Made by a program: the position numbers and the translations under genes. Shown here piece by piece: positions 1-64,000 of a stretch of DNA of 64,000 nt; within the stretch, counting starts at the first letter, position 1; each line of letters opens with the position of its first letter. The DNA is taken from positions 186,001-250,000 of the forward strand of contig CDLV01000019.1 of the NCBI GenBank assembly GCA_001244265.2, in the 5' to 3' direction. The notes beneath the pieces are model-generated. The model was not told the DNA's origin and ran no database searches. It saw only the letters and a list, made by a program, of their open reading frames with translations. This DNA is from Microbotryum violaceum (taxonomy: Eukaryota).

Positions 1-24
1 TTGGCAATCCACACGCTCCATACA

Positions 25-1489
25 CTAACTAGAGCCCAGTTGCATCGTGCGCGCACTCAAGACTCTCTTGGCCTCCGCTCGAACCTCGCTGTCGGGGGAT
101 AACATGCGCCAGATTGGAAGGGCGATCTACAGCAAATTAGTCGAAGACAAAGGAATGCCCGATCAGCTTTTCGATTATCTGCTGCGGCCAATTGATACAA
201 GCCTACCGTGCCGGCAATACCCCACAGCGTATCAATTAGTGCATTGTTCCGCGGGGTGATGCCCCGACTATTTCGCAGCATGTGCCCCACAGGCTCATAC
301 GTGATGTAAAAGTCGTTTCGTTCCAAGCCTGATCATATGAGAGAGCAGGCGGTAAGAGATCACTAACAGATGGAGAGCCGGGCAGCTATAATCCCGGCGC
401 GTTGCTTACCTCGAACCATGTGCGCCGCTACCACCTCGGGAGTCTGGCCCTCGTCAGGTCCCTCGATGAGGCGGGTGATGGCGGGTTTGAGTTTCTGCTC
501 CTCGACAAAGCCGGGTGACAGGATCGTTGCAGGCAGGAACAGATGTACTGAAATGCCATAAATCTGAAGTTCGTTCCGAAGGCTCTCCGCCAGTCCTGAA
601 CGCAAGACGGATCAACAACACATGAACGACGGCGGTGGAATCTGGCAAAAAGTAGCGCGGGGGTCGTACCCCTAATTGCGTACTTGCTTGGCGTGTAAGA
701 CGAGTAGCCTGCAAACCCCATCATAGCCAAGATACTGGCTGTCAATACGATTTGTCCCGGTCTCCCTTCTTGTTGCATACGTCGCGTGGCCTCATGAATC
801 GTGCAAAGTGCGGTCTTGAAGTTCCACTGCAAGCATTGCCAGTGTCGCTCGGCATCGAGGTCGGCAAAGAGCCCGGGGACCGCCCCGCCAGCGCAAGCAA
901 AGACAAAGTCTGGCGCCGATCCAAACGTTCCACACGCCAGATTGAGGGCCGCTGCGGCATCGTCGGCCAAAGTGAGGTCGCACGCGTAAGAGGCGATGTG
1001 CTGGCTCGGTGATTGGCGGTGGGTCTGGGTTGATTGGTGGTGCATACCAATGAACTCAGCACTCGCGGCGGCAAAAGCTACAAGCCGGGCCATACGCTCA
1101 GCAACCAGCCCATTGTCTGAAAACCCACCTCTATGCGTGGAATGGCCGCATCTAACTTTGCTTTGCTTCTCGAGACGATCGAGACGTGGGCGCCGCGCTC
1201 CACAAGCAAGCAGGCGAGCGCAAGTCCGAGTCCTTCGGAGCCTCCGCCAATGTAGCAGTGCTAGATGCGTGGGGGACACCAGTGGAAATGCATCAGTTTC
1301 CTACATGTCACTCTGGCCCCCTTTGTGCTCGCTCGCACAGCCTCAAAGGCGACGCACCTTGCCGGAGAAGTCAATCCGACGACGCCAGAGGAAGCTCATG
1401 AGCGCCACGATCGAGACGAGCAGGGCAAATGTGGCGGTGATGTAAGGGATGGCGTTTGAGCTGGGGATCCAAGTATACGCCGATGACAT
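25..1489 (-). CDS. TSC10: 3-ketodihydrosphingosine (3-dehydrosphinganine) reductase, SDR family, multi-exon
   Basis: Spliced reading gives an N-terminal TM segment (MSSAYTWIPSSNAIPYITATFALLVSIVALMSFLW) and the Rossmann motif GK|HCYIGGGSEGLG. It continues with FACAGG, the catalytic YxxxK (YSSYTPSKYAIRG) and PATILSPGFVEE. GT-AG introns join the ORF pieces; stop TAG at 25-27. Confidence 0.85.
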
Positions 1490-1613
1490 CACTATCCGAT
1501 GATGCAGCGGTGGAGAACAACCGATGACTGAAGGTTGAACAAGGCTTGGGATTAGCTTGATCCACGAGTGTACTCGAGGGGTCAGACACGTTGGAGGGCC
1601 ATTGCCCCAAAGG

Positions 1614-4600
1614 AGGACCCCAAAAGCCCAGCCTGAGGCGCGTAGGTGCACATGCAAGAGACGGGGCACCGATCACTATCATGACGGACCATCTGGGAAC
1701 GGCGCGCCTCATCAAGGAGTGGCAGACGCACCCAGAGCGGGAGATATCGAGGAAAATACCCAGTCTCTCGTATCACTCGTGGCTCCGAAGGTTGGTGTTG
1801 GCCACGTCAATGCTTACTGTACACCAAGATAGTGGAGAAAAGGCTGACACAGGTACAATTTGGAAAATTAGCCGACACAACATGGAAGAAAATTCGCCTA
1901 TTACAGTTAACAGGGATGAAACTGGCAATCTACCCCTACAGAAAAGCGAGATCGTCGTATGCTGCACTGGTGCAATGGCAACTTCGAAGCTCATCACTGC
2001 CACTACACATGCAAGCGCGAAACTTACGGCTGCCGTAGGGCACAACTTGCCAAAAAAGAAAAGTGTGTCTGCAAGGACCAAAGTAACGTTGGCTCCCTTC
2101 TGATTTCAATCAGCATTGATTGAAATTAGTAGCTTTTTTGGCTGTGGTCCAGTGTAAGGCCAGCCCCTTCACAACTGGACTACACACAGAGCTCCCTTGC
2201 GCCTTAAATGGCTCGCTTCTGATTCCGCATCCATTGAATTTGTGCGCTTTTTTGGCTGTGTAGTCCAGCTGTGAGGGGCTAGCAAAAAACCTAACAATTT
2301 CAATCGATGCTGATTGAAATCAGAAGGGAGCCAGCGTTACTTTGGTCCTTGCAGACACACTTTTCTTTTTTGGCAAGTTGTGCCCTACGGCAGCCGTAAG
2401 TTTCGCGCTTGCATGTGTAAAATCCGCCAGAATCCCGGATTTTGGACCTCATTTGTCCACCAATTTTGGGATTTTTTGGCCAGAAAGGTCCCCAGAATGT
2501 CCAGTCCATCTACGCGCGTCCAAAGATAGCTCTAGAATTGCTTCAAATGCTCTAAAACATCTTCAAAAATCGCGAAAACGCCGTCCGGACGTTTTTCGCC
2601 CGGACCGAATCGCCGGAGCCCGCGCGCGCGTCAGCCGTTTCAGTTCTGCTTCGCCGAAGGCTCCTCACCTGCACTTATTGCCTACCTCTTCGACTATGAT
2701 TTAACGTGGCCATGGTATACATGTAACGTACCAAGAGAGGTAAGATCGATTGCAGTCACTCTGCGAAGCAGTAAGCTAGCTACGGTGAGATGTACGAACC
2801 AAGTCCAATCGACAGTTGTTCTTCTCCTATGTTGCTGGCGTCACAACTGACAGGTATCATGCCTCGTTTCAATACAGAGCAGACAAGAGAGCCGATCTTC
2901 AAAGGCGTAGCTGACGTGACGTTTCCGTCGATCGACCCAAACGGTGGGATCTTGGGCGGATGCCGTGTATTGCCTTGCTCGCAATTGCATCCGTACCTGG
3001 GCAAGAATGAACATTATTGATGAGCACTCTCTGGGCCATATGTGCGGAGCCCACAATTGCAGCTCACTTCTTTATGTCCGTCTTCGATGTATCCTATGTT
3101 TTCTGTCTTGTTTGCGGTCGAAAAGCGACTGAAGGTCCCTTGTCCTGTCCAACGAAAGGACCTCGCAACTCCTGACATGGCTTCGAGACGGGCTGCACCC
3201 ATTGAATGCACGAAGCCTCGGAGGACACTGGAGTGCATTTCACCGTGCTCGGACAATTTTGCTTTTGATGTGGGATCGGATACTTGGGAAGTCGAGGTGG
3301 TGGCGCCGTGCCTTCCCTTGAGTAGGACAACTCTGAGATGGAAGCATGGATGTGCCCGACGGTGCTGGATCAAGCTTTTCAGATCGAGCGCAAGCTGACA
3401 AGATTCGTGATGCAGAAGGGATGGGAGTCGAATAATCTGAACCTGTGAAAGAATGCTGGATCCATTTAGTGTTGCTACACGAAACCAATTGCTCAAATGA
3501 ACCTACACGACCCGGCAAGCTTTCATTTGCTGTCACAATGGCGTCGAGCAGGAAGTATTCCTCTGCTTGAGCATCGGCCTCGTTATAGGCCTGCTGAACG
3601 GCAAGCCTAGAATTGGAAGAGATGAGTTATCAGCTCAGAGGAGGCTGGTACAGGTCTCATGGCACTCAACTTACGGTGCAGCATCATTGTTAAGGCCAAG
3701 AGCAGCTAAAGAGCGAACAGCGTTTTCAACTGACTTCCACTCTTTCGGGTCCAGCACGACGAGACCTTTCTTCAAGCCACGTTGTTCCTAGGAAAAGCAC
3801 GAAAAATAATCCCAATCAATCACGCCATCGAACAGACAAACAATTCGGCTGCCTACCAACGAAATCGAGCAGCGTGTGCAAGGACGCGCTACACCCGAGA
3901 ATCCTTGAAGAGGTAGGTATATTGCTCCTCAATGAGCAATGGCGGCAGCACCTCCAGAGCCTTAACGATGAGAGGCTCGATGTCGACACCCAGATAAGTT
4001 TCCATCCACTTTTGGCTACTGATAACGATCGAACGCATGCGCTCGGTGTAATCTATATGCCGCCAGATCCTTCGACAGCGAAAGGCAGCCGGTGCCCAGC
4101 GATAGCAATTGACCGGTAACCTTGCTCACGCGCCGCAGTAATTGCTCCACGATCCTTGAACTTGTCCGTCCAAGCATCGAGCGGCCTAGGAAGAGTATCA
4201 CACTCGAGAGGCTCGTCTGTCGACCACGAAAGCTGTATCTGGGTTATCTGGGTGTCTGCAGTGGGTTGTCGAAGCGGAAGGCGAGAAGCTCAAGACACCC
4301 TCACGTCCAAGAAGGGTGCCATTCACTCATAATCATTGTCAAGGAGATCGATATTCGGATCGTTTAGATACATTTCGTCGAAGCTGGCTGAAGCGAGAAT
4401 GTAGGATAATGACGATGATGGCACAGACGACGCGACGCGGCGGAGGCAAGAGACGGCGCACTCAGACGAGACGGCTCGGTCAACCAACCAAGAGGCCTAT
4501 AATTGCAAAATCGAGTCATTAGAGCCCTTGTGAATTCGGTACCGGCCAGAGTGTTTCGCGCGCGCTCCGCACGTTCTTGAGGGTCGGCAAACTCTGGCGT

Positions 4601-4789
4601 ACCAAGCCGAACGTGGCTGAAATGGGCCCAAATTTGTCCACTGGCACCTACAGGCCTAGGACCCCACCCGCACCGGCGCACCTGGTTTGTCCACCCCCGA
4701 CTACGCGCCTTCGCGATTTTGGCCCATCTGAGGCCCACAATTTGTCCAGTCGGGCACTACGCGCCTCAGGCCGGGCTTTCGGGGGTCCT
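1614..4789. mobile_element. Internally deleted copy of the AGGACCC-TIR (P-like) DNA transposon
   Basis: Termini AGGACCCCAAAAGCCCAGCCTGAGGCGCGTAG ... CTACGCGCCTCAGGCCGGGCTTTCGGGGGTCCT. Interior is colinear with 30973-37466 (2697-3765 matches 31620-32690; 3773-4789 matches 36458-37466) but lacks the catalytic core. No matching TSD. Confidence 0.9.
2006..2417. mobile_element. Fold-back MITE flanked by TA (Tc1/mariner-type target)
   Basis: TA|CACATGCAAGCGCGAAACTTACGG ... CCGTAAGTTTCGCGCTTGCATGTG|TA with arms longer than 120 bp and inner inverted repeats. Second copy at 51240-51575. Confidence 0.85.
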
Positions 4790-4884
4790 GCCAGCCTGCG
4801 CCAGCTCGCGCCTCGGGTAGCGTCGCTCTTCCCACCGCCTCTTCCTGCTTCTTCCTACCCGCGCGCAGTAAGACGGGCTGGGCT

Positions 4885-4944
4885 TAAGCTCGACGCCCTT
4901 TGCTGGGCTGTTCGTTACACCCTTTGGGAGGGGCGTCGAGCTTA
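4885..4944. mobile_element. 60-bp mini TIR element or footprint with 9-bp target duplication
   Basis: 14-bp perfect inverted repeat TAAGCTCGACGCCC/GGGCGTCGAGCTTA, flanked by direct repeats GGCTGGGCT at 4876-4884 and 4945-4953. Confidence 0.6.
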
Positions 4945-5159
4945 GGCTGGGCTGTTCGTTCCAGAGCGCTCAAAGTCGGCCGATCGACTAGCTTTTGACT
5001 TCGCTCACGACCAGATGTTTAGAAAGAAAAGTTTAGATAAAGGACGATAACAGCAGAAGATGTAAAATGCAGGATGCGGGGTGGAAGACGAGAAATGGTA
5101 AAGTTGACTGAAAAATGATGAGGCACAGCGAAGTTGGTTCTACACAAGGGACGCCTTGT

Positions 5160-7040
5160 CTATTCAAAGAGGGACTGGGTTAAACCGCCATTCAAAGGGA
5201 GAACCTCGGGCTTGAAAGTGGGGTAGTCCTTGAGGGTGTCCAGCTTCGACCCGCGGTGCGCAGGATCACCTTTGATGGCCACCGTAGCACGAGCGGAGGA
5301 GCCCATATCAGCAGTCTTGCCAGCCACACCATCACCGCCGTATCTCTTTATGTCTTCGATGATTTGAGAATACTTCTTGAGCGCCTCTACTTCATAGCCA
5401 CCTTCGATGCAGCCGACACGCAATCGGGCAAGTACGTTGCCAGCGGCATTGCTGTGGTCGTAGTACCCGCCGTAGAACGCGGTAGTGGCGTCGCGACCAA
5501 GACGACTTTTGATCAGGCCTCGTCCACCGGGATGGTCATCCATAAACTGCGAAACGTCATGAATGAAGCCGCCAATGACGAGCAAATCGCGCGATTTGGC
5601 CTCTTCCTGGAATGATTCCCACGTAAGAACGGGAAGATCGTTGGAGCTCTTGGGCCAAGGGAGATTCGACGCGGAGGCAGCAAGTTTCTTCAGCTTCATG
5701 TTGAATTGACCCCGCGCGAGTTCCGAATCGGGGAATGTTTGAAGATTTGACGCCAGACCAAGCTTGTACATGGTGAAGATAAACCACTTAGTCGGATCGT
5801 ACTGGTACCATTTGATGGCATTGCGGAAGTCCGAGGGAAACTCGTGGTGGAAGTTGTGGTATCCCTCGCCGACGGTGACGAGCGCAGTGAGGAAGTGGTC
5901 CTTGGGCGTGTGCTTGTCATCAAAAGGAGTTTCGCCAAGCCAATGCGCCAAGGAGTTGACGCAGAAGGTCGAGTGATGGACGAAGGTAAGTCGAGCCGCA
6001 CCCGCAAAGAAGTAGCCTCCGCGCCAGTCTCCCCAACCCAGTCCGGCCACCACAGTGGGGAAGACAAAGCCCATGCCGACAATGAGGGGGAGGTAAAACC
6101 GATGCTGCCACTTGACGACTTCGTTCGACGACAAATCAGAAACGTCGGCGGTTCCCGGTGCACGGCGAGGCTTGAGGACCATCCAAAGCAAGTGGGCGTG
6201 AAGGAAGCCCTTCTGCGCGGAGTACGGGTCCAGGTCGGTGTCGGTGTAGCGATGATGCGCGCGGTGGCCACGTGCCCACCATTTGATTGAACCTTCGACA
6301 GCACCCGAGCCACCAAGCGCCAAAAAGTACTGCAGCGGCCTCGAGGCAGTGTAAGATCGGTGCGCCCAGAGTCGATGATAGCCCGCGGTAATGCCTTAGG
6401 TAAACGCCAGCATCCAAGCGTAAGCGGGAAGGCTGCTTTTAGGCACGAAGCTTTCGGGAAGACGTCTCAGAATCGCGAGGAAAATAGAACTTACCAAGGC
6501 CGGTGAAGAAGTAGTAAACAACAGACCATACCATCGTTTGCCACTTAATCTCCGTCGTAAAGGCACCGTAGACGGCCAGGAGCGGCACTAGTGTCAACGC
6601 GAGAGTCGAAACGACTTGGATGTTCTGTGGCAAAGTCTTGAGCGTGATGGGCGGCAGAGGTCGTTCCTTGGCGAGAACCTTGCGGACATAGTTGTCCTCA
6701 GCGTACCCGTCGTCGACGGCAGTCGTTTCGCCGTCGCTGTCGGTACCATGGTCCGAGTCCGAGTCGGAAGCTTCACCCTTATCTGCGTGGATGGAAGCAG
6801 CGGTGCCGGGACAGGCAGGTAGGCGTCAGAAACGCAAATTTCGCGGGAACACGTTCAAAGAAAAGGAGCACAACTATTGACAGCGGCTGCATGCGGTGAG
6901 TGAAAAGGCACGGCAAGCTTACCTGGGTGGCGCATGCGAAGCGGGGCTGTCGAGCGCGCGGTGGTCGAAGCACTAACCTGACCGTCGCCATGGGGCAGCG
7001 AGGCGGCAAGCTTGTGACTAGCAGAGGCCGTGACGGACAT
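5160..7040 (-). CDS. OLE1: Delta-9 acyl-CoA desaturase with C-terminal cytochrome b5 domain
   Basis: His boxes HRLWAH, HRAHH and HNFHH; b5 HPGG motif. Introns at about 6783-6922 and 6395-6494 join MSVTASASHK...RHP|DKGEAS...FTGLG|ITAGYHRLWAHR. Confidence 0.97.
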
Positions 7041-8367
7041 GGTCGCAAGCGTCGGACTGACTGGGCAGATGAAACCAGGAATCCAAGGATTCGTAATTCG
7101 TGTAGTTGCGAGAAGGTCTGCGAGGCAAAAACTTGCGCAGTGGCGGCGGGTCGGCGCGAACCGAGTTGGGGACAGGGAAAAGTGAAAGGGTCACTCGGGT
7201 GATGAGGCGAGTAATGAGGTGATGAGACGAGCGCGAAGGGTGAATACAATACTTAGTACTCGAAAGTCTGCAAACACCACAAACAGTGATGAATGGCAGG
7301 GGAGCAAGGGAGAAAGATTGAAGGGGCATGTTCGCCGAAGACGTGGTCGATAGATTGTCCAACCGTCGGGCTACGCAGTCACCGACGGCCGTGGTTCCAG
7401 CGGGGAAAGGCCGGGGCTGCGATTGCAGTTGGGGACAGCCGCTCCGGCGACGCCACTTGCCGCCACCCGTCGCCGCTCCGCTCCGGCGCCACGGGCACAA
7501 GTCGGCCGTCGGGCAAAAGTCGGCGAGGCGCGCCCGTAATGCGTGCCGCAAACCGCTTACTAATCATTAGTACGCAATTAGCGCTCTACAAAATGGGGGG
7601 CTGCTTTTCCGACTCCGAACTCGGATCTCCGCAAATTGTTACGGCGATTGGCAATGAAAGTAATGAGGCACGTGCCCACATCTACGAGGTCGTCCTTGGC
7701 CCTTTACTCAGGCTTGAATTCCTACTTTAAAATCCCGGAGCGCGGTGAAATCAGGTCTGAGAAAGCCTGAGAGTGGGCGCGGGCAGTCTGCAAAGTAGGC
7801 AGCCCGAGTGCCGAGCCGGAGCACGATACGTGCCTCAAGTCTCTAATCCGTCTCAAGTTTACAACAGCTTTATTGATCCATCAGTGGTTCGATCACCGTG
7901 TGTAAGCTCTCCGAGATTGCTGTCTACATTTCACTACCATTGCAGGAGCCAGCAAGGAAAACAGGAGCCCCCGAGGGCATGAGTGGTGATTATGACCCTG
8001 GAAGCTGTTGGCAACGTTGGCAGCTCACCGCGGCGGTCGCCTTCCGGCTTGCCGCTTGGCTCACCCCACATGCCACCCCAACGAGTCGGCTCTGTAACTC
8101 AGACGCGGCAGCTTTTATCATTGGCTCATTGATGTGTGCACAAGTCATGACTCGGAGTCCTGCAAAATCAGACAGGACCTGGCCAACTCCAGCAATAGCA
8201 AGGTAGCCTGATAGCATTATTCCTGGTCGAAGACACCGGTGCGATCGATCCGCTTCATCATACGTATAAAAAGGTCTTCGAACGGTAAGCGTTTAGGGGC
8301 GTGAGGCTGCCAGGGACTTAATTTCGCACGCCGATTTGGCCGACTTGAAAAAGGAAACTCCTATTGG

Positions 8368-9796
8368 ATGGACAACAACAACAACACCAACAACGCCAGC
8401 CATGCTGCTATACCACCTCTTCGCCCTGACCCTCCCGATCCTCCCGGCCAAGCCCCCGCCACCACTACCAAATCATACTCCGCCGCGGTCGGCGCCCGCT
8501 CCGCTGCGAAGCACGGAAACGCCACCGCCAACGCCTCGACTGCCGTCGCCGCCCATCCACTGATGCACAACATCGAGAATTGTGTCATCATCAACACCCC
8601 ACCCTCAACCTCGGTCGAGCAAGTCCTCCTCGCGCTTGACAAATACTACCCTGGCCTTACCGGCGCAATGCCATGCGTCATCAAGGGTCAGCGCGGCCTC
8701 CGCTTTCCCAAGGCCGCCGATCTCGACACCCTGGTGGCCAACGGCCTCACTGTTGGCAAGACTCTGTGCAAAGTCGAGAAGCTGTACAGCTCTACTAGAG
8801 GAGGTGTTGTACAATGCACCCTTACGGGCTTTTTCTCCGACCCGAGGGCCTCTGCCTATTCGATGAGCAGATCGCTGCCTATGGCACGGTCCTCCGTCGT
8901 CGCATCCAATACATTGGAAAGACGAAACACATCTCTGGGGTGTACGAATTTATCCTTGCCCTTAAGGATGTAGATGTTCTGCCCCCTGCCTCACTTTCTA
9001 TTGCTCGTGACGGTGTCACTGAGCGAATCCCACTGAGGATCACCGGTGGCATGCGCCACTGCGTCTTCTGCCGTTCCGCGGCTCACGTCCGTAAGGATTG
9101 CCCGGTCGCCCCGGCGTGCAAGTCCTGCGCGAGCACCTCGCACGCCACCCAGAACTGCCCGGCCCGTCATGCGTCGAGCCCGGACCCCCCACGTCACGTG
9201 CCCCGCAAGCCTCCACCGTTACCACCGCCGCCCCCGCCGCCGTGTCCAAGTCGATCTCCCCGGCCTCCGCCCACGACCGCACGACCAAAAAACGTCGAGT
9301 GGAACAGGATCTGGCTGCCCAGACTGAAGATCTGTCCAACAGAGCTCAGCCCGATTCTCTGTCGAAGAATGCCCGCCTCGAGTTCTCCTTCAATTTCCCT
9401 TGCAAAACTGCCACTCCTCCTGCCCCCCAGCCTGCCTCCAATCAGGGAATTGCCTACTCCCTCGTTGAAAAATCCTCCGAGTCCCCCAGCTCAGAGACCA
9501 CCTCTCCATCCCCAAGCCCTCCTCCGGCCACGCCAAAGTCGATCATAACTCGATCCAAGTCGATTGCCGCCCTCTCCAAGCCAGCCACTCGTGAAGCCCC
9601 TCCCACTGCGCCTGCCCTCGAAGCCTCCGAGCCGAGCCCCGAGCCGTCTTCGCCCACGCCGTTGCCCTCAGCCGCGCCCAAAGCCCGACCCGATGACGCC
9701 GACACCGACGACGAGGCCGACGAAGAAGCCGAAGACCAAGAAGCACCTCCTAAGGACGTGGAAGACGCTATGGACCAAGATGATGAGCACAACTAA
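8368..9796 (+). pseudogene. LINE ORF1 (gag-like, two CCHC zinc knuckles), frameshifted
   Basis: CVFCRSAAHVRKDC and CKSCASTSHATQNC; split over ORFs 8368, 8814 and 9098; acidic C-terminus. Confidence 0.85.
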
Positions 9797-12700
9797 AATC
9801 CCAAACGTGTCTTTTGTTGCTGCCAACCTGCAGTCAATCAATGAAGACCGTAAGCGTGCCTCTCTTTTCTCCAATCTCCGCTCCCATAACGCCGACGTCT
9901 TTCTCCTGAGCGAAACTGGCCGACCTTCCCCGAAAGGGTGGCCCAGTGGACTCAGGAGTGCCAAGACTTAAAGCTCTCCGCTCTTTTCACTCCTTTCAAC
10001 AATACTGCCATACTTTGGAAGAGCGACTCCGTGGTCATTACTTTTGATCCCGAGTCGCCTCCAAACACTCTTCGTGCCTCTTTCTCTTTCCCGGACCGAG
10101 TCACCGACGCCACCTTTTGTGTGGGTGATTCAAAAGTCCGGGTTGTATCAATATACGCGCCTTCCTCCGACAAGCCAGACAAAAAACGCTTCCTCTCACA
10201 CCTCAGCACCGCCCTCCGACAAGTTGTACGTGACGAACCCTCGCCGCCTGCGCTCCTAGTCGGGAGGGACTGGAATTGTGTTGAGTCCCAGCCCCTCGAT
10301 TCGGAGAACCAAAACGGAACGAATTATGGGGGTCAGGAGATGCGCGACCTTGCCACGGCCAACAATCTTTTCGACGCCTATCGGCTCCATCATCCCAAAG
10401 GACGAGCCACGACGAATCGCTCAGCGCCCGGCACGTGCCGTCGCCTTGACCGCATCTATGTCTCGCCTGATTGGGTCGACCTCTTCCATGATCACAAAAT
10501 TTGGGCTCCTGTCCTCAAATCGACGCACTCAATGGTTGTGGCACGGTTCCAACTGCCGGGCGCAATCGACATCGGTCCGGGCAAATTCAAGCTGGGTTTG
10601 CACGTGATCGAGGGCGACGCGACCTGCGAGTACCTCACCTCCATTGTCCGCACCCTTTACAACAAAGCCCTCCTCCAGACGCCCAACGATCCACCAGCAG
10701 CTTGGACGTCCACCAAACACCGCCTGCTGCCCGAGCTGCAGGCTCTGGCCCGGACTTTCGCTCGGTTCCGTCGTGGCGGGTCGGAGCAAGAGAGGGCTGA
10801 CCACTCGCGCTACGGCGCGGCCCTGCGGTCCCGCCTCGACCCATCTCTGGCGGGTCCCTCTTCCATCTTCATCCGCCTGCGCAAGTGCGAGCATCCGACC
10901 TGATCCCTTCGCTCACGGTCAACGATGTTGTTCATTCCGACCCTGATTCGATGCTTGGAGCGGCCAGCGACTACTTCGAGCGGGTCTATGAGGACCGCCC
11001 CATCGATGACGCGGCCTTGAAGGCGATCATCGACGGCCTCGCTTCAACTCGCCTCTCCCCCGCGGACTCACTCAAGCTCGAGGAAGCGTACCCGTTGGAG
11101 GAGATGACAAAGGCTCGAGAGGCGTGTAAGTCGAACTCTTCGCCAGGGCCTGACGGCCTCCCGGTTGAGTTTTATCGCGCTACGTGGCCGGCCACTGGCC
11201 CGATTCTTCGAGACGTCATCAACTCGATCCCCACCGAGGCCCGTCAGCCTGGACCTCTTCCCCGCAACACCGCCCACATCCATCTCATCCACAAACGCGG
11301 CGAGAGGGATCAGCTTTCGAACAAACGCCCCATATCGCTCATCAATGCGGACGAGCGCATCATCTCGCAAGCCCACAACCAGCGCCTCGCTCCCTTGCTC
11401 GAGTCCCTGATCGGCCCAACCCAACGTGGCTTTGTTCCGAACCGTTGGATCGGCACGAACATCGCTGAGGTTAATGTCTCATGGACCCTGGACTTCCGGG
11501 CTCAACACCCGTGTCTGGCATGCTAGCGGTGATGGACTTTGAAAAGGCTTACGATCGTCTTTCCCACCCGTACCTTGATGCAGTCCTCTGCGCCGTTGGC
11601 CTCGGCCCCAAAGCCCGCCAATGGTACCGAGCGACCTACACCAACCAATCTGCCTCGATCTTCCTCAACGGTTGGCTCTCTGCCACTTTCGACATCCTGT
11701 CGGGCGTTCGGCAAGGTGATCCTTTGGCTCCGTCTCTCTTCGTCCTGGCGATCGAAGGTTTTGCCTGTCAGATTCGATTGAGAGTCAAGGGCATCGATAT
11801 TGCGGGCCTCCAAAACGTTCGCAAACTCCTTTTTTCCGACGACGCTTGCTGCGCACTCCACAACCTCTCGGACCTCGACCACCTCAATCGGGCGATCGAG
11901 CTTTACGAACGGGTAAGTGCCAGCAAGCTCAGCAACGTCAAATCTTTCCTCTACCCCCTTGGAGCTTTTCGGGATCGGTCGATCGCCCCAGATCTCGGGA
12001 CCTGGCGTCTCAGCGATTCGCAGTTTCGCTACCTTGGTATTCAGGTCGGGGTGGAGATCGCCGAGGATGCGGGCTGGGAAGATGTCAAGGCCTTGACCAT
12101 CGCTCGGATACGCTCGATTCCGATGTACGATCTCCCATATGCAGCCAAGTGTTCGATCATCAACATCTACTGCTACACAAAGATCTTGTACTACAGCCGA
12201 TTCCTTCCCCAAGAGCGTTGTCAAGGAGATCGAGGAGGCCGCCATGCTCGCCATTCACGGTCGAGCTTCGGATGGCACTCGGCGACGTCCGAAGGTCTCC
12301 TGGTCGCGCCTCTGCACCCCTCTTGATCACGGCGGCTTCGGTTTGATTGATCTGCCTCGGTGTCTAGCAATCGATCACGCGAAGTGGGTCTTCCAGCTCC
12401 GGGCCCCGGACGGCTGCTTCACACGCCACCTCTTCGACATCCGCATCCGCCTCCAGGCACCAAACGAACCAACCCCTTTCACCTTGTCCAGACCGACCCC
12501 CAACCAGCATCGTTGCCCTTGGATTTGGATCTGGTGGGCTTACTTTTGCCATCCTCCCCCAAAGTGGGACCATGCGGTGAGAAAGACGACAAAACTTCTT
12601 CCTGCTCGTTGGGTCCGATACTTCGAAGCCTGGGCGTTGGTGACCACGCTCAATCCCCCGGAACTCTCCAAGAGCCAGAACCTCGAGCAATGGGCGACGC

Positions 12701-13346
12701 ACATACTCTATTTCTCAGCGGGCCACGGAATACAACTCTCGGTAAACCCGACGCTTTTTCGAGGGCTCGATGGCGAGGTGATGACCCCGTCTTCGTTTGT
12801 GAACGCGTCCAAACGCCACCAAGTCTTCATCTTCCCCCTTATCTTCCCCAAGGGACACCAGAAGGTATTCGATCTGCCTGAGCAACGCTGGAACGCTTGG
12901 TGGAACGCTTTGCGCAAGGTTCGCCGGGTTCACTCGGACGCCGAGGATACCGGCCACCTTCTCTCCCTGGGGTCCCTCCATCCGGGAAGCCAAGTCGCCT
13001 CCCCAACCAGCCCACATCCCAACAATTGATCTACCTCCTGTGTGATGTGCCTCTCGGAAGCACCCGAGTGCCTGGTTCACCTCGCGGTCGGCTGCCCATT
13101 TGCCCGGCGCCTCTGGTCTGCTCTGTCCCCGACCCCCACCCAGTCTTTGTGGACTTTGTATGCCCGGTCGTGTCTCGCTCGGAACGTCGACTTGTCGAAC
13201 TACGAGTCCTCTTCTTTCACTCGATCCGGAAGCTCTGTCGCCGTCGTCGATTCTCGTCGGATCTTTTGGAACCGATCACCGAAACGTAGTTCGAGGGGCT
13301 TCGAGCCTCTATCCAGGAGTCCAAGGGTCGCCTAGTGTCTCTGTAA
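9780..13346 (+). pseudogene. LINE ORF2: APE endonuclease, reverse transcriptase and C-terminal zinc finger, with several frameshifts and stops
   Basis: APE motifs AANLQSIN, LSET, SIYAP, GRDWN, RLDRIY. RT motifs SPGPDG, RPISL, DFEKAYD, GVRQGDPLAP, LFSDD, YLG. Zinc finger CVMC...HLAVGC. Confidence 0.92.
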
Positions 13347-13537
13347 GACAACAAAGGGGGTTTTAGTGGGTATGGTTGATCCTGGTTCAGGGTCAATGAG
13401 TCCTACACTACTGGCTTCTGCCAGTGTGCGTAACAGCATTCCCTCCGACTTTTCCGAAGATTTCTAGGTATTAATATAATTATGCTGTTAATGAAGTCTA
13501 TCAAATAAATAAATAAAAGACAGCGCAAGACTTACCC

Positions 13538-14670
13538 AGGACCCGGGAAAGCTCAGCCCAATGTGCGTCTCGAAAATGTACAAAATGGACCCTCCGAACC
13601 CCAAACTGCAACTCAAAAGAGGTGCAAATCGAAACTTTGGGGACTCCAGATCATGTGCGTCCAGGATGTGGTACAAATCGATGTATCTGGACTTCGCACC
13701 TCCCCCGGCCCTCACCTGCTCGGCCATCGGCCGAGCGCGTATGAGCTGCGCGTACGCCATTCAATGGTCCATTAGTTCGCGCGAGCCGATTGCAATGCAA
13801 CGCTTCATGCGCACCAAGACGCGCTCCGCAAGAATACAGAAAGGCGCTGGAAGTGGGCGAAATGTCATTAGACGCCCCTCGTAGCCCCTGACCATCCTCA
13901 CCTTGTGCCAGATCGCAATCATCCTACGGTCTGCGCACTTCCGTGTGTGCTATTGTTAAGGGACAAGAGGACGACATGTCATCTATAACAGTCCCTCCAG
14001 AGTCACGAATTCACCTGTCCCTAGACGACTTGCTCGAGATCCCGCATTATTCGACAAAAGTCACGATTTTCGAGAATTGGTGGTATGCCTCCGGCTTTTG
14101 ATCCTTTTTGAACAAGGGGTTTAGCCTGGTGCAAAGTCAGAGCCACTGAATCTAAGCAGCCCTACATTCACAGAACCACAAGAATGGGACCCCAAAAGTG
14201 TGAGCACCAACCACCAACCCTATATAATCTTGAAGAATAGGCACAACCGAGAAGAGAGAGGAGAGTCCCAATTTTTTTTGTATCAAGCCTGATTAGATTT
14301 CACATATTCGATTATCTACGCAAAACCAATGTTTCTTGGAAAGGGGGGTTAGACTTATGTAAGGTCAAAGCCACTGGATCTATGCAGCCCTCACACTCAC
14401 AGAACCACCAAAACAGCCGACGAGCGGTCGGGCAGGTCCGAGCGGCCGGCTGTCAAATTCGACGCGACGCTAGTACCGGGTCGTCGGAGCGATTTTTCAT
14501 ATCTCTGGCTGTTGGAGAGCGATTTTTGGGCTATCTCATAACATAACTCTTCCAATGTACGACGCAAAACAGGTACAAATCGACCCCTCAGACACCTTAT
14601 CCCGATGGACAAATCGGCCTAAAATCGCTGTTTTTCGAGACGCACATTGGGCTGAGCTTTCCCGGGTCCT
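13538..14670. mobile_element. Non-autonomous AGGACCC-TIR element (second subfamily)
   Basis: About 35-bp TIR AGGACCCGGGAAAGCTCAGCCCAATGTGCGTCTCG, inverted at 14636-14670. Flanks ACTTACCC / ATTACCC form an imperfect TSD. The same right end occurs at 30820-30854. Confidence 0.85.
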
Positions 14671-14837
14671 ATTACCCAGTACTTACCCAGAGCGCGCCGA
14701 GTAGCCAACTCCCCATCGATTCAACCTCCCCTCTCTTCTTTTCTGCCCAACCCCTCCGCCCACACTTATCCCTCCACTCCCCTTTCTCCTTGCCCCTTTA
14801 TATTTCACTCGTTGCTTGTCCCGCTCAGACATTCATC

Positions 14838-17800
14838 ATGTCGGCCAAGGTGCGTGAGCATCGCTTATCAAGTTTCGGCGACACGTCACGCCGAGGATGT
14901 CTGCTGTGGCTGGCCGGTTGGGTTGCGCGGAGTGACTGACAGCCCCAAATCGCTCCGCCCCCCGCCCCCATCAGCCTATCCGCGAATACGATGGTCAGTG
15001 AGAATGCTTAACTCAATTATGTGCCATAGCAGCATGGTCATTGACGACTTCAAGCTCTGTCCTCTTGATATTCAGCCAAGTTGCTCTTGGCATATCATCT
15101 CAATCACGCTGCTCAGTTCGGCACGGAGTGCACGGTCAGACCCGGCTGGAAAGCCCCCAACACCCGTGTAGCCCAGGTATGTCATCGCTCGGGTCATTCT
15201 TTTGCGTGTCGAGGAATCCGTCGAATGTATCGATCACTGTCCGGGGCTTCGATACCGACAATGCTTTCCACCCAACGCCGGTCACATGGTCTCCTGTCCA
15301 TGCGAAGCGGGTTGGTCGGGGCCTCGTTGCTCGCATGGTCTCACTAGCCTTGAGTTGCTTGTTCGTGTGTGCACGTGCTCTCAACGCAGCATTGTGTGGG
15401 AGCACCTCACCTGATCTTGTTCGGATCGGGTTAGCTGCCTCGAGTCGGGAAGCGGGACCGGAGGAGTTGTTCCCTCTCCCCAACCCGCGTCGACTCTATG
15501 ATTTGCCATGAAGCCGATCACGCTCTAAGACCCACGATGCCGAGCGAGCTCGTGAACAACCTAATTTTATTCGACATTCGCACCCATTACCTTACTGACC
15601 TTTTTCATTTCGTCCTCTGCACCCTCCGGATCTAGGTCCAATGGGACCCGGCCAAGGGCGACGTGACTCGCGACGAGGCGCTCCCCGCGTGGGTTTTCAC
15701 AGACAAGCTCGTTGTCAAGCCCGATCAACTCATTAAACGTCGTGGCAAGGCTGGCTTGCTGTAAGTTCAATATTCTGCGCTGCCCGGCCGCAGGAAGCCC
15801 ACTGCCACTGCCAATGCCGGCCAGCTGATCGGTAAGCTGGTCTTTCGTGGGATATTCGAATCAGCGCTCTGAACAAGACCTGGGCCGAAGGCAAGCAGTG
15901 GATCACCGAGCGCGCCGGCAAGCAAGTTCAAGTGAGTTCGATCAATAAGTTTCCCACTGGGTGCTTCGCCCAGGGCTGACTGTTCGTTTTTCACGCCGCT
16001 GGCCGTGCAGGTTGAGAAGACGACGGGCACGCTCAACACGTTCATAATCGAACCCTTCTTGCCTCACCCTGCCGACTCGGAGTTCTACATCTGCATCAAC
16101 TCTGTTCGTGAAGGCGACATGATACTCTTCACCCACGAAGGCGGTGTCGAGGTCGGTGACGTCGATGCAAAAGCCCTCACCCTCCTTGTCCCCGTCGGCG
16201 GCGAATTGCCCGCCCGTGATACCATCAAGGCAGGCCTCCTCAAGGACGTCAAGACGGGCGAGGTCAAAGAAGCGCTTGTGGACTTCATCGCCAGACTCTA
16301 CTCGGTCTACGTCGATCTCCACTTCGCTTATTTGGAGATCAACCCGCTCGTTGCGGTCGAGGTTGAAGGCAAGACTGAGATTTACTATCTTGACATGGCC
16401 GCCAAGCTCGATCAAACTGCGGAGTTCATCGTCGGTCCGAAGTGGGCAATCGCTCGCGATCCTTCGATCTTCAACCCCCAAGCCGTCGCGCAGAAAGTCA
16501 CCGGCAAGACTCTAGCCGATCGTGGACCGGCGATGGTCTGGCCGCCTCCCTTCGGCCGAGATCTGACTAAAGAAGAGGCCTACATCGCCAAGCTCGATTC
16601 GTCGACGGGCGCCTCGCTCAAGTTGACGGTTCTCAATGCCGAGGGCCGTGTGTGGACCATGGTCGCTGGTGGTGGAGCCTCAGTCGTCTACTCGGATGCC
16701 ATTGCCGCTCACGGCTTCGCTCACGAACTCGCCAATTACGGCGAGTACTCCGGCGCACCCACGACGAATCAAACGTACGAGTACGCCAAGACAATTCTTG
16801 ACCTCATGACCCGCGGCACGCCTCGCAGTGATGGCAAGCTCCTGTTCATTGGTGGTGGTATCGCCAACTTTACCAATGTTGCTGCCACCTTTAAGGGCAT
16901 CATCGCTGCTCTCAAGGAATATCAGCACAAGCTCCAGGAACACAAAATCCGTATCTTTGTTCGTCGCGGTGGCCCCAACTACCAGGAGGGTCTCAAGGCG
17001 ATGCGCCTGCTCGGTGAGACGCTAGGCGTGGAGATCCAAGTTTTTGGCCCCGAGTCCCACATCACCACTATCGTCCCTCTCGGCCTCGGCATTACCAAGA
17101 CTGCCGCTTCGCTTGAGTCGCTTGCACCTGAAATCCCTGCCGCTGGCACGCTCACTCCGGTCGCCCCCAGCTCACCTTCGGGCAAATCAGCCGCGCTCCC
17201 CGCGCAGCCTCCCCGCCAGCAAGCTGGCGCGCGTGATGGCATCGTTTCGTTCGACTCGATACCCGTCGACGGCGAGCGACCTTGGTTCCGCCCTTTCGAC
17301 GAGAGGACTCGCTCGCTTGTCTATGGCCTTCAACCGCGAGCGATTCAGGGCATGCTCGACTTCGATTTTGCCTGCGGCCGCGAGACGCCTTCCGTTGCCG
17401 CCATGATCTACCCGTTCGGTGGACATCACGTTCAAAAGTTCTACTGGGGTACGCAGGAGACACTTCTACCCGTGTTCACCTCCGTCGCCGAAGCCGTTAG
17501 AAAGAGCCCCGACGCCGACGTTGTGGTTAACTTTGCCTCGTCGCGTTCCGTTTACTCGTCGACCCTCGAATGTCTCGAGTTCCCTACCATCAAGGCCATC
17601 GCTCTGATCGCCGAGGGTGTCCCTGAACGCCACGCACGTGAGATTCTGCACCTCGCACAAAAGAAGAAGGTAACCATCATTGGTCCCGCTACGGTCGGTG
17701 GCATCAAGCCTGGGTGCTTCCGTATTGGAAACACCGGAGGGTGAGTGAAACGATCTCTGATTTGATACTGCAACCAGATCTACTGATGCCGAATCCTCTT

Positions 17801-19583
17801 GGTTTGGTGCTTTACTCTTACAGTATGATGGATAACATTCTTTCTTCCAAGCTCTTCCGAGCGGGATCGGTCGCATATGTCTCCAAGTCCGGAGGTATGT
17901 CGAATGAGCTTAACAACATTCTTTCGCTCACGACCAACGGCACCTACGAGGGCGTCGCCATCGGTGGTGATCGTTACCCTGGCACCTCCTTCATCGATCA
18001 CCTCCTCCGATACGAGGCGGACCCCAACTGCAAAATGCTGGTGCTTCTCGGAGAGGTCGGTGGTATCGAGGAATACCGTGTCATTGACGCGGTCAAGAGC
18101 GGTCAGATTAAGAAGCCTATCGTCGCGTGGGCCATCGGAACTTGTGCCAAAATGTTTACAACCGACGTGCAGTTCGGCCATGCCGGCTCCATGGCCAACT
18201 CGGATCTCGAAACGGCCGAAGCCAAAAATAACGCCATGCGTGCAGCCGGCTTCATCGTTCCTCCGACCTTTGAAGATCTTCCTCGCGCACTCAAGACGAC
18301 TTACGAAAAGCTAGTCGCCGACGGCACGATCGTGCCCAAGCCCGAGGTTGCGCCCCCTACGATTCCCATCGACTACAAGTGGGCACAAGAGCTCGGGATG
18401 GTTCGCAAACCGGCGGCATTCATCTCTACCATCTCTGACGAGCGCGGGCAAGAACTGCTCTACGCCGGTATGCCCATCTCGGACGTGTTCAAAGAAGACA
18501 TTGGCATCGGTGGTGTCATTTCCCTGCTTTGGTTCAAGCGCCGCCTGCCCCCGTACGCGTGCAAGTTCCTCGAGATGGTGCTGATGCTCACCGCCGACCA
18601 CGGACCCGCTGTTTCCGGCGCCATGAACACCGTCATTACCACTCGTGCCGGCAAGGATCTCGTGTCTTCCCTTGTGTCGGGTCTCCTGACCATCGGTGAC
18701 AGATTCGGAGGTGCGCTCGATGGTGCTGCCGCCGAGTTCAGTCGAGCCATGGATCTGGGCCTCTCGCCTCGCGAGTTTGTCGACTCGATGCGCAAGGCCA
18801 ACAAACTTAGTAAGCATCGGTTCGTAACCCGCTGTTTTCATATCGTCTTCGACTGACTTGTTCGTCTATTCTTAACATGTTCAGTTCCTGGTATCGGCCA
18901 CAAAATCAAGTCAGTAGCTCAATATTCTTTGTGCACCCTCGCGCAGAAGCTGACAGAAGAGGATATTTCGCCGTCATAGGTCAAAGACGAACCCCGATCT
19001 TCGTGTCGAGCTGGTCAAGCGATACGTGCACGACAACTTCCCGTCCACCAAGTTCTTGGACTACGCGCTCGCGGTTGAGGAGGTTACCTCTGCCAAGAAG
19101 GATGTGAGTCACCAGCTGTGGTTATCAATCGTCTGTCAGTGCCGTCCTGACCTCGTGTTCACTGGCGTCGCGTTTTTGCGCAGAGTCTGATCCTTAACGT
19201 CGACGGAGGTACGGGCTGTTTTCCGGATTTTTGAGCAAGCATCCTCTGACGCATTTAGTTTGCTTCCACAGCTATTGCCGTCTCATTTTGCGATTTGCTA
19301 CGCTACTCCGGCGCTTTCAACTCGGAAGAAGCTGCCGAGTACATGCAGATTGGTACTTTGAACGCTCTGTTCGTGGCCGGCCGCACCCTTGGTTTCATTG
19401 GTAAGCCCCTCTGGTCCCGGTACCTCGACCTGTCGAGTCCCGGCTTAATGCTGTGCGCGCTTTGCAGGTCATCACCTCGATCAAAAGCGCCTCAAGCAGC
19501 CGCTCTACAGGCATCCTGCGGACGACATTTTCATTACGCCGTTCGACCAAACGCGCGTGCTCGTCACTCAGCGTCATGCCTGA
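14838..19583 (+). CDS. ACL1: ATP-citrate lyase, single-chain (fused) type, multi-exon
   Basis: Motifs [62 protein letters not shown] (phospho-His), [33 protein letters not shown]. Stop at 19581-19583. Confidence 0.98.
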
Positions 19584-20021
19584 TCCGTTCTCGGTTTCTT
19601 TGTCTCGTTTCTACAAGTTGTGCTTGGCATCCGGTTTTTTCGTTTCCCTTTTTGAAAGCAATTACTCGCTCTGCTCATTCATTTACGATCGTGTTACTTG
19701 GGAGTGACAGAGAGGCCGCGAGCGACAGAGAGAATGCAAAGCGAATTTGGGGGTGGAGCGGGGGACGAGACTCGCTGCTGTGCCCTCGCTGAAGGCGTTT
19801 CTCGGTTGGCGACCTGCACAGATCCGTAGCGTTTGCGAGGCATTTGGTAAAGTTCAAGCTTCAAGCTTTAAGCTTCAAAACCGGTCATCGCAATTTCAGG
19901 GAGCAGTGTAGAGTGCATCAGAAAGAGTATGCGCACTCCTCGAATAGTCTGGAGCCGTCTGCTAGGCGCCCAAGCGGAGGCTGGGTGTCGCCCACCCATG
20001 GCGTGTTTTCCGGTTTGCCAT

Positions 20022-20733
20022 TCACAGTTCGTCCTTTCCAGGTTTGCGATTCTTGATGGCCAGGAGCTCAACCTACGAAGCAGACGCCGCTAAAGCGCGG
20101 TCACATCAGTCATCAGCAATCTCTGGCGGCAATTAGTCGCGATGAACGCACCTCAAAGACCAACGTCGCCTTGGGAGGAATAACCCCACCGGCTCCTCGG
20201 TCGCCTGATGAATCCGTGCAGATCGTTCATATGGGTGTGCACCGGATTAGATTGCGCTTGAGGATCAGGGGAGAGCGCTAGCTCACCATAGGCCAACGAG
20301 GAAGGAATGGTGAGGCGTCGCTTCTCTTGAGGACACATTTCGGTCAGACCCTGGTCCCATCCTGCAATGACTTGACCTTTGCCGAGCGTGAACTCGAACG
20401 GTTGTCCACGTTTTCGTGAGGAGTCGAACGGAGTCCCCTCGAGAAGCGTTCCATCGTCTGTGTGAGAGGCCAACGGGACAGCGCAGCGTCAGTGGTGCCA
20501 GGTTGTCTATTGTGATCACGCCGGGTGTGCGTACAATGCATTGACAGCTTATCTCCTTTCTGTGACTTGATGAGGCACGTGCTAGGGCGGTGCATCACTT
20601 CAATTTTGAGCGGTTCTGTTGCGGCAGCGCCTGATGACGATGACGTGGCTAACGCCGGAGTAGCTGAATAGGTGAGCAGGCCAACACCCATCGTAAGCAT
20701 TGCGAGATAGGCACTGTTGCTGATTCGAACCAT
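20022..20733 (-). CDS. FPR2: ER-luminal FKBP-type peptidyl-prolyl isomerase (FKBP2/FPR2-like)
   Basis: Signal peptide, KSQKGDKLSMH, FDSSRKRGQPFEFTLGKGQVIAGWDQGL, RRLTIPSSLAYG, GVIPPKATLVFE|VELLAIKNRKPGKDEL*. C-terminal KDEL. Confidence 0.93.
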
Positions 20734-20807
20734 AATGCTTCGTCGGTTAAAAGCACCAGCAGGAAGACCTGTGCGACTGTCTGCGGAGATTAGGAGAGGA
20801 AACCCCA

Positions 20808-20895
20808 TGGTCTTTTCGGCTTTTGAGGCATGGATTTGACGCGCCGATTCAGGCTCGCGCGCACGGACCCTTTCTCTCCCGTGGAGTGCTATAGC
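20808..20895. repeat. Terminus of a TRGTCTTTTCGGC-ended repeat family (probable DNA transposon end)
   Basis: Near-identical to 56934-57020, partially to about 59230-59260, and inverted at 22960-22995. Confidence 0.65.
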
Positions 20896-20905
20896 AGGCT
20901 ATAGC

Positions 20906-22131
20906 AGGACCCCCGAAAGCCCAGCCATAGGCGGCCCTCTAAAAACGGCCTTTTTCGAGGCAAAATGTCCAAATTTTTTCCGGATTCTGACTGAGAATGT
21001 CCAACAAAGAGGGCCCCCTAGTGTTGAATAATTTATCAAAATTACTCTACAAGCTGTACAATGCTCAGAAAAGTTTCTGCGCTACGCGCAGACTGCATTC
21101 CCGCCGCGCGCGGGCGGGAAAGGTTGCGCGCGCGCGCACCGAGCACCAAGAGCGGTGCCAGCGCGACCGACAACGAGCCTTCTCAAAATGAAATGGACTC
21201 GAATAGGATCTCATCTTTGTTTATCATTCATTTGATGGATCAAAATCAATATAATTTACATCTACATGGAAGAATGTACGCCAAAATAAGGTTCTCAGCC
21301 GCGCGCCATATCCTAATATGTATGTGCCTAGAAATATCTGGGAAAGTCGGAGGAAATGCAGGTAAGCACACCGGCTAGGCCAGTAGTGTAGGACTTTTTG
21401 ACCCTGCATCAGAATCGATCATACCCACCAAATCCCCCTTAGGTGTTTTACAGAGACACAAGGCCAGCCTTGCACTCCTGAATTGATGCCCAGAGCTCTT
21501 CGAATGCCATTTCGGTGATCGCGCGATCGGGTGATCGGTTCCAAAGAATCCGACGTGTATCGGCGGCGGCGAACCCTGGGAATCTTTGACCGACTAGGAA
21601 AAGAAAGATACGACTAGGAAAAAAAGTTATTTTTCGGCGAGAGAGCTTCCAGATCGAAAGGAAGAAGAGGAGACGTAGCTCGACAAGTCGGCGTTCCGAG
21701 CGAGAGACGATCAAAAAACGATAAACGATCGCAAATGTCTTACAGGAACAGCCCAATAAGTAGCCTTTGAGTAGTTCTAGTTACAACTTGCTTTTAGCCT
21801 ATCGTTCGAGAATGACAGATTGTATTTTATACACATCAGAGGCACATACCTTACAGCAAATACAGACACTAACGCGCTCCAAACGCAAACAGCGCGACTG
21901 TTCACCGCGCCGCGCAGCTGGGCCCGGCTTTGCCCTGCGGCCCTGCGCCTCCCGCTACCCTGGTCTGCGCTTCAAAGTTCGACCGGAGGGAGGAAAATGT
22001 CCAAAAATGAGGTGAGCCTCGACCCCTTTTGAGCCAAAAATGTCCAAATTTGCGGGCTGCCTAGCCGATTTTCCGGTCCCCAGAATGTCCAAATTTGCGG
22101 GCCGCCTCTGGCTGGGCTTTCGGGGGGTCCT
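20906..22131. mobile_element. Non-autonomous AGGACCC-TIR element containing a LINE 3' fragment
   Basis: AGGACCCCCGAAAGCCCAGCCA ... TGGCTGGGCTTTCGGGGGGTCCT with subterminal AATGTCCA repeats; no matching TSD. Confidence 0.8.
21215..21710 (-). mobile_element. 5'-truncated L1/Tx1-like LINE (ORF2 C-terminus and 3' UTR)
   Basis: VSRSERRLVELRLLFFLSIWKLSRR...IQECKAGLVSL* matches the ends of the other two copies; 3' UTR hairpin conserved. Boundaries approximate. Confidence 0.85.
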
Positions 22132-22995
22132 GCTTCGACTCCTCCATAGTGCGCGCTGTTTGTGGCGTTTGTTTTAGGATGGAAGAGTCGAGTTGCAGTG
22201 ATAAGAAAAAAACCCGCACTCCGTAACAAACGGAGGGTTTTCTAAACAGGAGTTATGAACAAGTAGGGTGGGAGGGAGGAGCTCAAAAAAATGGTCGATC
22301 GGCTTTGCTCAAAGAGCGCAGGTCCGATTAGTAACTAAACACTGCAACTGACTTGGGGGATAGGGCATACCTTTGCTCGAAAAGCGCAGGGCGATGGCAG
22401 GGGAGGAAGGCGACGCGGTAGGTAGACGCGGCCAAACGACGTCTGTATACAAGGTAGCCCCATGAGTCAACTTGCCCAACAAGGACAAGGAATTTGGCAA
22501 CATGCCCAACAAGGACAGTTGTGATCCGGAATGCGAACCTTAGCTAGAAACAGTGAGCCGCGATAGTGCGAGTCCCGAAAAGTTCGCCCTTGCTCTAAGC
22601 AGTGGGTGCGATACGACCTTGCAAAGCAGCGGGTACGGCGGCTGCTTACAACGTAGTGGCAGGCTAGCTCATCAGTCCAACTGTCCAACAAGGGCAGAGG
22701 GCTTACGAGGGATGTTACCCACTTTGAGTGAGTAGAGACTGGCAGGGGGGGTGCCGGAACCACAACACGAAATGCTGAGGCGTGCGGGACAACGAGGGAG
22801 AGGGAGAGGAAGGGCCCGCGCGCGCCAGCGGGTGAGCAAGGCGGGAGGCCCAAGGGGGCCGAGAAGAGTGCGTGCTGGTACAGGGTCCAAAGAATGCGTG
22901 TTCGAAGAGTGGAGCGCGAGCGGGCCCCGTTAGGCCGAGACCAGCGCGCTTGAGCTGTCCGTGTCAAAATCTTGCAGCAAAGGCCGAAAAGACTA

Positions 22996-23180
22996 GCAGC
23001 CGACTGAGACTGACAACCAGAAGCTTGGGTCGCAAAGCTCCCAATGTCATCCCGCCCACCATCCCTGTGTATCACCAAGAAGTTCGGACTCTCTTCCGTT
23101 TAGATCAATCTCTTACGGTTTTGTTGCAACTCGAACCACTATTCCGCTACGACTCGCGCGAGTGGTCAGGAGAGTCGACC
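22996..23180. repeat. Dispersed repeat shared with 57620-57870 (decayed transposon interior)
   Basis: CAGAAGCTTGGGTCGCAAAGCTCCCAA...TATCACCAAGAAGTTCGGACTCTC...GCGAGTGGTCAGGAGAGTCGA present in both places. Minus-strand ELCDPSFW is weakly hAT-like. Confidence 0.7.
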
Positions 23181-24779
23181 TCAGTCAGCTTTGGCCGGCA
23201 TGCCCAATCGCACGCATACCCAACAAGGTGGAGCGCTTTGATCGGTGTGAAGCGCTTTGGTCGGTGTCTGATCTTATTATATTCAAGTGAGCCATTATTT
23301 TGCTGTTGCACCTCCATTGTTGCCGCACAATCGTATTCCCCAGATCTATGACGTCGCGCGCGTGACCACGCCGCGTGAAAGCTGCCAGTGGTGCGGTCGT
23401 CGGACCGTCGGTGCCAGTACATTTGCTTGGTACTCCCCTCTCTCTTTTCCTTCTACATGTTCTTGGTCGGAGGGTCCTAACTGATTTTGCCGCGTAAGCT
23501 ATACTTGCCGGTTGCCCCTCGTGTGCAGACTCGCTGTCCTGGTCGTCGACGACATCCCGAATTGCGGAGTCATGAGCGCCGCACCCTCGATGAACGGGAG
23601 CCGAGCGCATGTCTGGTATGAAGTTGCGACGAACACCTGCTCAAGCGGTGGTAAGGCTCTGATCGACGGACCAAGGAGACCAGACCAAGAAGTTGCTTGA
23701 GCAGGAGAAAGAGAAGCGCGGAGCCAGTTGGCTCGGGTGAGCGCGCAGCTGGGCCAGCCACCTGTGTCAGGCGCACGGACCCAGCCCAGAAAGGAAGAGA
23801 GCTAAGGTGTGAAAGGCAGGTCAAAGGAAGTAAAACGAGACCGAGAAAAGGAGACATGATGCGAGAAGGAAACACAGGAGGTTGTCAATCTCACATCTGG
23901 GACCTCGGTCAATCCGGGCAGGTCAGCTTTAGATCCTCGATCGACCGTAGGCTTGGATAATTTGTTGTCCACCGTATCGTCGGCTGCATCTTCAATCTCA
24001 AGAAGCGCTAATCCGGATTCGCGATTGTTTAACCTCGCTGCTGATGTGATGACAAGCTTAGCCCGACCTACTGGCGTACCAGTGTATTCGCCCCTTATCA
24101 ATCTCTCAAACATCGAGTCAGGCGATGTTTCTCGGCAAACACCACGCCAAAGGCAACCGAGTCTGGCGGCCTGGCGGAAGCAATAGGCGCGCGTTTCTTT
24201 TTGTCCATAGTTCTTTTTTGTCGTAGACAGTACCGGTGGGCCCCCGAGCAGCCTTCCGCACGGGTTTGTAAGTTTACCCTATCGACGTCCTCGTCGGCGG
24301 ACAGCATCAGTAGCCAGTCCACTTCTGCAACCTCAAGTGCCTCCGATGCCTCCTTGCCGTCTCGACCAGCATCGATGGCCCGTAATCTCACGCTACGCGC
24401 TCGCGAAGCACAGACTTTCATGCAGGCTTCTGTGCTTGCACATGGCGCGGTTGAACAGCCGGAGGCATCGACACCCAAATTTGAGAAGACGTCAGAAGAG
24501 TGCGAACTACTTCGTGCTTTGTCGATTTGACTGGTATTAGAGTTGTTGTATCATAGTCTGACGAGCCAGCGACGGGTGATTGCGCCTTTGTGCACGCCCG
24601 CATCAGTCACGATATACATTTTCGCCATGGCGAAGTTTGGACTCGTCTCGTAATGTGTGTGACGTGTTTTCCTATTTATCTTTAAGTGTTGCAACATCAC
24701 TACCCCAAAGGCATATATCCAACGAACCAGCCCAGCAAAAAGCTTTACCAAGTCACTATCCAACCGGGTGTACTCCCTG

Positions 24780-26542
24780 TCAGGAGCCTGTTGCAGCGGA
24801 TGGGGCACCGGGACGGTCGTCGCCCGATTCTATCGCTCGTGTTTTGGCGTCCACGGAGTTTTGGCCCTTGAGCGGCAATGACGTGACGTAGTTGGACGGA
24901 AAGAAGCCAATCGTTCCGTCCCTCAATCGGCCCTGCCACCAACCAGCTGTAGCTCGCTCAGCTTCAGGCGTTAGCACAGCGATGATGTCGTTCTCGCCAA
25001 AGCTCAGTTCCTCGCCGTTCAAGGCGTTGTAGGGAAATGTTGCACGGACGAAAGTCAGTGAAGATGGATCAAGCGGACCGCCTGGGGCCAGGGGCTGGTC
25101 GGGAAGCGGGCGGCCGTATTGATCGAGCAAAGGCGGTAAAGCGCGTGGGTTGAGCGCACGTAGCCGCACTTCCTCCTCCTGCCGGGCGGTGATCATGCGC
25201 ACGACCTTAGCCATGAGCCACGGCAGGCCCACAACGGTGAGCAAGAATACTATGAGGGGCTTCTTGGAGAACTTGGGTGTCGAAGGCCCCGCAGTGGCGG
25301 TCCCGTTGACTCCACCGGTGGTGGCTTCGAACGCTCGGAAGCCCTCGGCGTTGAGGCCCTCGGGTCTAGCCGCCCGGCCTAACAGTCGATCGACGAAAGA
25401 CCGAACCCATCGGATGAGAGCGAAGATCGAGAGAACTTGCCCGAGATAGTTACTACAATGGTCACAAGGAAAACTGGCATGCGATGAGAGGTGGCTCGGG
25501 ATTGTCGGTGAGAAAAAAGCTTCGGAAGTGCCCGGAAACTGACCGAATGTGCCCAAATTGTTCGGCCACACCAATCATCGCGAAGAAGCTCGAATGCGTT
25601 GCCATGAACGTGCTCTCCAGCATTTGTGCGAACCCTCCGAACGCGCCTACGATTGACTGGATGACCTGAAAAGTTGCGGCCGTGCCGCTCTCCATCCTTT
25701 GAGTCAAGCTCGCGCCGTCGGAGCCCATCATCCCCGGGGCGCCCATCCCATACCCGCCCATGCCGTAACCGCCCATGCCGTACCCACCCATACCCAGGCC
25801 ATAGCCGCCCATGCCCATGCCGCCCATACTGCCCATACTGCCCATACCATACGAGCCGTACGAGCCCATGCCGTAGCTCGAACCGTAAGAGCCGAGACGC
25901 GAGTAGGACGAGCCGTAGGGTGCCGCATTAGTGCCGTAACCAGCCGCGGTACCGTACCGCGACGGGTTACCGTACTGTGATGGAGGGTACGAAAGCAATT
26001 GGGGCTTCGCATCAGTTCTTGGGAGAGATCGGTACCTTTGCCACTCGCACTCGGCCCAGAACGCTGCTTGTGCAGCTGACAATGCCGCCCGACTACTACA
26101 CAAATCGAGCGCTGAGAGCAAAGACGAGACTGGTACGATTGTAGCATTTCGGCGATACCGCAGTACAACGCAGCACAAGACTTACGGTGTTCGGGCCATA
26201 AGTAGAGCCTGAGACCGCCGCCGAGGCCGCTAGCAGAAGCGGGAATAGAATGAGACCATGCAGTCAGCGGGCTAGCCAGAGCGTATGATAGGCAGATCGA
26301 TGTGGCGGGGGAATAAATCCAACTATATATATTGTGCACTCACCGGTAGCCATCGTAGCAGGTCGATCGGGAAGGGAGGGGGCTTCAGCCGAACCCGAGC
26401 TGGTGCCCGTGTTGGCGGCGCCGGCGGCGGACGAGGGCGTGACCGTCGTGTTAGTGCTCGAAGCATGCAGGGCCGATGCGGCAGCCTGGGGTGCTACGCC
26501 AGCTCGTTCCCAGGGCTTGGCCGGTGCTGGTCTTGAAGCCAT
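24780..26542 (-). CDS. PEX13: Peroxin 13 (peroxisomal docking protein, SH3)
   Basis: N-terminal PAKPWE and YG/GM-rich region. Peroxin-13_N motif ATFQVIQSIVGAFGGFAQMLESTFMATHSSFFAM, a TM segment, and a C-terminal SH3 (ELSF...WWQG...GFFPSNYV). Confidence 0.96.
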
Positions 26543-27182
26543 GTTGTACCGTTCTGTTGAGGAGAGGAGGGAGGGGAGGTGGGGGGGGGGGGGAACGGGG
26601 GGACTCGGGCGACTGGGAAAGAGTGAAGGCGGTGGAGTGAAGGAGGTGGAGGGGACGCCTCGGATCGGGACGTTTGAGGTCACCGAGCCCGACAGCAGGA
26701 CGTCTCTGAACCCCGTTCATTTAGCGATATAGGCCGATTTGTGCACCGAATATCCCTATCCAAGGGATGTATTAACGCACCGCGGGGCGGCGACGAGTCC
26801 CTGAACCTCCAGTGCCCTCTATAAAGTCACACTCACACAACTATGGCCCGAGGATAGGCACTACCTCCTACTTAGCCGCAGGCGAATGACCACCGCAAGA
26901 CATGCATATGGCTAGAGACTGTAACGACAAATTAATCCACCTAGCATTCAATTTCGACTGCATTTCATTCCAATCTTCTTCTCTGTCTATCCTCATTCAG
27001 ACATATCTATTTTCGTTTCCGTTGTATAAACAAAGTCCAGGAACCCTTTCTTTCCTCACCATTCGCTTGAGACCAATCAAGCATGAGCCTTCCCGGTCTT
27101 GCGGTAGGCGCCAACCGCGCGTTCCGAATCGAGTCAGAGTTGCAGCAAAACCGGGTAAACTGGGTTGTAACTAACAAGCACA

Positions 27183-27185
27183 GTC

Positions 27186-27217
<32 letters not shown>

Positions 27218-28044
27218 TTGTTGTTGTTGTTTTTGTTGTTGTTTTTTAGGAAAAAAGGAAAAGTGGAAAAAAAAAGAGGATAGGTGAACAAGGGAAGGCG
27301 GGCGGGAAGCTCAAAACAGAGGTCTTTGCGAGGCGTAGCAAAGATTGTATTTAGTGACGTGCAACTATGACATGGGCTTTGCGAGGCGTAGCACGAGTGT
27401 CAATGAGAATTGAAGCACTTAGTGCGGTCTCGGCGGAGGTAGCCTATAGAATGCTAGGCGTCAGCTTGGATCATCCAACTAGGGCGTTCCGGTAGGAAGG
27501 GCAGTTTCGTACAAAAGCTTGTGCGGAGACTGCTGTGATGCAAGTGAATAATGAGTACGTCGTGCAACTAGCCGAGCGTAATCTGGACACTTACCTCGAA
27601 CGCGTGGCAGGGCCTGCGGGCGTCGAGGGTTTTCTGGAGGCAGCGGCTGCTGTAAATCCTGTGCGAGGGGGGCTTCGCGTGAGCAACGGATTGCTTGGAT
27701 GAGGATCATAGGGTGGTGGCTAACTGACCCTTGGCAGAGGGTGGCAGTGCTGGAGCAGCGGGCTGGCAACAGAAAGCGTCGACGGTGCGGAACCGAGGAG
27801 GAGTAAGCGGCGCGGACGCAAATACGCTTGAGGGGTGGAAAGACTCTGAGGACTCACAGAGAGGCCTAGGGATGCTGAGCGCTCCGGAGAGGCTAGGAAA
27901 GTACGCTGAGCCGCTCGCGGGGAGGGCTAGGCTCTGAGCACTCCGGGGAGGCTAGGAAAGCTGACACTGAGTCAGGGACTGGATGCACGGATGCGCGCTT
28001 GAACATTGAGTGTGGAACTCTTACCGCTAAAGCTCAACAGACAT
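27183..28044 (-). mobile_element. Solo terminal-repeat copy of the DIRS/Ngaro element, carrying three spliceosomal introns and a (CAA)n tail
   Basis: Reverse complement of 27305-28044 matches 59364-59846, apart from three GT-AG inserts and one short duplication. Ends are GTCTGTTG...CAACAGAC. Confidence 0.85.
27186..27245. repeat. (TTG)n / (CAA)n microsatellite
   Basis: About 20 imperfect TTG units seen directly. Confidence 0.95.
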
Positions 28045-28439
28045 CATGATCGTTGTTGGCGGCCTCTCTCGCCTGCGCGTGAGCCGGATTCTTGTTGTTG
28101 TCAGTGACTGTTGAACGCCAAGTAAACAAACCCGTCAGCCGGTATGAAAGGTTTAGTGGGGAATTGCGGGCTTGAGCTTATTCTCATGACCTCGGTGCTC
28201 GACAAGTCAATATTCAGCTCAGCGTCCGAACGCTCGACAAGGGAGGCGATGACCCACCTAGGACTGAATCGGACTGTCGGCGGGGGCGTGGTCTGTCGTG
28301 TCATCTGCCGCACATCAGACAGGGAGACTACACCAGGCCCATGCAATATGCACAAAACGTTTGCCGGAGTCACCTTCACCCAGGGTGCCCACTCCCCGTG
28401 TGGTACTCGGGATCCCGTTGCAGTCATTTCGGTAGAATC

Positions 28440-28600
28440 TCGGGCTCAGGAGTCGAATCGAGTCATTTCGAGCCGGGTTCTGGAGTCATTTCGGACGTAG
28501 CGGGGTAGGGTTCTGGGGTCATTCCGGACATAGCGGGGTCGAGTTCAGGAGTCATTTCGGACAAAGTCGGGTAGAGTTCGGGAGTCGTTTCAAGTTCCAT
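28440..28600. repeat. Degenerate ~30-bp tandem repeat
   Basis: Recurring GG(A/G)GTCATT(T/C)CGGAC units with GGGTT/GGGGT spacers. Confidence 0.7.
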
Positions 28601-29049
28601 CGGTTCGGGAAGGGTCAAGGCGCTGGTTTCGGCAGATTTCTCAGCGGTTAAGCGGTTCCGGATAAACTCAGTACCTCAGTGACTCAAGACTTGACTATCA
28701 GCGACGAACCATGTGGAGGGATTTGAATGGAAGACCGGGCCGGATGCGCGGATGAAAGGATGAAGGGGAATGAAAGGAGCGCAGCGGTTTGAATGGCCGG
28801 AACGATTGAAGGGATTTCGCTTCTTGTTCTTAGGCAGACCACTTCTAGGACCCAATACAGCATCCTAGCTGGTTCTCACTTTTTGGTGTCTCAAGTCTCG
28901 TTTATCATCGTTCTTCAGTCTCCGGCCTCAGCGTTTCAAGTCTCGTGTCTCATCGTTCTCCCGTCTCCGGCCTCAGCGTTCCAGTCTCGTCTCTCGGTTC
29001 TCGTACCCCTGTCTCTCGGCTCAGCTCGCCCCTCTCGTCTCTCTCGCCT

Positions 29050-30854
29050 TGGGTCTCTTAGGAGCTCTTAGGGTCCTTATCCCTTTTCTTCTCATTTTCA
29101 TCTTTGATCGACCGCTTGCTATACAATACCCAGCGTGGGATATCCATCCTTGTGCAAGTCGCCCAGGGTGCTCATCGACAGTCACGGGGAGTTGCGTGGG
29201 ATATCTTTTGGCGTACTTGTGACCGGTAAAAATCCCCTCCCGGACCTCCACCTAAAATCGACTGTAATCGGGCAGGTCGAGAATGTTCTCCGGGTCCAAG
29301 TGGGAACAGGCGGAATCACCCCGGCCTCCAGCACCCGCCCGCCCCCTGTGACTCCATCTTTCCAATGACTGCACACACCCGTGTCCGCCCAATCATCAGA
29401 CGCCGGAGCACACAAAGGCAAACATATACATCACTACCTACATCCTGGGTGTGAGCAACTGGTGGTGGATGAAGATCACCTGCGGCTTCGCCGTTAGTAG
29501 GTTTGGCGTGTTGAATGCGATCGCTGCAGTGGCCGGGCCGGTGAGGGTGAGAAAGGGGAAGGAGTCAGGTCTCTGTCTTTCTTTGCGACGGATTCAACTT
29601 ACATTAACTGTTTCCCAATTTCCATGCCGTTGCCCCATGTTCAGAAAAAGAAGGATCGCAACTTGGACATGCCCTGAGTTGCAACTTTGCCTCGAACTGG
29701 GACGTCAGGAGCAAGTGCTCCGGCTCCGGCCGCTGCCTTTCCGAAGGCAAGCTTGTGCTCGAGACTGAACACACAAAGTGTACCCTGAGTCAGCCTCTAT
29801 AATAACATCTAGTAGTAGGTATGCTGGCCCTCTAGGTCACTCCGTCGATGGACCACGCGAATCAGTGATTGCAGCACGCCATTTGGCATTCCTCGAAATC
29901 AAACGTTGTAGGCCTGGGGATCAGGATGTCTTTGGCTGTGCTTCGCTTGAAGATATAGCCACTCTCGAATGCTGACAGCGCCAAGCGCATGAAGACAATA
30001 GAATACCCAAAAATAAATCCTGTAGTCTTTGATCGCCGAGAGAGTAGCCCTGCAAGTTGTGAGTCTGACAGACAATCTGCAGTTGTTCCAAACGAAGTTT
30101 AACGTTGGACAAGACGAGCTGTCGCAACGAGCACCTGAACACTAGATCCTCGTCAAGCGAATGCGAGGAACCAGATCTGTTCAGTCCATGATAAGTGTAC
30201 TGTACTCGTTCGCCATGTTGGCAAGAGCGACTGCCTCTTTTCAAGCCAAGCTCCCAGATGCTGTCCAATGAGCAATGACTCGGGACCGTCACTCGGCGTC
30301 GGGAGCTGAGGCACGACTATAAGACACGTAAACTGGGAGAGATCGACATCGCCGCAGGGGTGGGGAACACAAATGCCACTTGTTACAATGACTGATTTGT
30401 CGGACCGACTGAGCACCGTTCGTGACTGGTTAACTACTCCCCGAGGAAGGTTGTACCATGAGCTACCAAGATGTTGATGTTCGTACACAGCTATCAGACG
30501 GAGCCGACGGCTTCCTTCCGCGCCGTTTCACGTCGGTCTTGTGCCGGCTTGTGCCAGCTGGCTGGTCTAGCGCGCGGGCGTGTGCGGGACGCCCCCCGCC
30601 AACGAGGATTACTAATCTTGTGACCGTCGCCAATTTCCCAAGCGCGCGCTCCCCGCCGCCGCCCGGGAGCCGCCCCCCGCCAACGAAAATTACTAATGTT
30701 GGGATTGTATTTCCCCAGCTCGCGCCCCCCGCCCCCCCCCCCATTTTTATTGAACAAACCTTCAGCTCTAGAGCTATAGAGAGCTTCAGGGATAAATGGG
30801 CCCGAAAAGTCCATATCTCCCAGACGCACATTGGGCTGAGCTTTCCCGGGTCCT
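29050..30854 (-). mobile_element. Decayed AGGACCC-family element (one TIR visible) with remnant coding sequence
   Basis: TIR end at 30820-30854 is identical to that at 14636-14670; GC-rich subterminal repeats at 30590-30700; broken minus-strand reading frames. Left end not found. Confidence 0.45.
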
Positions 30855-31679
30855 GCGCTGTCCTGCGACAGCTCGCTACTACAGGCCAGCCAGTGGCCAG
30901 CCCGAGGCTGACGAGCTGACGAACCACGGACCTTTTGGAAACTGGTCCCTCAGGCCTCAGGAGGCCTCAGCCAGGACCCATGAAAGCCCAGCCTGAGGCG
31001 CGTAGGTAAAATCCGGTAAAATCGCCGATTTTGGACCTCATTTGTCCACTATTTTTGGGGATTTTCGGCCAAAAAGGTCCCCAAAATGTCCAGTCCATCT
31101 ACGCGCCTCGAAAAATAGCTCTAGAATTGCTTCAAATGCTCTAAAACATCTCCAAAAATCGCGAAAACGCCGTCCGGACGTTTTTCGCTCGGGCCGAATC
31201 GGCGGAGCCCGCGCGCGTGTCAGCCGGTTCGGTTCTGCTTCGCCGAGGGCTCCTCATCTGCACTTGCTGCCTTCCTTTTTGACCCTACATCTTTCACGCC
31301 CTTCATTTGATTACTCAAGGACACAGAAGCGTCCCGTAATCCGTTGCAGCGTCGAAGAAAACAAAATCTTGCCTCAGCCTGCTGGCTCAAGTCGAAGACA
31401 CGCTCCCCGAGGTATGCAACTGAATCCAGTGGTGCGAGAGTGAGCGCGGGCATCGAGGATGATTCCAAGGATTGAATGATTTGTCGAGCATCGAGTCCAA
31501 AGAACCGAGTCGTGCCGTCAATCATATGCGTTGAATAACGGCCCTTGCTCACAACTCGTAATTCTTGGAGGACGACATTCGAGAGTAATGCGAGGGAGTC
31601 GGTCTCCGCTCTGTCACAATGATTTGACGTGGCCTTGGCATACATGTAACGTACTACGAGAGGTAAAATCGATGTCAGT

Positions 31680-34600
31680 CACTCTGCAAAGCAGTAAGCT
31701 AGCTACAGTGAGATGCACAAACCAAGTCCAATGGACAATTGTTCTTCTCCTATGTTGCTGGCGTCACAACTGACAGGTATGATGCCTCGTTTCAATCTGA
31801 AACAGACAAGAGAGCCGATTTTCAAAGGCATGGCTGACGTGACGTTTCCGTCAATCGACCCAAACGTTGGGATCTTGGCGAATACCGTATATTGCCTTGC
31901 TCGCAATTGCATCCGTACCTGGGCAAGAATGAACATTATTGATGAGCACTCTCTGGGCCATATGTGCGGAGCCCACAATTGCAGCTCACTTCTTTATGTC
32001 CGTCTTCGATGTATCCTATGTTTTCTGTCTTGTTTGCGGTCGAAAAGCGACTGAAGGTCCCTTGTCCTGTCCAACGAAAGGACCTCGCAACTCCTGACAT
32101 GGCTTCGAGACGGGCTGCACCCATTGAATGCACGAAGCCTCGGAGGACACTGGAGTGCATTTCACCGTGCTCGGACAATTTTGCTTTTGATGTGGGATCG
32201 GATACTTGGGAAGTCGAGGTGGTGGCGCCGTGCCTTCCCTTGAGTAGGACAACTCTGAGATGGAAGCATGGATGTGCCCGACGGTGCTGGATCAAGCTTT
32301 TCAGATCGAGCGCAAGCTGACAAGATTCGTGATGCAGAAGGGATGGGAGCCGAATGATTTGAGCCTGTGAAAGAATGCTGGTTCCGTTCAGTGTTGCTAC
32401 ACGAGAACAACTGCTGCTTAAATGAACCTACACGACCCGGCAAGCTTTCATTTGCTGTCACAATGGGTGTCGAGTAGAAAGCGTTCCTCTGCTTGAGCAT
32501 CGGCCTCATCATAGGCCTGCTGAACGGCAAGCCTAGAATTGAAAAAGACGTATCATCAGCTCGGACGAGGCTGGTACAGGTCTCAAGCACTCAACTTACA
32601 GTGCAGCATCATTGTCAAGGCCAAGAGCAGCTAAAGAGCGAACAGCATTTTCAACTGACTTTCGCTCTTTCGGGTCCAGCACGACGAGACCTTGGCACAT
32701 TTTGGTGCCGATCCCATCGAGGGTCCGATCTAGGTCAGCGAGGTACGAAAGCGGCTCAGCGTCCTCGGGCTCGACATGCCAAGGTTCACTAGCTGGAAGG
32801 GGCGACATCAATCAGCTTTGCTCAAAACGAAGCCACAAGCTTGGGCGACACCCACCATTGACCGGTATATCTTCCTCTAGCTGGTTGGACTTCTGATATT
32901 GTATGGTATCCCACATTCGAAGACCAAGAAGAAGCTCTTTTGCAAGTCCTGCAGCAACCAAGCTTGTGGACCGAATCTCTTCATCGCTTGGATAAGTCCG
33001 CATTGCGACGAGGTCGAGATCGTCGAGCCTGTCATACATGTGATGGTAGCCTTGACGCGAGTCTGCGGTCTCTGTCTTGAGCTTTCGCATCAGTCCTAGA
33101 AGCGCAGTAACTTTGCTTGCCGACTAAAAACCCGAAATATAAGCTTTACAAGCAGTAGCTCACGTGAAACCATGAAACAAAAGATGACTTACCTGCAGGA
33201 ATTCTAAAGCATCAAATTCTTGCACGACTTTGCGCAAACCGCCAAAAAAATGCTCGACCATCTCCGTACCATGTCGCCATGGTATGAACGCTTCTTCCGG
33301 CCAAAAGTCGCGGTAGTTCCGAATAAGGGCGATGTTTGCATTGACGACCTTTCGCATACCATCCAGGGTCTCCTTGGCAATAAAGGCCTGCGCGTTGTAC
33401 CCGGGACGATTGCGCACGAAGGTCAACCATCCCTCAAATGTTTAACAAACCGTCAATAGCATCTTAATACGTTCAATCGGCTGCAAGGACCTGTTATGTA
33501 TCGCGTCGTGAAGCTCGCCGCAGAGAAAGAGGAAGACGATGGCATCGGCATCGAATTTGCCGTCCTCGTAAAGTCGGCAAGCAAGCGCGAGAGTAGCTTC
33601 GGAGAACGCTCGATGCGTCGCATTGTCATCTTGACGATCACGTCCAATTACATCACGTAGATACAAGGTCCTCGCCGACTCTTCGACGTTGAGCAGCGTC
33701 AACAGGTCACGATATCCGATACATCCGGTGCCGCCGTATATTGCCCTGGCGCCTGAATCGCACGCGCTGCGGAGATTTTTGCTCAAGTGCTTTTCGTCCC
33801 GATTGAAGCACGTTGGAGTGTTGCCCACTTGAACGGATGCCAGTCGAATGGCTGGGAAGACTTTGTCGGGACCTGGAGATGGAATGACATGTGCGAGCTC
33901 TCGCCGACGGTTCCCCTCTCCGGTATACCCCTCATCGCCGCCAAGTCGCCCTGCCATGACGCGCTGCAAGACGCCTTCGCTTGCCGCCCCATCCGCCGAG
34001 ATGGAGGCAAGAAGATGACCTAGCCCAGCGTTGACAAGGAATTGAATAACTGATTCCAATTCATCCGCAGCCTCGGATGAGCTCGTCGAGTCGCCAATCA
34101 CGAATGCGGCAAGGTATTGGGCTGGGCAAGAGACATCGTTTGGTGCAAGCATGCACACTCGAACCTATCCACACAAGCGCCAGCAAATGAGCAATCAATC
34201 AAAGCGCTGCGCAGATATAGTCACCGACCTTGGTGCCAGCGATTGGAGGGTTCGGTCCCCGAAAGATACCCTCGAGCTCCTGCGTGGTTTCATACACGAT
34301 TGGCGGGCCAACCATGCCAACGAGCTCGTGACGGAAGATTTTCTGCCCGCCCAGGCGAGCTTCCGCTTCCTTGTCCTTCGAATAAAACCGTGTTGTCCTG
34401 ATTACTTGGCGCAGTTTCGTGTCGTCGACGTGGAGGTTAAAGGTCTTCCCATCCGAAAGGATCTTTAGGATAATGCGCTGCATGTGGGGCTCATCTAAGC
34501 CGAACTTGGGCTTTTCGAATGTTGCTCGATGTTGTCTGAGAGGTTTAGAATCGTCAGTAGCCTGAAGGAATGACGGATAGCTCAGGTCTGAAACTTGCTG

Positions 34601-37047
34601 AAGTGTGCGCATCGAGACTCCGCCGACAGTTTTTTGCACCACGCGCAACGCCGTGGGAGATGCCAGAGCCAGCGCGTGTTCAAAGTCGAGCAAAGCTTCG
34701 TCTCGCACATAGCCTCTCATGTCCTTGCCTTGTGCGTCCCGCCTATGCTTGATCACGGCGACTTTTGCCATACCTTTCAGAATGTTGGCTCCAGCCAGCT
34801 CGCCGGAAACTAAACCTTGAGCGAAACGAAGATAGACCTTGCCATCTTTGGTCCCTAAAAGTTCCTCCAGACCTTGGTGTTCCTTGAAAACCTTTGACAT
34901 CAAAGCCTCGACGGAAGCCAATCGTTTATTCGTGAACTTGATTGTGGGTCCGACAGCCCGAGGACGATGTAACGCCTGTGAGAAGGCTTTCGTGTGAAGC
35001 AGTGCCTTGCATTTGGCGCAAGACTCCAATTTCGTTCCACATTGCGACTCCATTCCGATCCTGGTACAGTTGACACTGTTCACTCGGGGTGCTGAATGAT
35101 CGTTCACCCACGTCCACTCGTTCGCTTCCAGATTGTTGATCTCACGGCGTTCAGAACGAGTCAATACACGTTTGCCAATTCTTGGGAACCTTCTCTTGAT
35201 GAGCTTTAGCCGAGATGGTGCGCCTCCGCCTCGAGCAGAGCTCTTTGAGAGGTATCGCTCTACCCGCTTGCCTGTCAGGCCGGGACACGGGGGAGAATCT
35301 TCCAGGGTTTTGCCTTGCGACCGAACAGCCGTTTCCGAGGGCGGTCGGACAGCAAAGTAGTGGTCGATCTTGCGCATGTTCGTGCACGGCGGGTTTTGAT
35401 TAATATGCCTCATGAAGCGAGTGACGCCGTGCCGTGTCTTCATCTTCTGATATGTACGACAGCGACCGCACTGTACCGTCCTGGGATTCGCAATCTTCAC
35501 GTCCGAACCTGGGCAGAGCTGCTTGACCTTCGCCTTGAATTCAGCAAATGCTGCGGGGCGAGCCTTCGAGTATTCGATGTCTTTAAGATGCTCCTTGGCT
35601 AGTCTGGCTCGTCGTGCTGTGATTGATTCCCCCGACTTCGGAGTTTCGTCGTCCGTGGTGCAATCATCGTCCGTGGTGCAATCATCGTCCGTGGTGCAAT
35701 CGTCGTCCGTGGTGCAATCGTCGTCCGTCTCGGAATCTGAGCGGAAGCATATCCCGCACCATGTCTGCTCGTCATTCTCGATCTCGGCCATCTCCTCGAA
35801 CACACCAACGTCCAAATCGTTCTTGTCTATGCCGGCAAAGGGCGCGGGCAAGTCATGGGTGAGATCTTGAGATTTGATTGCGAATGTTGCTAGTCGGTGA
35901 AACTGGCGAATGCGAGAGATATGAGCGCGACCGGCAGAAAAAGGTGGAACCAAAAGAAGTTTGGTTTCGACAACATTGATAGCCGCTGGTCCGCACGGAA
36001 GCTGTCAGCCTGTTGAACCATGCGGCCTTGCTTCGGCTCAGTGTTGAGAATTTGTAGCTCGAGGTAGTCAAATAAGGCGAGTGCCGAGTTACGAGTAATC
36101 TTGTCGATCCGAATATGCGAGAGCGAGTTGAAAACCGGCCATGTCCTTTGTTCAACATCAACACGTGCCATTGCCCAATGATTGCGAAAGCAGAGCGGGA
36201 GAAACCAGATCGATTGAGGGCGTGCTCGAACGAAAGATCGAAGATCGGCGAGAGTTCGATAGGGAACAAGTGGTGATGTGAAGGTGTATTTGTCGAGAAC
36301 ATCACGTTGAGGAGAGTCAGGGTGATGTTTTTTTGACGCGACCAAAATCGCCATGAGGTCGGATGGGAATGCCCCCTATACTTTGTCGGGTGCTGTTGAC
36401 GCTTGTACACGCGATGAAGCTAGTACGCTTGTGATGGCAACGTCCATCGCGGCTTCTCCAAGCCACGTTGTCCCTAGGAAAAGCACGAAGAATAGTCCCA
36501 GTCAATCACGCGATCGAACAAGCAAACAAAATGGCTACTTACCGACGAAATCGAGCAGCGTGCGCAAGGACGCGCTACACCCGAGGATCATTGAGGGAGT
36601 ATATTGCTCCTCAACGATTAATGACGGCAGCACCTCCAGAGCCTTGACGATGAGAGGCTGATTTTCGATGTTGACACCCAGATAACTTTTCATCCACTCT
36701 TAGCTATTGATAACGATCGAACGCATGCGCTCGGCGTAATCTATATGCCGCCAGATCCTTTCGACACCGAAAGGCAGCCGGTGCCCAGCGATGGCGATAG
36801 ACCGGTAACCTTGATTTCGTGCCGCAATGATTGCTCCACGATCCTTGAACTTGTCCCTCCAAGCATCGAACGGCCTAGGAAGAGTATCAAACTCGAGAAG
36901 CTCGTCTGTCGACCACGAAAGCTGTATTTAGGTCTCCGGGTTGTCGAAGCGGAAGGCGAGAAGCTCAGACACCCTCACGTCCAAGAGGGGTGCCATTCGC
37001 TCGAAATCATCGTCAAGGAGCTCGATATCCGGATTGTCTAGATACAT
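31680..37047 (-). pseudogene. Multi-exon Ulp1/C48-like protease, Zn-finger and P-like DDE transposase gene (stops, frameshifts)
   Basis: Protease motifs WLGEAAMD, RNHWAMARVD, FNSL, QQADSF/CGPA. Zn finger CGRC..H. Transposase motifs HVDDTKL, SADG, DEKHLSKNLR, DRQDD.A...FS, TEMVEHFFGGLR. 3' end approximate. Confidence 0.75.
35647..35727. repeat. 18-bp coding tandem repeat (TTDDDC x4) in the transposase linker
   Basis: TCGTCCGTGGTGCAATC(A/G) units; translation DDDCTTDDDCTTDDDCTTDDDCTTDD. Confidence 0.9.
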
Positions 37048-37548
37048 CTCGTCGAAGTTGGCTGAAGCGAGAGCCTAGCCTAGGATGTTGATGACGATGA
37101 TGGCACAGACGACGCGACGCGGTGGGGGAGGCAAGATACGCGCGCACTCGGACTTTTCGTTCAACCAGCCAAGAGGTTACATTGCAAATATTGAACAATT
37201 AGAGCCGTTGTTGTTGATTCGGTATAGCCCAGAGTGTTTCGCGCGCGCTCCCGCGCGCTCTTGAGGGTCGGCAAACTTTGCCGCACCAAGCCGAATGTGG
37301 CTGAAATCGGCCGAGATTTGTCCACTGGCACCTACGGGCCTAGGCCCCCACCCGCACCATGATTTGTCCACCCCCGACTACGCGCCTTGGCGATTTTGGC
37401 CCATCTGAGGCCCAAAATTTGTCCAGTCGGGCACTACGCGCCTCCGGTTGGGCTTTCGAGGGTCCTCCTCAGCCTCGCTTAGCTTGCGTGGGGTTGGGGT
37501 TAAAGCTTAAAGGCCGCTTATCAGTCTTACACAGGCTTATCCTCCACC

Positions 37549-38294
37549 ATGGAACTCGCACTACTGAGCTCGCAACGTGATGAGCTCAGCCTGCGCATGT
37601 CGACGTTTTCATCCGTACTGGTCGCCAATGAATGCGACATGACTACCCCTCTCGTCGACCGCCAAGGCTTTCCACGCGCCGATATCGACGTCGCTGGTGT
37701 GCGGACCGCCCGAGCCAACATCATCATGCTCCGCAATGATCTGAGCCATCTACAATCCCAAATCGAACAGCTCGTGCTCCGAGAGCTGCCTCGGCTTCAC
37801 AATTCGCAATCCGCGAGCGCCGGCGCCATCGATATCGTTCCTGCCACGCCCAGTCGCTCGCAAGCTTTCGCCCGAATCGACCGAGTCTTCCCCGGAGGGC
37901 CAGCGCAGGCGGCCGTAAGTGAGACGAGACGGCCTAGAAGTTGATGTACCCAAGTAGCGGTCGGTCCTGACTCGAAGTTCGCTTGATCCGTCACCATACA
38001 GGGAATCAAGACGGATGACCTTCTGCTCCGCATTGGCGACATCGATGCGACCAATCACAACAGCCTTCAGGACGTTGCCACGCTGGTTTCGGCCTCAGAA
38101 GACGTCGCCTTGGACGTTCGGATTAGGAGAGCCAATCGCGACATTTCGCTTAGCCTGGTACCACACAAGGGTTGGGGTGGTAGAGGACTGCTCGGGTACG
38201 TTGTGCGCAGCACGCAACCTGAGGCTGTGCTAGTCCGATGCGATCTGACTCATACGAGGTAGACAGGTGCCGTATCGTGCCTACCATAGGGTGA
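37549..38294 (+). CDS. NAS2: 26S proteasome regulatory-particle assembly chaperone (Nas2/PSMD9/p27, PDZ)
   Basis: TPLVDRQGFPRADIDV...RTAR...LRND. PDZ-like AFARIDRVFPGGPAQAA|GIKTDD. C-terminal WGGRGLLG|CRIVPTIG*. Two introns. Confidence 0.93.
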
Positions 38295-39557
38295 GCACGG
38301 AACGGTCATTCTTGAGGTCTGAGCTAGTACTACAGGGTATGTAAAGCTTCACGCGTATGTTCTTCTTTCTCGGCCCACGATTAAACCTTCCAGAATATGC
38401 CCCCGAGTCCGGACCCACCTACTACCTTCCTCGGGTCCGATCTTGCCTCTGGCCAAGCTTCAATCACTTTCCGTGGTCCGTTGAGCCTTAGAGTCCTGGA
38501 GCCCTTCATTGGGAACCGGTTAAAGAGCATAACGCTACGACTAGCAGCGAGGAGGCCACGTCGCATCTTGACGGTGACGGCGGATCCTTGTAAGCGCCGC
38601 TCGGAAGGGTTCGCGGTTTCAAGCATCCTACTTGATCTAATATGAGGCTTCGCCCGGAGATTCACTTCTCTACTCTCCGCATGAACTTCTTTTATCTGCA
38701 CCTTCTCGGACTGTGCAAGGCTCGGGCGATGACTGACGAACCTGATCCTGGTGCGGCCCCCCGACTGAGTTCTCTAGATCGCATGCATTTTTCCGACGAA
38801 AGAGCTGTTGTAATGATTATGATGCGGTTTGCGGCGACTTGACCCGACCTCGCCCAGTAGACTTATCTGGCGTGTCTCGGCTCGATATCCTTTAATGTTG
38901 GCAGCTAGCTCCTGTGTTTAGGCGAAGCGTGAGGTCGGTATTTGCTGGCGCTGGTTGCTCGGGTATAAACGAAAGAATCCAACGCTTTGGTGACCACCAA
39001 AGTATGCTTCTTGCGCCCAATCGGCGATCAAGGGATAGGAAATCAAGCGTGGTTCATGGGACAATTCAGCAGCCGTCTCGCCGCGCTGTATGGACGGACA
39101 GGGCTCGGTCAGCCACTACGCGTGGAAATGCAAGGCAAAAAAAGGCTGGATGTCATATACCACAATTCCAGGGACGTGCTTGAGCCGATCAACCCACCCA
39201 AAGCCTGCTGAATCTGCCTTGGAGATGAGAAGGGTGGGTTCCACCCGACACACACTTTTATACTGCTCATCATGGACAAACCTTGTCTCCTCATGTGAGA
39301 AAGCCAGAAGCTACTGGCATACTTGTCACCAATTAATTGCTTCGAAGGTTGAACCGCTGGCAGATTGGTCCGTTCTAGGAAAACTTTCGCCAAGATGACA
39401 GCTGGCATTGCCCCTAGTAGGCCATGCTCCGCCTACGCGTTCCAAACGCGGTAGCTACTATCTCTGGGTAGGGATGTCCACTCATGTGACCTGGTAGCAG
39501 GAGGTAGGTACCCGCCTAGTAGATTAGATAGGTAGTACCTCAGAATCAACTTAATGC

Positions 39558-39612
39558 TGGCTCCCGTGGCTCCCATGGCTCCCGTGGCTCCCATGGCTCC
39601 CGTGGCTCCCGT
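39558..39612. repeat. 9/18-bp tandem repeat GGCTCCC(G/A)T
   Basis: Six GGCTCCCRT units seen directly, about 215 bp upstream of the next gene. Confidence 0.85.
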
Positions 39613-39826
39613 CGGTGACCGCTTTTGATCGTGAGGCTTGGAATGCACGCGTCAGACCTTTGACGTCATGAGTCGCGATGCCGGATCTTGCGCGATCGCA
39701 GTCCTCGCCTTTCTCGCCCTCCTGCTACCTCTCCCTTTGATCACCTGTTTGCCTCCCACACTACCAAAGATCAGGCACATTCCACTGGCTGTTATCTGTT
39801 CACTCACTTACCCACGTGCGATCATC

Positions 39827-42643
39827 ATGTCGCTCTCCAACACCTCGTTGTCGAATCTGCCGCTTTTGAACGAGTCCAACATCGAGCAGGCCGAAATGAC
39901 GTTGGCTTCGCTGACGCGTGCGGCGGCGGCGCTCAAGGAGGGCAAACTCCCGACCTCGCAGCAGTTTGCTACCCTCGTTCAAAAAGTGCTCAAGTCGAAT
40001 CTGCTGCAACCCGAACTCGGCGCCCGCTTGACTGGCAAAGTTGGAGGCGGCAAGCTCTCCGTTCGGGGCCGAGAGCTCGTCGAGAGCGAACGCGCTGTGC
40101 TCGAAGGACTCGTCCGAATCGTACTCGAGAAAAACTCTGAGGACAAGGTCAGTCACTCTCTATCTCTTGGTGGGATCGCCGTTTTCTCAAGGATACTAAT
40201 GTCACTGTAAATATCTGGTGGTACTCGACTGATCCGATCCGATCCTACTGGCCTTCTATCCTTCCGTCCCTCGAACGTCAACACGATGTGATGTATCAAA
40301 AGATTCAACGTTTTTTGTGGTTGGCCTCGCAGGCTGACTTCGAAGTCGATGCTGATGCCGGTGAGTACCGCAGCGACAAGTCAGAATCTTCGCAAAAACT
40401 CTGTGTCGGGCTCCGTTGCCGTGCCGGTAGATGTTATTTGCTCATGCCCACCTCTCACAGACCTCCCTGACCTCCCCGTTCCTTCCGACCGAGAGATTGG
40501 TGAAGCCACTCGCGCGTTAAAGGAACTATTCACCCTTCTTCTCACCTCGTCCCAACTACGCCGCATCGTTGGTGATATCATCAATCTTTTCAGGGATATG
40601 TTTGCCGATGCCGCGGAACAGGCTGCAGAAGCCTCCATCCGTGCTACCAAGACCTCTAAGCAAGTTGCCAAGACGGTGCGCCCCGGCGAGGAAGAGAAGG
40701 CGGAGGGCAAGGTCAACCTCAACCTCAACGGGGACGTTTCAAGCAAGCAATTGAAAAAGAAGGTCTTGCGCGGGGCTGAAGACGCCAAGGATGATGCGCT
40801 CGCCTCGATCTCAAAAAGTGGACGTCAGCTCAAATCTTACGTGGACGAAAAGCTTCCTACGGATGTCAAGGATGTTTTTATCGAGCGCTTCAAGGGGGTA
40901 AGCGCCCGCGCTCTCGGATCGCCGCCGGTCGGCGCGTGCAAGAATCGCCGCACTTACGTTCATCCTGTTTCGTACCTCACTAGGTCGTAAACGAAGTTCA
41001 GTCCAACCCTGACTACGAAGATTCCCTCAACACGATCGTTGGTCTCGTTCGCAAGTACGCCGCGCGCAGCAAAGTTGCGCTCAAACAAGCCGCTTCATCC
41101 GTCGAAGCCAACGTTGAGACGAACGACAAAGCCGATTCGGCAGCTTCCCTCTTCCGCGAAATCGTCGAGTCCTTTACTGGCGACTTGTCCCCAGTCTTTC
41201 AGGCCGCCGATAAGGTCGCCCGTGATCTCGAAAATGACTCCCGCATCGAGTCTCTGCTTGAGGATGCCGAATCGTTGCTTGACCGCGCCATCAACGATCC
41301 AGGTTACATCACCTCCTCGCGTGCACAGCGCCGAGCGGAGTCGCTTTATGATCAAGCACAAGAGCTCGTCAACTTGAACGCTGCATGGAAGAAGGATGCG
41401 GATAATTTTGTCGCTGAGTCGAACAAGTGTCTGCAACGCGCAGCCAATGACAAGGCACTGGTCCAGCTCGGTGATCGTTTCGAGCGTCTTGGCAAGGCCT
41501 TCACCAAGTTTACCCAGACCGGTTTCACGCTCACCGACGCTGGGTCGATGTGGTCCGACCTCACTCAGGTCTTCTTGCCGCGCATCCTAGGCGCCCTCGA
41601 GGAGATCCCTTTGCCTCGCGTTGAGTTCACGTCGGAGGAAGTTGATCTGGTCATCGACAATGTTCGCTTCACTTCGACTTCGTTCGTACCCGACGCTACT
41701 CATTTCAGGAACCACAACGAAATCACCGTCAAGAAAGGGTGTAAGTCTGTATCACTTTGATTTGTGGTGACACCTAATCCACGCGGTCTCTGATATTTCT
41801 CGTGACTGATTTTTACCAGCAGATGCGGCATACGCCTCCGAGTTCTCGACATCGACGACACTTTCCATCTCGGGGTTGCGTCTTCAAGCTAAGGACATCT
41901 CGTATTATCTCCACAAGAAGACGGGTTGGCTCACTATCGAAGACTACGGCATGCTGGATATCAAAATCGGTACCGAAAGAGAAGATAACGGACTCGATGT
42001 GACACTCACCGTGAAAAACGCAGAAGAGAGCGATCGCGAGTCATTCTTCAAGCTGACCCGAGTAGAGGTTGCCGTCACTGGGTTCTCTATCTCTATCCAC
42101 GATTCACAACATCCGATCCGAAACTTCTTCGCACGCCCGGCACTTCGAGGCTATATCGAGAAACAGTTTGTCAGCACTCTCGAGGAACAGATAGCGGCGA
42201 TGTTCCAGCAAGCGGACCGAGTGATATATGACCTCAATCGCAAGGCGGCCGGTGCTCGCGTCGCTTCGCCTGATCCGTTGACGTTCCTTCGAGCAGTCTT
42301 TACGTCCACGGGACCGAGTTCGATATCCAGCGTGACCTCCACCGGCATCACCAAGGTTGGGCCCAAGGGGGAATACATCCTCGCCATCGGTGTAGAAGAG
42401 GAACTCTTGCCGGGAAAGCGCACTGGTCTCGGTCGCAGGGGCCGTGACGTCGTCGCGAAGAAGCGTGGCGCCGAAAGCCTCATGGAAGAGGGTACCAGTC
42501 AATACGAGCAAGTGCGCGATACAGTCGAAGAGGTTGGCGAGGCGATCGGCGAGGAAGCCGAGCGCATCCAGAAGGAAGCCCGTGACCAAGCCCGCAAGGA
42601 GCGTCGTGATTCCGGCTGGAAGTCGCAAGCATTCGACGTTTAA
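39827..42643 (+). CDS. Conserved fungal DUF4449-type protein (similar to S. pombe C32A11.02c; possible BPI/TULIP-like C-terminus), multi-exon
   Basis: AALKEGKLPTSQQ, KNSEDK|IQRFLW, LLLTSSQLRRIVGD, IPLPRVEFTSEEVDLVIDNV, C-terminal WKSQAFDV*. GT-AG introns connect the ORFs. Confidence 0.75.
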
Positions 42644-43971
42644 ATAGGAAGGCATTGTCCGGGTATCGTCACATCAGCCCCTTCTTCTTTTCGTGAGCTC
42701 GGGTCGGTGTACATGCATTCACCGCTTGTCCCCCTGTACCCGCTTGTGAGAGTCTCTCAACGTGCTAGTAGTACTCGACTTCGTTTTGTAAAATACACGC
42801 CAGTTGCTGAAATGTGATACCGAATGACTCTGTGAACGCTTTATCGTTGGCGTTCACAAACAGGGAAAAGCAGGGCCAACAGGCGGTGATCTGGTGGGAG
42901 GGCAAGATAGCCTATCTCGGACTCGGTTTTGACGATATATGAAGCACGGCATTTGTCAGTGCACTTGCCACGCTTGGTAAGCTTCCTTCACGCAGGTAAG
43001 ACCTTGCGAACATTTTCCGCGATATTCACACTTTCCAGGTAGGAACAAGGCGTCGTCGCTATTGCATGACGTTACTTGGAGTGAAGCGAGCCTTGCGAAA
43101 GTTGCTCCAGGCCCGCCGACGCCGCCGTACCCATCCATCCATCCATCCGTCATTCATACCCCATACGCTACACTCTCACGCTCTCTACCCTTTGATGTTT
43201 TCTGTATAGTTATTCCACCTGATCTGGCTCGCTTGCGACCTATTCGCCTACACCACCCGCTTTCAACCGGCATCGACCCGCAGCCGCGAACCGTCACTCA
43301 ACTCGGAAGGAGCTCGACCCTCAACCCATCTCCACACTGGACTAGCGGCCAACAAACAACGCCATTATCAAACTCAACAACACAGCACCACAAGAAGCAC
43401 TATATCGACCAAATCACGACACTATAGGACCGACAGAGGAGGAAGGGAAGGAAGAAGAGGAGGAGGGGAGAGCTGTGAACTACTGGAATCCTTTGTACGG
43501 CCATTAGCCAAGCCCATCTGGATCTCCGGTAGTCACCACATGCCATGCAAGGGGAAATGTTTTTATCGATCGTCATCTGCGACAGGTCCTATGGACCTAA
43601 GCGTTGTATGTGCGAGAACCATCGTCCCAAAACCAACCGACCTCCTCATAAGCTTAAGGCCAATGCAGCCCAGACGACGCTCGAATAAAACACACAAATA
43701 CCTATACAAAAACCACTTTAAAAATGGCACATCTATTTGAACCCCAAAGGAAAAAAAACATAGCCTGGTTTCTGAATACAACAGGATCACCCAAACAAGC
43801 TGCAAGCACCCAGCAATTCCGCCAAGCCTAATCGGAACGCCGCGCAAGCACATCAGCAAAATGGCCAAACGCGCGTAAGCGCGCGAAACCTCGTAAAGCA
43901 GTCGTTAAGCGGCCTAAAGCTGCTCTTAAGCGCCCTTAACCACTCGTTAAGCCGCGCGCGCGTTAAGTGTC

Positions 43972-46005
43972 TCATGGATCCTGGGCTCCCGGGTTCAGAG
44001 CCGGTGTCCGGTCTGCTCGCAGTGATGGACTTCGAGAAGGCTTACGACCGTCTTTCCCACACCTACATCGATGCAGTCCTCAGCGCCGTTGGCCTTGGCC
44101 CGAAAGCCTGCCAATGGTACCGAGCGACCTATACAAACCAATCCGCCTCAATCTACCTCAACGGATGGCTCTCGGCCGCGTTCGATATCCTCTCGGGAGT
44201 TCGACAAGGCGACCCGCTGGCTCCGTCGCTCTTCGTTCTCGCAATTGAGGGCTTCGCCGTACAGTTGCGGTCACAAGTCAAGGGCATCGCGAGCCCGGGA
44301 CTCCCAACCATACGAGAACTTCTCTTTGCCGACGATGCCTGCTGTGCTCTCCACGACACCTCGGACCTCGACCACCTCAATCGGGCGATCGAGCTGTACG
44401 AGCGGGCAAGTGCCAGCAAGCTCAGCAACGCCAAATCTTTCCTCTACCCCCTCGGGTCATTCAGGGACCGTCCGATCCCTTCACACCTCGGGTCCTGGCG
44501 TCTCAGCGACTCGCAGTTTCGTTACCTGGGAGTGCAGGTTGGGGTGGACATCGCCGAGGATGCGGGCTGGGAGGAGGTCAAGTCCGCGACCGTCGCCCGG
44601 ATACGATCCATCCCAATGTACGACCTTCCGTACGCAGCGAAATGTTCGATAATCAATATCTACTGCTACACGAAGATTCTCTACCATAATCGTTTCATCC
44701 CAGCTTCCAAGAGCGTCGTCAAGGAGATCGAGGACGCGGTCATGATCGCTATCCACGGTCGAGCCTCGGACGGATCTCAGAAACCCCGAAGGTCTCTCGG
44801 CTGCGCCTCTGCACCCCTCTCGACCACGGCGGCTTTGGCTTGATTGACTTACCTCGGCGCCTCGCGGTCGATCACGCCAAGTGGGTCTTTCATCTTCGGG
44901 ACCCGGACGGCTGCTTCATTCGGCACCTCTTCGACATCCGCACTCGCCTTCAGGCGGCGAACGAACGCACCCCCTTTACCTTGCCCAAATCAGGCCCCAA
45001 CCCACATCGTCGCTCGTGGGTCTGGATCTGGTGGGCCTACTTTTGCCACCCTCCTCCACAGTGGGAACGCGCAGTGAGGAAGACGAAGGCCCTGCTCCCT
45101 CCACGATGGATCCGCTATTTCGAAGCCTGGGATTTGGTGACAACGCTGAACCCCCCGAACTTTCCAAGAGCCCGAATCTGGAGCGGTGGGCAACACACGT
45201 CCTCTACTTCCCAGCAGGCCACGGAATCCGACTCTCGGTGAACCCGACGCTTTTCCGAGGACCCGATGGCGAGGTGATGACTCCGTCTTCGTTTGTGAAC
45301 GCGTCCAAACGCCACCAAGCCTTCCTCTACCCTCCTATCCTCCCTCTCGGTCATCAGAGGGTTTTCTGTCTCCCCGAGCAACGCTGGAATGCCTGGTGGA
45401 AGGCGCTACGCAAGATTCGCAGGGTTCATTCGGACGCCGAAGACACGGCCCACCTCCTCTCCCTAGGTTCACTTCATCCAGGTAGCCAAATCGCTTCTCC
45501 AAATAGCCGTTCTCTCCACAATCGATCTACCGCATGTGTCATGTGCCTGTCGGAGGCTCCGGAGACCCTGGCACACCTTGCGGTCGGTTGCCCGTTTGCC
45601 CGCCGCCTCTGGTCTGCGCTCACTCCTATCCCACACCCCGACTTTGTTCAGTTCGTGTGCCCGGTCGTTTCTCGCTCGGAACGCCGACCCGTCGAGCTGC
45701 GTCTACTCTTCTTCCACGCGATCTGGAAGCTCTCTCGTCGCCGTCGATTTTCGTCGGATCCTCTGGAGCCGATCGCCGAAACGGCATTTGAGGAGCTCCG
45801 CGCGTCCATCCAGGAGTCCAAGGGACGACTGGTTTCGCTGTAACCGCCTAAGGGGGTTTTAGTGGGTATGGTTGATTTTGTTCCAAGGTCAACGAGTCCC
45901 ACACTACTGGCCTCGCCAGTGTGCTTAACTGCATTCCCTCCGTCTTTTCCGAGGATTTTTAGGCATTAATATAGATATGCTGTTAATGAAATCTATTAGA
46001 TAAAA
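43972..46005 (+). mobile_element. 5'-truncated L1/Tx1-like LINE with 7-bp TSD
   Basis: RT motifs DFEKAYD, QGDPLAP, LFADD; zinc finger CVMC..HLAVGC; A-tail. TSD AAGTGTC at 43965-43971 and 46006-46012. Confidence 0.92.
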
Positions 46006-46018
46006 AAGTGTCGCTTAA

Positions 46019-47280
46019 GGGCGTGTTCGGCTGGAAAAGCACTTTTAGGACCTTTTCACTTTTAGCTGAAAGCGGCGCGCGCCGCGGTTAAGGACCACTT
46101 TTAGCAGCCGAACACCTCACGTTTAGGAACCACTTCTAAAGCGCGAACGGCCGGGAGCGATCTGACGGGTGAGAGAGCTCACTAGACGAGTTCAGGTCAC
46201 GTGTTTGAACCCGGCATATCGTGGAAATTCGAATCGCGTGTCTTGCTCTGCAATGCGCATCGCTGCATGAAGACATCTCGAAGTCATGGATACACTCCCC
46301 GAGGATCTAGCCAACGAGCAGATAGAATCCTGCCGTCGCAGTGGGAATATACATACGGCAGAAGTATATTGAAAAGCGTCTGCAGCAACGCCGTCTCCTG
46401 GACGAAACGGCCAAACGAAGACGAAATCTGCCCTTGCCTTAGCATATTTCGGTCCGAACCGGCCTCATCTTCGTTATGGAGCTTTTCAACAACAAGAATC
46501 CTGTTCCTAAGAGTAATGCTCTTGGCATGACACCGGCCTGCTTTTCCATCTTCGTGAAAAAAGTGCTTCTTCACACCGAGATCATCCCCTCGAAGCACGT
46601 GACCGTCGAGGAGAAACTCGCTATGCTGCTGTACTGGCTGCGGGGCGCCGAGTCTTACCGCAAAATCGACGAGGTGTTTCAAAGTTCATTGGATACCGTC
46701 GCTCGGTTAGTAGTTCCTACTCTCATGTCCTACTTCATGACAGAACAGGTCCGCAGCTTTCCTCCTGACTCCAAGCTTGAGCGCTAGTACTCATGCACCT
46801 TCCTATTTGCGTCGCAGTCATTTGCCAGAAACACTTGGATTACTTGTGCACAGCGACCTCAGAAAGCGGTACGTTGTTCAGCCCACGGCAGACACGCCAA
46901 CATCGAGCATTATCACCGACAAACCCCGGTTTGCACGATACTTCGGCAATTGCATCGGCGCCATCGACGGAACGCACGCCCCCTGTACTCAGCGGCCAAC
47001 GATGCCAAACGATCGATCGATCGAAACGGAGACAAGACACAAGACATACTCGCGGCTATGACTTTCGATCTTCGCTTCTGCTATCTTCAGACCGGCTGCG
47101 AAGGTTCTGCTCACGATCAGCAAGCGTGGGATTGGGCCCGCGAACGGGACCTCCTCATCCCCGAAGGCAAATACTAGAGTAGTATCTTGGTGATGCAGGC
47201 TTTGCAACCAGCGAGGAGTGCATGACACCGCACACAAACGTTCGGTACCACCTCAAAGAATGGCTACTGGGTAAAAAAAA
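46019..47280 (+). mobile_element. PIF/Harbinger transposon remnant (transposase pseudogene)
   Basis: TAA|GGGCGTGTTCGG terminus. Motifs GMTPACF, VTVEEKLAMLLY, FGNCIGAIDGTH, GCEGSAHD, GDAGF, VRYHLKEW. Truncated at about 47280. Confidence 0.85.
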
Positions 47281-47649
47281 TGCAAGTCGCTGTTGTAGGA
47301 CATGGGTTTTGTACCTTGTACATTCGCGATGCCAATGGTCCGACCATGGACAAAGGTACGGGAGCGTGCTCCATGAACCGGAGAGCTTTCACTTGGCCTC
47401 GGCTACAGCTCCCTTTGCGCGCGGAGTGTTGCTTCACCATCGCAGCAACAATAATGTTCCAGGCTGAAAGCTTTCAGAGGAAGCTCGGGCGACAGCATGT
47501 TGTTGCCATAGAGATGGACCAAAACGGTGGTCTGCGCAACGGACCAGTTCTCCGCTCGCGCCCCGGCCCCTCGACTTGCTTTTGCTCTTGCCCTTGCCTG
47601 TGTTGCTTTTGTTCTTTTTTGCGCAAAGTGTTCGAATAAGCGGAGTGCT

Positions 47650-50600
47650 CAGAGTCGTTCTTGCTCTCGTCGTCGCTTGCTGAATGTGATAAGGCGGATT
47701 TCTTGGCCATCGTGGACAGCGCACGACGTGACGCGACGAAGGCCAACCGAGAAAGCAGGAACGTCGGTGACCAAAGACTGGACGCACCAATCCATGGCGC
47801 ACAAAACAAAAGCGATCCTGGATCGCGCAGCCAGTTCGGTCGCACCAGGGGATATAGAAACGATTAGGGGAGGAACGCCAACCGGCTTAGATCATAAGCC
47901 GATAGTAGTTCGCATCGCCTTCTAAGAATGTAAACCACCGGCTGCTCAGGTGAACAATGCGGGCCCTAAGCGCGTCCGACTGGCGAGGAAAGGAGAGGCG
48001 ACTAACCCCCTCTTCAGAGCCACAATCTCCAGCAGCCTTCGGACGAACGACATCCTTCAACTATTCATACCTCCAAATGGAAAGGAAATTACGTGTAGTA
48101 CGAATTCATAGAGCTGATCAACACTACTGCCAGAAAGGTTTTCGGAACAAGAGGGCCGGTAAAACAGAAGGAATGGATGGGGTCGGCACAGTACCGCCAT
48201 GTCGTGGCGACCGGAAACAGCTCAACCGGTTAATACATGCACTCAAGAACAACTATCTTAAGGGGCTGATGCAAGCGGAAGGAGTACACAAGTGGCTTCC
48301 CCGACTCCTAACTAGGTTGGATAAGATCGCCCTCAGCGAGACCCACATCAACGTTCTAGCCGCAGCTGAAAAGGAGCGCACACGCCTAAATAAGGATGAA
48401 GCGTTTCTAAAATGAAAGGAGCTCCGCGAAGTGGCGAAAAAGAGAGATGGGGCAAAACTGGCAAGTATGCTTCACGGAGGGTCATTAAAGAAGAGGCTTC
48501 TGCCCTGGTCAGAACCGATTGGGCCGTACGCAATTTTAGTAGATGGACCAATGGCGAGCGAACCGGGGGCCGTAAAGGCAGAGACAAAAAGAGTACTTCG
48601 AGAACTTGTTCCAGAAAGACACGGAAGAGATCCCGCTGGAAAGACCGTGGATGCACAGCCGCGCAGCAGAAACATTTCGTGCTGAGGCCCGTGAAATGCC
48701 ATTCACATGGCCACAGATACTACAAACGAATGATCTGCACAAACACCTTCATAAAGGAAACCAAAGTCCGTCACAGGGCCGGATGGGTTGGAAAAGTGGG
48801 TTCTGGCAGAACTAGCGGAGAGTGACTTAGAGATTGTCCGGAAACTGCTCAACCTCGTTTTGACAAACAATTATTTTGATAACTTAAAAGATCACTATAT
48901 CCTACCGATGTATAAGAATCGAGGGCTGTATACAGAATTCAACAATTATCGAGCGGTATGTTTCGGACCTATACTGGCGATCTTAGCGACTTTTTGGTTC
49001 ACCACGCTGGCGCAGGAGTATGCAATGAGGCGCCACCTCATTCCAGAAACCCAGACCGCAGTACAAAGCGGGACCCAACAACGCGATCTCACAAGCTACC
49101 TCTCACAAGTACAGGCATGGGCATACCGCCACGATGAAACCATCTACGCCCTTGTACGAGATCAAAAGAAAGGCTTCGATTTATTACGAGCGTAAGCGGA
49201 TATGATGCTTACAACTTCTTTGGGCCGCCCAAGTCAGTGGAAGATTTCGATCGCGCCCGCCTAGCACAAGGCCGTTTTTTTCGTCAAAACCCTATGGGCC
49301 AACGGAACCATTTACGGCCGACGGACAAATGAAGCAGGGTGACCCGCCAAACCCCCTAAGATTTGCACTCAACATGGCAATGGGGGCATATTATCTAAGC
49401 GAGACAGAGAGGACAATGAAGCCAGAGATGAAAACCCGACCACGCCGCTCATTCTGAAGTCAGGAAACGCCAGAAAAGGTTGCATACATCACGAAGGCGA
49501 CAAAGCAGAGGTTAGCCTCAAAATGGTGTCTGTTATGGACGGCACAATGATTTTTTGCGCGCTCGCCAGAAGAACTTAGCCGAAGGGCGCTACTTATGGA
49601 AACGTTTCAGGAGGCATATGGAGCCCAGACGGACTGGGGCGAAAAGACACAGATATTCATCATAGGGGAAACACCAACCGACCTCGTAGACTAGGCAGCC
49701 ACGGAACAAATGCAGAGGAAAGTCCAAAGGCCGGGTCCTCATGAATCGAAACATCCTACGGACTCAGAGATGTCCGAGTTGCTCAGGGGCTGACATTTTT
49801 ACGACCCTCACCGGACTATGGAAACTCTCACTTTGAAGGTATCAAAATATTATCAGCTGTTCGGGGATTCCATCAATGCCAACACAACGTTTTCCACTGA
49901 CGGCGGTGCTGAGATATCTAGAACAAGCCGTGATGAGTAAGATTCGGGGAAAGCTGAGTCTTAGCCCAGTCAGCGTGGAACACTTGATCGCGAATCAAGT
50001 CCAGCAGTACTTCAACCTACCCCTTACGGCAAGCGCCAAACTCCTATGTATGCCGATAGCAGAATTCGGCATGGAACTTTCAAGCATCTGGAGGCTTAAT
50101 GCAAATATGATCGTAACAGGAGTACTAATCACGCTCAGCGACCTGCACTGTGGGCCGAACAAATGCTAAAATCGATGTCACTGGCGACGGGGCCAAGAGA
50201 CCATGCGAGAAAGAAAACAAAGGGGAGAAGCCTGTTTAAACTTTGGGGGGCAGAAATTTATAAAAAGGAATACTTGACAAGGACAATTGCGCCAAACTGG
50301 GCAAACGCCTCTGCGATTCTGGACGCCTGTCACCCACTAGAAATAGCGAACACCGACGACATCAGTCTGCGGTCCGGGGACGTCAGCTTGGCACATTTAC
50401 TAGTCAAGTATACCAGAGGCCATCGAAGTCGGGCCGTCAACTCCGCAGTACAAGCACTCAAAACCGCAAACACACGAACTCTCTCAGACCTGGGCCGCAG
50501 GATGAACCTGATCGACGGAGAGAGCCGTCAAATCCGAACACAACTTGAGCTGATCGCACGGACAGCAAGGAAAGAGCTCCTATCCTTGGAGACTTCCGGC

Positions 50601-52000
50601 CGGGGAACGAACGACGGTCAGAGTCGGCAGGCTCGATGTAGCCAATAGGAGAACGACATCATGGAAAACGTGGAAGCGCAGATCAGAGCACAGGGACTCG
50701 ACCCGACACAGAAGAACTAGCAGAGCGTCTGGACAACGGATGGCTCGGTCATAAACTGGGGGGCCTGTCGGACATCCACGGCAGCAGCAGTGGTGGGCGA
50801 AGTGGACCTTAGAATACTTCTCCCGTATCGTGCAACAATTCAGCAAGCGGAAGTTACCGCGCGCATTGTGGCGGTGATTGCTGCGCGGTACATGACGTCA
50901 GACGGGGCACCGATCACTATCATGACGGACCATCTGGAAACGGCGCGCCTCATCAAGGAGTGGCAGACGCACCCAGAGCGGGAGATATCGAGGAAAATAC
51001 CCAGTCTCTCGTATCACTCGTGGCTCCGAAGGTTGGTGTTGGCCACGTCAATGCTTACTGTACACCAAATAGTGGAGAAAAGGCTGACACAGGTACGAAA
51101 ATTAGCCGACACAACATGGAAGAAAATTCGCCTATTACAGTTAACAGGGATGAAACTGGCAATCTACCCCTACAGAAAAGCGAGATCGTCGTATGCTGCA
51201 CTGGTGCAATGGCAACTTCGAAGCTCATCACTGCCACTACACATGCAAGCGCGAAACTTACGGCTGCCGTAGGGCACAACTTGCCTAAAAAGAAAAGTGT
51301 GTCTGCAAGGACCAAAGTAACGTTGGCTCCCTTCTGATTTCAATCAGCATTGATTGAAATTAGTAGCTTTTTTGGCTGTGGTCCAGTGTAAGGCCAGCCC
51401 CTTCACAACTGGACTACACACAGAGCTCCCTTGCGCCTTAAATGGCTCGCTTCTGATTCCGCATCCATTGAATTTGTTCGCTTTTTTGGCTGTGTAGTCC
51501 AGCTGTGAGGGGCTAGCAAAAAACCTAACAATTTCAATCGATGCTGATTGAAATCAAGTTTCGCGCTTGCATGTGTAGCAACAAGAATGAAGCGGCGCGG
51601 AAGTGAAGAGCAGCTGATCCCTCTTGCCCAGCGCAACGGGATCGGAGTTCGAAACGGACGAGCACGTTTTTCTCAGATGCCCAAAATCGGTGAGAATCCG
51701 AGTACAACTCCAATCAGACCTGAAAAACGCAACCATAGGTTTTATCAAGGCTACAGCTGACGACGTGAGCGAAGGGGAACGAGAGAAATTGGTCCGATTC
51801 GCACAGGATTTGGTATTACAATACGGATGGTGGTATGGTGTATGCTTCACTCCGGTACCGGCGTTAGCCATGGAGGCGCTACCAGAACGCTTGAGGGCGA
51901 AATTGCTGCAGACATGGCATCATGAACTGATTAAAGGGACAGCAAGGATATGGGGTGATCATCAAAAGCCGTGGGCGGAAACCCATAGGAGAAGATAGTG
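47650..52000 (+). mobile_element. Decayed non-LTR retrotransposon with APE C-terminus, RT, RNase H and zinc finger (distinct from the L1 copies)
   Basis: APE ILDR...DHKPI. RT NNYRAV, RDQKKGFD, KQGDPPNPL, VMDG. RNase H TDGSV, QQAEV, MTDH. Zinc finger ETDEHVFLRCP. Boundaries approximate. Confidence 0.8.
51240..51575. mobile_element. Fold-back MITE (TA TSD) inserted in the non-LTR element; right arm partly deleted
   Basis: TA|CACATGCAAGCGCG...CGCGCTTGCATGTG|TA; near-identical to 2006-2417. Confidence 0.88.
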
Positions 52001-52493
52001 AGAGTCAAGGAGGAAGGGATGGATAGAGTGCATCTCAAAGGAGCAGTGTAGGTTGCAGTATCGATCAGGGTAAGGGGAGCGGTTGGAAGTCGTAGGTCAG
52101 GTCAGAGGCGATAGCCCAGTTAATGTGGTCCAGCGCCCGATAAGGGTCGTCTTTTTGTAGACTAGCTGGAGCTTAAACCCTCATTCTCATTGACATCATC
52201 GCTAGACCAGCCGGTGCTCGCTCGCGGAGATCGGCCAAAGGTCGGTACCTCCCTGCCGAGCGTGCTGTTCGCTTTTGCACCTATACCTGCTGCGCGAAGC
52301 CCGTGCATTTCACCTTCCTTACAGCCAACGTTAATCCGACAACATAGGAGATACCGGCCTGACACTGCAGTGCCATTAATTTGCCAATCACCTAGCCAGC
52401 GGCGTCATCTCCGGCTCCAGCTTCCCGGCGCTTCGAGCCCTTTCCGCACCCGCGAGCAGCGCGCCACACGATCGGGCACCGGTAGATCGCGGC

Positions 52494-53700
52494 GTGACTC
52501 TCAGTGCTATCCCCAATGACGAGTCAGAGTCCTCCTCCCTCTGCCGCTGCCTCAATCCTGATCTCCAACTGATGGTAGTCATGCTCTACTTCGATAGGCC
52601 CGAACAAGGCTCCGTTCGATTCGACGACCCGAGCAGCGTCGCACTACACGACCTCTCATGGGTTGCAGACGAGCGGCGTCGCTACGAGTCTGCCCGCCGC
52701 CCGCACCAGTCAAAGCAGCGACATTCCTTCCAGTAGGGTCAACACCACTCCCAAAAGAACTTCGTCGGTGACATTCACCCCGCCACTACTTGACGAACCA
52801 GCTCAGGTCCTCCAACGTGGGCCACGGACCCTCGAAACAGATTCGAACGACGGTGCATCCCACTTTGGGAGCGCAGGCGCGGACGTTCGTCTCAATGCGC
52901 TCACCGAGAAGGCAACACATGACGTCAGGACTCTGCAGACGGTCATTCGTAAGTGATCACACAGCGACAAATATATACAACGTTGCTTATCAAACATCGG
53001 AAGCCACTCTTATCAGACGATCACAAGCATCATCACGAGACCGAGTACGTGACAAGGCTGCGGGATCTGCACATTCATCACCACCACATTCAACACCATG
53101 TGCAACCACTCGTCGACGACACGAGTTCGAAAGAGCAACACCACTACCAAAGCATGCCTGTCCAAGAAAAATTTGGTACGTCTCTGATGTGATGAACCAC
53201 ACCGTAGCTGTGAAACTGAAGCAACAATTTGAATGGCAACAGAGCAAAGAACCAACTCGCCAAATGATCTCGAATTGTGGGCACTGTTGAACAAGCAGCG
53301 CCATACCGAAACCCAAACTTGCCATGAGCGAATCGTTATACAGAACGGCGAACAAGTCCACGAGACGGTGCATTACCATGTGAGCGTTTCTGCTGAAACC
53401 GCGGTCCAAATGGGTTTCTTCGGAGCGCCTGATCCCACACGCAATCATTTTCCAAAAGGTCCATAACATTATCCAGCCCGTGATTTATCGGTATAGGCCC
53501 GTCCCTTCAGTTTGTACGAACCCAAACGTTGTTCGTTGATGCACACCTTCAGTTGCTCATGTCTGATCGACGCCCGCACACTTATCGGGCTGCCGGGGCA
53601 GCGTCTGCATTTCGAACCAAACCGATGCCGCCCAACTGAAGTTCGGGTTTCGAGCACGAGCTTACAGCGAGGGGTGTATGAGAAATTCAACTCGATTACA
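52494..53700 (+). CDS. His-rich conserved fungal protein (family often annotated 'allergen'-like), multi-exon; ends approximate
   Basis: Splicing gives LQTVI|HDHKHHHETEYVTRLRDLHIHHHHIQHHVQP...EQHHYQSMPVQEKF|...GEQVHETVHYH|VHNIIQPVI, with canonical donors GTAAGT, GTACGT and GTGAGC. Confidence 0.55.
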
Positions 53701-53707
53701 TACAACA

Positions 53708-55608
53708 TTATCTCCGCTTCGTGGTGTCCTTAAGCGCTGCCAGTCGGCCCGCATGCCCTGGGGGCAGATTCAGCTTGCGATTTGCGATTGTACGCGCACT
53801 ATCAAGGTCAAGTTGGAAGCCCGGGATCTTGATATTGTAGCTCCTCTCAAGATGCAGAGCAAGGTCTTTGACTTCGAGTCGATCTGATTTGCGATGCTTC
53901 GCCAATTGACATGAGAAGCGGGTGATAGAATCGATGAACTCGTCCGCGATCTCCAACAGTAACTGTATGACAAGGCAGAATGCACGGCAGGAAGATTGGT
54001 CAATTGAAGGCTCTGCGTTGCGCCAAGTACAACGTAGCTCACATCTTCGACTTCATCGCTGAGCCTTTCCTTGGGATCGACGCTTTCCAACAGCTCCCGG
54101 ATCTTGCGTTTCGACACCGTCCTACCTTTCGAATCCTCTCTCAAATCTTGCATCACACCCCCAACCTTGCTCGATCCCTTTGAGGGATTCCCTGCAGTGG
54201 GCGTAGCTCCTCCAACCCCAGCCGGCCCGGTTGGCCCATCTTTCGTCGAAGAAGGGCCACCCACGGCGTCCGCAACAGCCTGAGGCGTGAGGCCAGGATG
54301 CTTGATGATCGCTGGTGCCGACACACTCGGGCTGTTGGCCAGTCCGGACGACAAGGTGGGTCGAGGCGCGGTGAACGATTCAGGCGTGGGAGCCGGGATC
54401 GACAATTGAGAAGGAATCAGGTTTGCGCTCGCGTTCGACATCAAGTACGAGACGCTGACTTGGGCAGGAGGCGCGGCAGACGTGGCAGCTGAGGTACCTA
54501 TGGCGCCAGCGTTCGAAGTACTGGTGTTGATGGGGAGGGGTGCAACAGGATTCCCTGTTGAAGCAGCGGCGATCGCGGCTTGCTGCTGCTGCTGCTGCTG
54601 TGTCATCTGCTGGAATTGCTGCGCCTGTGCAAGAGCTTGCTGGTGCTGAATCTGAGACAATTGGCCGATCGCAGCAGGAGAGGGGGCAGCGGCTTGCCCA
54701 GCAGCGCTAGGGCCTGCAGGGCCTAACACCGGGGGTCGTGGCTGATGGGATTGCGCCGCAGCAGCGTCTTGAGCTTGCTGTTGCTTTTTTGTAAGCTTTT
54801 TGGCCGTCTTGGTGGGCGGAGGTGTTGAGCCAGCAGGTGCTGAGCTCGAGCCAGTGGAAGCTGTCAGAGGACCAGCATTTGTGCTTGCACCAGACGGGTT
54901 TGCGGCGTCTTGCGGGAGAGGTAGAAGCTGAGCACCACCCACAGTCGGTGACTGACGGAGACCTCCCGGTGTTTGCCCTGGTTGCTGCTGCTGGCCATAT
55001 TGTAGCGGAGAAGCGGTTCGGAATTGAGAATTTAGACCATTTTGTTGAATCTGCTGCTGCTGCTGATGGTGTTGCTGCTGATGTTGGAGCTGCTGTTGGA
55101 GCTGCTGCTGCTGCTGCTGTTGCATTTGAAGCTCACGTTGACGCATCGCAATTCTCTGAGCTTCTTGCATCTGGGCAACACCGCTAACGCCAATCATGCC
55201 AGGATTGCTTGGACCAGCTATCGACCCCCCGGCATTGCTCGTTTGACTGGCAGCAATCAGCAGTTTGATCACTCTCGAAAGATTGGCTCGAGCCTGGTCG
55301 AGCTCGGTCTGCATTTGGCGTCGTTGCTCGTCGGTTAAGTCATTCCTATGAGTGGCAGTTCGAGTCGCAGGATCAGTGCTGGTGCGAGAGAGAACCCGAA
55401 TTGCGTAACCGACCGGCAGGTCTGTATCTACCTCTTGAGCAACTCTTCGATGCTTTGAACACGCCGCTGTAGAGCCTGTACAGCTTGTTGCGGACTTTGA
55501 CCGGCGCTTTGAGACTGTGACGTACGTACATACACGGGATGTGAGCTGCGGGCTCTGAGATTGCCCACGTTGACATTGGACCGGGTCCGTGTGTAGTCGT
55601 GCACAAAC

Positions 55609-55656
<48 letters not shown>

Positions 55657-56549
55657 TTGCTGCTGCTGTTGTTGCTGCTGTTGCTGCTTTTGTTGTTGTT
55701 GGAGTTGCTGCTGTGCGAACTGCTGCGCAAGATGCTGTTGCTGAGGCTGTGGCATTTGCTGATAGATAGTTGGTTGTGGCTGCTGTTGATGTTGCTGCTG
55801 TTGTTGTTGTGCTGTAAGCAAATTTTCAACCAAAGGTACAGTCAGCTTTTCGAAATCTCACTCGTGCTAGCCCCGGGATCGGGTTGTAGGAGCAGGGGAC
55901 CCACGGTTTGATGGCCTATTTGCGGCGATCACAGCTTTGAGCAGCCCCATATGCTCGGGGGAGAGTCGGTCGCCGCGAGCCATGTTGACGAGTTGGGCGA
56001 GGAGAGGGGACTGCTGACCGCTGGGTGGATAGAGCACGCTTTGCAGATGTTGGATCGCGGCTTGCATGTTGCCTTGCAAGTGAAGTGGATACAAATGCGC
56101 GACTGAAGGAGACAAATTGAACGAGTCACCGAGCCAGCATCAGTCTCATCATCGAGGCCAACATATAGCGCAACCCAGTGGCGCAGAGGGCGAGACAAAC
56201 TGAGAGTGGCTTCGACATTCTGAGCTTGCTGTTGATGCTGCTGCTGCTGGAACTGCTGCCCCTGCTGTTGCTGTTGCTGAAGCAGCCGCTGTGCGTTGAG
56301 CATAGCTTGTTGCTGCTGCTGTAGATCCATCTGCTGCTGTTGCTGCTGCTGCTGAGGCGGGGGTGCGCGCAGGGGAACGGTGATGCCATTCTGTACGAGG
56401 TAATCCTGCACGGCCTGCGAGGTCGGCTCCTGGCCCGTCGATTCGCGCGTGACACGGAGAAAGTCTTGGAGGTTCTGCAGCTGTTGCGGCGTGAGAGTGC
56501 TGGCCGGCAATGCAGAGGCTCCGCTCCCGGGTCCCAAGCGAGGCGGCAT
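53708..56549 (-). CDS. TAF12: TFIID/SAGA subunit TAF12 with Q-rich N-terminus
   Basis: Histone fold [14 protein letters not shown]...[54 protein letters not shown]. Long poly-Q tracts; start MPPRLGPG. Confidence 0.93.
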
Positions 56550-56933
56550 CGTACACGCTGACCGCTGAACCGCGTCCTTGAAGGTGGGGGTCGAGCTTGG
56601 GGCTGGCGCTGTGGTTGATTGAGGTTGTACAACGATGTCAAGCGTGCTCTGCGGCTGGAAGGACCACACCAGGGGAGGTATCTAGGGTGAGCAGGTAGCA
56701 ATGCGGTCCGTCGAGCCAAGTCACACGCTGGAGCTTGCGACCTGGCCGCGCCGAGAAGGATGGCAGACACCCCGACGACAAGGTCATTACAATTCTCTGG
56801 TCGGTGGTCACACAAGTAAAGGTCCTATCGTTCCTGCCTCAAGGGGGCTTACCTGATCTGACGGAAAGTTTACGGCACGGCACGGTCACGCGTGGACTGA
56901 GCCAGAAAGACCGCGAGTAGCTGTCTAGGCCTC

Positions 56934-57900
56934 TGGTCTTTTCGGCTTTTGCTGCAAGGATTTGACGCGCCGATTCAGGCTCGCGCGCACGGACCCTCTC
57001 TCCCCCGTGGATGCTATAGTTGTGCTTCCCACACACGCGGGCTCACGGGCGGTACTCGCAACGCACGTTCCCTTTTGGGCCTTCACTGAGTTGTCGACGT
57101 TTCCCCCAGTGGATGCTACAGCTGTGCTTCCCACACGCGAGCTCACGGGCGGTACTACTCGCAACGCACGTTCCCTTTCGGGCCTTCACTGCGTTGTCGA
57201 CGTTTCCTTACCAGCTTCTGCGGCTGCGTTCACCACCTGTAGGGACAGGTGCGCTCCTCACTCCCAAGACTACCTCCCAGCTGACGAGGTCGCTGATCGA
57301 GAGTTCCATCTTGCCGGACGTTCACAGCTGCTAGCAGCTCGGTATGAAACCCTCGACGTGGCTCGCTTAGAGTAGCTCGGGGTAAGTGCTTCGATACACC
57401 CAAGCTTGTTGCACGGTGTACTTTGCACTTGGATCCCTGCAAATTCTTTGTGGGGGCATTTTGCTCCGAGTCCTTGTTGGGCAACGAGCTAAATCGCATA
57501 TCTCTCAGCAGACCCTTTGCCGTCCTTTGCACCAACCGCGCCACAACTGTCTTTATACAGTGTCTTGCCTTTGTCGCAAAGGTATGCTGAGACGATCAGT
57601 GGACTTGCTCCATCATCAGTTGCAGCCGACTGACATCCAGAAGCTTGGGTCGCAAAGCTCCCAATTGTCATCCGGCCCACCATCCCTGTGTATCACCAAG
57701 AAGTTCGGACTCTCCTCCGTTTAGATCAATTTCTTGCGGTTTTCCCCAGAAGGCCGGGTTTTCACCGCTTGAGGTATTTGTTTAACGACTCCTACACCAA
57801 TGTTGTCCTTCGTCTTGCTGCAACTCGAACCACTATTCCGCTACAACTCGCGCGAGTGGTCAGGAGAGTCGATAGGGCTTTGCCGGGGTTTAAGTTTTTA
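56934..57900. mobile_element. Decayed DNA-transposon fragment(s) with ~100-bp tandem duplication
   Basis: Terminus shared with 20808. Direct repeat 57005-57105 / 57105-57207. Interior shared with 22996-23180. Confidence 0.6.
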
Positions 57901-58340
57901 AGTCATAAATTCCAGCTAGTCTTATTCAAAGACAGAATCTAACAAACGCTAGATACGCAGCCCGCTGGACCACCATAACATGTGTCATATATCATACACC
58001 CATATTGTATACGGGCACTTCTTCATCAAATGGTCATTACACTCTCCTTTAAGTTGAAGCCGCTGTAGAAGCCGCTGTAGCCTTGGGTGGTTTCTCGGCA
58101 TAGCACTGCACATGTACAACAGAGCACAACCACATTGCATTAGATGATTCGAGTCGCGATCGTGCGGTAGGACCAGCGCTTTTCTCGCCGCTCTTCTGCT
58201 CGAAGTTGCCTGTACGAGGACCGGCACTTGGATAGGTAGCCGTGACCGAACGCACCGCAACCGCACTCAAGAGGGCAGTGACGGGTACGGTCGAGAGTGC
58301 AGTGGGCTCCGGTGCCGACAGGCAAGGCTACGCTTAAGCT

Positions 58341-58470
58341 TAGTTGCTCCATAGTTAGTTAGTTAACTATGTGTAAAATCCCACCTTCCAGCCATAACTA
58401 TCTAACTATCAACTATGACCCAATAGTTAGTTAACTAACTATAGTTGGGATAGTTAACTATGGAAAACTA
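58341..58470. repeat. AT-rich array of inverted ATAGTTA/TAACTAT motifs
   Basis: ATAGTTAGTTAGTTAACTAT, ATAGTTAGTTAACTAACTATAGTT, GATAGTTAACTATGG. Confidence 0.7.
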
Positions 58471-58712
58471 TCAAAATGGCCCCTAATAATGGCGCACGCC
58501 GAGCGTCGTTGAGGGCTTACCCAACACAATTACCCCATAGGGCTCAGCAGTATACACTAATTGTTTGGTTGTATTGAGCCTATTGCTCCTCTGGTTCTGC
58601 CACCGACTTATGAGAGCCGCTCAATGCCATGCTCTCAAACTACCCTCTTACGAAAGTGTAATAGTATAGTGCATATAAACTCGAGCAGTATACACTACTC
58701 TTGAAACAACCG

Positions 58713-58872
58713 TTGACAACAGCAATTTGTCATTTGGACGAGATTCTACATGACAGACCTACACCTCATCATCATCATCGAGGTAAATTGTTTGACAACA
58801 GCAATTTGTCATTTGGACGAGATATTACATGACAGACCTACACCTCATCATCATCATCGAGGTAAATTGTTT
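58713..58872. repeat. Tandem duplication of about 79 bp
   Basis: TTGACAACAGCAATTTGTCATTTGGACGAGAT...CATCATCATCATCGAGGTAAATTGTT occurs twice. Confidence 0.9.
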
Positions 58873-59873
58873 CTCTAGTTCCTGTGGCGCTCCTCTTGGC
58901 GGGCACGACCTTTGAGGGCTGCGCGCTGTATGACACTCTGACGATAGCTGTAGATATGCCAAATTGTGTATGCAGAGTTGGAGTCAGTGATGAGACTGGA
59001 AGGTGCGGCAGGACAACCAAATAAACTTACGAGTACTAGTAAGTATCATCGTAACTCGATCAATCAATTTCTTACGAGCAGCGTCATCATCAGCAACACC
59101 GGCCTTTTTTTTCTTTTTCTTTTTTTTCTTTCTGACTGGGGCCCAGCTGCCAACGCACATCTTGGCATTCAAGAGGGATCCGGAAGTGGCGTCTTGCAGT
59201 TGATTAATGGTACGGCGCCCAGCGGATCGCTTTTCGGCTTTTGCTGCAAGAGTTTGACGCTGAGGACTTTAGCGCGCGCGACTTCCAACACCCCCAGCCG
59301 TAAGCCGTGTCCGCACGCAGGCCTCCCGCCGTAAGCCGTGCCCGCACGCAGGCCTCCCGCCGTATGTCTGTTGAGCTTTAGCGGTAAGAGTTCCACGCTC
59401 AATGTTCAAGCGCGCATCCGTGCATCCAGTCCCTGACTCAGCGTCAACTTTCCTAGCCTCTCCGGAGCGCTCAGAGCCTAGCCCTCCCCGCGAGCGGCTC
59501 AGCGTACTTTCCTAGCCTCTACGGAGCGCTCAGCATCCCTAGGCCTCTCCGTGAGTCCTCAGAGTCTTTCCACCCCTCAAGCGTATTTGCGTCCGCGCCG
59601 CTTACTCCTCCTCGGCTCCGCACCGTCGACGCTTTCTGTTGCCAGCCCGCTGCTCCAGCACTGCCACCCTCTGCCAAGGGATTTACAGCAGCCGCTGCCT
59701 CCAGAAAACCCTCGACGCCCGCAGGCCCTGCCACGCGCTCGAGTATCCGCACAAGCTTTTGCTACCTCCGCCGAGACCGCACTAAGTGCTTCAATTCTCA
59801 TTGACACTCGTGCTACGCCTCGCAAAGACCTCTGTTTTGAGCTTCCAAAGCGCAACGTCCCGCCGCGCCATCA

Positions 59874-61720
59874 TGTCTGCCCCGCTTTACGACAAGAATA
59901 ACCCCATTCCCGGGACTCTTCCGCTAGCAACGCAGACTGTCAAATTGGTCTTCAACGCGCTCGACGACGGCTGCTTAACGCAGGAGGCCCAAACCGACCT
60001 GATCTTGAAACTGAGCGATGATGCCGGGCCACCTAGAAGGAACTCGTCCGCGGAGGCCGAACTCGCCTTTTGGCTCGCCCAAGTTCGCCCCATCCCCCTC
60101 GGCGTCAAACTTTCGCTTGAGACGACTAGCAACCTTCACCCGGTGGTAGCCTCAGCCCTCGTTTCCGAAGACCCAGACGCTTTCTTCGCGGCCAGCAGCT
60201 CGCGCTACTGGACCAACGACGGGCTATACCGAAGGAGAGCTCCCTCAGCGCCGGCTCAGACCCTCACGGACAGCAACACACGCGGTACCGACCCCGCCCC
60301 TGGGGCGCGCCCTGCGCCACCTGGCACGACGACGCGACCGCAGACCGTGCCCATCGAAGGTGTGGGCGATGTCCCGGCATACCGCGTGAACGACCTTCCG
60401 AGAGGCACCGACGACAAAATTCTCGTTGTTGACCGCTTATTTGTCGACTCCACCCAGCTGGACATGGCGGATTTCCCTGCTGGTTGCGTGTTCTAGATGA
60501 TTCCCTTGCCGAAGGGTACTCTCGTCTCAACCCAAGCCGCAATCAACGAAGACCAGTGGGTGGATGAGGAAAGTCAGCGAATGGATCAGCTCATACAACT
60601 TGCCGGCTCCGCCCCCGCTCGACCTCCGATCTCGCGTGCGCAAACGGCGCCGTCGCAGGTTCTTAGCTCGCGTTTCCCGACAGTGCAACAACAGCTCGGC
60701 GTAGCGCCGCCCCTGCCGGCCGGCTCTCAGACCCCTCTCGTTGGTGCCCTCGAGGTTGAGGATGAGTCCCGTCGCTACCGCCTAGGCCGCCTCACCGCCG
60801 CTCGATTCACGCCGGCCTATTCCTCCGACCCCAAGGTGATCAAATGGCTTCGGCAAGAGGAGGCCTGGGACCAAGCACGCCACCTCCCCCGCAATGACCC
60901 AACTTGGCTCGAGACAGCCGCGGGAGTGTTCCGTACCCAGCTGCAACGCCGCGGAGTCGTCAAGATGGACATCATTGAAGTGATGAAAATCATGTCGGGC
61001 GGCTTTGTTGACATCAGCGATGTCGTGCACCGCCAAGAAGCCGAGCTCTTCGACTCGTACACCAACGGCAACGGTATCGAGTTCAAGGGGATCCAGGCCC
61101 GGGCTCAAAAGAAAGTGTCGAGGACCAAGCCTCCTGTCACCAACTTCTCCGAGTTCATCCGAGCACTCAAGGAGATCGAAGTGGTGGAAAACGCAGTCTT
61201 CGGCACATACGATGGCGCCGACTGGACACACTACCTGAAGTTCCTTGACGAGATGCACACCGGCGCTCAAAACGGCTTCAAGGGCGCCAAACTTCCCATC
61301 GCTTTCAACGATTGCTTTCGCCGCATGCGCGCTGAACCAAACAACAGAGTCACCTCCCTCCTCGAAGTGAGCGAGTCCCACGCGGCGTACGTTAACACTA
61401 TCCTCTTGGTCGCAGCCCTCCCAAACAATCCCGAGCTCGAGGAGCGTACGTTTCGGCGGGTTCAAGGCTCATCCCAGGAGACAAACACCCGCACCAAGAA
61501 AAGCAAATCGTCCAATGGCAAGGATTGTATCTGTATCCGCTACAACAGACGACAGCCGCATCAACTTGCGTTGTGCGGTCGCGAGCATGTTTGCCTCGAT
61601 TGCGAGGCAAAGGACCACCAATCTGGTGATAGCGGTTGCCCGAATCTCGAGACCGGGATCGGACGCAAACTCGCAAAGATGGCGGCCAAATCTTCCGCTC
61701 GTTCTGCCGCTCGGCAATAG
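59874..61720 (+). CDS. gag-like ORF of the YR retrotransposon (in-frame TAG at 60494-60496)
   Basis: MSAPLYDK...; C-terminal CIRYN...CGREHVCLDCEAKDH finger typical of fungal DIRS/Ngaro gag. Confidence 0.7.
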
Positions 61721-61741
61721 ATTCCTAGAAGACGGCGACAG

Positions 61742-63839
61742 TTGGAAGACCAGGTCCCCCTGTCGCCCCACCATGATTCGCCCGACGACTCATGGTCGCC
61801 TCCTGTTCACCCTCCCCACTCCCTCCTTGCTGGCATCGGGCCGGCACCCCGCATTCAGCGTCGATTCCATTTCGGTCCCCCCTCTTCGGACCCACCCACC
61901 ACACCCCTCTCTCCTCCACCGCGTCCGGCCTGGCAGGGCCGCTCGCGCGCGCAACCTACACCCCAGCGCAACTTCATCTCATACGGCAGGCACACCGCAT
62001 GTACCCGTCCCAATTCAGTTTCGTCCGCACAATTGACGACACGAAATTCGAAACTCTTCTCCAACTGTAAGGCTCGGTTGCCTTACGCTATTTAACTACC
62101 CTTCTGATTTCAATATGCATCTATTGAAATCGTCAGTCTTTTGGACCGTGTAACCTAGTCGTGAAGGGCCTGGGGTATTACACCAACATCCCGATTGCGC
62201 CCTCGTCCGATCGTTCGTTCACGGTTTCCGGTCAGAAGGGTTTGAACCAGAGCACAATGGCAGCGTGGCCTCTGGGGACAACCCCGTGACACTCACCTTC
62301 CCGCATTCGGAAGATCATCGCAGCTTCATCCAGACAACAATCGACGTCAAAGTTGCAAAAGGCTGGCTTTCTCCCGGCACCGCGTTCCCCATCCCTGGGG
62401 CTACCTATAGCCCGGTCTTTGTGGTCGAGTCAGCCAACCACAGAATGCGAGTCGTCGCCGATCACACAAGGTCTGGCCTCAATGATGGCATATCTTGTGC
62501 GGCTTGCCCGACGGTCTACAACTCTATCATTGACTTCATTCGTCTGCTCCGGTAGCACCGCTTTGCCACCAGCTTGCTCTCGGCTAACTCGGTCCTGTGG
62601 AAGCTCGACGTCTCTTCGGCATTCAAAGTCCTCGTGATGTCTAAGGATTGGCAGGCCCGCCAGGGCATAGCGATACGCTGCCAATTGCCTGACGGGGCAC
62701 TGGTTACGTGGTATCATATCGAATGGCGCGGGGTCTTCGGATGTTGCGCGATGCCCTTCCTCTGGACACGTTTCATGTCACTCGTCGTTTGGATAGCTCA
62801 TCACTCCTACGGCATTGAGCACCCCCTCGCCTACATGGACGACGCCTTTGGGGTTGATATCGAGGGCCGTCTAGTTCCTTTCGTTCATAACGGTGAGACC
62901 CATGTCATTCCCTTGCAGCAAGCGCGGATGGCAACTCTCCGGAGCTCACTCGGGCTCCCGTTCAAGCTCACGCCCGACAAAGCCCCCTTTGGCCGACGCG
63001 TGACCATCACGGGTATATACTGCGACCTCGACGACTTCTCGATCTCCCTCACACCAAAAACAGTCAACGACCTCGCTACGGCCATCCAGGCTTTCCTGGA
63101 CTTCCCCGGTAGGTGCCCACCTCTGCGGCAATGGCGCCAAATGACAGGCTGGCTCAGCTGGGCTCTGAACATTGCCCCTCAAGCCCGCCCACACGTTACT
63201 CCGCTGTACAACAAGATCGGCACAAAAACGCGGCCCAATGCTGGCGTCCCAATCAACCTGGAAGTCCGCGAGGCGCTCACCTCCATTGCCCACCTGTTGG
63301 CGGCCACCCCGAGGCTCGACCTCAATGCGACCAGCCTCACCCGTTGGTCTCTCTCCGACGCAGATCTCGTCATCTACACCTGTCTCCATAACAACGACGA
63401 CACAGGCGCCGGGCTGGGATTCTGGTTCGCGTCGCCCGGGCAGTGCCACTACTTCACCGCTTGCCCCGGTCGATTCTACAAATGCATCCAGTTTGTGGAA
63501 GCCCTTACCGTCGTGGTTGCCCTCGACCTTGCAACATTGGGCGCCTTCGGCTCCTTCCGGCGCGTTCTGGTGCGCACCGACTCCGCCCCCGCGGTGTACG
63601 CCCTCGACTTGGGCGCCTGCTCCGACACCAAGTTCCTCCCGTTGCGTACTCTGACCCTGCGAGCTTTCGCCACCGCTTCCTCTCGGCGCTTCGACCTCAA
63701 AGTCCAACACGTCGCTGGTAAGCTCAACACGACAGCCGATGACCTGTCCTGTCTCCCGCTTGCGCGACTTCGCCGCGATTTCCCCGCCATTCATGACTTC
63801 GACCCCTCCCTGCGCATGCTGGAGGGGACGCCGTTATGA
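61742..63839 (+). pseudogene. RT-RNase H of the YR retrotransposon (frameshift, insert at about 62067-62178, stop at 62553)
   Basis: DDTKFETLL..HPD..VRSFVHGFR.EGF, SPVFVV, MRVVADH, LNDGI, YMDDAFG, GWLSWALN. Confidence 0.88.
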
Positions 63840-64000
63840 CACCCACAACACCAGGGGTCGGACGAGGCGTATCCTTCGCCTCCCGGCTCCTGCCCGGACC
63901 GCGTCTACACATGGTCCATCCGCTCGCGGACGACATCGCGTTCTCCGACGAGTTTGTGGCTCGGGCACTCGAACCTTGCACTCGCTCGGACTATCAGCGC
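63836..64000 (+). CDS. N-terminus of probable tyrosine recombinase ORF (partial)
   Basis: ATGA overlap with the RT stop. ...ARALEPCTRSDYQR resembles the N-terminal AL.PST..xY motif of DIRS recombinases; catalytic residues lie outside the window. Confidence 0.6.
   Translation, partial: MTPTTPGVGRGVSFASRLLPGPRLHMVHPLADDIAFSDEFVARALEPCTRSDYQR

Follow-up and report, generated by a model that had tools for sequence, protein, structure and literature searches.

Retroelements should lose introns at each passage through spliced RNA, and elements that keep introns, such as Penelope and the retroviruses, have informed on the choice of template. For tyrosine-recombinase (YR) elements with split direct repeats, the replication model rests largely on sequence logic. 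In the window analysed here, the whole 64,000-nucleotide stretch of DNA from Microbotryum violaceum, the 5' leader of a retroelement at 59 kb has a second copy at 27 kb that carries intron-sized segments, and we asked whether these segments are introns, how the leader at 59 kb came to lack them and how the lineage transmits them. In the openly searchable literature, outside which the original Ngaro papers lie, we found no report of a YR element with natural introns in its terminal repeats. The word "intron" is absent from the accessible text of surveys of YR elements (PMC6681497, PMC4157794, bioRxiv 2021.08.05.455354) and from that of a fungal survey (PMC3783388).

The minus strand from 28044 to 27305 is homologous to the retroelement 5' leader at 59364-59846, with 10 mismatches in 480 aligned bases, 8 of which are transitions. 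We compared the two copies by MAFFT and by a scripted global alignment, and both gave the three GT/AG-bounded inserts of 70, 65 and 69 nt that the initial annotation had described, at the same coordinates. On the minus strand these are leader intron 1 at 27659-27728 (70 nt, GTCAGT..CACAG), leader intron 2 at 27530-27594 (65 nt, GTAAGT..AGCAG; homologous to predicted intron 1 of a sister unit, X, described below) and leader intron 3 at 27444-27512 (69 nt, GTACGA..TATAG). The 17-nt micro-exon between introns 2 and 3 (27513-27529, minus strand) and the corresponding junctions in the 59-kb element (59679/80, 59743/44 and 59760/61) were also as annotated. Each of the three indels slides by only 1-2 positions and only a single placement of each yields GT..AG, so the boundaries do not lie off GT/AG. 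The count of three inserts was incomplete, however, in that the alignment contains a further indel of 53 nt, which is treated separately below. The homology does end before the gag ATG, as had been claimed, but at a distance of 26 nt (27305/59846 to the ATG at 59873) instead of about 28 nt; the pyrimidine tract and (CAA)n tail reported beyond this end are present, and TRF found a period of 3 at 27186-27243.

GT..AG ends, a short fungal intron size and a branch-like motif upstream of the acceptor, judged by the general branch-point consensus, were found together in three of the four segments. The donor GTCAGT of leader intron 1 is also used by the intron of the host PEX13 gene. As controls we took indels from pairs that were more than 85% identical among 80 related metagenome loci. 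None of the 3 distinct intron-sized control indels (6 locus pairs) had GT..AG ends, compared with 3 of 4 in the window. These 3 indels were plain coding deletions, and intron dimorphism was not found among the 80 metagenomic relatives.

The element at 59 kb starts with its A1 repeat, the 5' leader (59364-59846, plus strand), which by alignment lacks all four segments. A gag-like ORF1 follows at 59873-61720 (plus strand) with one internal in-frame stop at 60494, and then the pol (RT-RNase H) frame at 61665-63839 (plus strand) with internal stops at 62034, 62151 and 62553. Because of the internal stops in ORF1 and pol, the 59-kb copy is defective. The pol frame (61665-63839) aligns end to end with those of its relatives; about 430 nt lie between ORF1 and RT, which leaves no room for a protease, and the pol frame closes immediately behind RNase H. 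The element thus has a pol of the Ngaro kind, RT-RNase H with neither a protease nor a DDE integrase nor a methyltransferase domain. Pfam gave no family at E<=0.01 for the element ORFs of the window. The RT ORF matched 16 proteins at E<=0.001 among 8000 candidates scored, the best of them bearing names from Sporobolomyces johnsonii (identity 65%, whole query covered) and Microbotryum (identity 77%, 73% of the query covered), which makes the host a microbotryomycete fungus. This intronless copy is the single coding copy visible in the window, which stops at base 64000, before B1-A2-B2 and any recombinase gene, with A1 alone inside. For a 115-aa open frame at the window end, longer proteins yielded no homologue and the downstream ORFs of the relatives no match.

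Metagenome contigs scanned with an RT alignment yielded 152 relatives. We kept the best 80, at 26-36% identity, and compared 30 related loci of at least 4.5 kb with themselves for repeats. The full A1...B1-A2-B2 pattern, a distant A1/A2 pair together with a close B1/B2 pair, was present in 4 of the 30 (L001, L003, L022 and L063); three more showed the distant pair only and several the close pair only. In all three loci inspected (L003, L022 and L063), a C-rich spacer and then B come directly after A2 and not after A1, and B contains a ..CTGCAA.. motif 22-31 nt from its end. The spacer motif that follows A2 in these three relatives was matched right after the A repeat of the 27-kb copy. A1 and A2 differ in length by at most 23 nt in all four distant relatives that have both copies, suggesting that intron dimorphism is not general to Ngaro elements. 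The relatives' pol frames gave weak matches to RVT_1, RNase_H and RVT_3, and only the RVT_1 match of P0012 (30.3 bits, cut-off 29.6) reached the curated cut-off. Integrase-family matches occurred in 3 of the 12 downstream ORFs scanned (E 0.0078, 0.0043 and 0.00043), all of them below the curated cut-offs. The downstream ORF of L001 gave no Pfam match and no recombinase in a PDB sequence search, which returned chance ribosomal-protein matches only; its C-terminus presumably resembles a recombinase box. Judging from the repeat architecture of the relatives and the RT kinship, the coding element is probably of Ngaro type and would have a recombinase gene.

The copy at 27 kb had been interpreted as a solo A+B remnant, and the A2-type C-rich spacer after its A repeat, a B-type motif near its end and contigs of the empty site all bear this out. 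The unit, 916 bp on the minus strand, consists of an intron-bearing A repeat, a C-rich spacer and a B-type tail, and it reaches to 27129 (27129-28044), beyond the limit of 27183 given originally. The empty site, a joint from 27128 to 28045, was found in DNA contigs at depth 102 in run X1, which behaves as pure-culture DNA with single-copy contigs at a depth of about 60, and at depth 5.5 in run X16, which also behaves as DNA; 7 other letters lie between the two flanks, and the exact 3' boundary at 27129 is given as this joint places it. Since the flanks are joined without the 916 bp in two DNA runs, the solo is a discrete A+spacer+B unit. Exon 1 of its A repeat (27729-28044, minus strand; 316 nt) opens with about 50 nt that are this family's version of the terminal motif M1, described below, and contains a degenerate 27-nt tandem array at 27859-27964. 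The rest of the unit (27129-27304, minus strand) comprises the C-rich spacer, the pyrimidine tract, the (CAA)n tract at 27186-27243 and a B-type motif, M2, with its core at 27140-27150; the core TTTTGCTGCAA stands 12 nt before the end of the solo at 27129.

The solo lies about 580 bp upstream of the start of PEX13 (assigned by Pfam), within repeat-rich DNA. A spliced PEX13 RNA contig (minus strand) stops at 26566, a short way upstream of the ATG near 26548, which places the solo outside the PEX13 mRNA in the organism of that run. A long C-rich tract stands immediately upstream of this RNA end (26566-26640, minus strand), and single-copy DNA depth stops at 26593, the PEX13 promoter region adjoining repeat DNA. 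With 20 gag, pol and downstream-ORF queries, tblastn gave matches only at 59.8-63.8 kb of the window, indicating that the DNA upstream of the solo holds no recognizable coding element. In DNA contigs at depth 63-71, 28396/28397 is joined to 29146 across 10-11 other letters, which points to a further insertion polymorphism, of 749 bp (28397-29145), in the repeat-rich DNA upstream of the solo.

The window contains further units of this kind. A sister family is represented by unit X, an A+B solo at 56934-57872 (plus strand) in which one intron is predicted at 57382-57511 and the last lies at 57582-57657. The A+B solo unit Z, at 22150-22999 (minus strand), belongs to a third family and has a GT-AG intron at 22303-22370, which is skipped in X17 record 18 and spanned by X1 DNA record 2. 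Unit Y, of the X family, is broken about 80 nt from its start into a 5' fragment at 20808-20894 (plus strand; loose contig end at 20885) and a 3' fragment at 23008-23178 (plus strand; loose contig ends at 23008 and 23122); in X17, a loose contig end at 23029 is consistent with a copy related to unit X from which the last intron has been removed. Intron sequence is present in all four solo units or fragments of the window. Because intron 2 of the 27-kb solo is homologous to the predicted first intron of unit X, the leader introns appear to be older than the split between the families. Within the first exon region of unit X, 103 nt are duplicated in tandem (57001-57207).

All units start with a conserved 31-nt M1 block that is 84-94% identical between families and has the core TTTTGCTGCAA; the blocks lie at 59230-59260, 56938-56968 and 20812-20842 on the plus strand and at 22963-22991 on the minus strand. 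Cores of the 3'-end motif lie 12-49 nt before the 3' end of the unit, at 27140-27150 (minus strand) and at 57813-57823 and 23119-23129 (plus strand), and each unit is bounded by direct copies of a 25-50-nt motif, one at the A start and one at the B end. In local alignments the A start at 28044/59364 is a diverged M1, scoring 40 against unit Z (reached in 0 of 500 shuffles), 32 against the M1 of 59222-59295 (0 of 500) and 25 against unit X (3 of 500). The A start therefore shares its ancestry with the unit starts of X and Z, and the homology between the 27-kb and 59-kb copies begins at the true terminus of the element. We had also considered the motif blocks upstream of A repeats as B repeats, in a B-A-B unit; against this, the A start is itself homologous to the blocks. 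The shared terminal motif could be a recombination core, a terminal redundancy or a promoter. Neither Rfam, at gathering thresholds, nor ARAGORN returned anything (0 matches and 0 tRNAs), so the motif is not a known RNA gene.

Weak M1-like sequence lies directly upstream of the solo (28045-28130, minus strand; score 24 against the M1 of unit X, 1 of 500 shuffles) and may be the 5' stub of an older A repeat. The downstream flank of the solo, considered as the remainder of this older repeat, had no similarity to units X or Z or to the solo, and this reading was dropped as unsupported. Upstream of A1 of the 59-kb element, the stretch 59226-59363 (plus strand), with the M1 block at 59230-59260 and a 31-nt tandem array at 59297-59364, may likewise be the 5' stub of an A repeat of another family; the array ends exactly at the first base of the full element. 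Three A-type starts are broken 55-115 nt past the motif core by another unit or element (28045/28044, 59363/59364 and 20885-20894), which suggests a preferred site of nested insertion near the start of resident A repeats.

The fourth segment without a counterpart in the full element, of 53 nt (27324-27376, minus strand), begins with CC, a dead donor, and ends with AG. Its indel was aligned at 27393 to 27341, is flanked by a 17-nt direct repeat along which it slides by 17 nt, and has no GT/GC..AG placement. The segment is the positional homologue of the last GT-AG intron in units X and Z. In these units the exon before the last intron ends in ..GCAAAG and the 3' end of the intron repeats those 8-17 letters; the solo has an equivalent repeat and an AG end at exactly the matching place, but a CC start. 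From these correspondences we read the 53-nt segment as a fourth intron that has an inactive donor in the solo and was removed from the forerunner of the 59-kb copy; for this one segment, slippage between the repeats could also account for the loss. The repeat pairs at the last leader intron are 27377-27393/27324-27340 (minus strand) in the solo, 57573-57581/57649-57657 (plus strand) in unit X and 22371-22387/22303-22319 (minus strand) in unit Z, and the two copies co-vary within each of the three families. Such repeats could permit removal by slippage besides splicing.

Read depth bears on how common the two states of the leader are; only bins with cover enter this evidence. In X1 DNA, positions inside introns 1 and 2 had depths of 670-1279, and the exact intron-1-less joint was found in one contig at depth 60. 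Contigs across the intron positions in X1 thus stand at 11-21 times single-copy depth, where summed contig depths are not equal to copy numbers and the runs stem from several coded organisms. The initial annotation had named a single-copy host transcript captured once by the element as a competing possibility, and this fails at such depth. In X16, intron-bearing contigs were at about 3 times single-copy depth and the intron-less joint was absent among the matches listed. Run X19, taken as RNA from its spliced PEX13 contig, had the intron-1-less joint at depth 300 vs 4.9 inside intron 1 and 15.7 inside intron 2; its organism differs from that of X1, and the spliced joint could stem from intronless DNA copies in X19's organism. 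X19 cover falls from 205 to 10.6 just upstream of 28024. Among the matches listed, the joint evidence covers intron 1 (X1 and X19), with none for introns 2 and 3. A variant with a 67-nt deletion (27612-27678), which takes in the 3' end of intron 1 together with some of exon 2 and is not bounded by GT/AG, was present at depth 369 in X1 and also in X16. Copies with this deletion look like a multiplied subfamily unable to splice intron 1, and their depth of 369 indicates that intron-bearing copies have multiplied. The flanks of the solo are multi-copy in DNA as well, with bins at depth 435-1040, similar to A; the X1 tail bin 27122-27422, part of which is masked as low complexity, had a depth of only 97.

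Taken together, these data are best explained if the intronless leader arose by reverse transcription of spliced RNA. The 59-kb copy lacks all four segments exactly at the exon junctions, suggesting that its A1 was made from a spliced transcript; the exact loss of three or four leader introns is the signature of this process and the principle of the DIRS-1 reporters described in the accessible text of PMC7192593. The element would be a Ngaro-type microbotryomycete element in which the A repeat is a 5' leader with three canonical short introns and a donor-mutated fourth, and the A1 of the 59.4-kb copy would be the product of reverse transcription. Because the intron-bearing state is multi-copy, because a non-spliceable variant has multiplied and because the state is shared by diverged families, the lineage appears normally to transmit the introns, and intron-bearing A would be the ancestral and predominant genomic state. 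The simplest route would have unspliced RNA as the usual template and spliced RNA as mRNA, with the 59-kb copy as an occasional processed copy. The indel boundaries, the homologies, the joints in DNA and RNA contigs and the split direct repeats of the RT relatives are observed; the choice of template, the function of the spliced RNA and a recombinase gene past the window end are what we infer here. We give an even chance to this reading as a whole, in which the leader introns are inherited in the lineage, reverse transcription usually copies unspliced RNA, and the defective 59-kb copy came from a spliced one.

Other accounts have to be weighed against it. Along the lines of the initial annotation, daughter A1 copies might regularly be made from the spliced 5' end of the RNA, with an unspliced A2 as the reservoir of introns and the solos derived from A2. 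The sole visible coding copy does have a fully spliced A1, all four solo units or fragments in the window do carry intron sequence, solos formed by crossing over within the long exon 1 would keep every intron, and the single-copy intron-1-less joint fits one coding copy in that genome. Such a cycle requires, however, that of two identical sets of introns in one RNA only that of the 5' copy be spliced, and in all four distant relatives with both copies the A lengths lie within 23 nt of each other; we consider it unlikely. It is also possible to suppose that reverse-transcribed copies are all intronless and that intron-bearing A+B units spread at the DNA level, as small circles that a recombinase excises and integrates or as passengers of larger duplicated repeats. 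This would account for multi-copy flanks on both sides of the solo at a depth (435-1040) near that of A, for the precise flank-to-flank joint and for the lack of an intron-bearing coding copy in the window. Homologous introns nevertheless persist in three diverged families of common unit architecture, and the downstream flank of the solo has no similarity to the units; we also know of no Ngaro precedent for a purely DNA-level spread of solos, and regard this account as about equally unlikely.

The remaining accounts concern the origin of the difference itself. If the A+B units were an independent family of non-coding transcripts, a spliced one could have been joined to a 5'-truncated retroelement by template switching. 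It is true that the homology stops 26 nt before the start of ORF1 and that the units outnumber coding copies in the window, but Ngaro elements normally carry an A repeat immediately before ORF1, the units agree in their spacer and B motifs with genuine Ngaro A2-B2 regions, and the homology starts at the terminal motif of X and Z, which is a DNA terminus and not necessarily an RNA 5' end. Because the shared 5' boundary is a conserved unit terminus, we rate such a capture as very improbable. Chance, or deletions at the DNA level that mimic intron loss, can draw on one of the four indels, which has the 17-nt flanking direct repeat, has no GT..AG placement and could be explained by slippage. Three independent indels with unique GT..AG placements and branch-like motifs, set against none of three control indels in related loci with GT..AG ends, leave this account a practically negligible probability.

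If we return to the preferred reading, with unspliced RNA as the usual template, a further step can be considered. In retroviruses and LTR retrotransposons the unspliced RNA is the genome and the spliced RNA the message, and the leader carries the splice donor. These differ from the present case in element class and repeat structure, and the division between RNAs is only proposed here. With reservations, and while leaning against it, we entertain the idea that the Ngaro lineage has built terminal-repeat introns into its replication strategy, either through an intronic cis element that restricts copying to unspliced RNA, for which the retroviral packaging signal downstream of the splice donor is the model, or through an A2 that escapes splicing and re-seeds the introns. 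A candidate for such a cis element is the box GTTGCACG followed by GTACT-like letters, which occurs in solo intron 2, in the solo homologue of intron 4 and in intron 1 of unit X. Counted post hoc, 3 of the 5 matches to GTTGCACG in the window are inside predicted leader introns, in two families (27358-27365 and 27561-27568 on the minus strand, 57408-57415 on the plus strand). Window-wide, the 5 matches vs 2.85 expected are not significant (14 of 100 shuffles reach 5), and the longer pattern was matched once.

If the replication-strategy reading were true, the intron state of A1 and A2 would be a direct natural test of the hypothetical split-direct-repeat model. An A repeat with three or four introns, present in the genome in intron-bearing and exactly spliced copies, is in effect a natural reporter; the intron states of A1 and A2 in each copy would reveal which segment of RNA templates each repeat, and whether spliced RNA is excluded. 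A link between introns and genome defence is known, and the present case may bear on the reason why basidiomycete transposons carry introns. In Cryptococcus, the accumulation of mRNA needs introns, according to the accessible text of PMC3744415, and PMC5851062, as far as its available part goes, is a review on introns in that yeast.

Compared with known systems, the 59-kb element resembles Ngaro elements (A1-ORFs-B1A2B2) in having ORF1 and then an RT-RNase H pol, and in lacking a protease or integrase between the two or behind them. It also resembles them in the split direct repeats of its RT relatives and in the order A, spacer, B of the solo, for which the isolated AB repeats of Ngaro elements reported from Cafeteria in the accessible part of PMC8547959 can be compared. 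Unlike known Ngaro elements, it has spliceosomal introns in the A repeat, missing from one copy, and a 25-50-nt motif common to the A start and the B end; its recombinase would lie beyond the window. The closest parallel to the leader introns is Penelope, in which, as the available text of PMC2377424 describes, genomic copies keep a short intron that follows closely on the transcription start, most transcripts have it spliced out, and a reporter loses its expression without it, a dependence offered there as the reason why the intron is kept. Penelope differs in its unrelated RT class, in its mechanism of integration and in having one intron, as opposed to three or four here; moreover, the introns described here are in a repeat that occurs twice per element. 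In the DIRS-1 work, the accessible text (PMC7192593) reports that retrotransposition of a YR element removes the intron from engineered reporters, and that unspliced cDNA arises when the cassette is near the 5' end. Those introns are artificial, reverse-oriented and assayed in Dictyostelium, whereas the introns here are natural, sense-oriented and conserved between families.

Other repeats were noticed in the window. A LINE-like element with Exo_endo_phos and RVT_1 matches is present in two copies (9890-13513 and 43776-46007, plus strand) that are about 81% identical over 2 kb. The region 34202-36419 (minus strand), with a 601-aa open frame without a Pfam family and a neighbouring frame with a sub-threshold Peptidase_C48 match (E 0.00088), may be another mobile element. 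Repeats at 2417-4810 recur in pieces at 31006-32693 and 36454-37488, and an exact-like 79-nt tandem duplication (97% matches) is found at 58713-58872.
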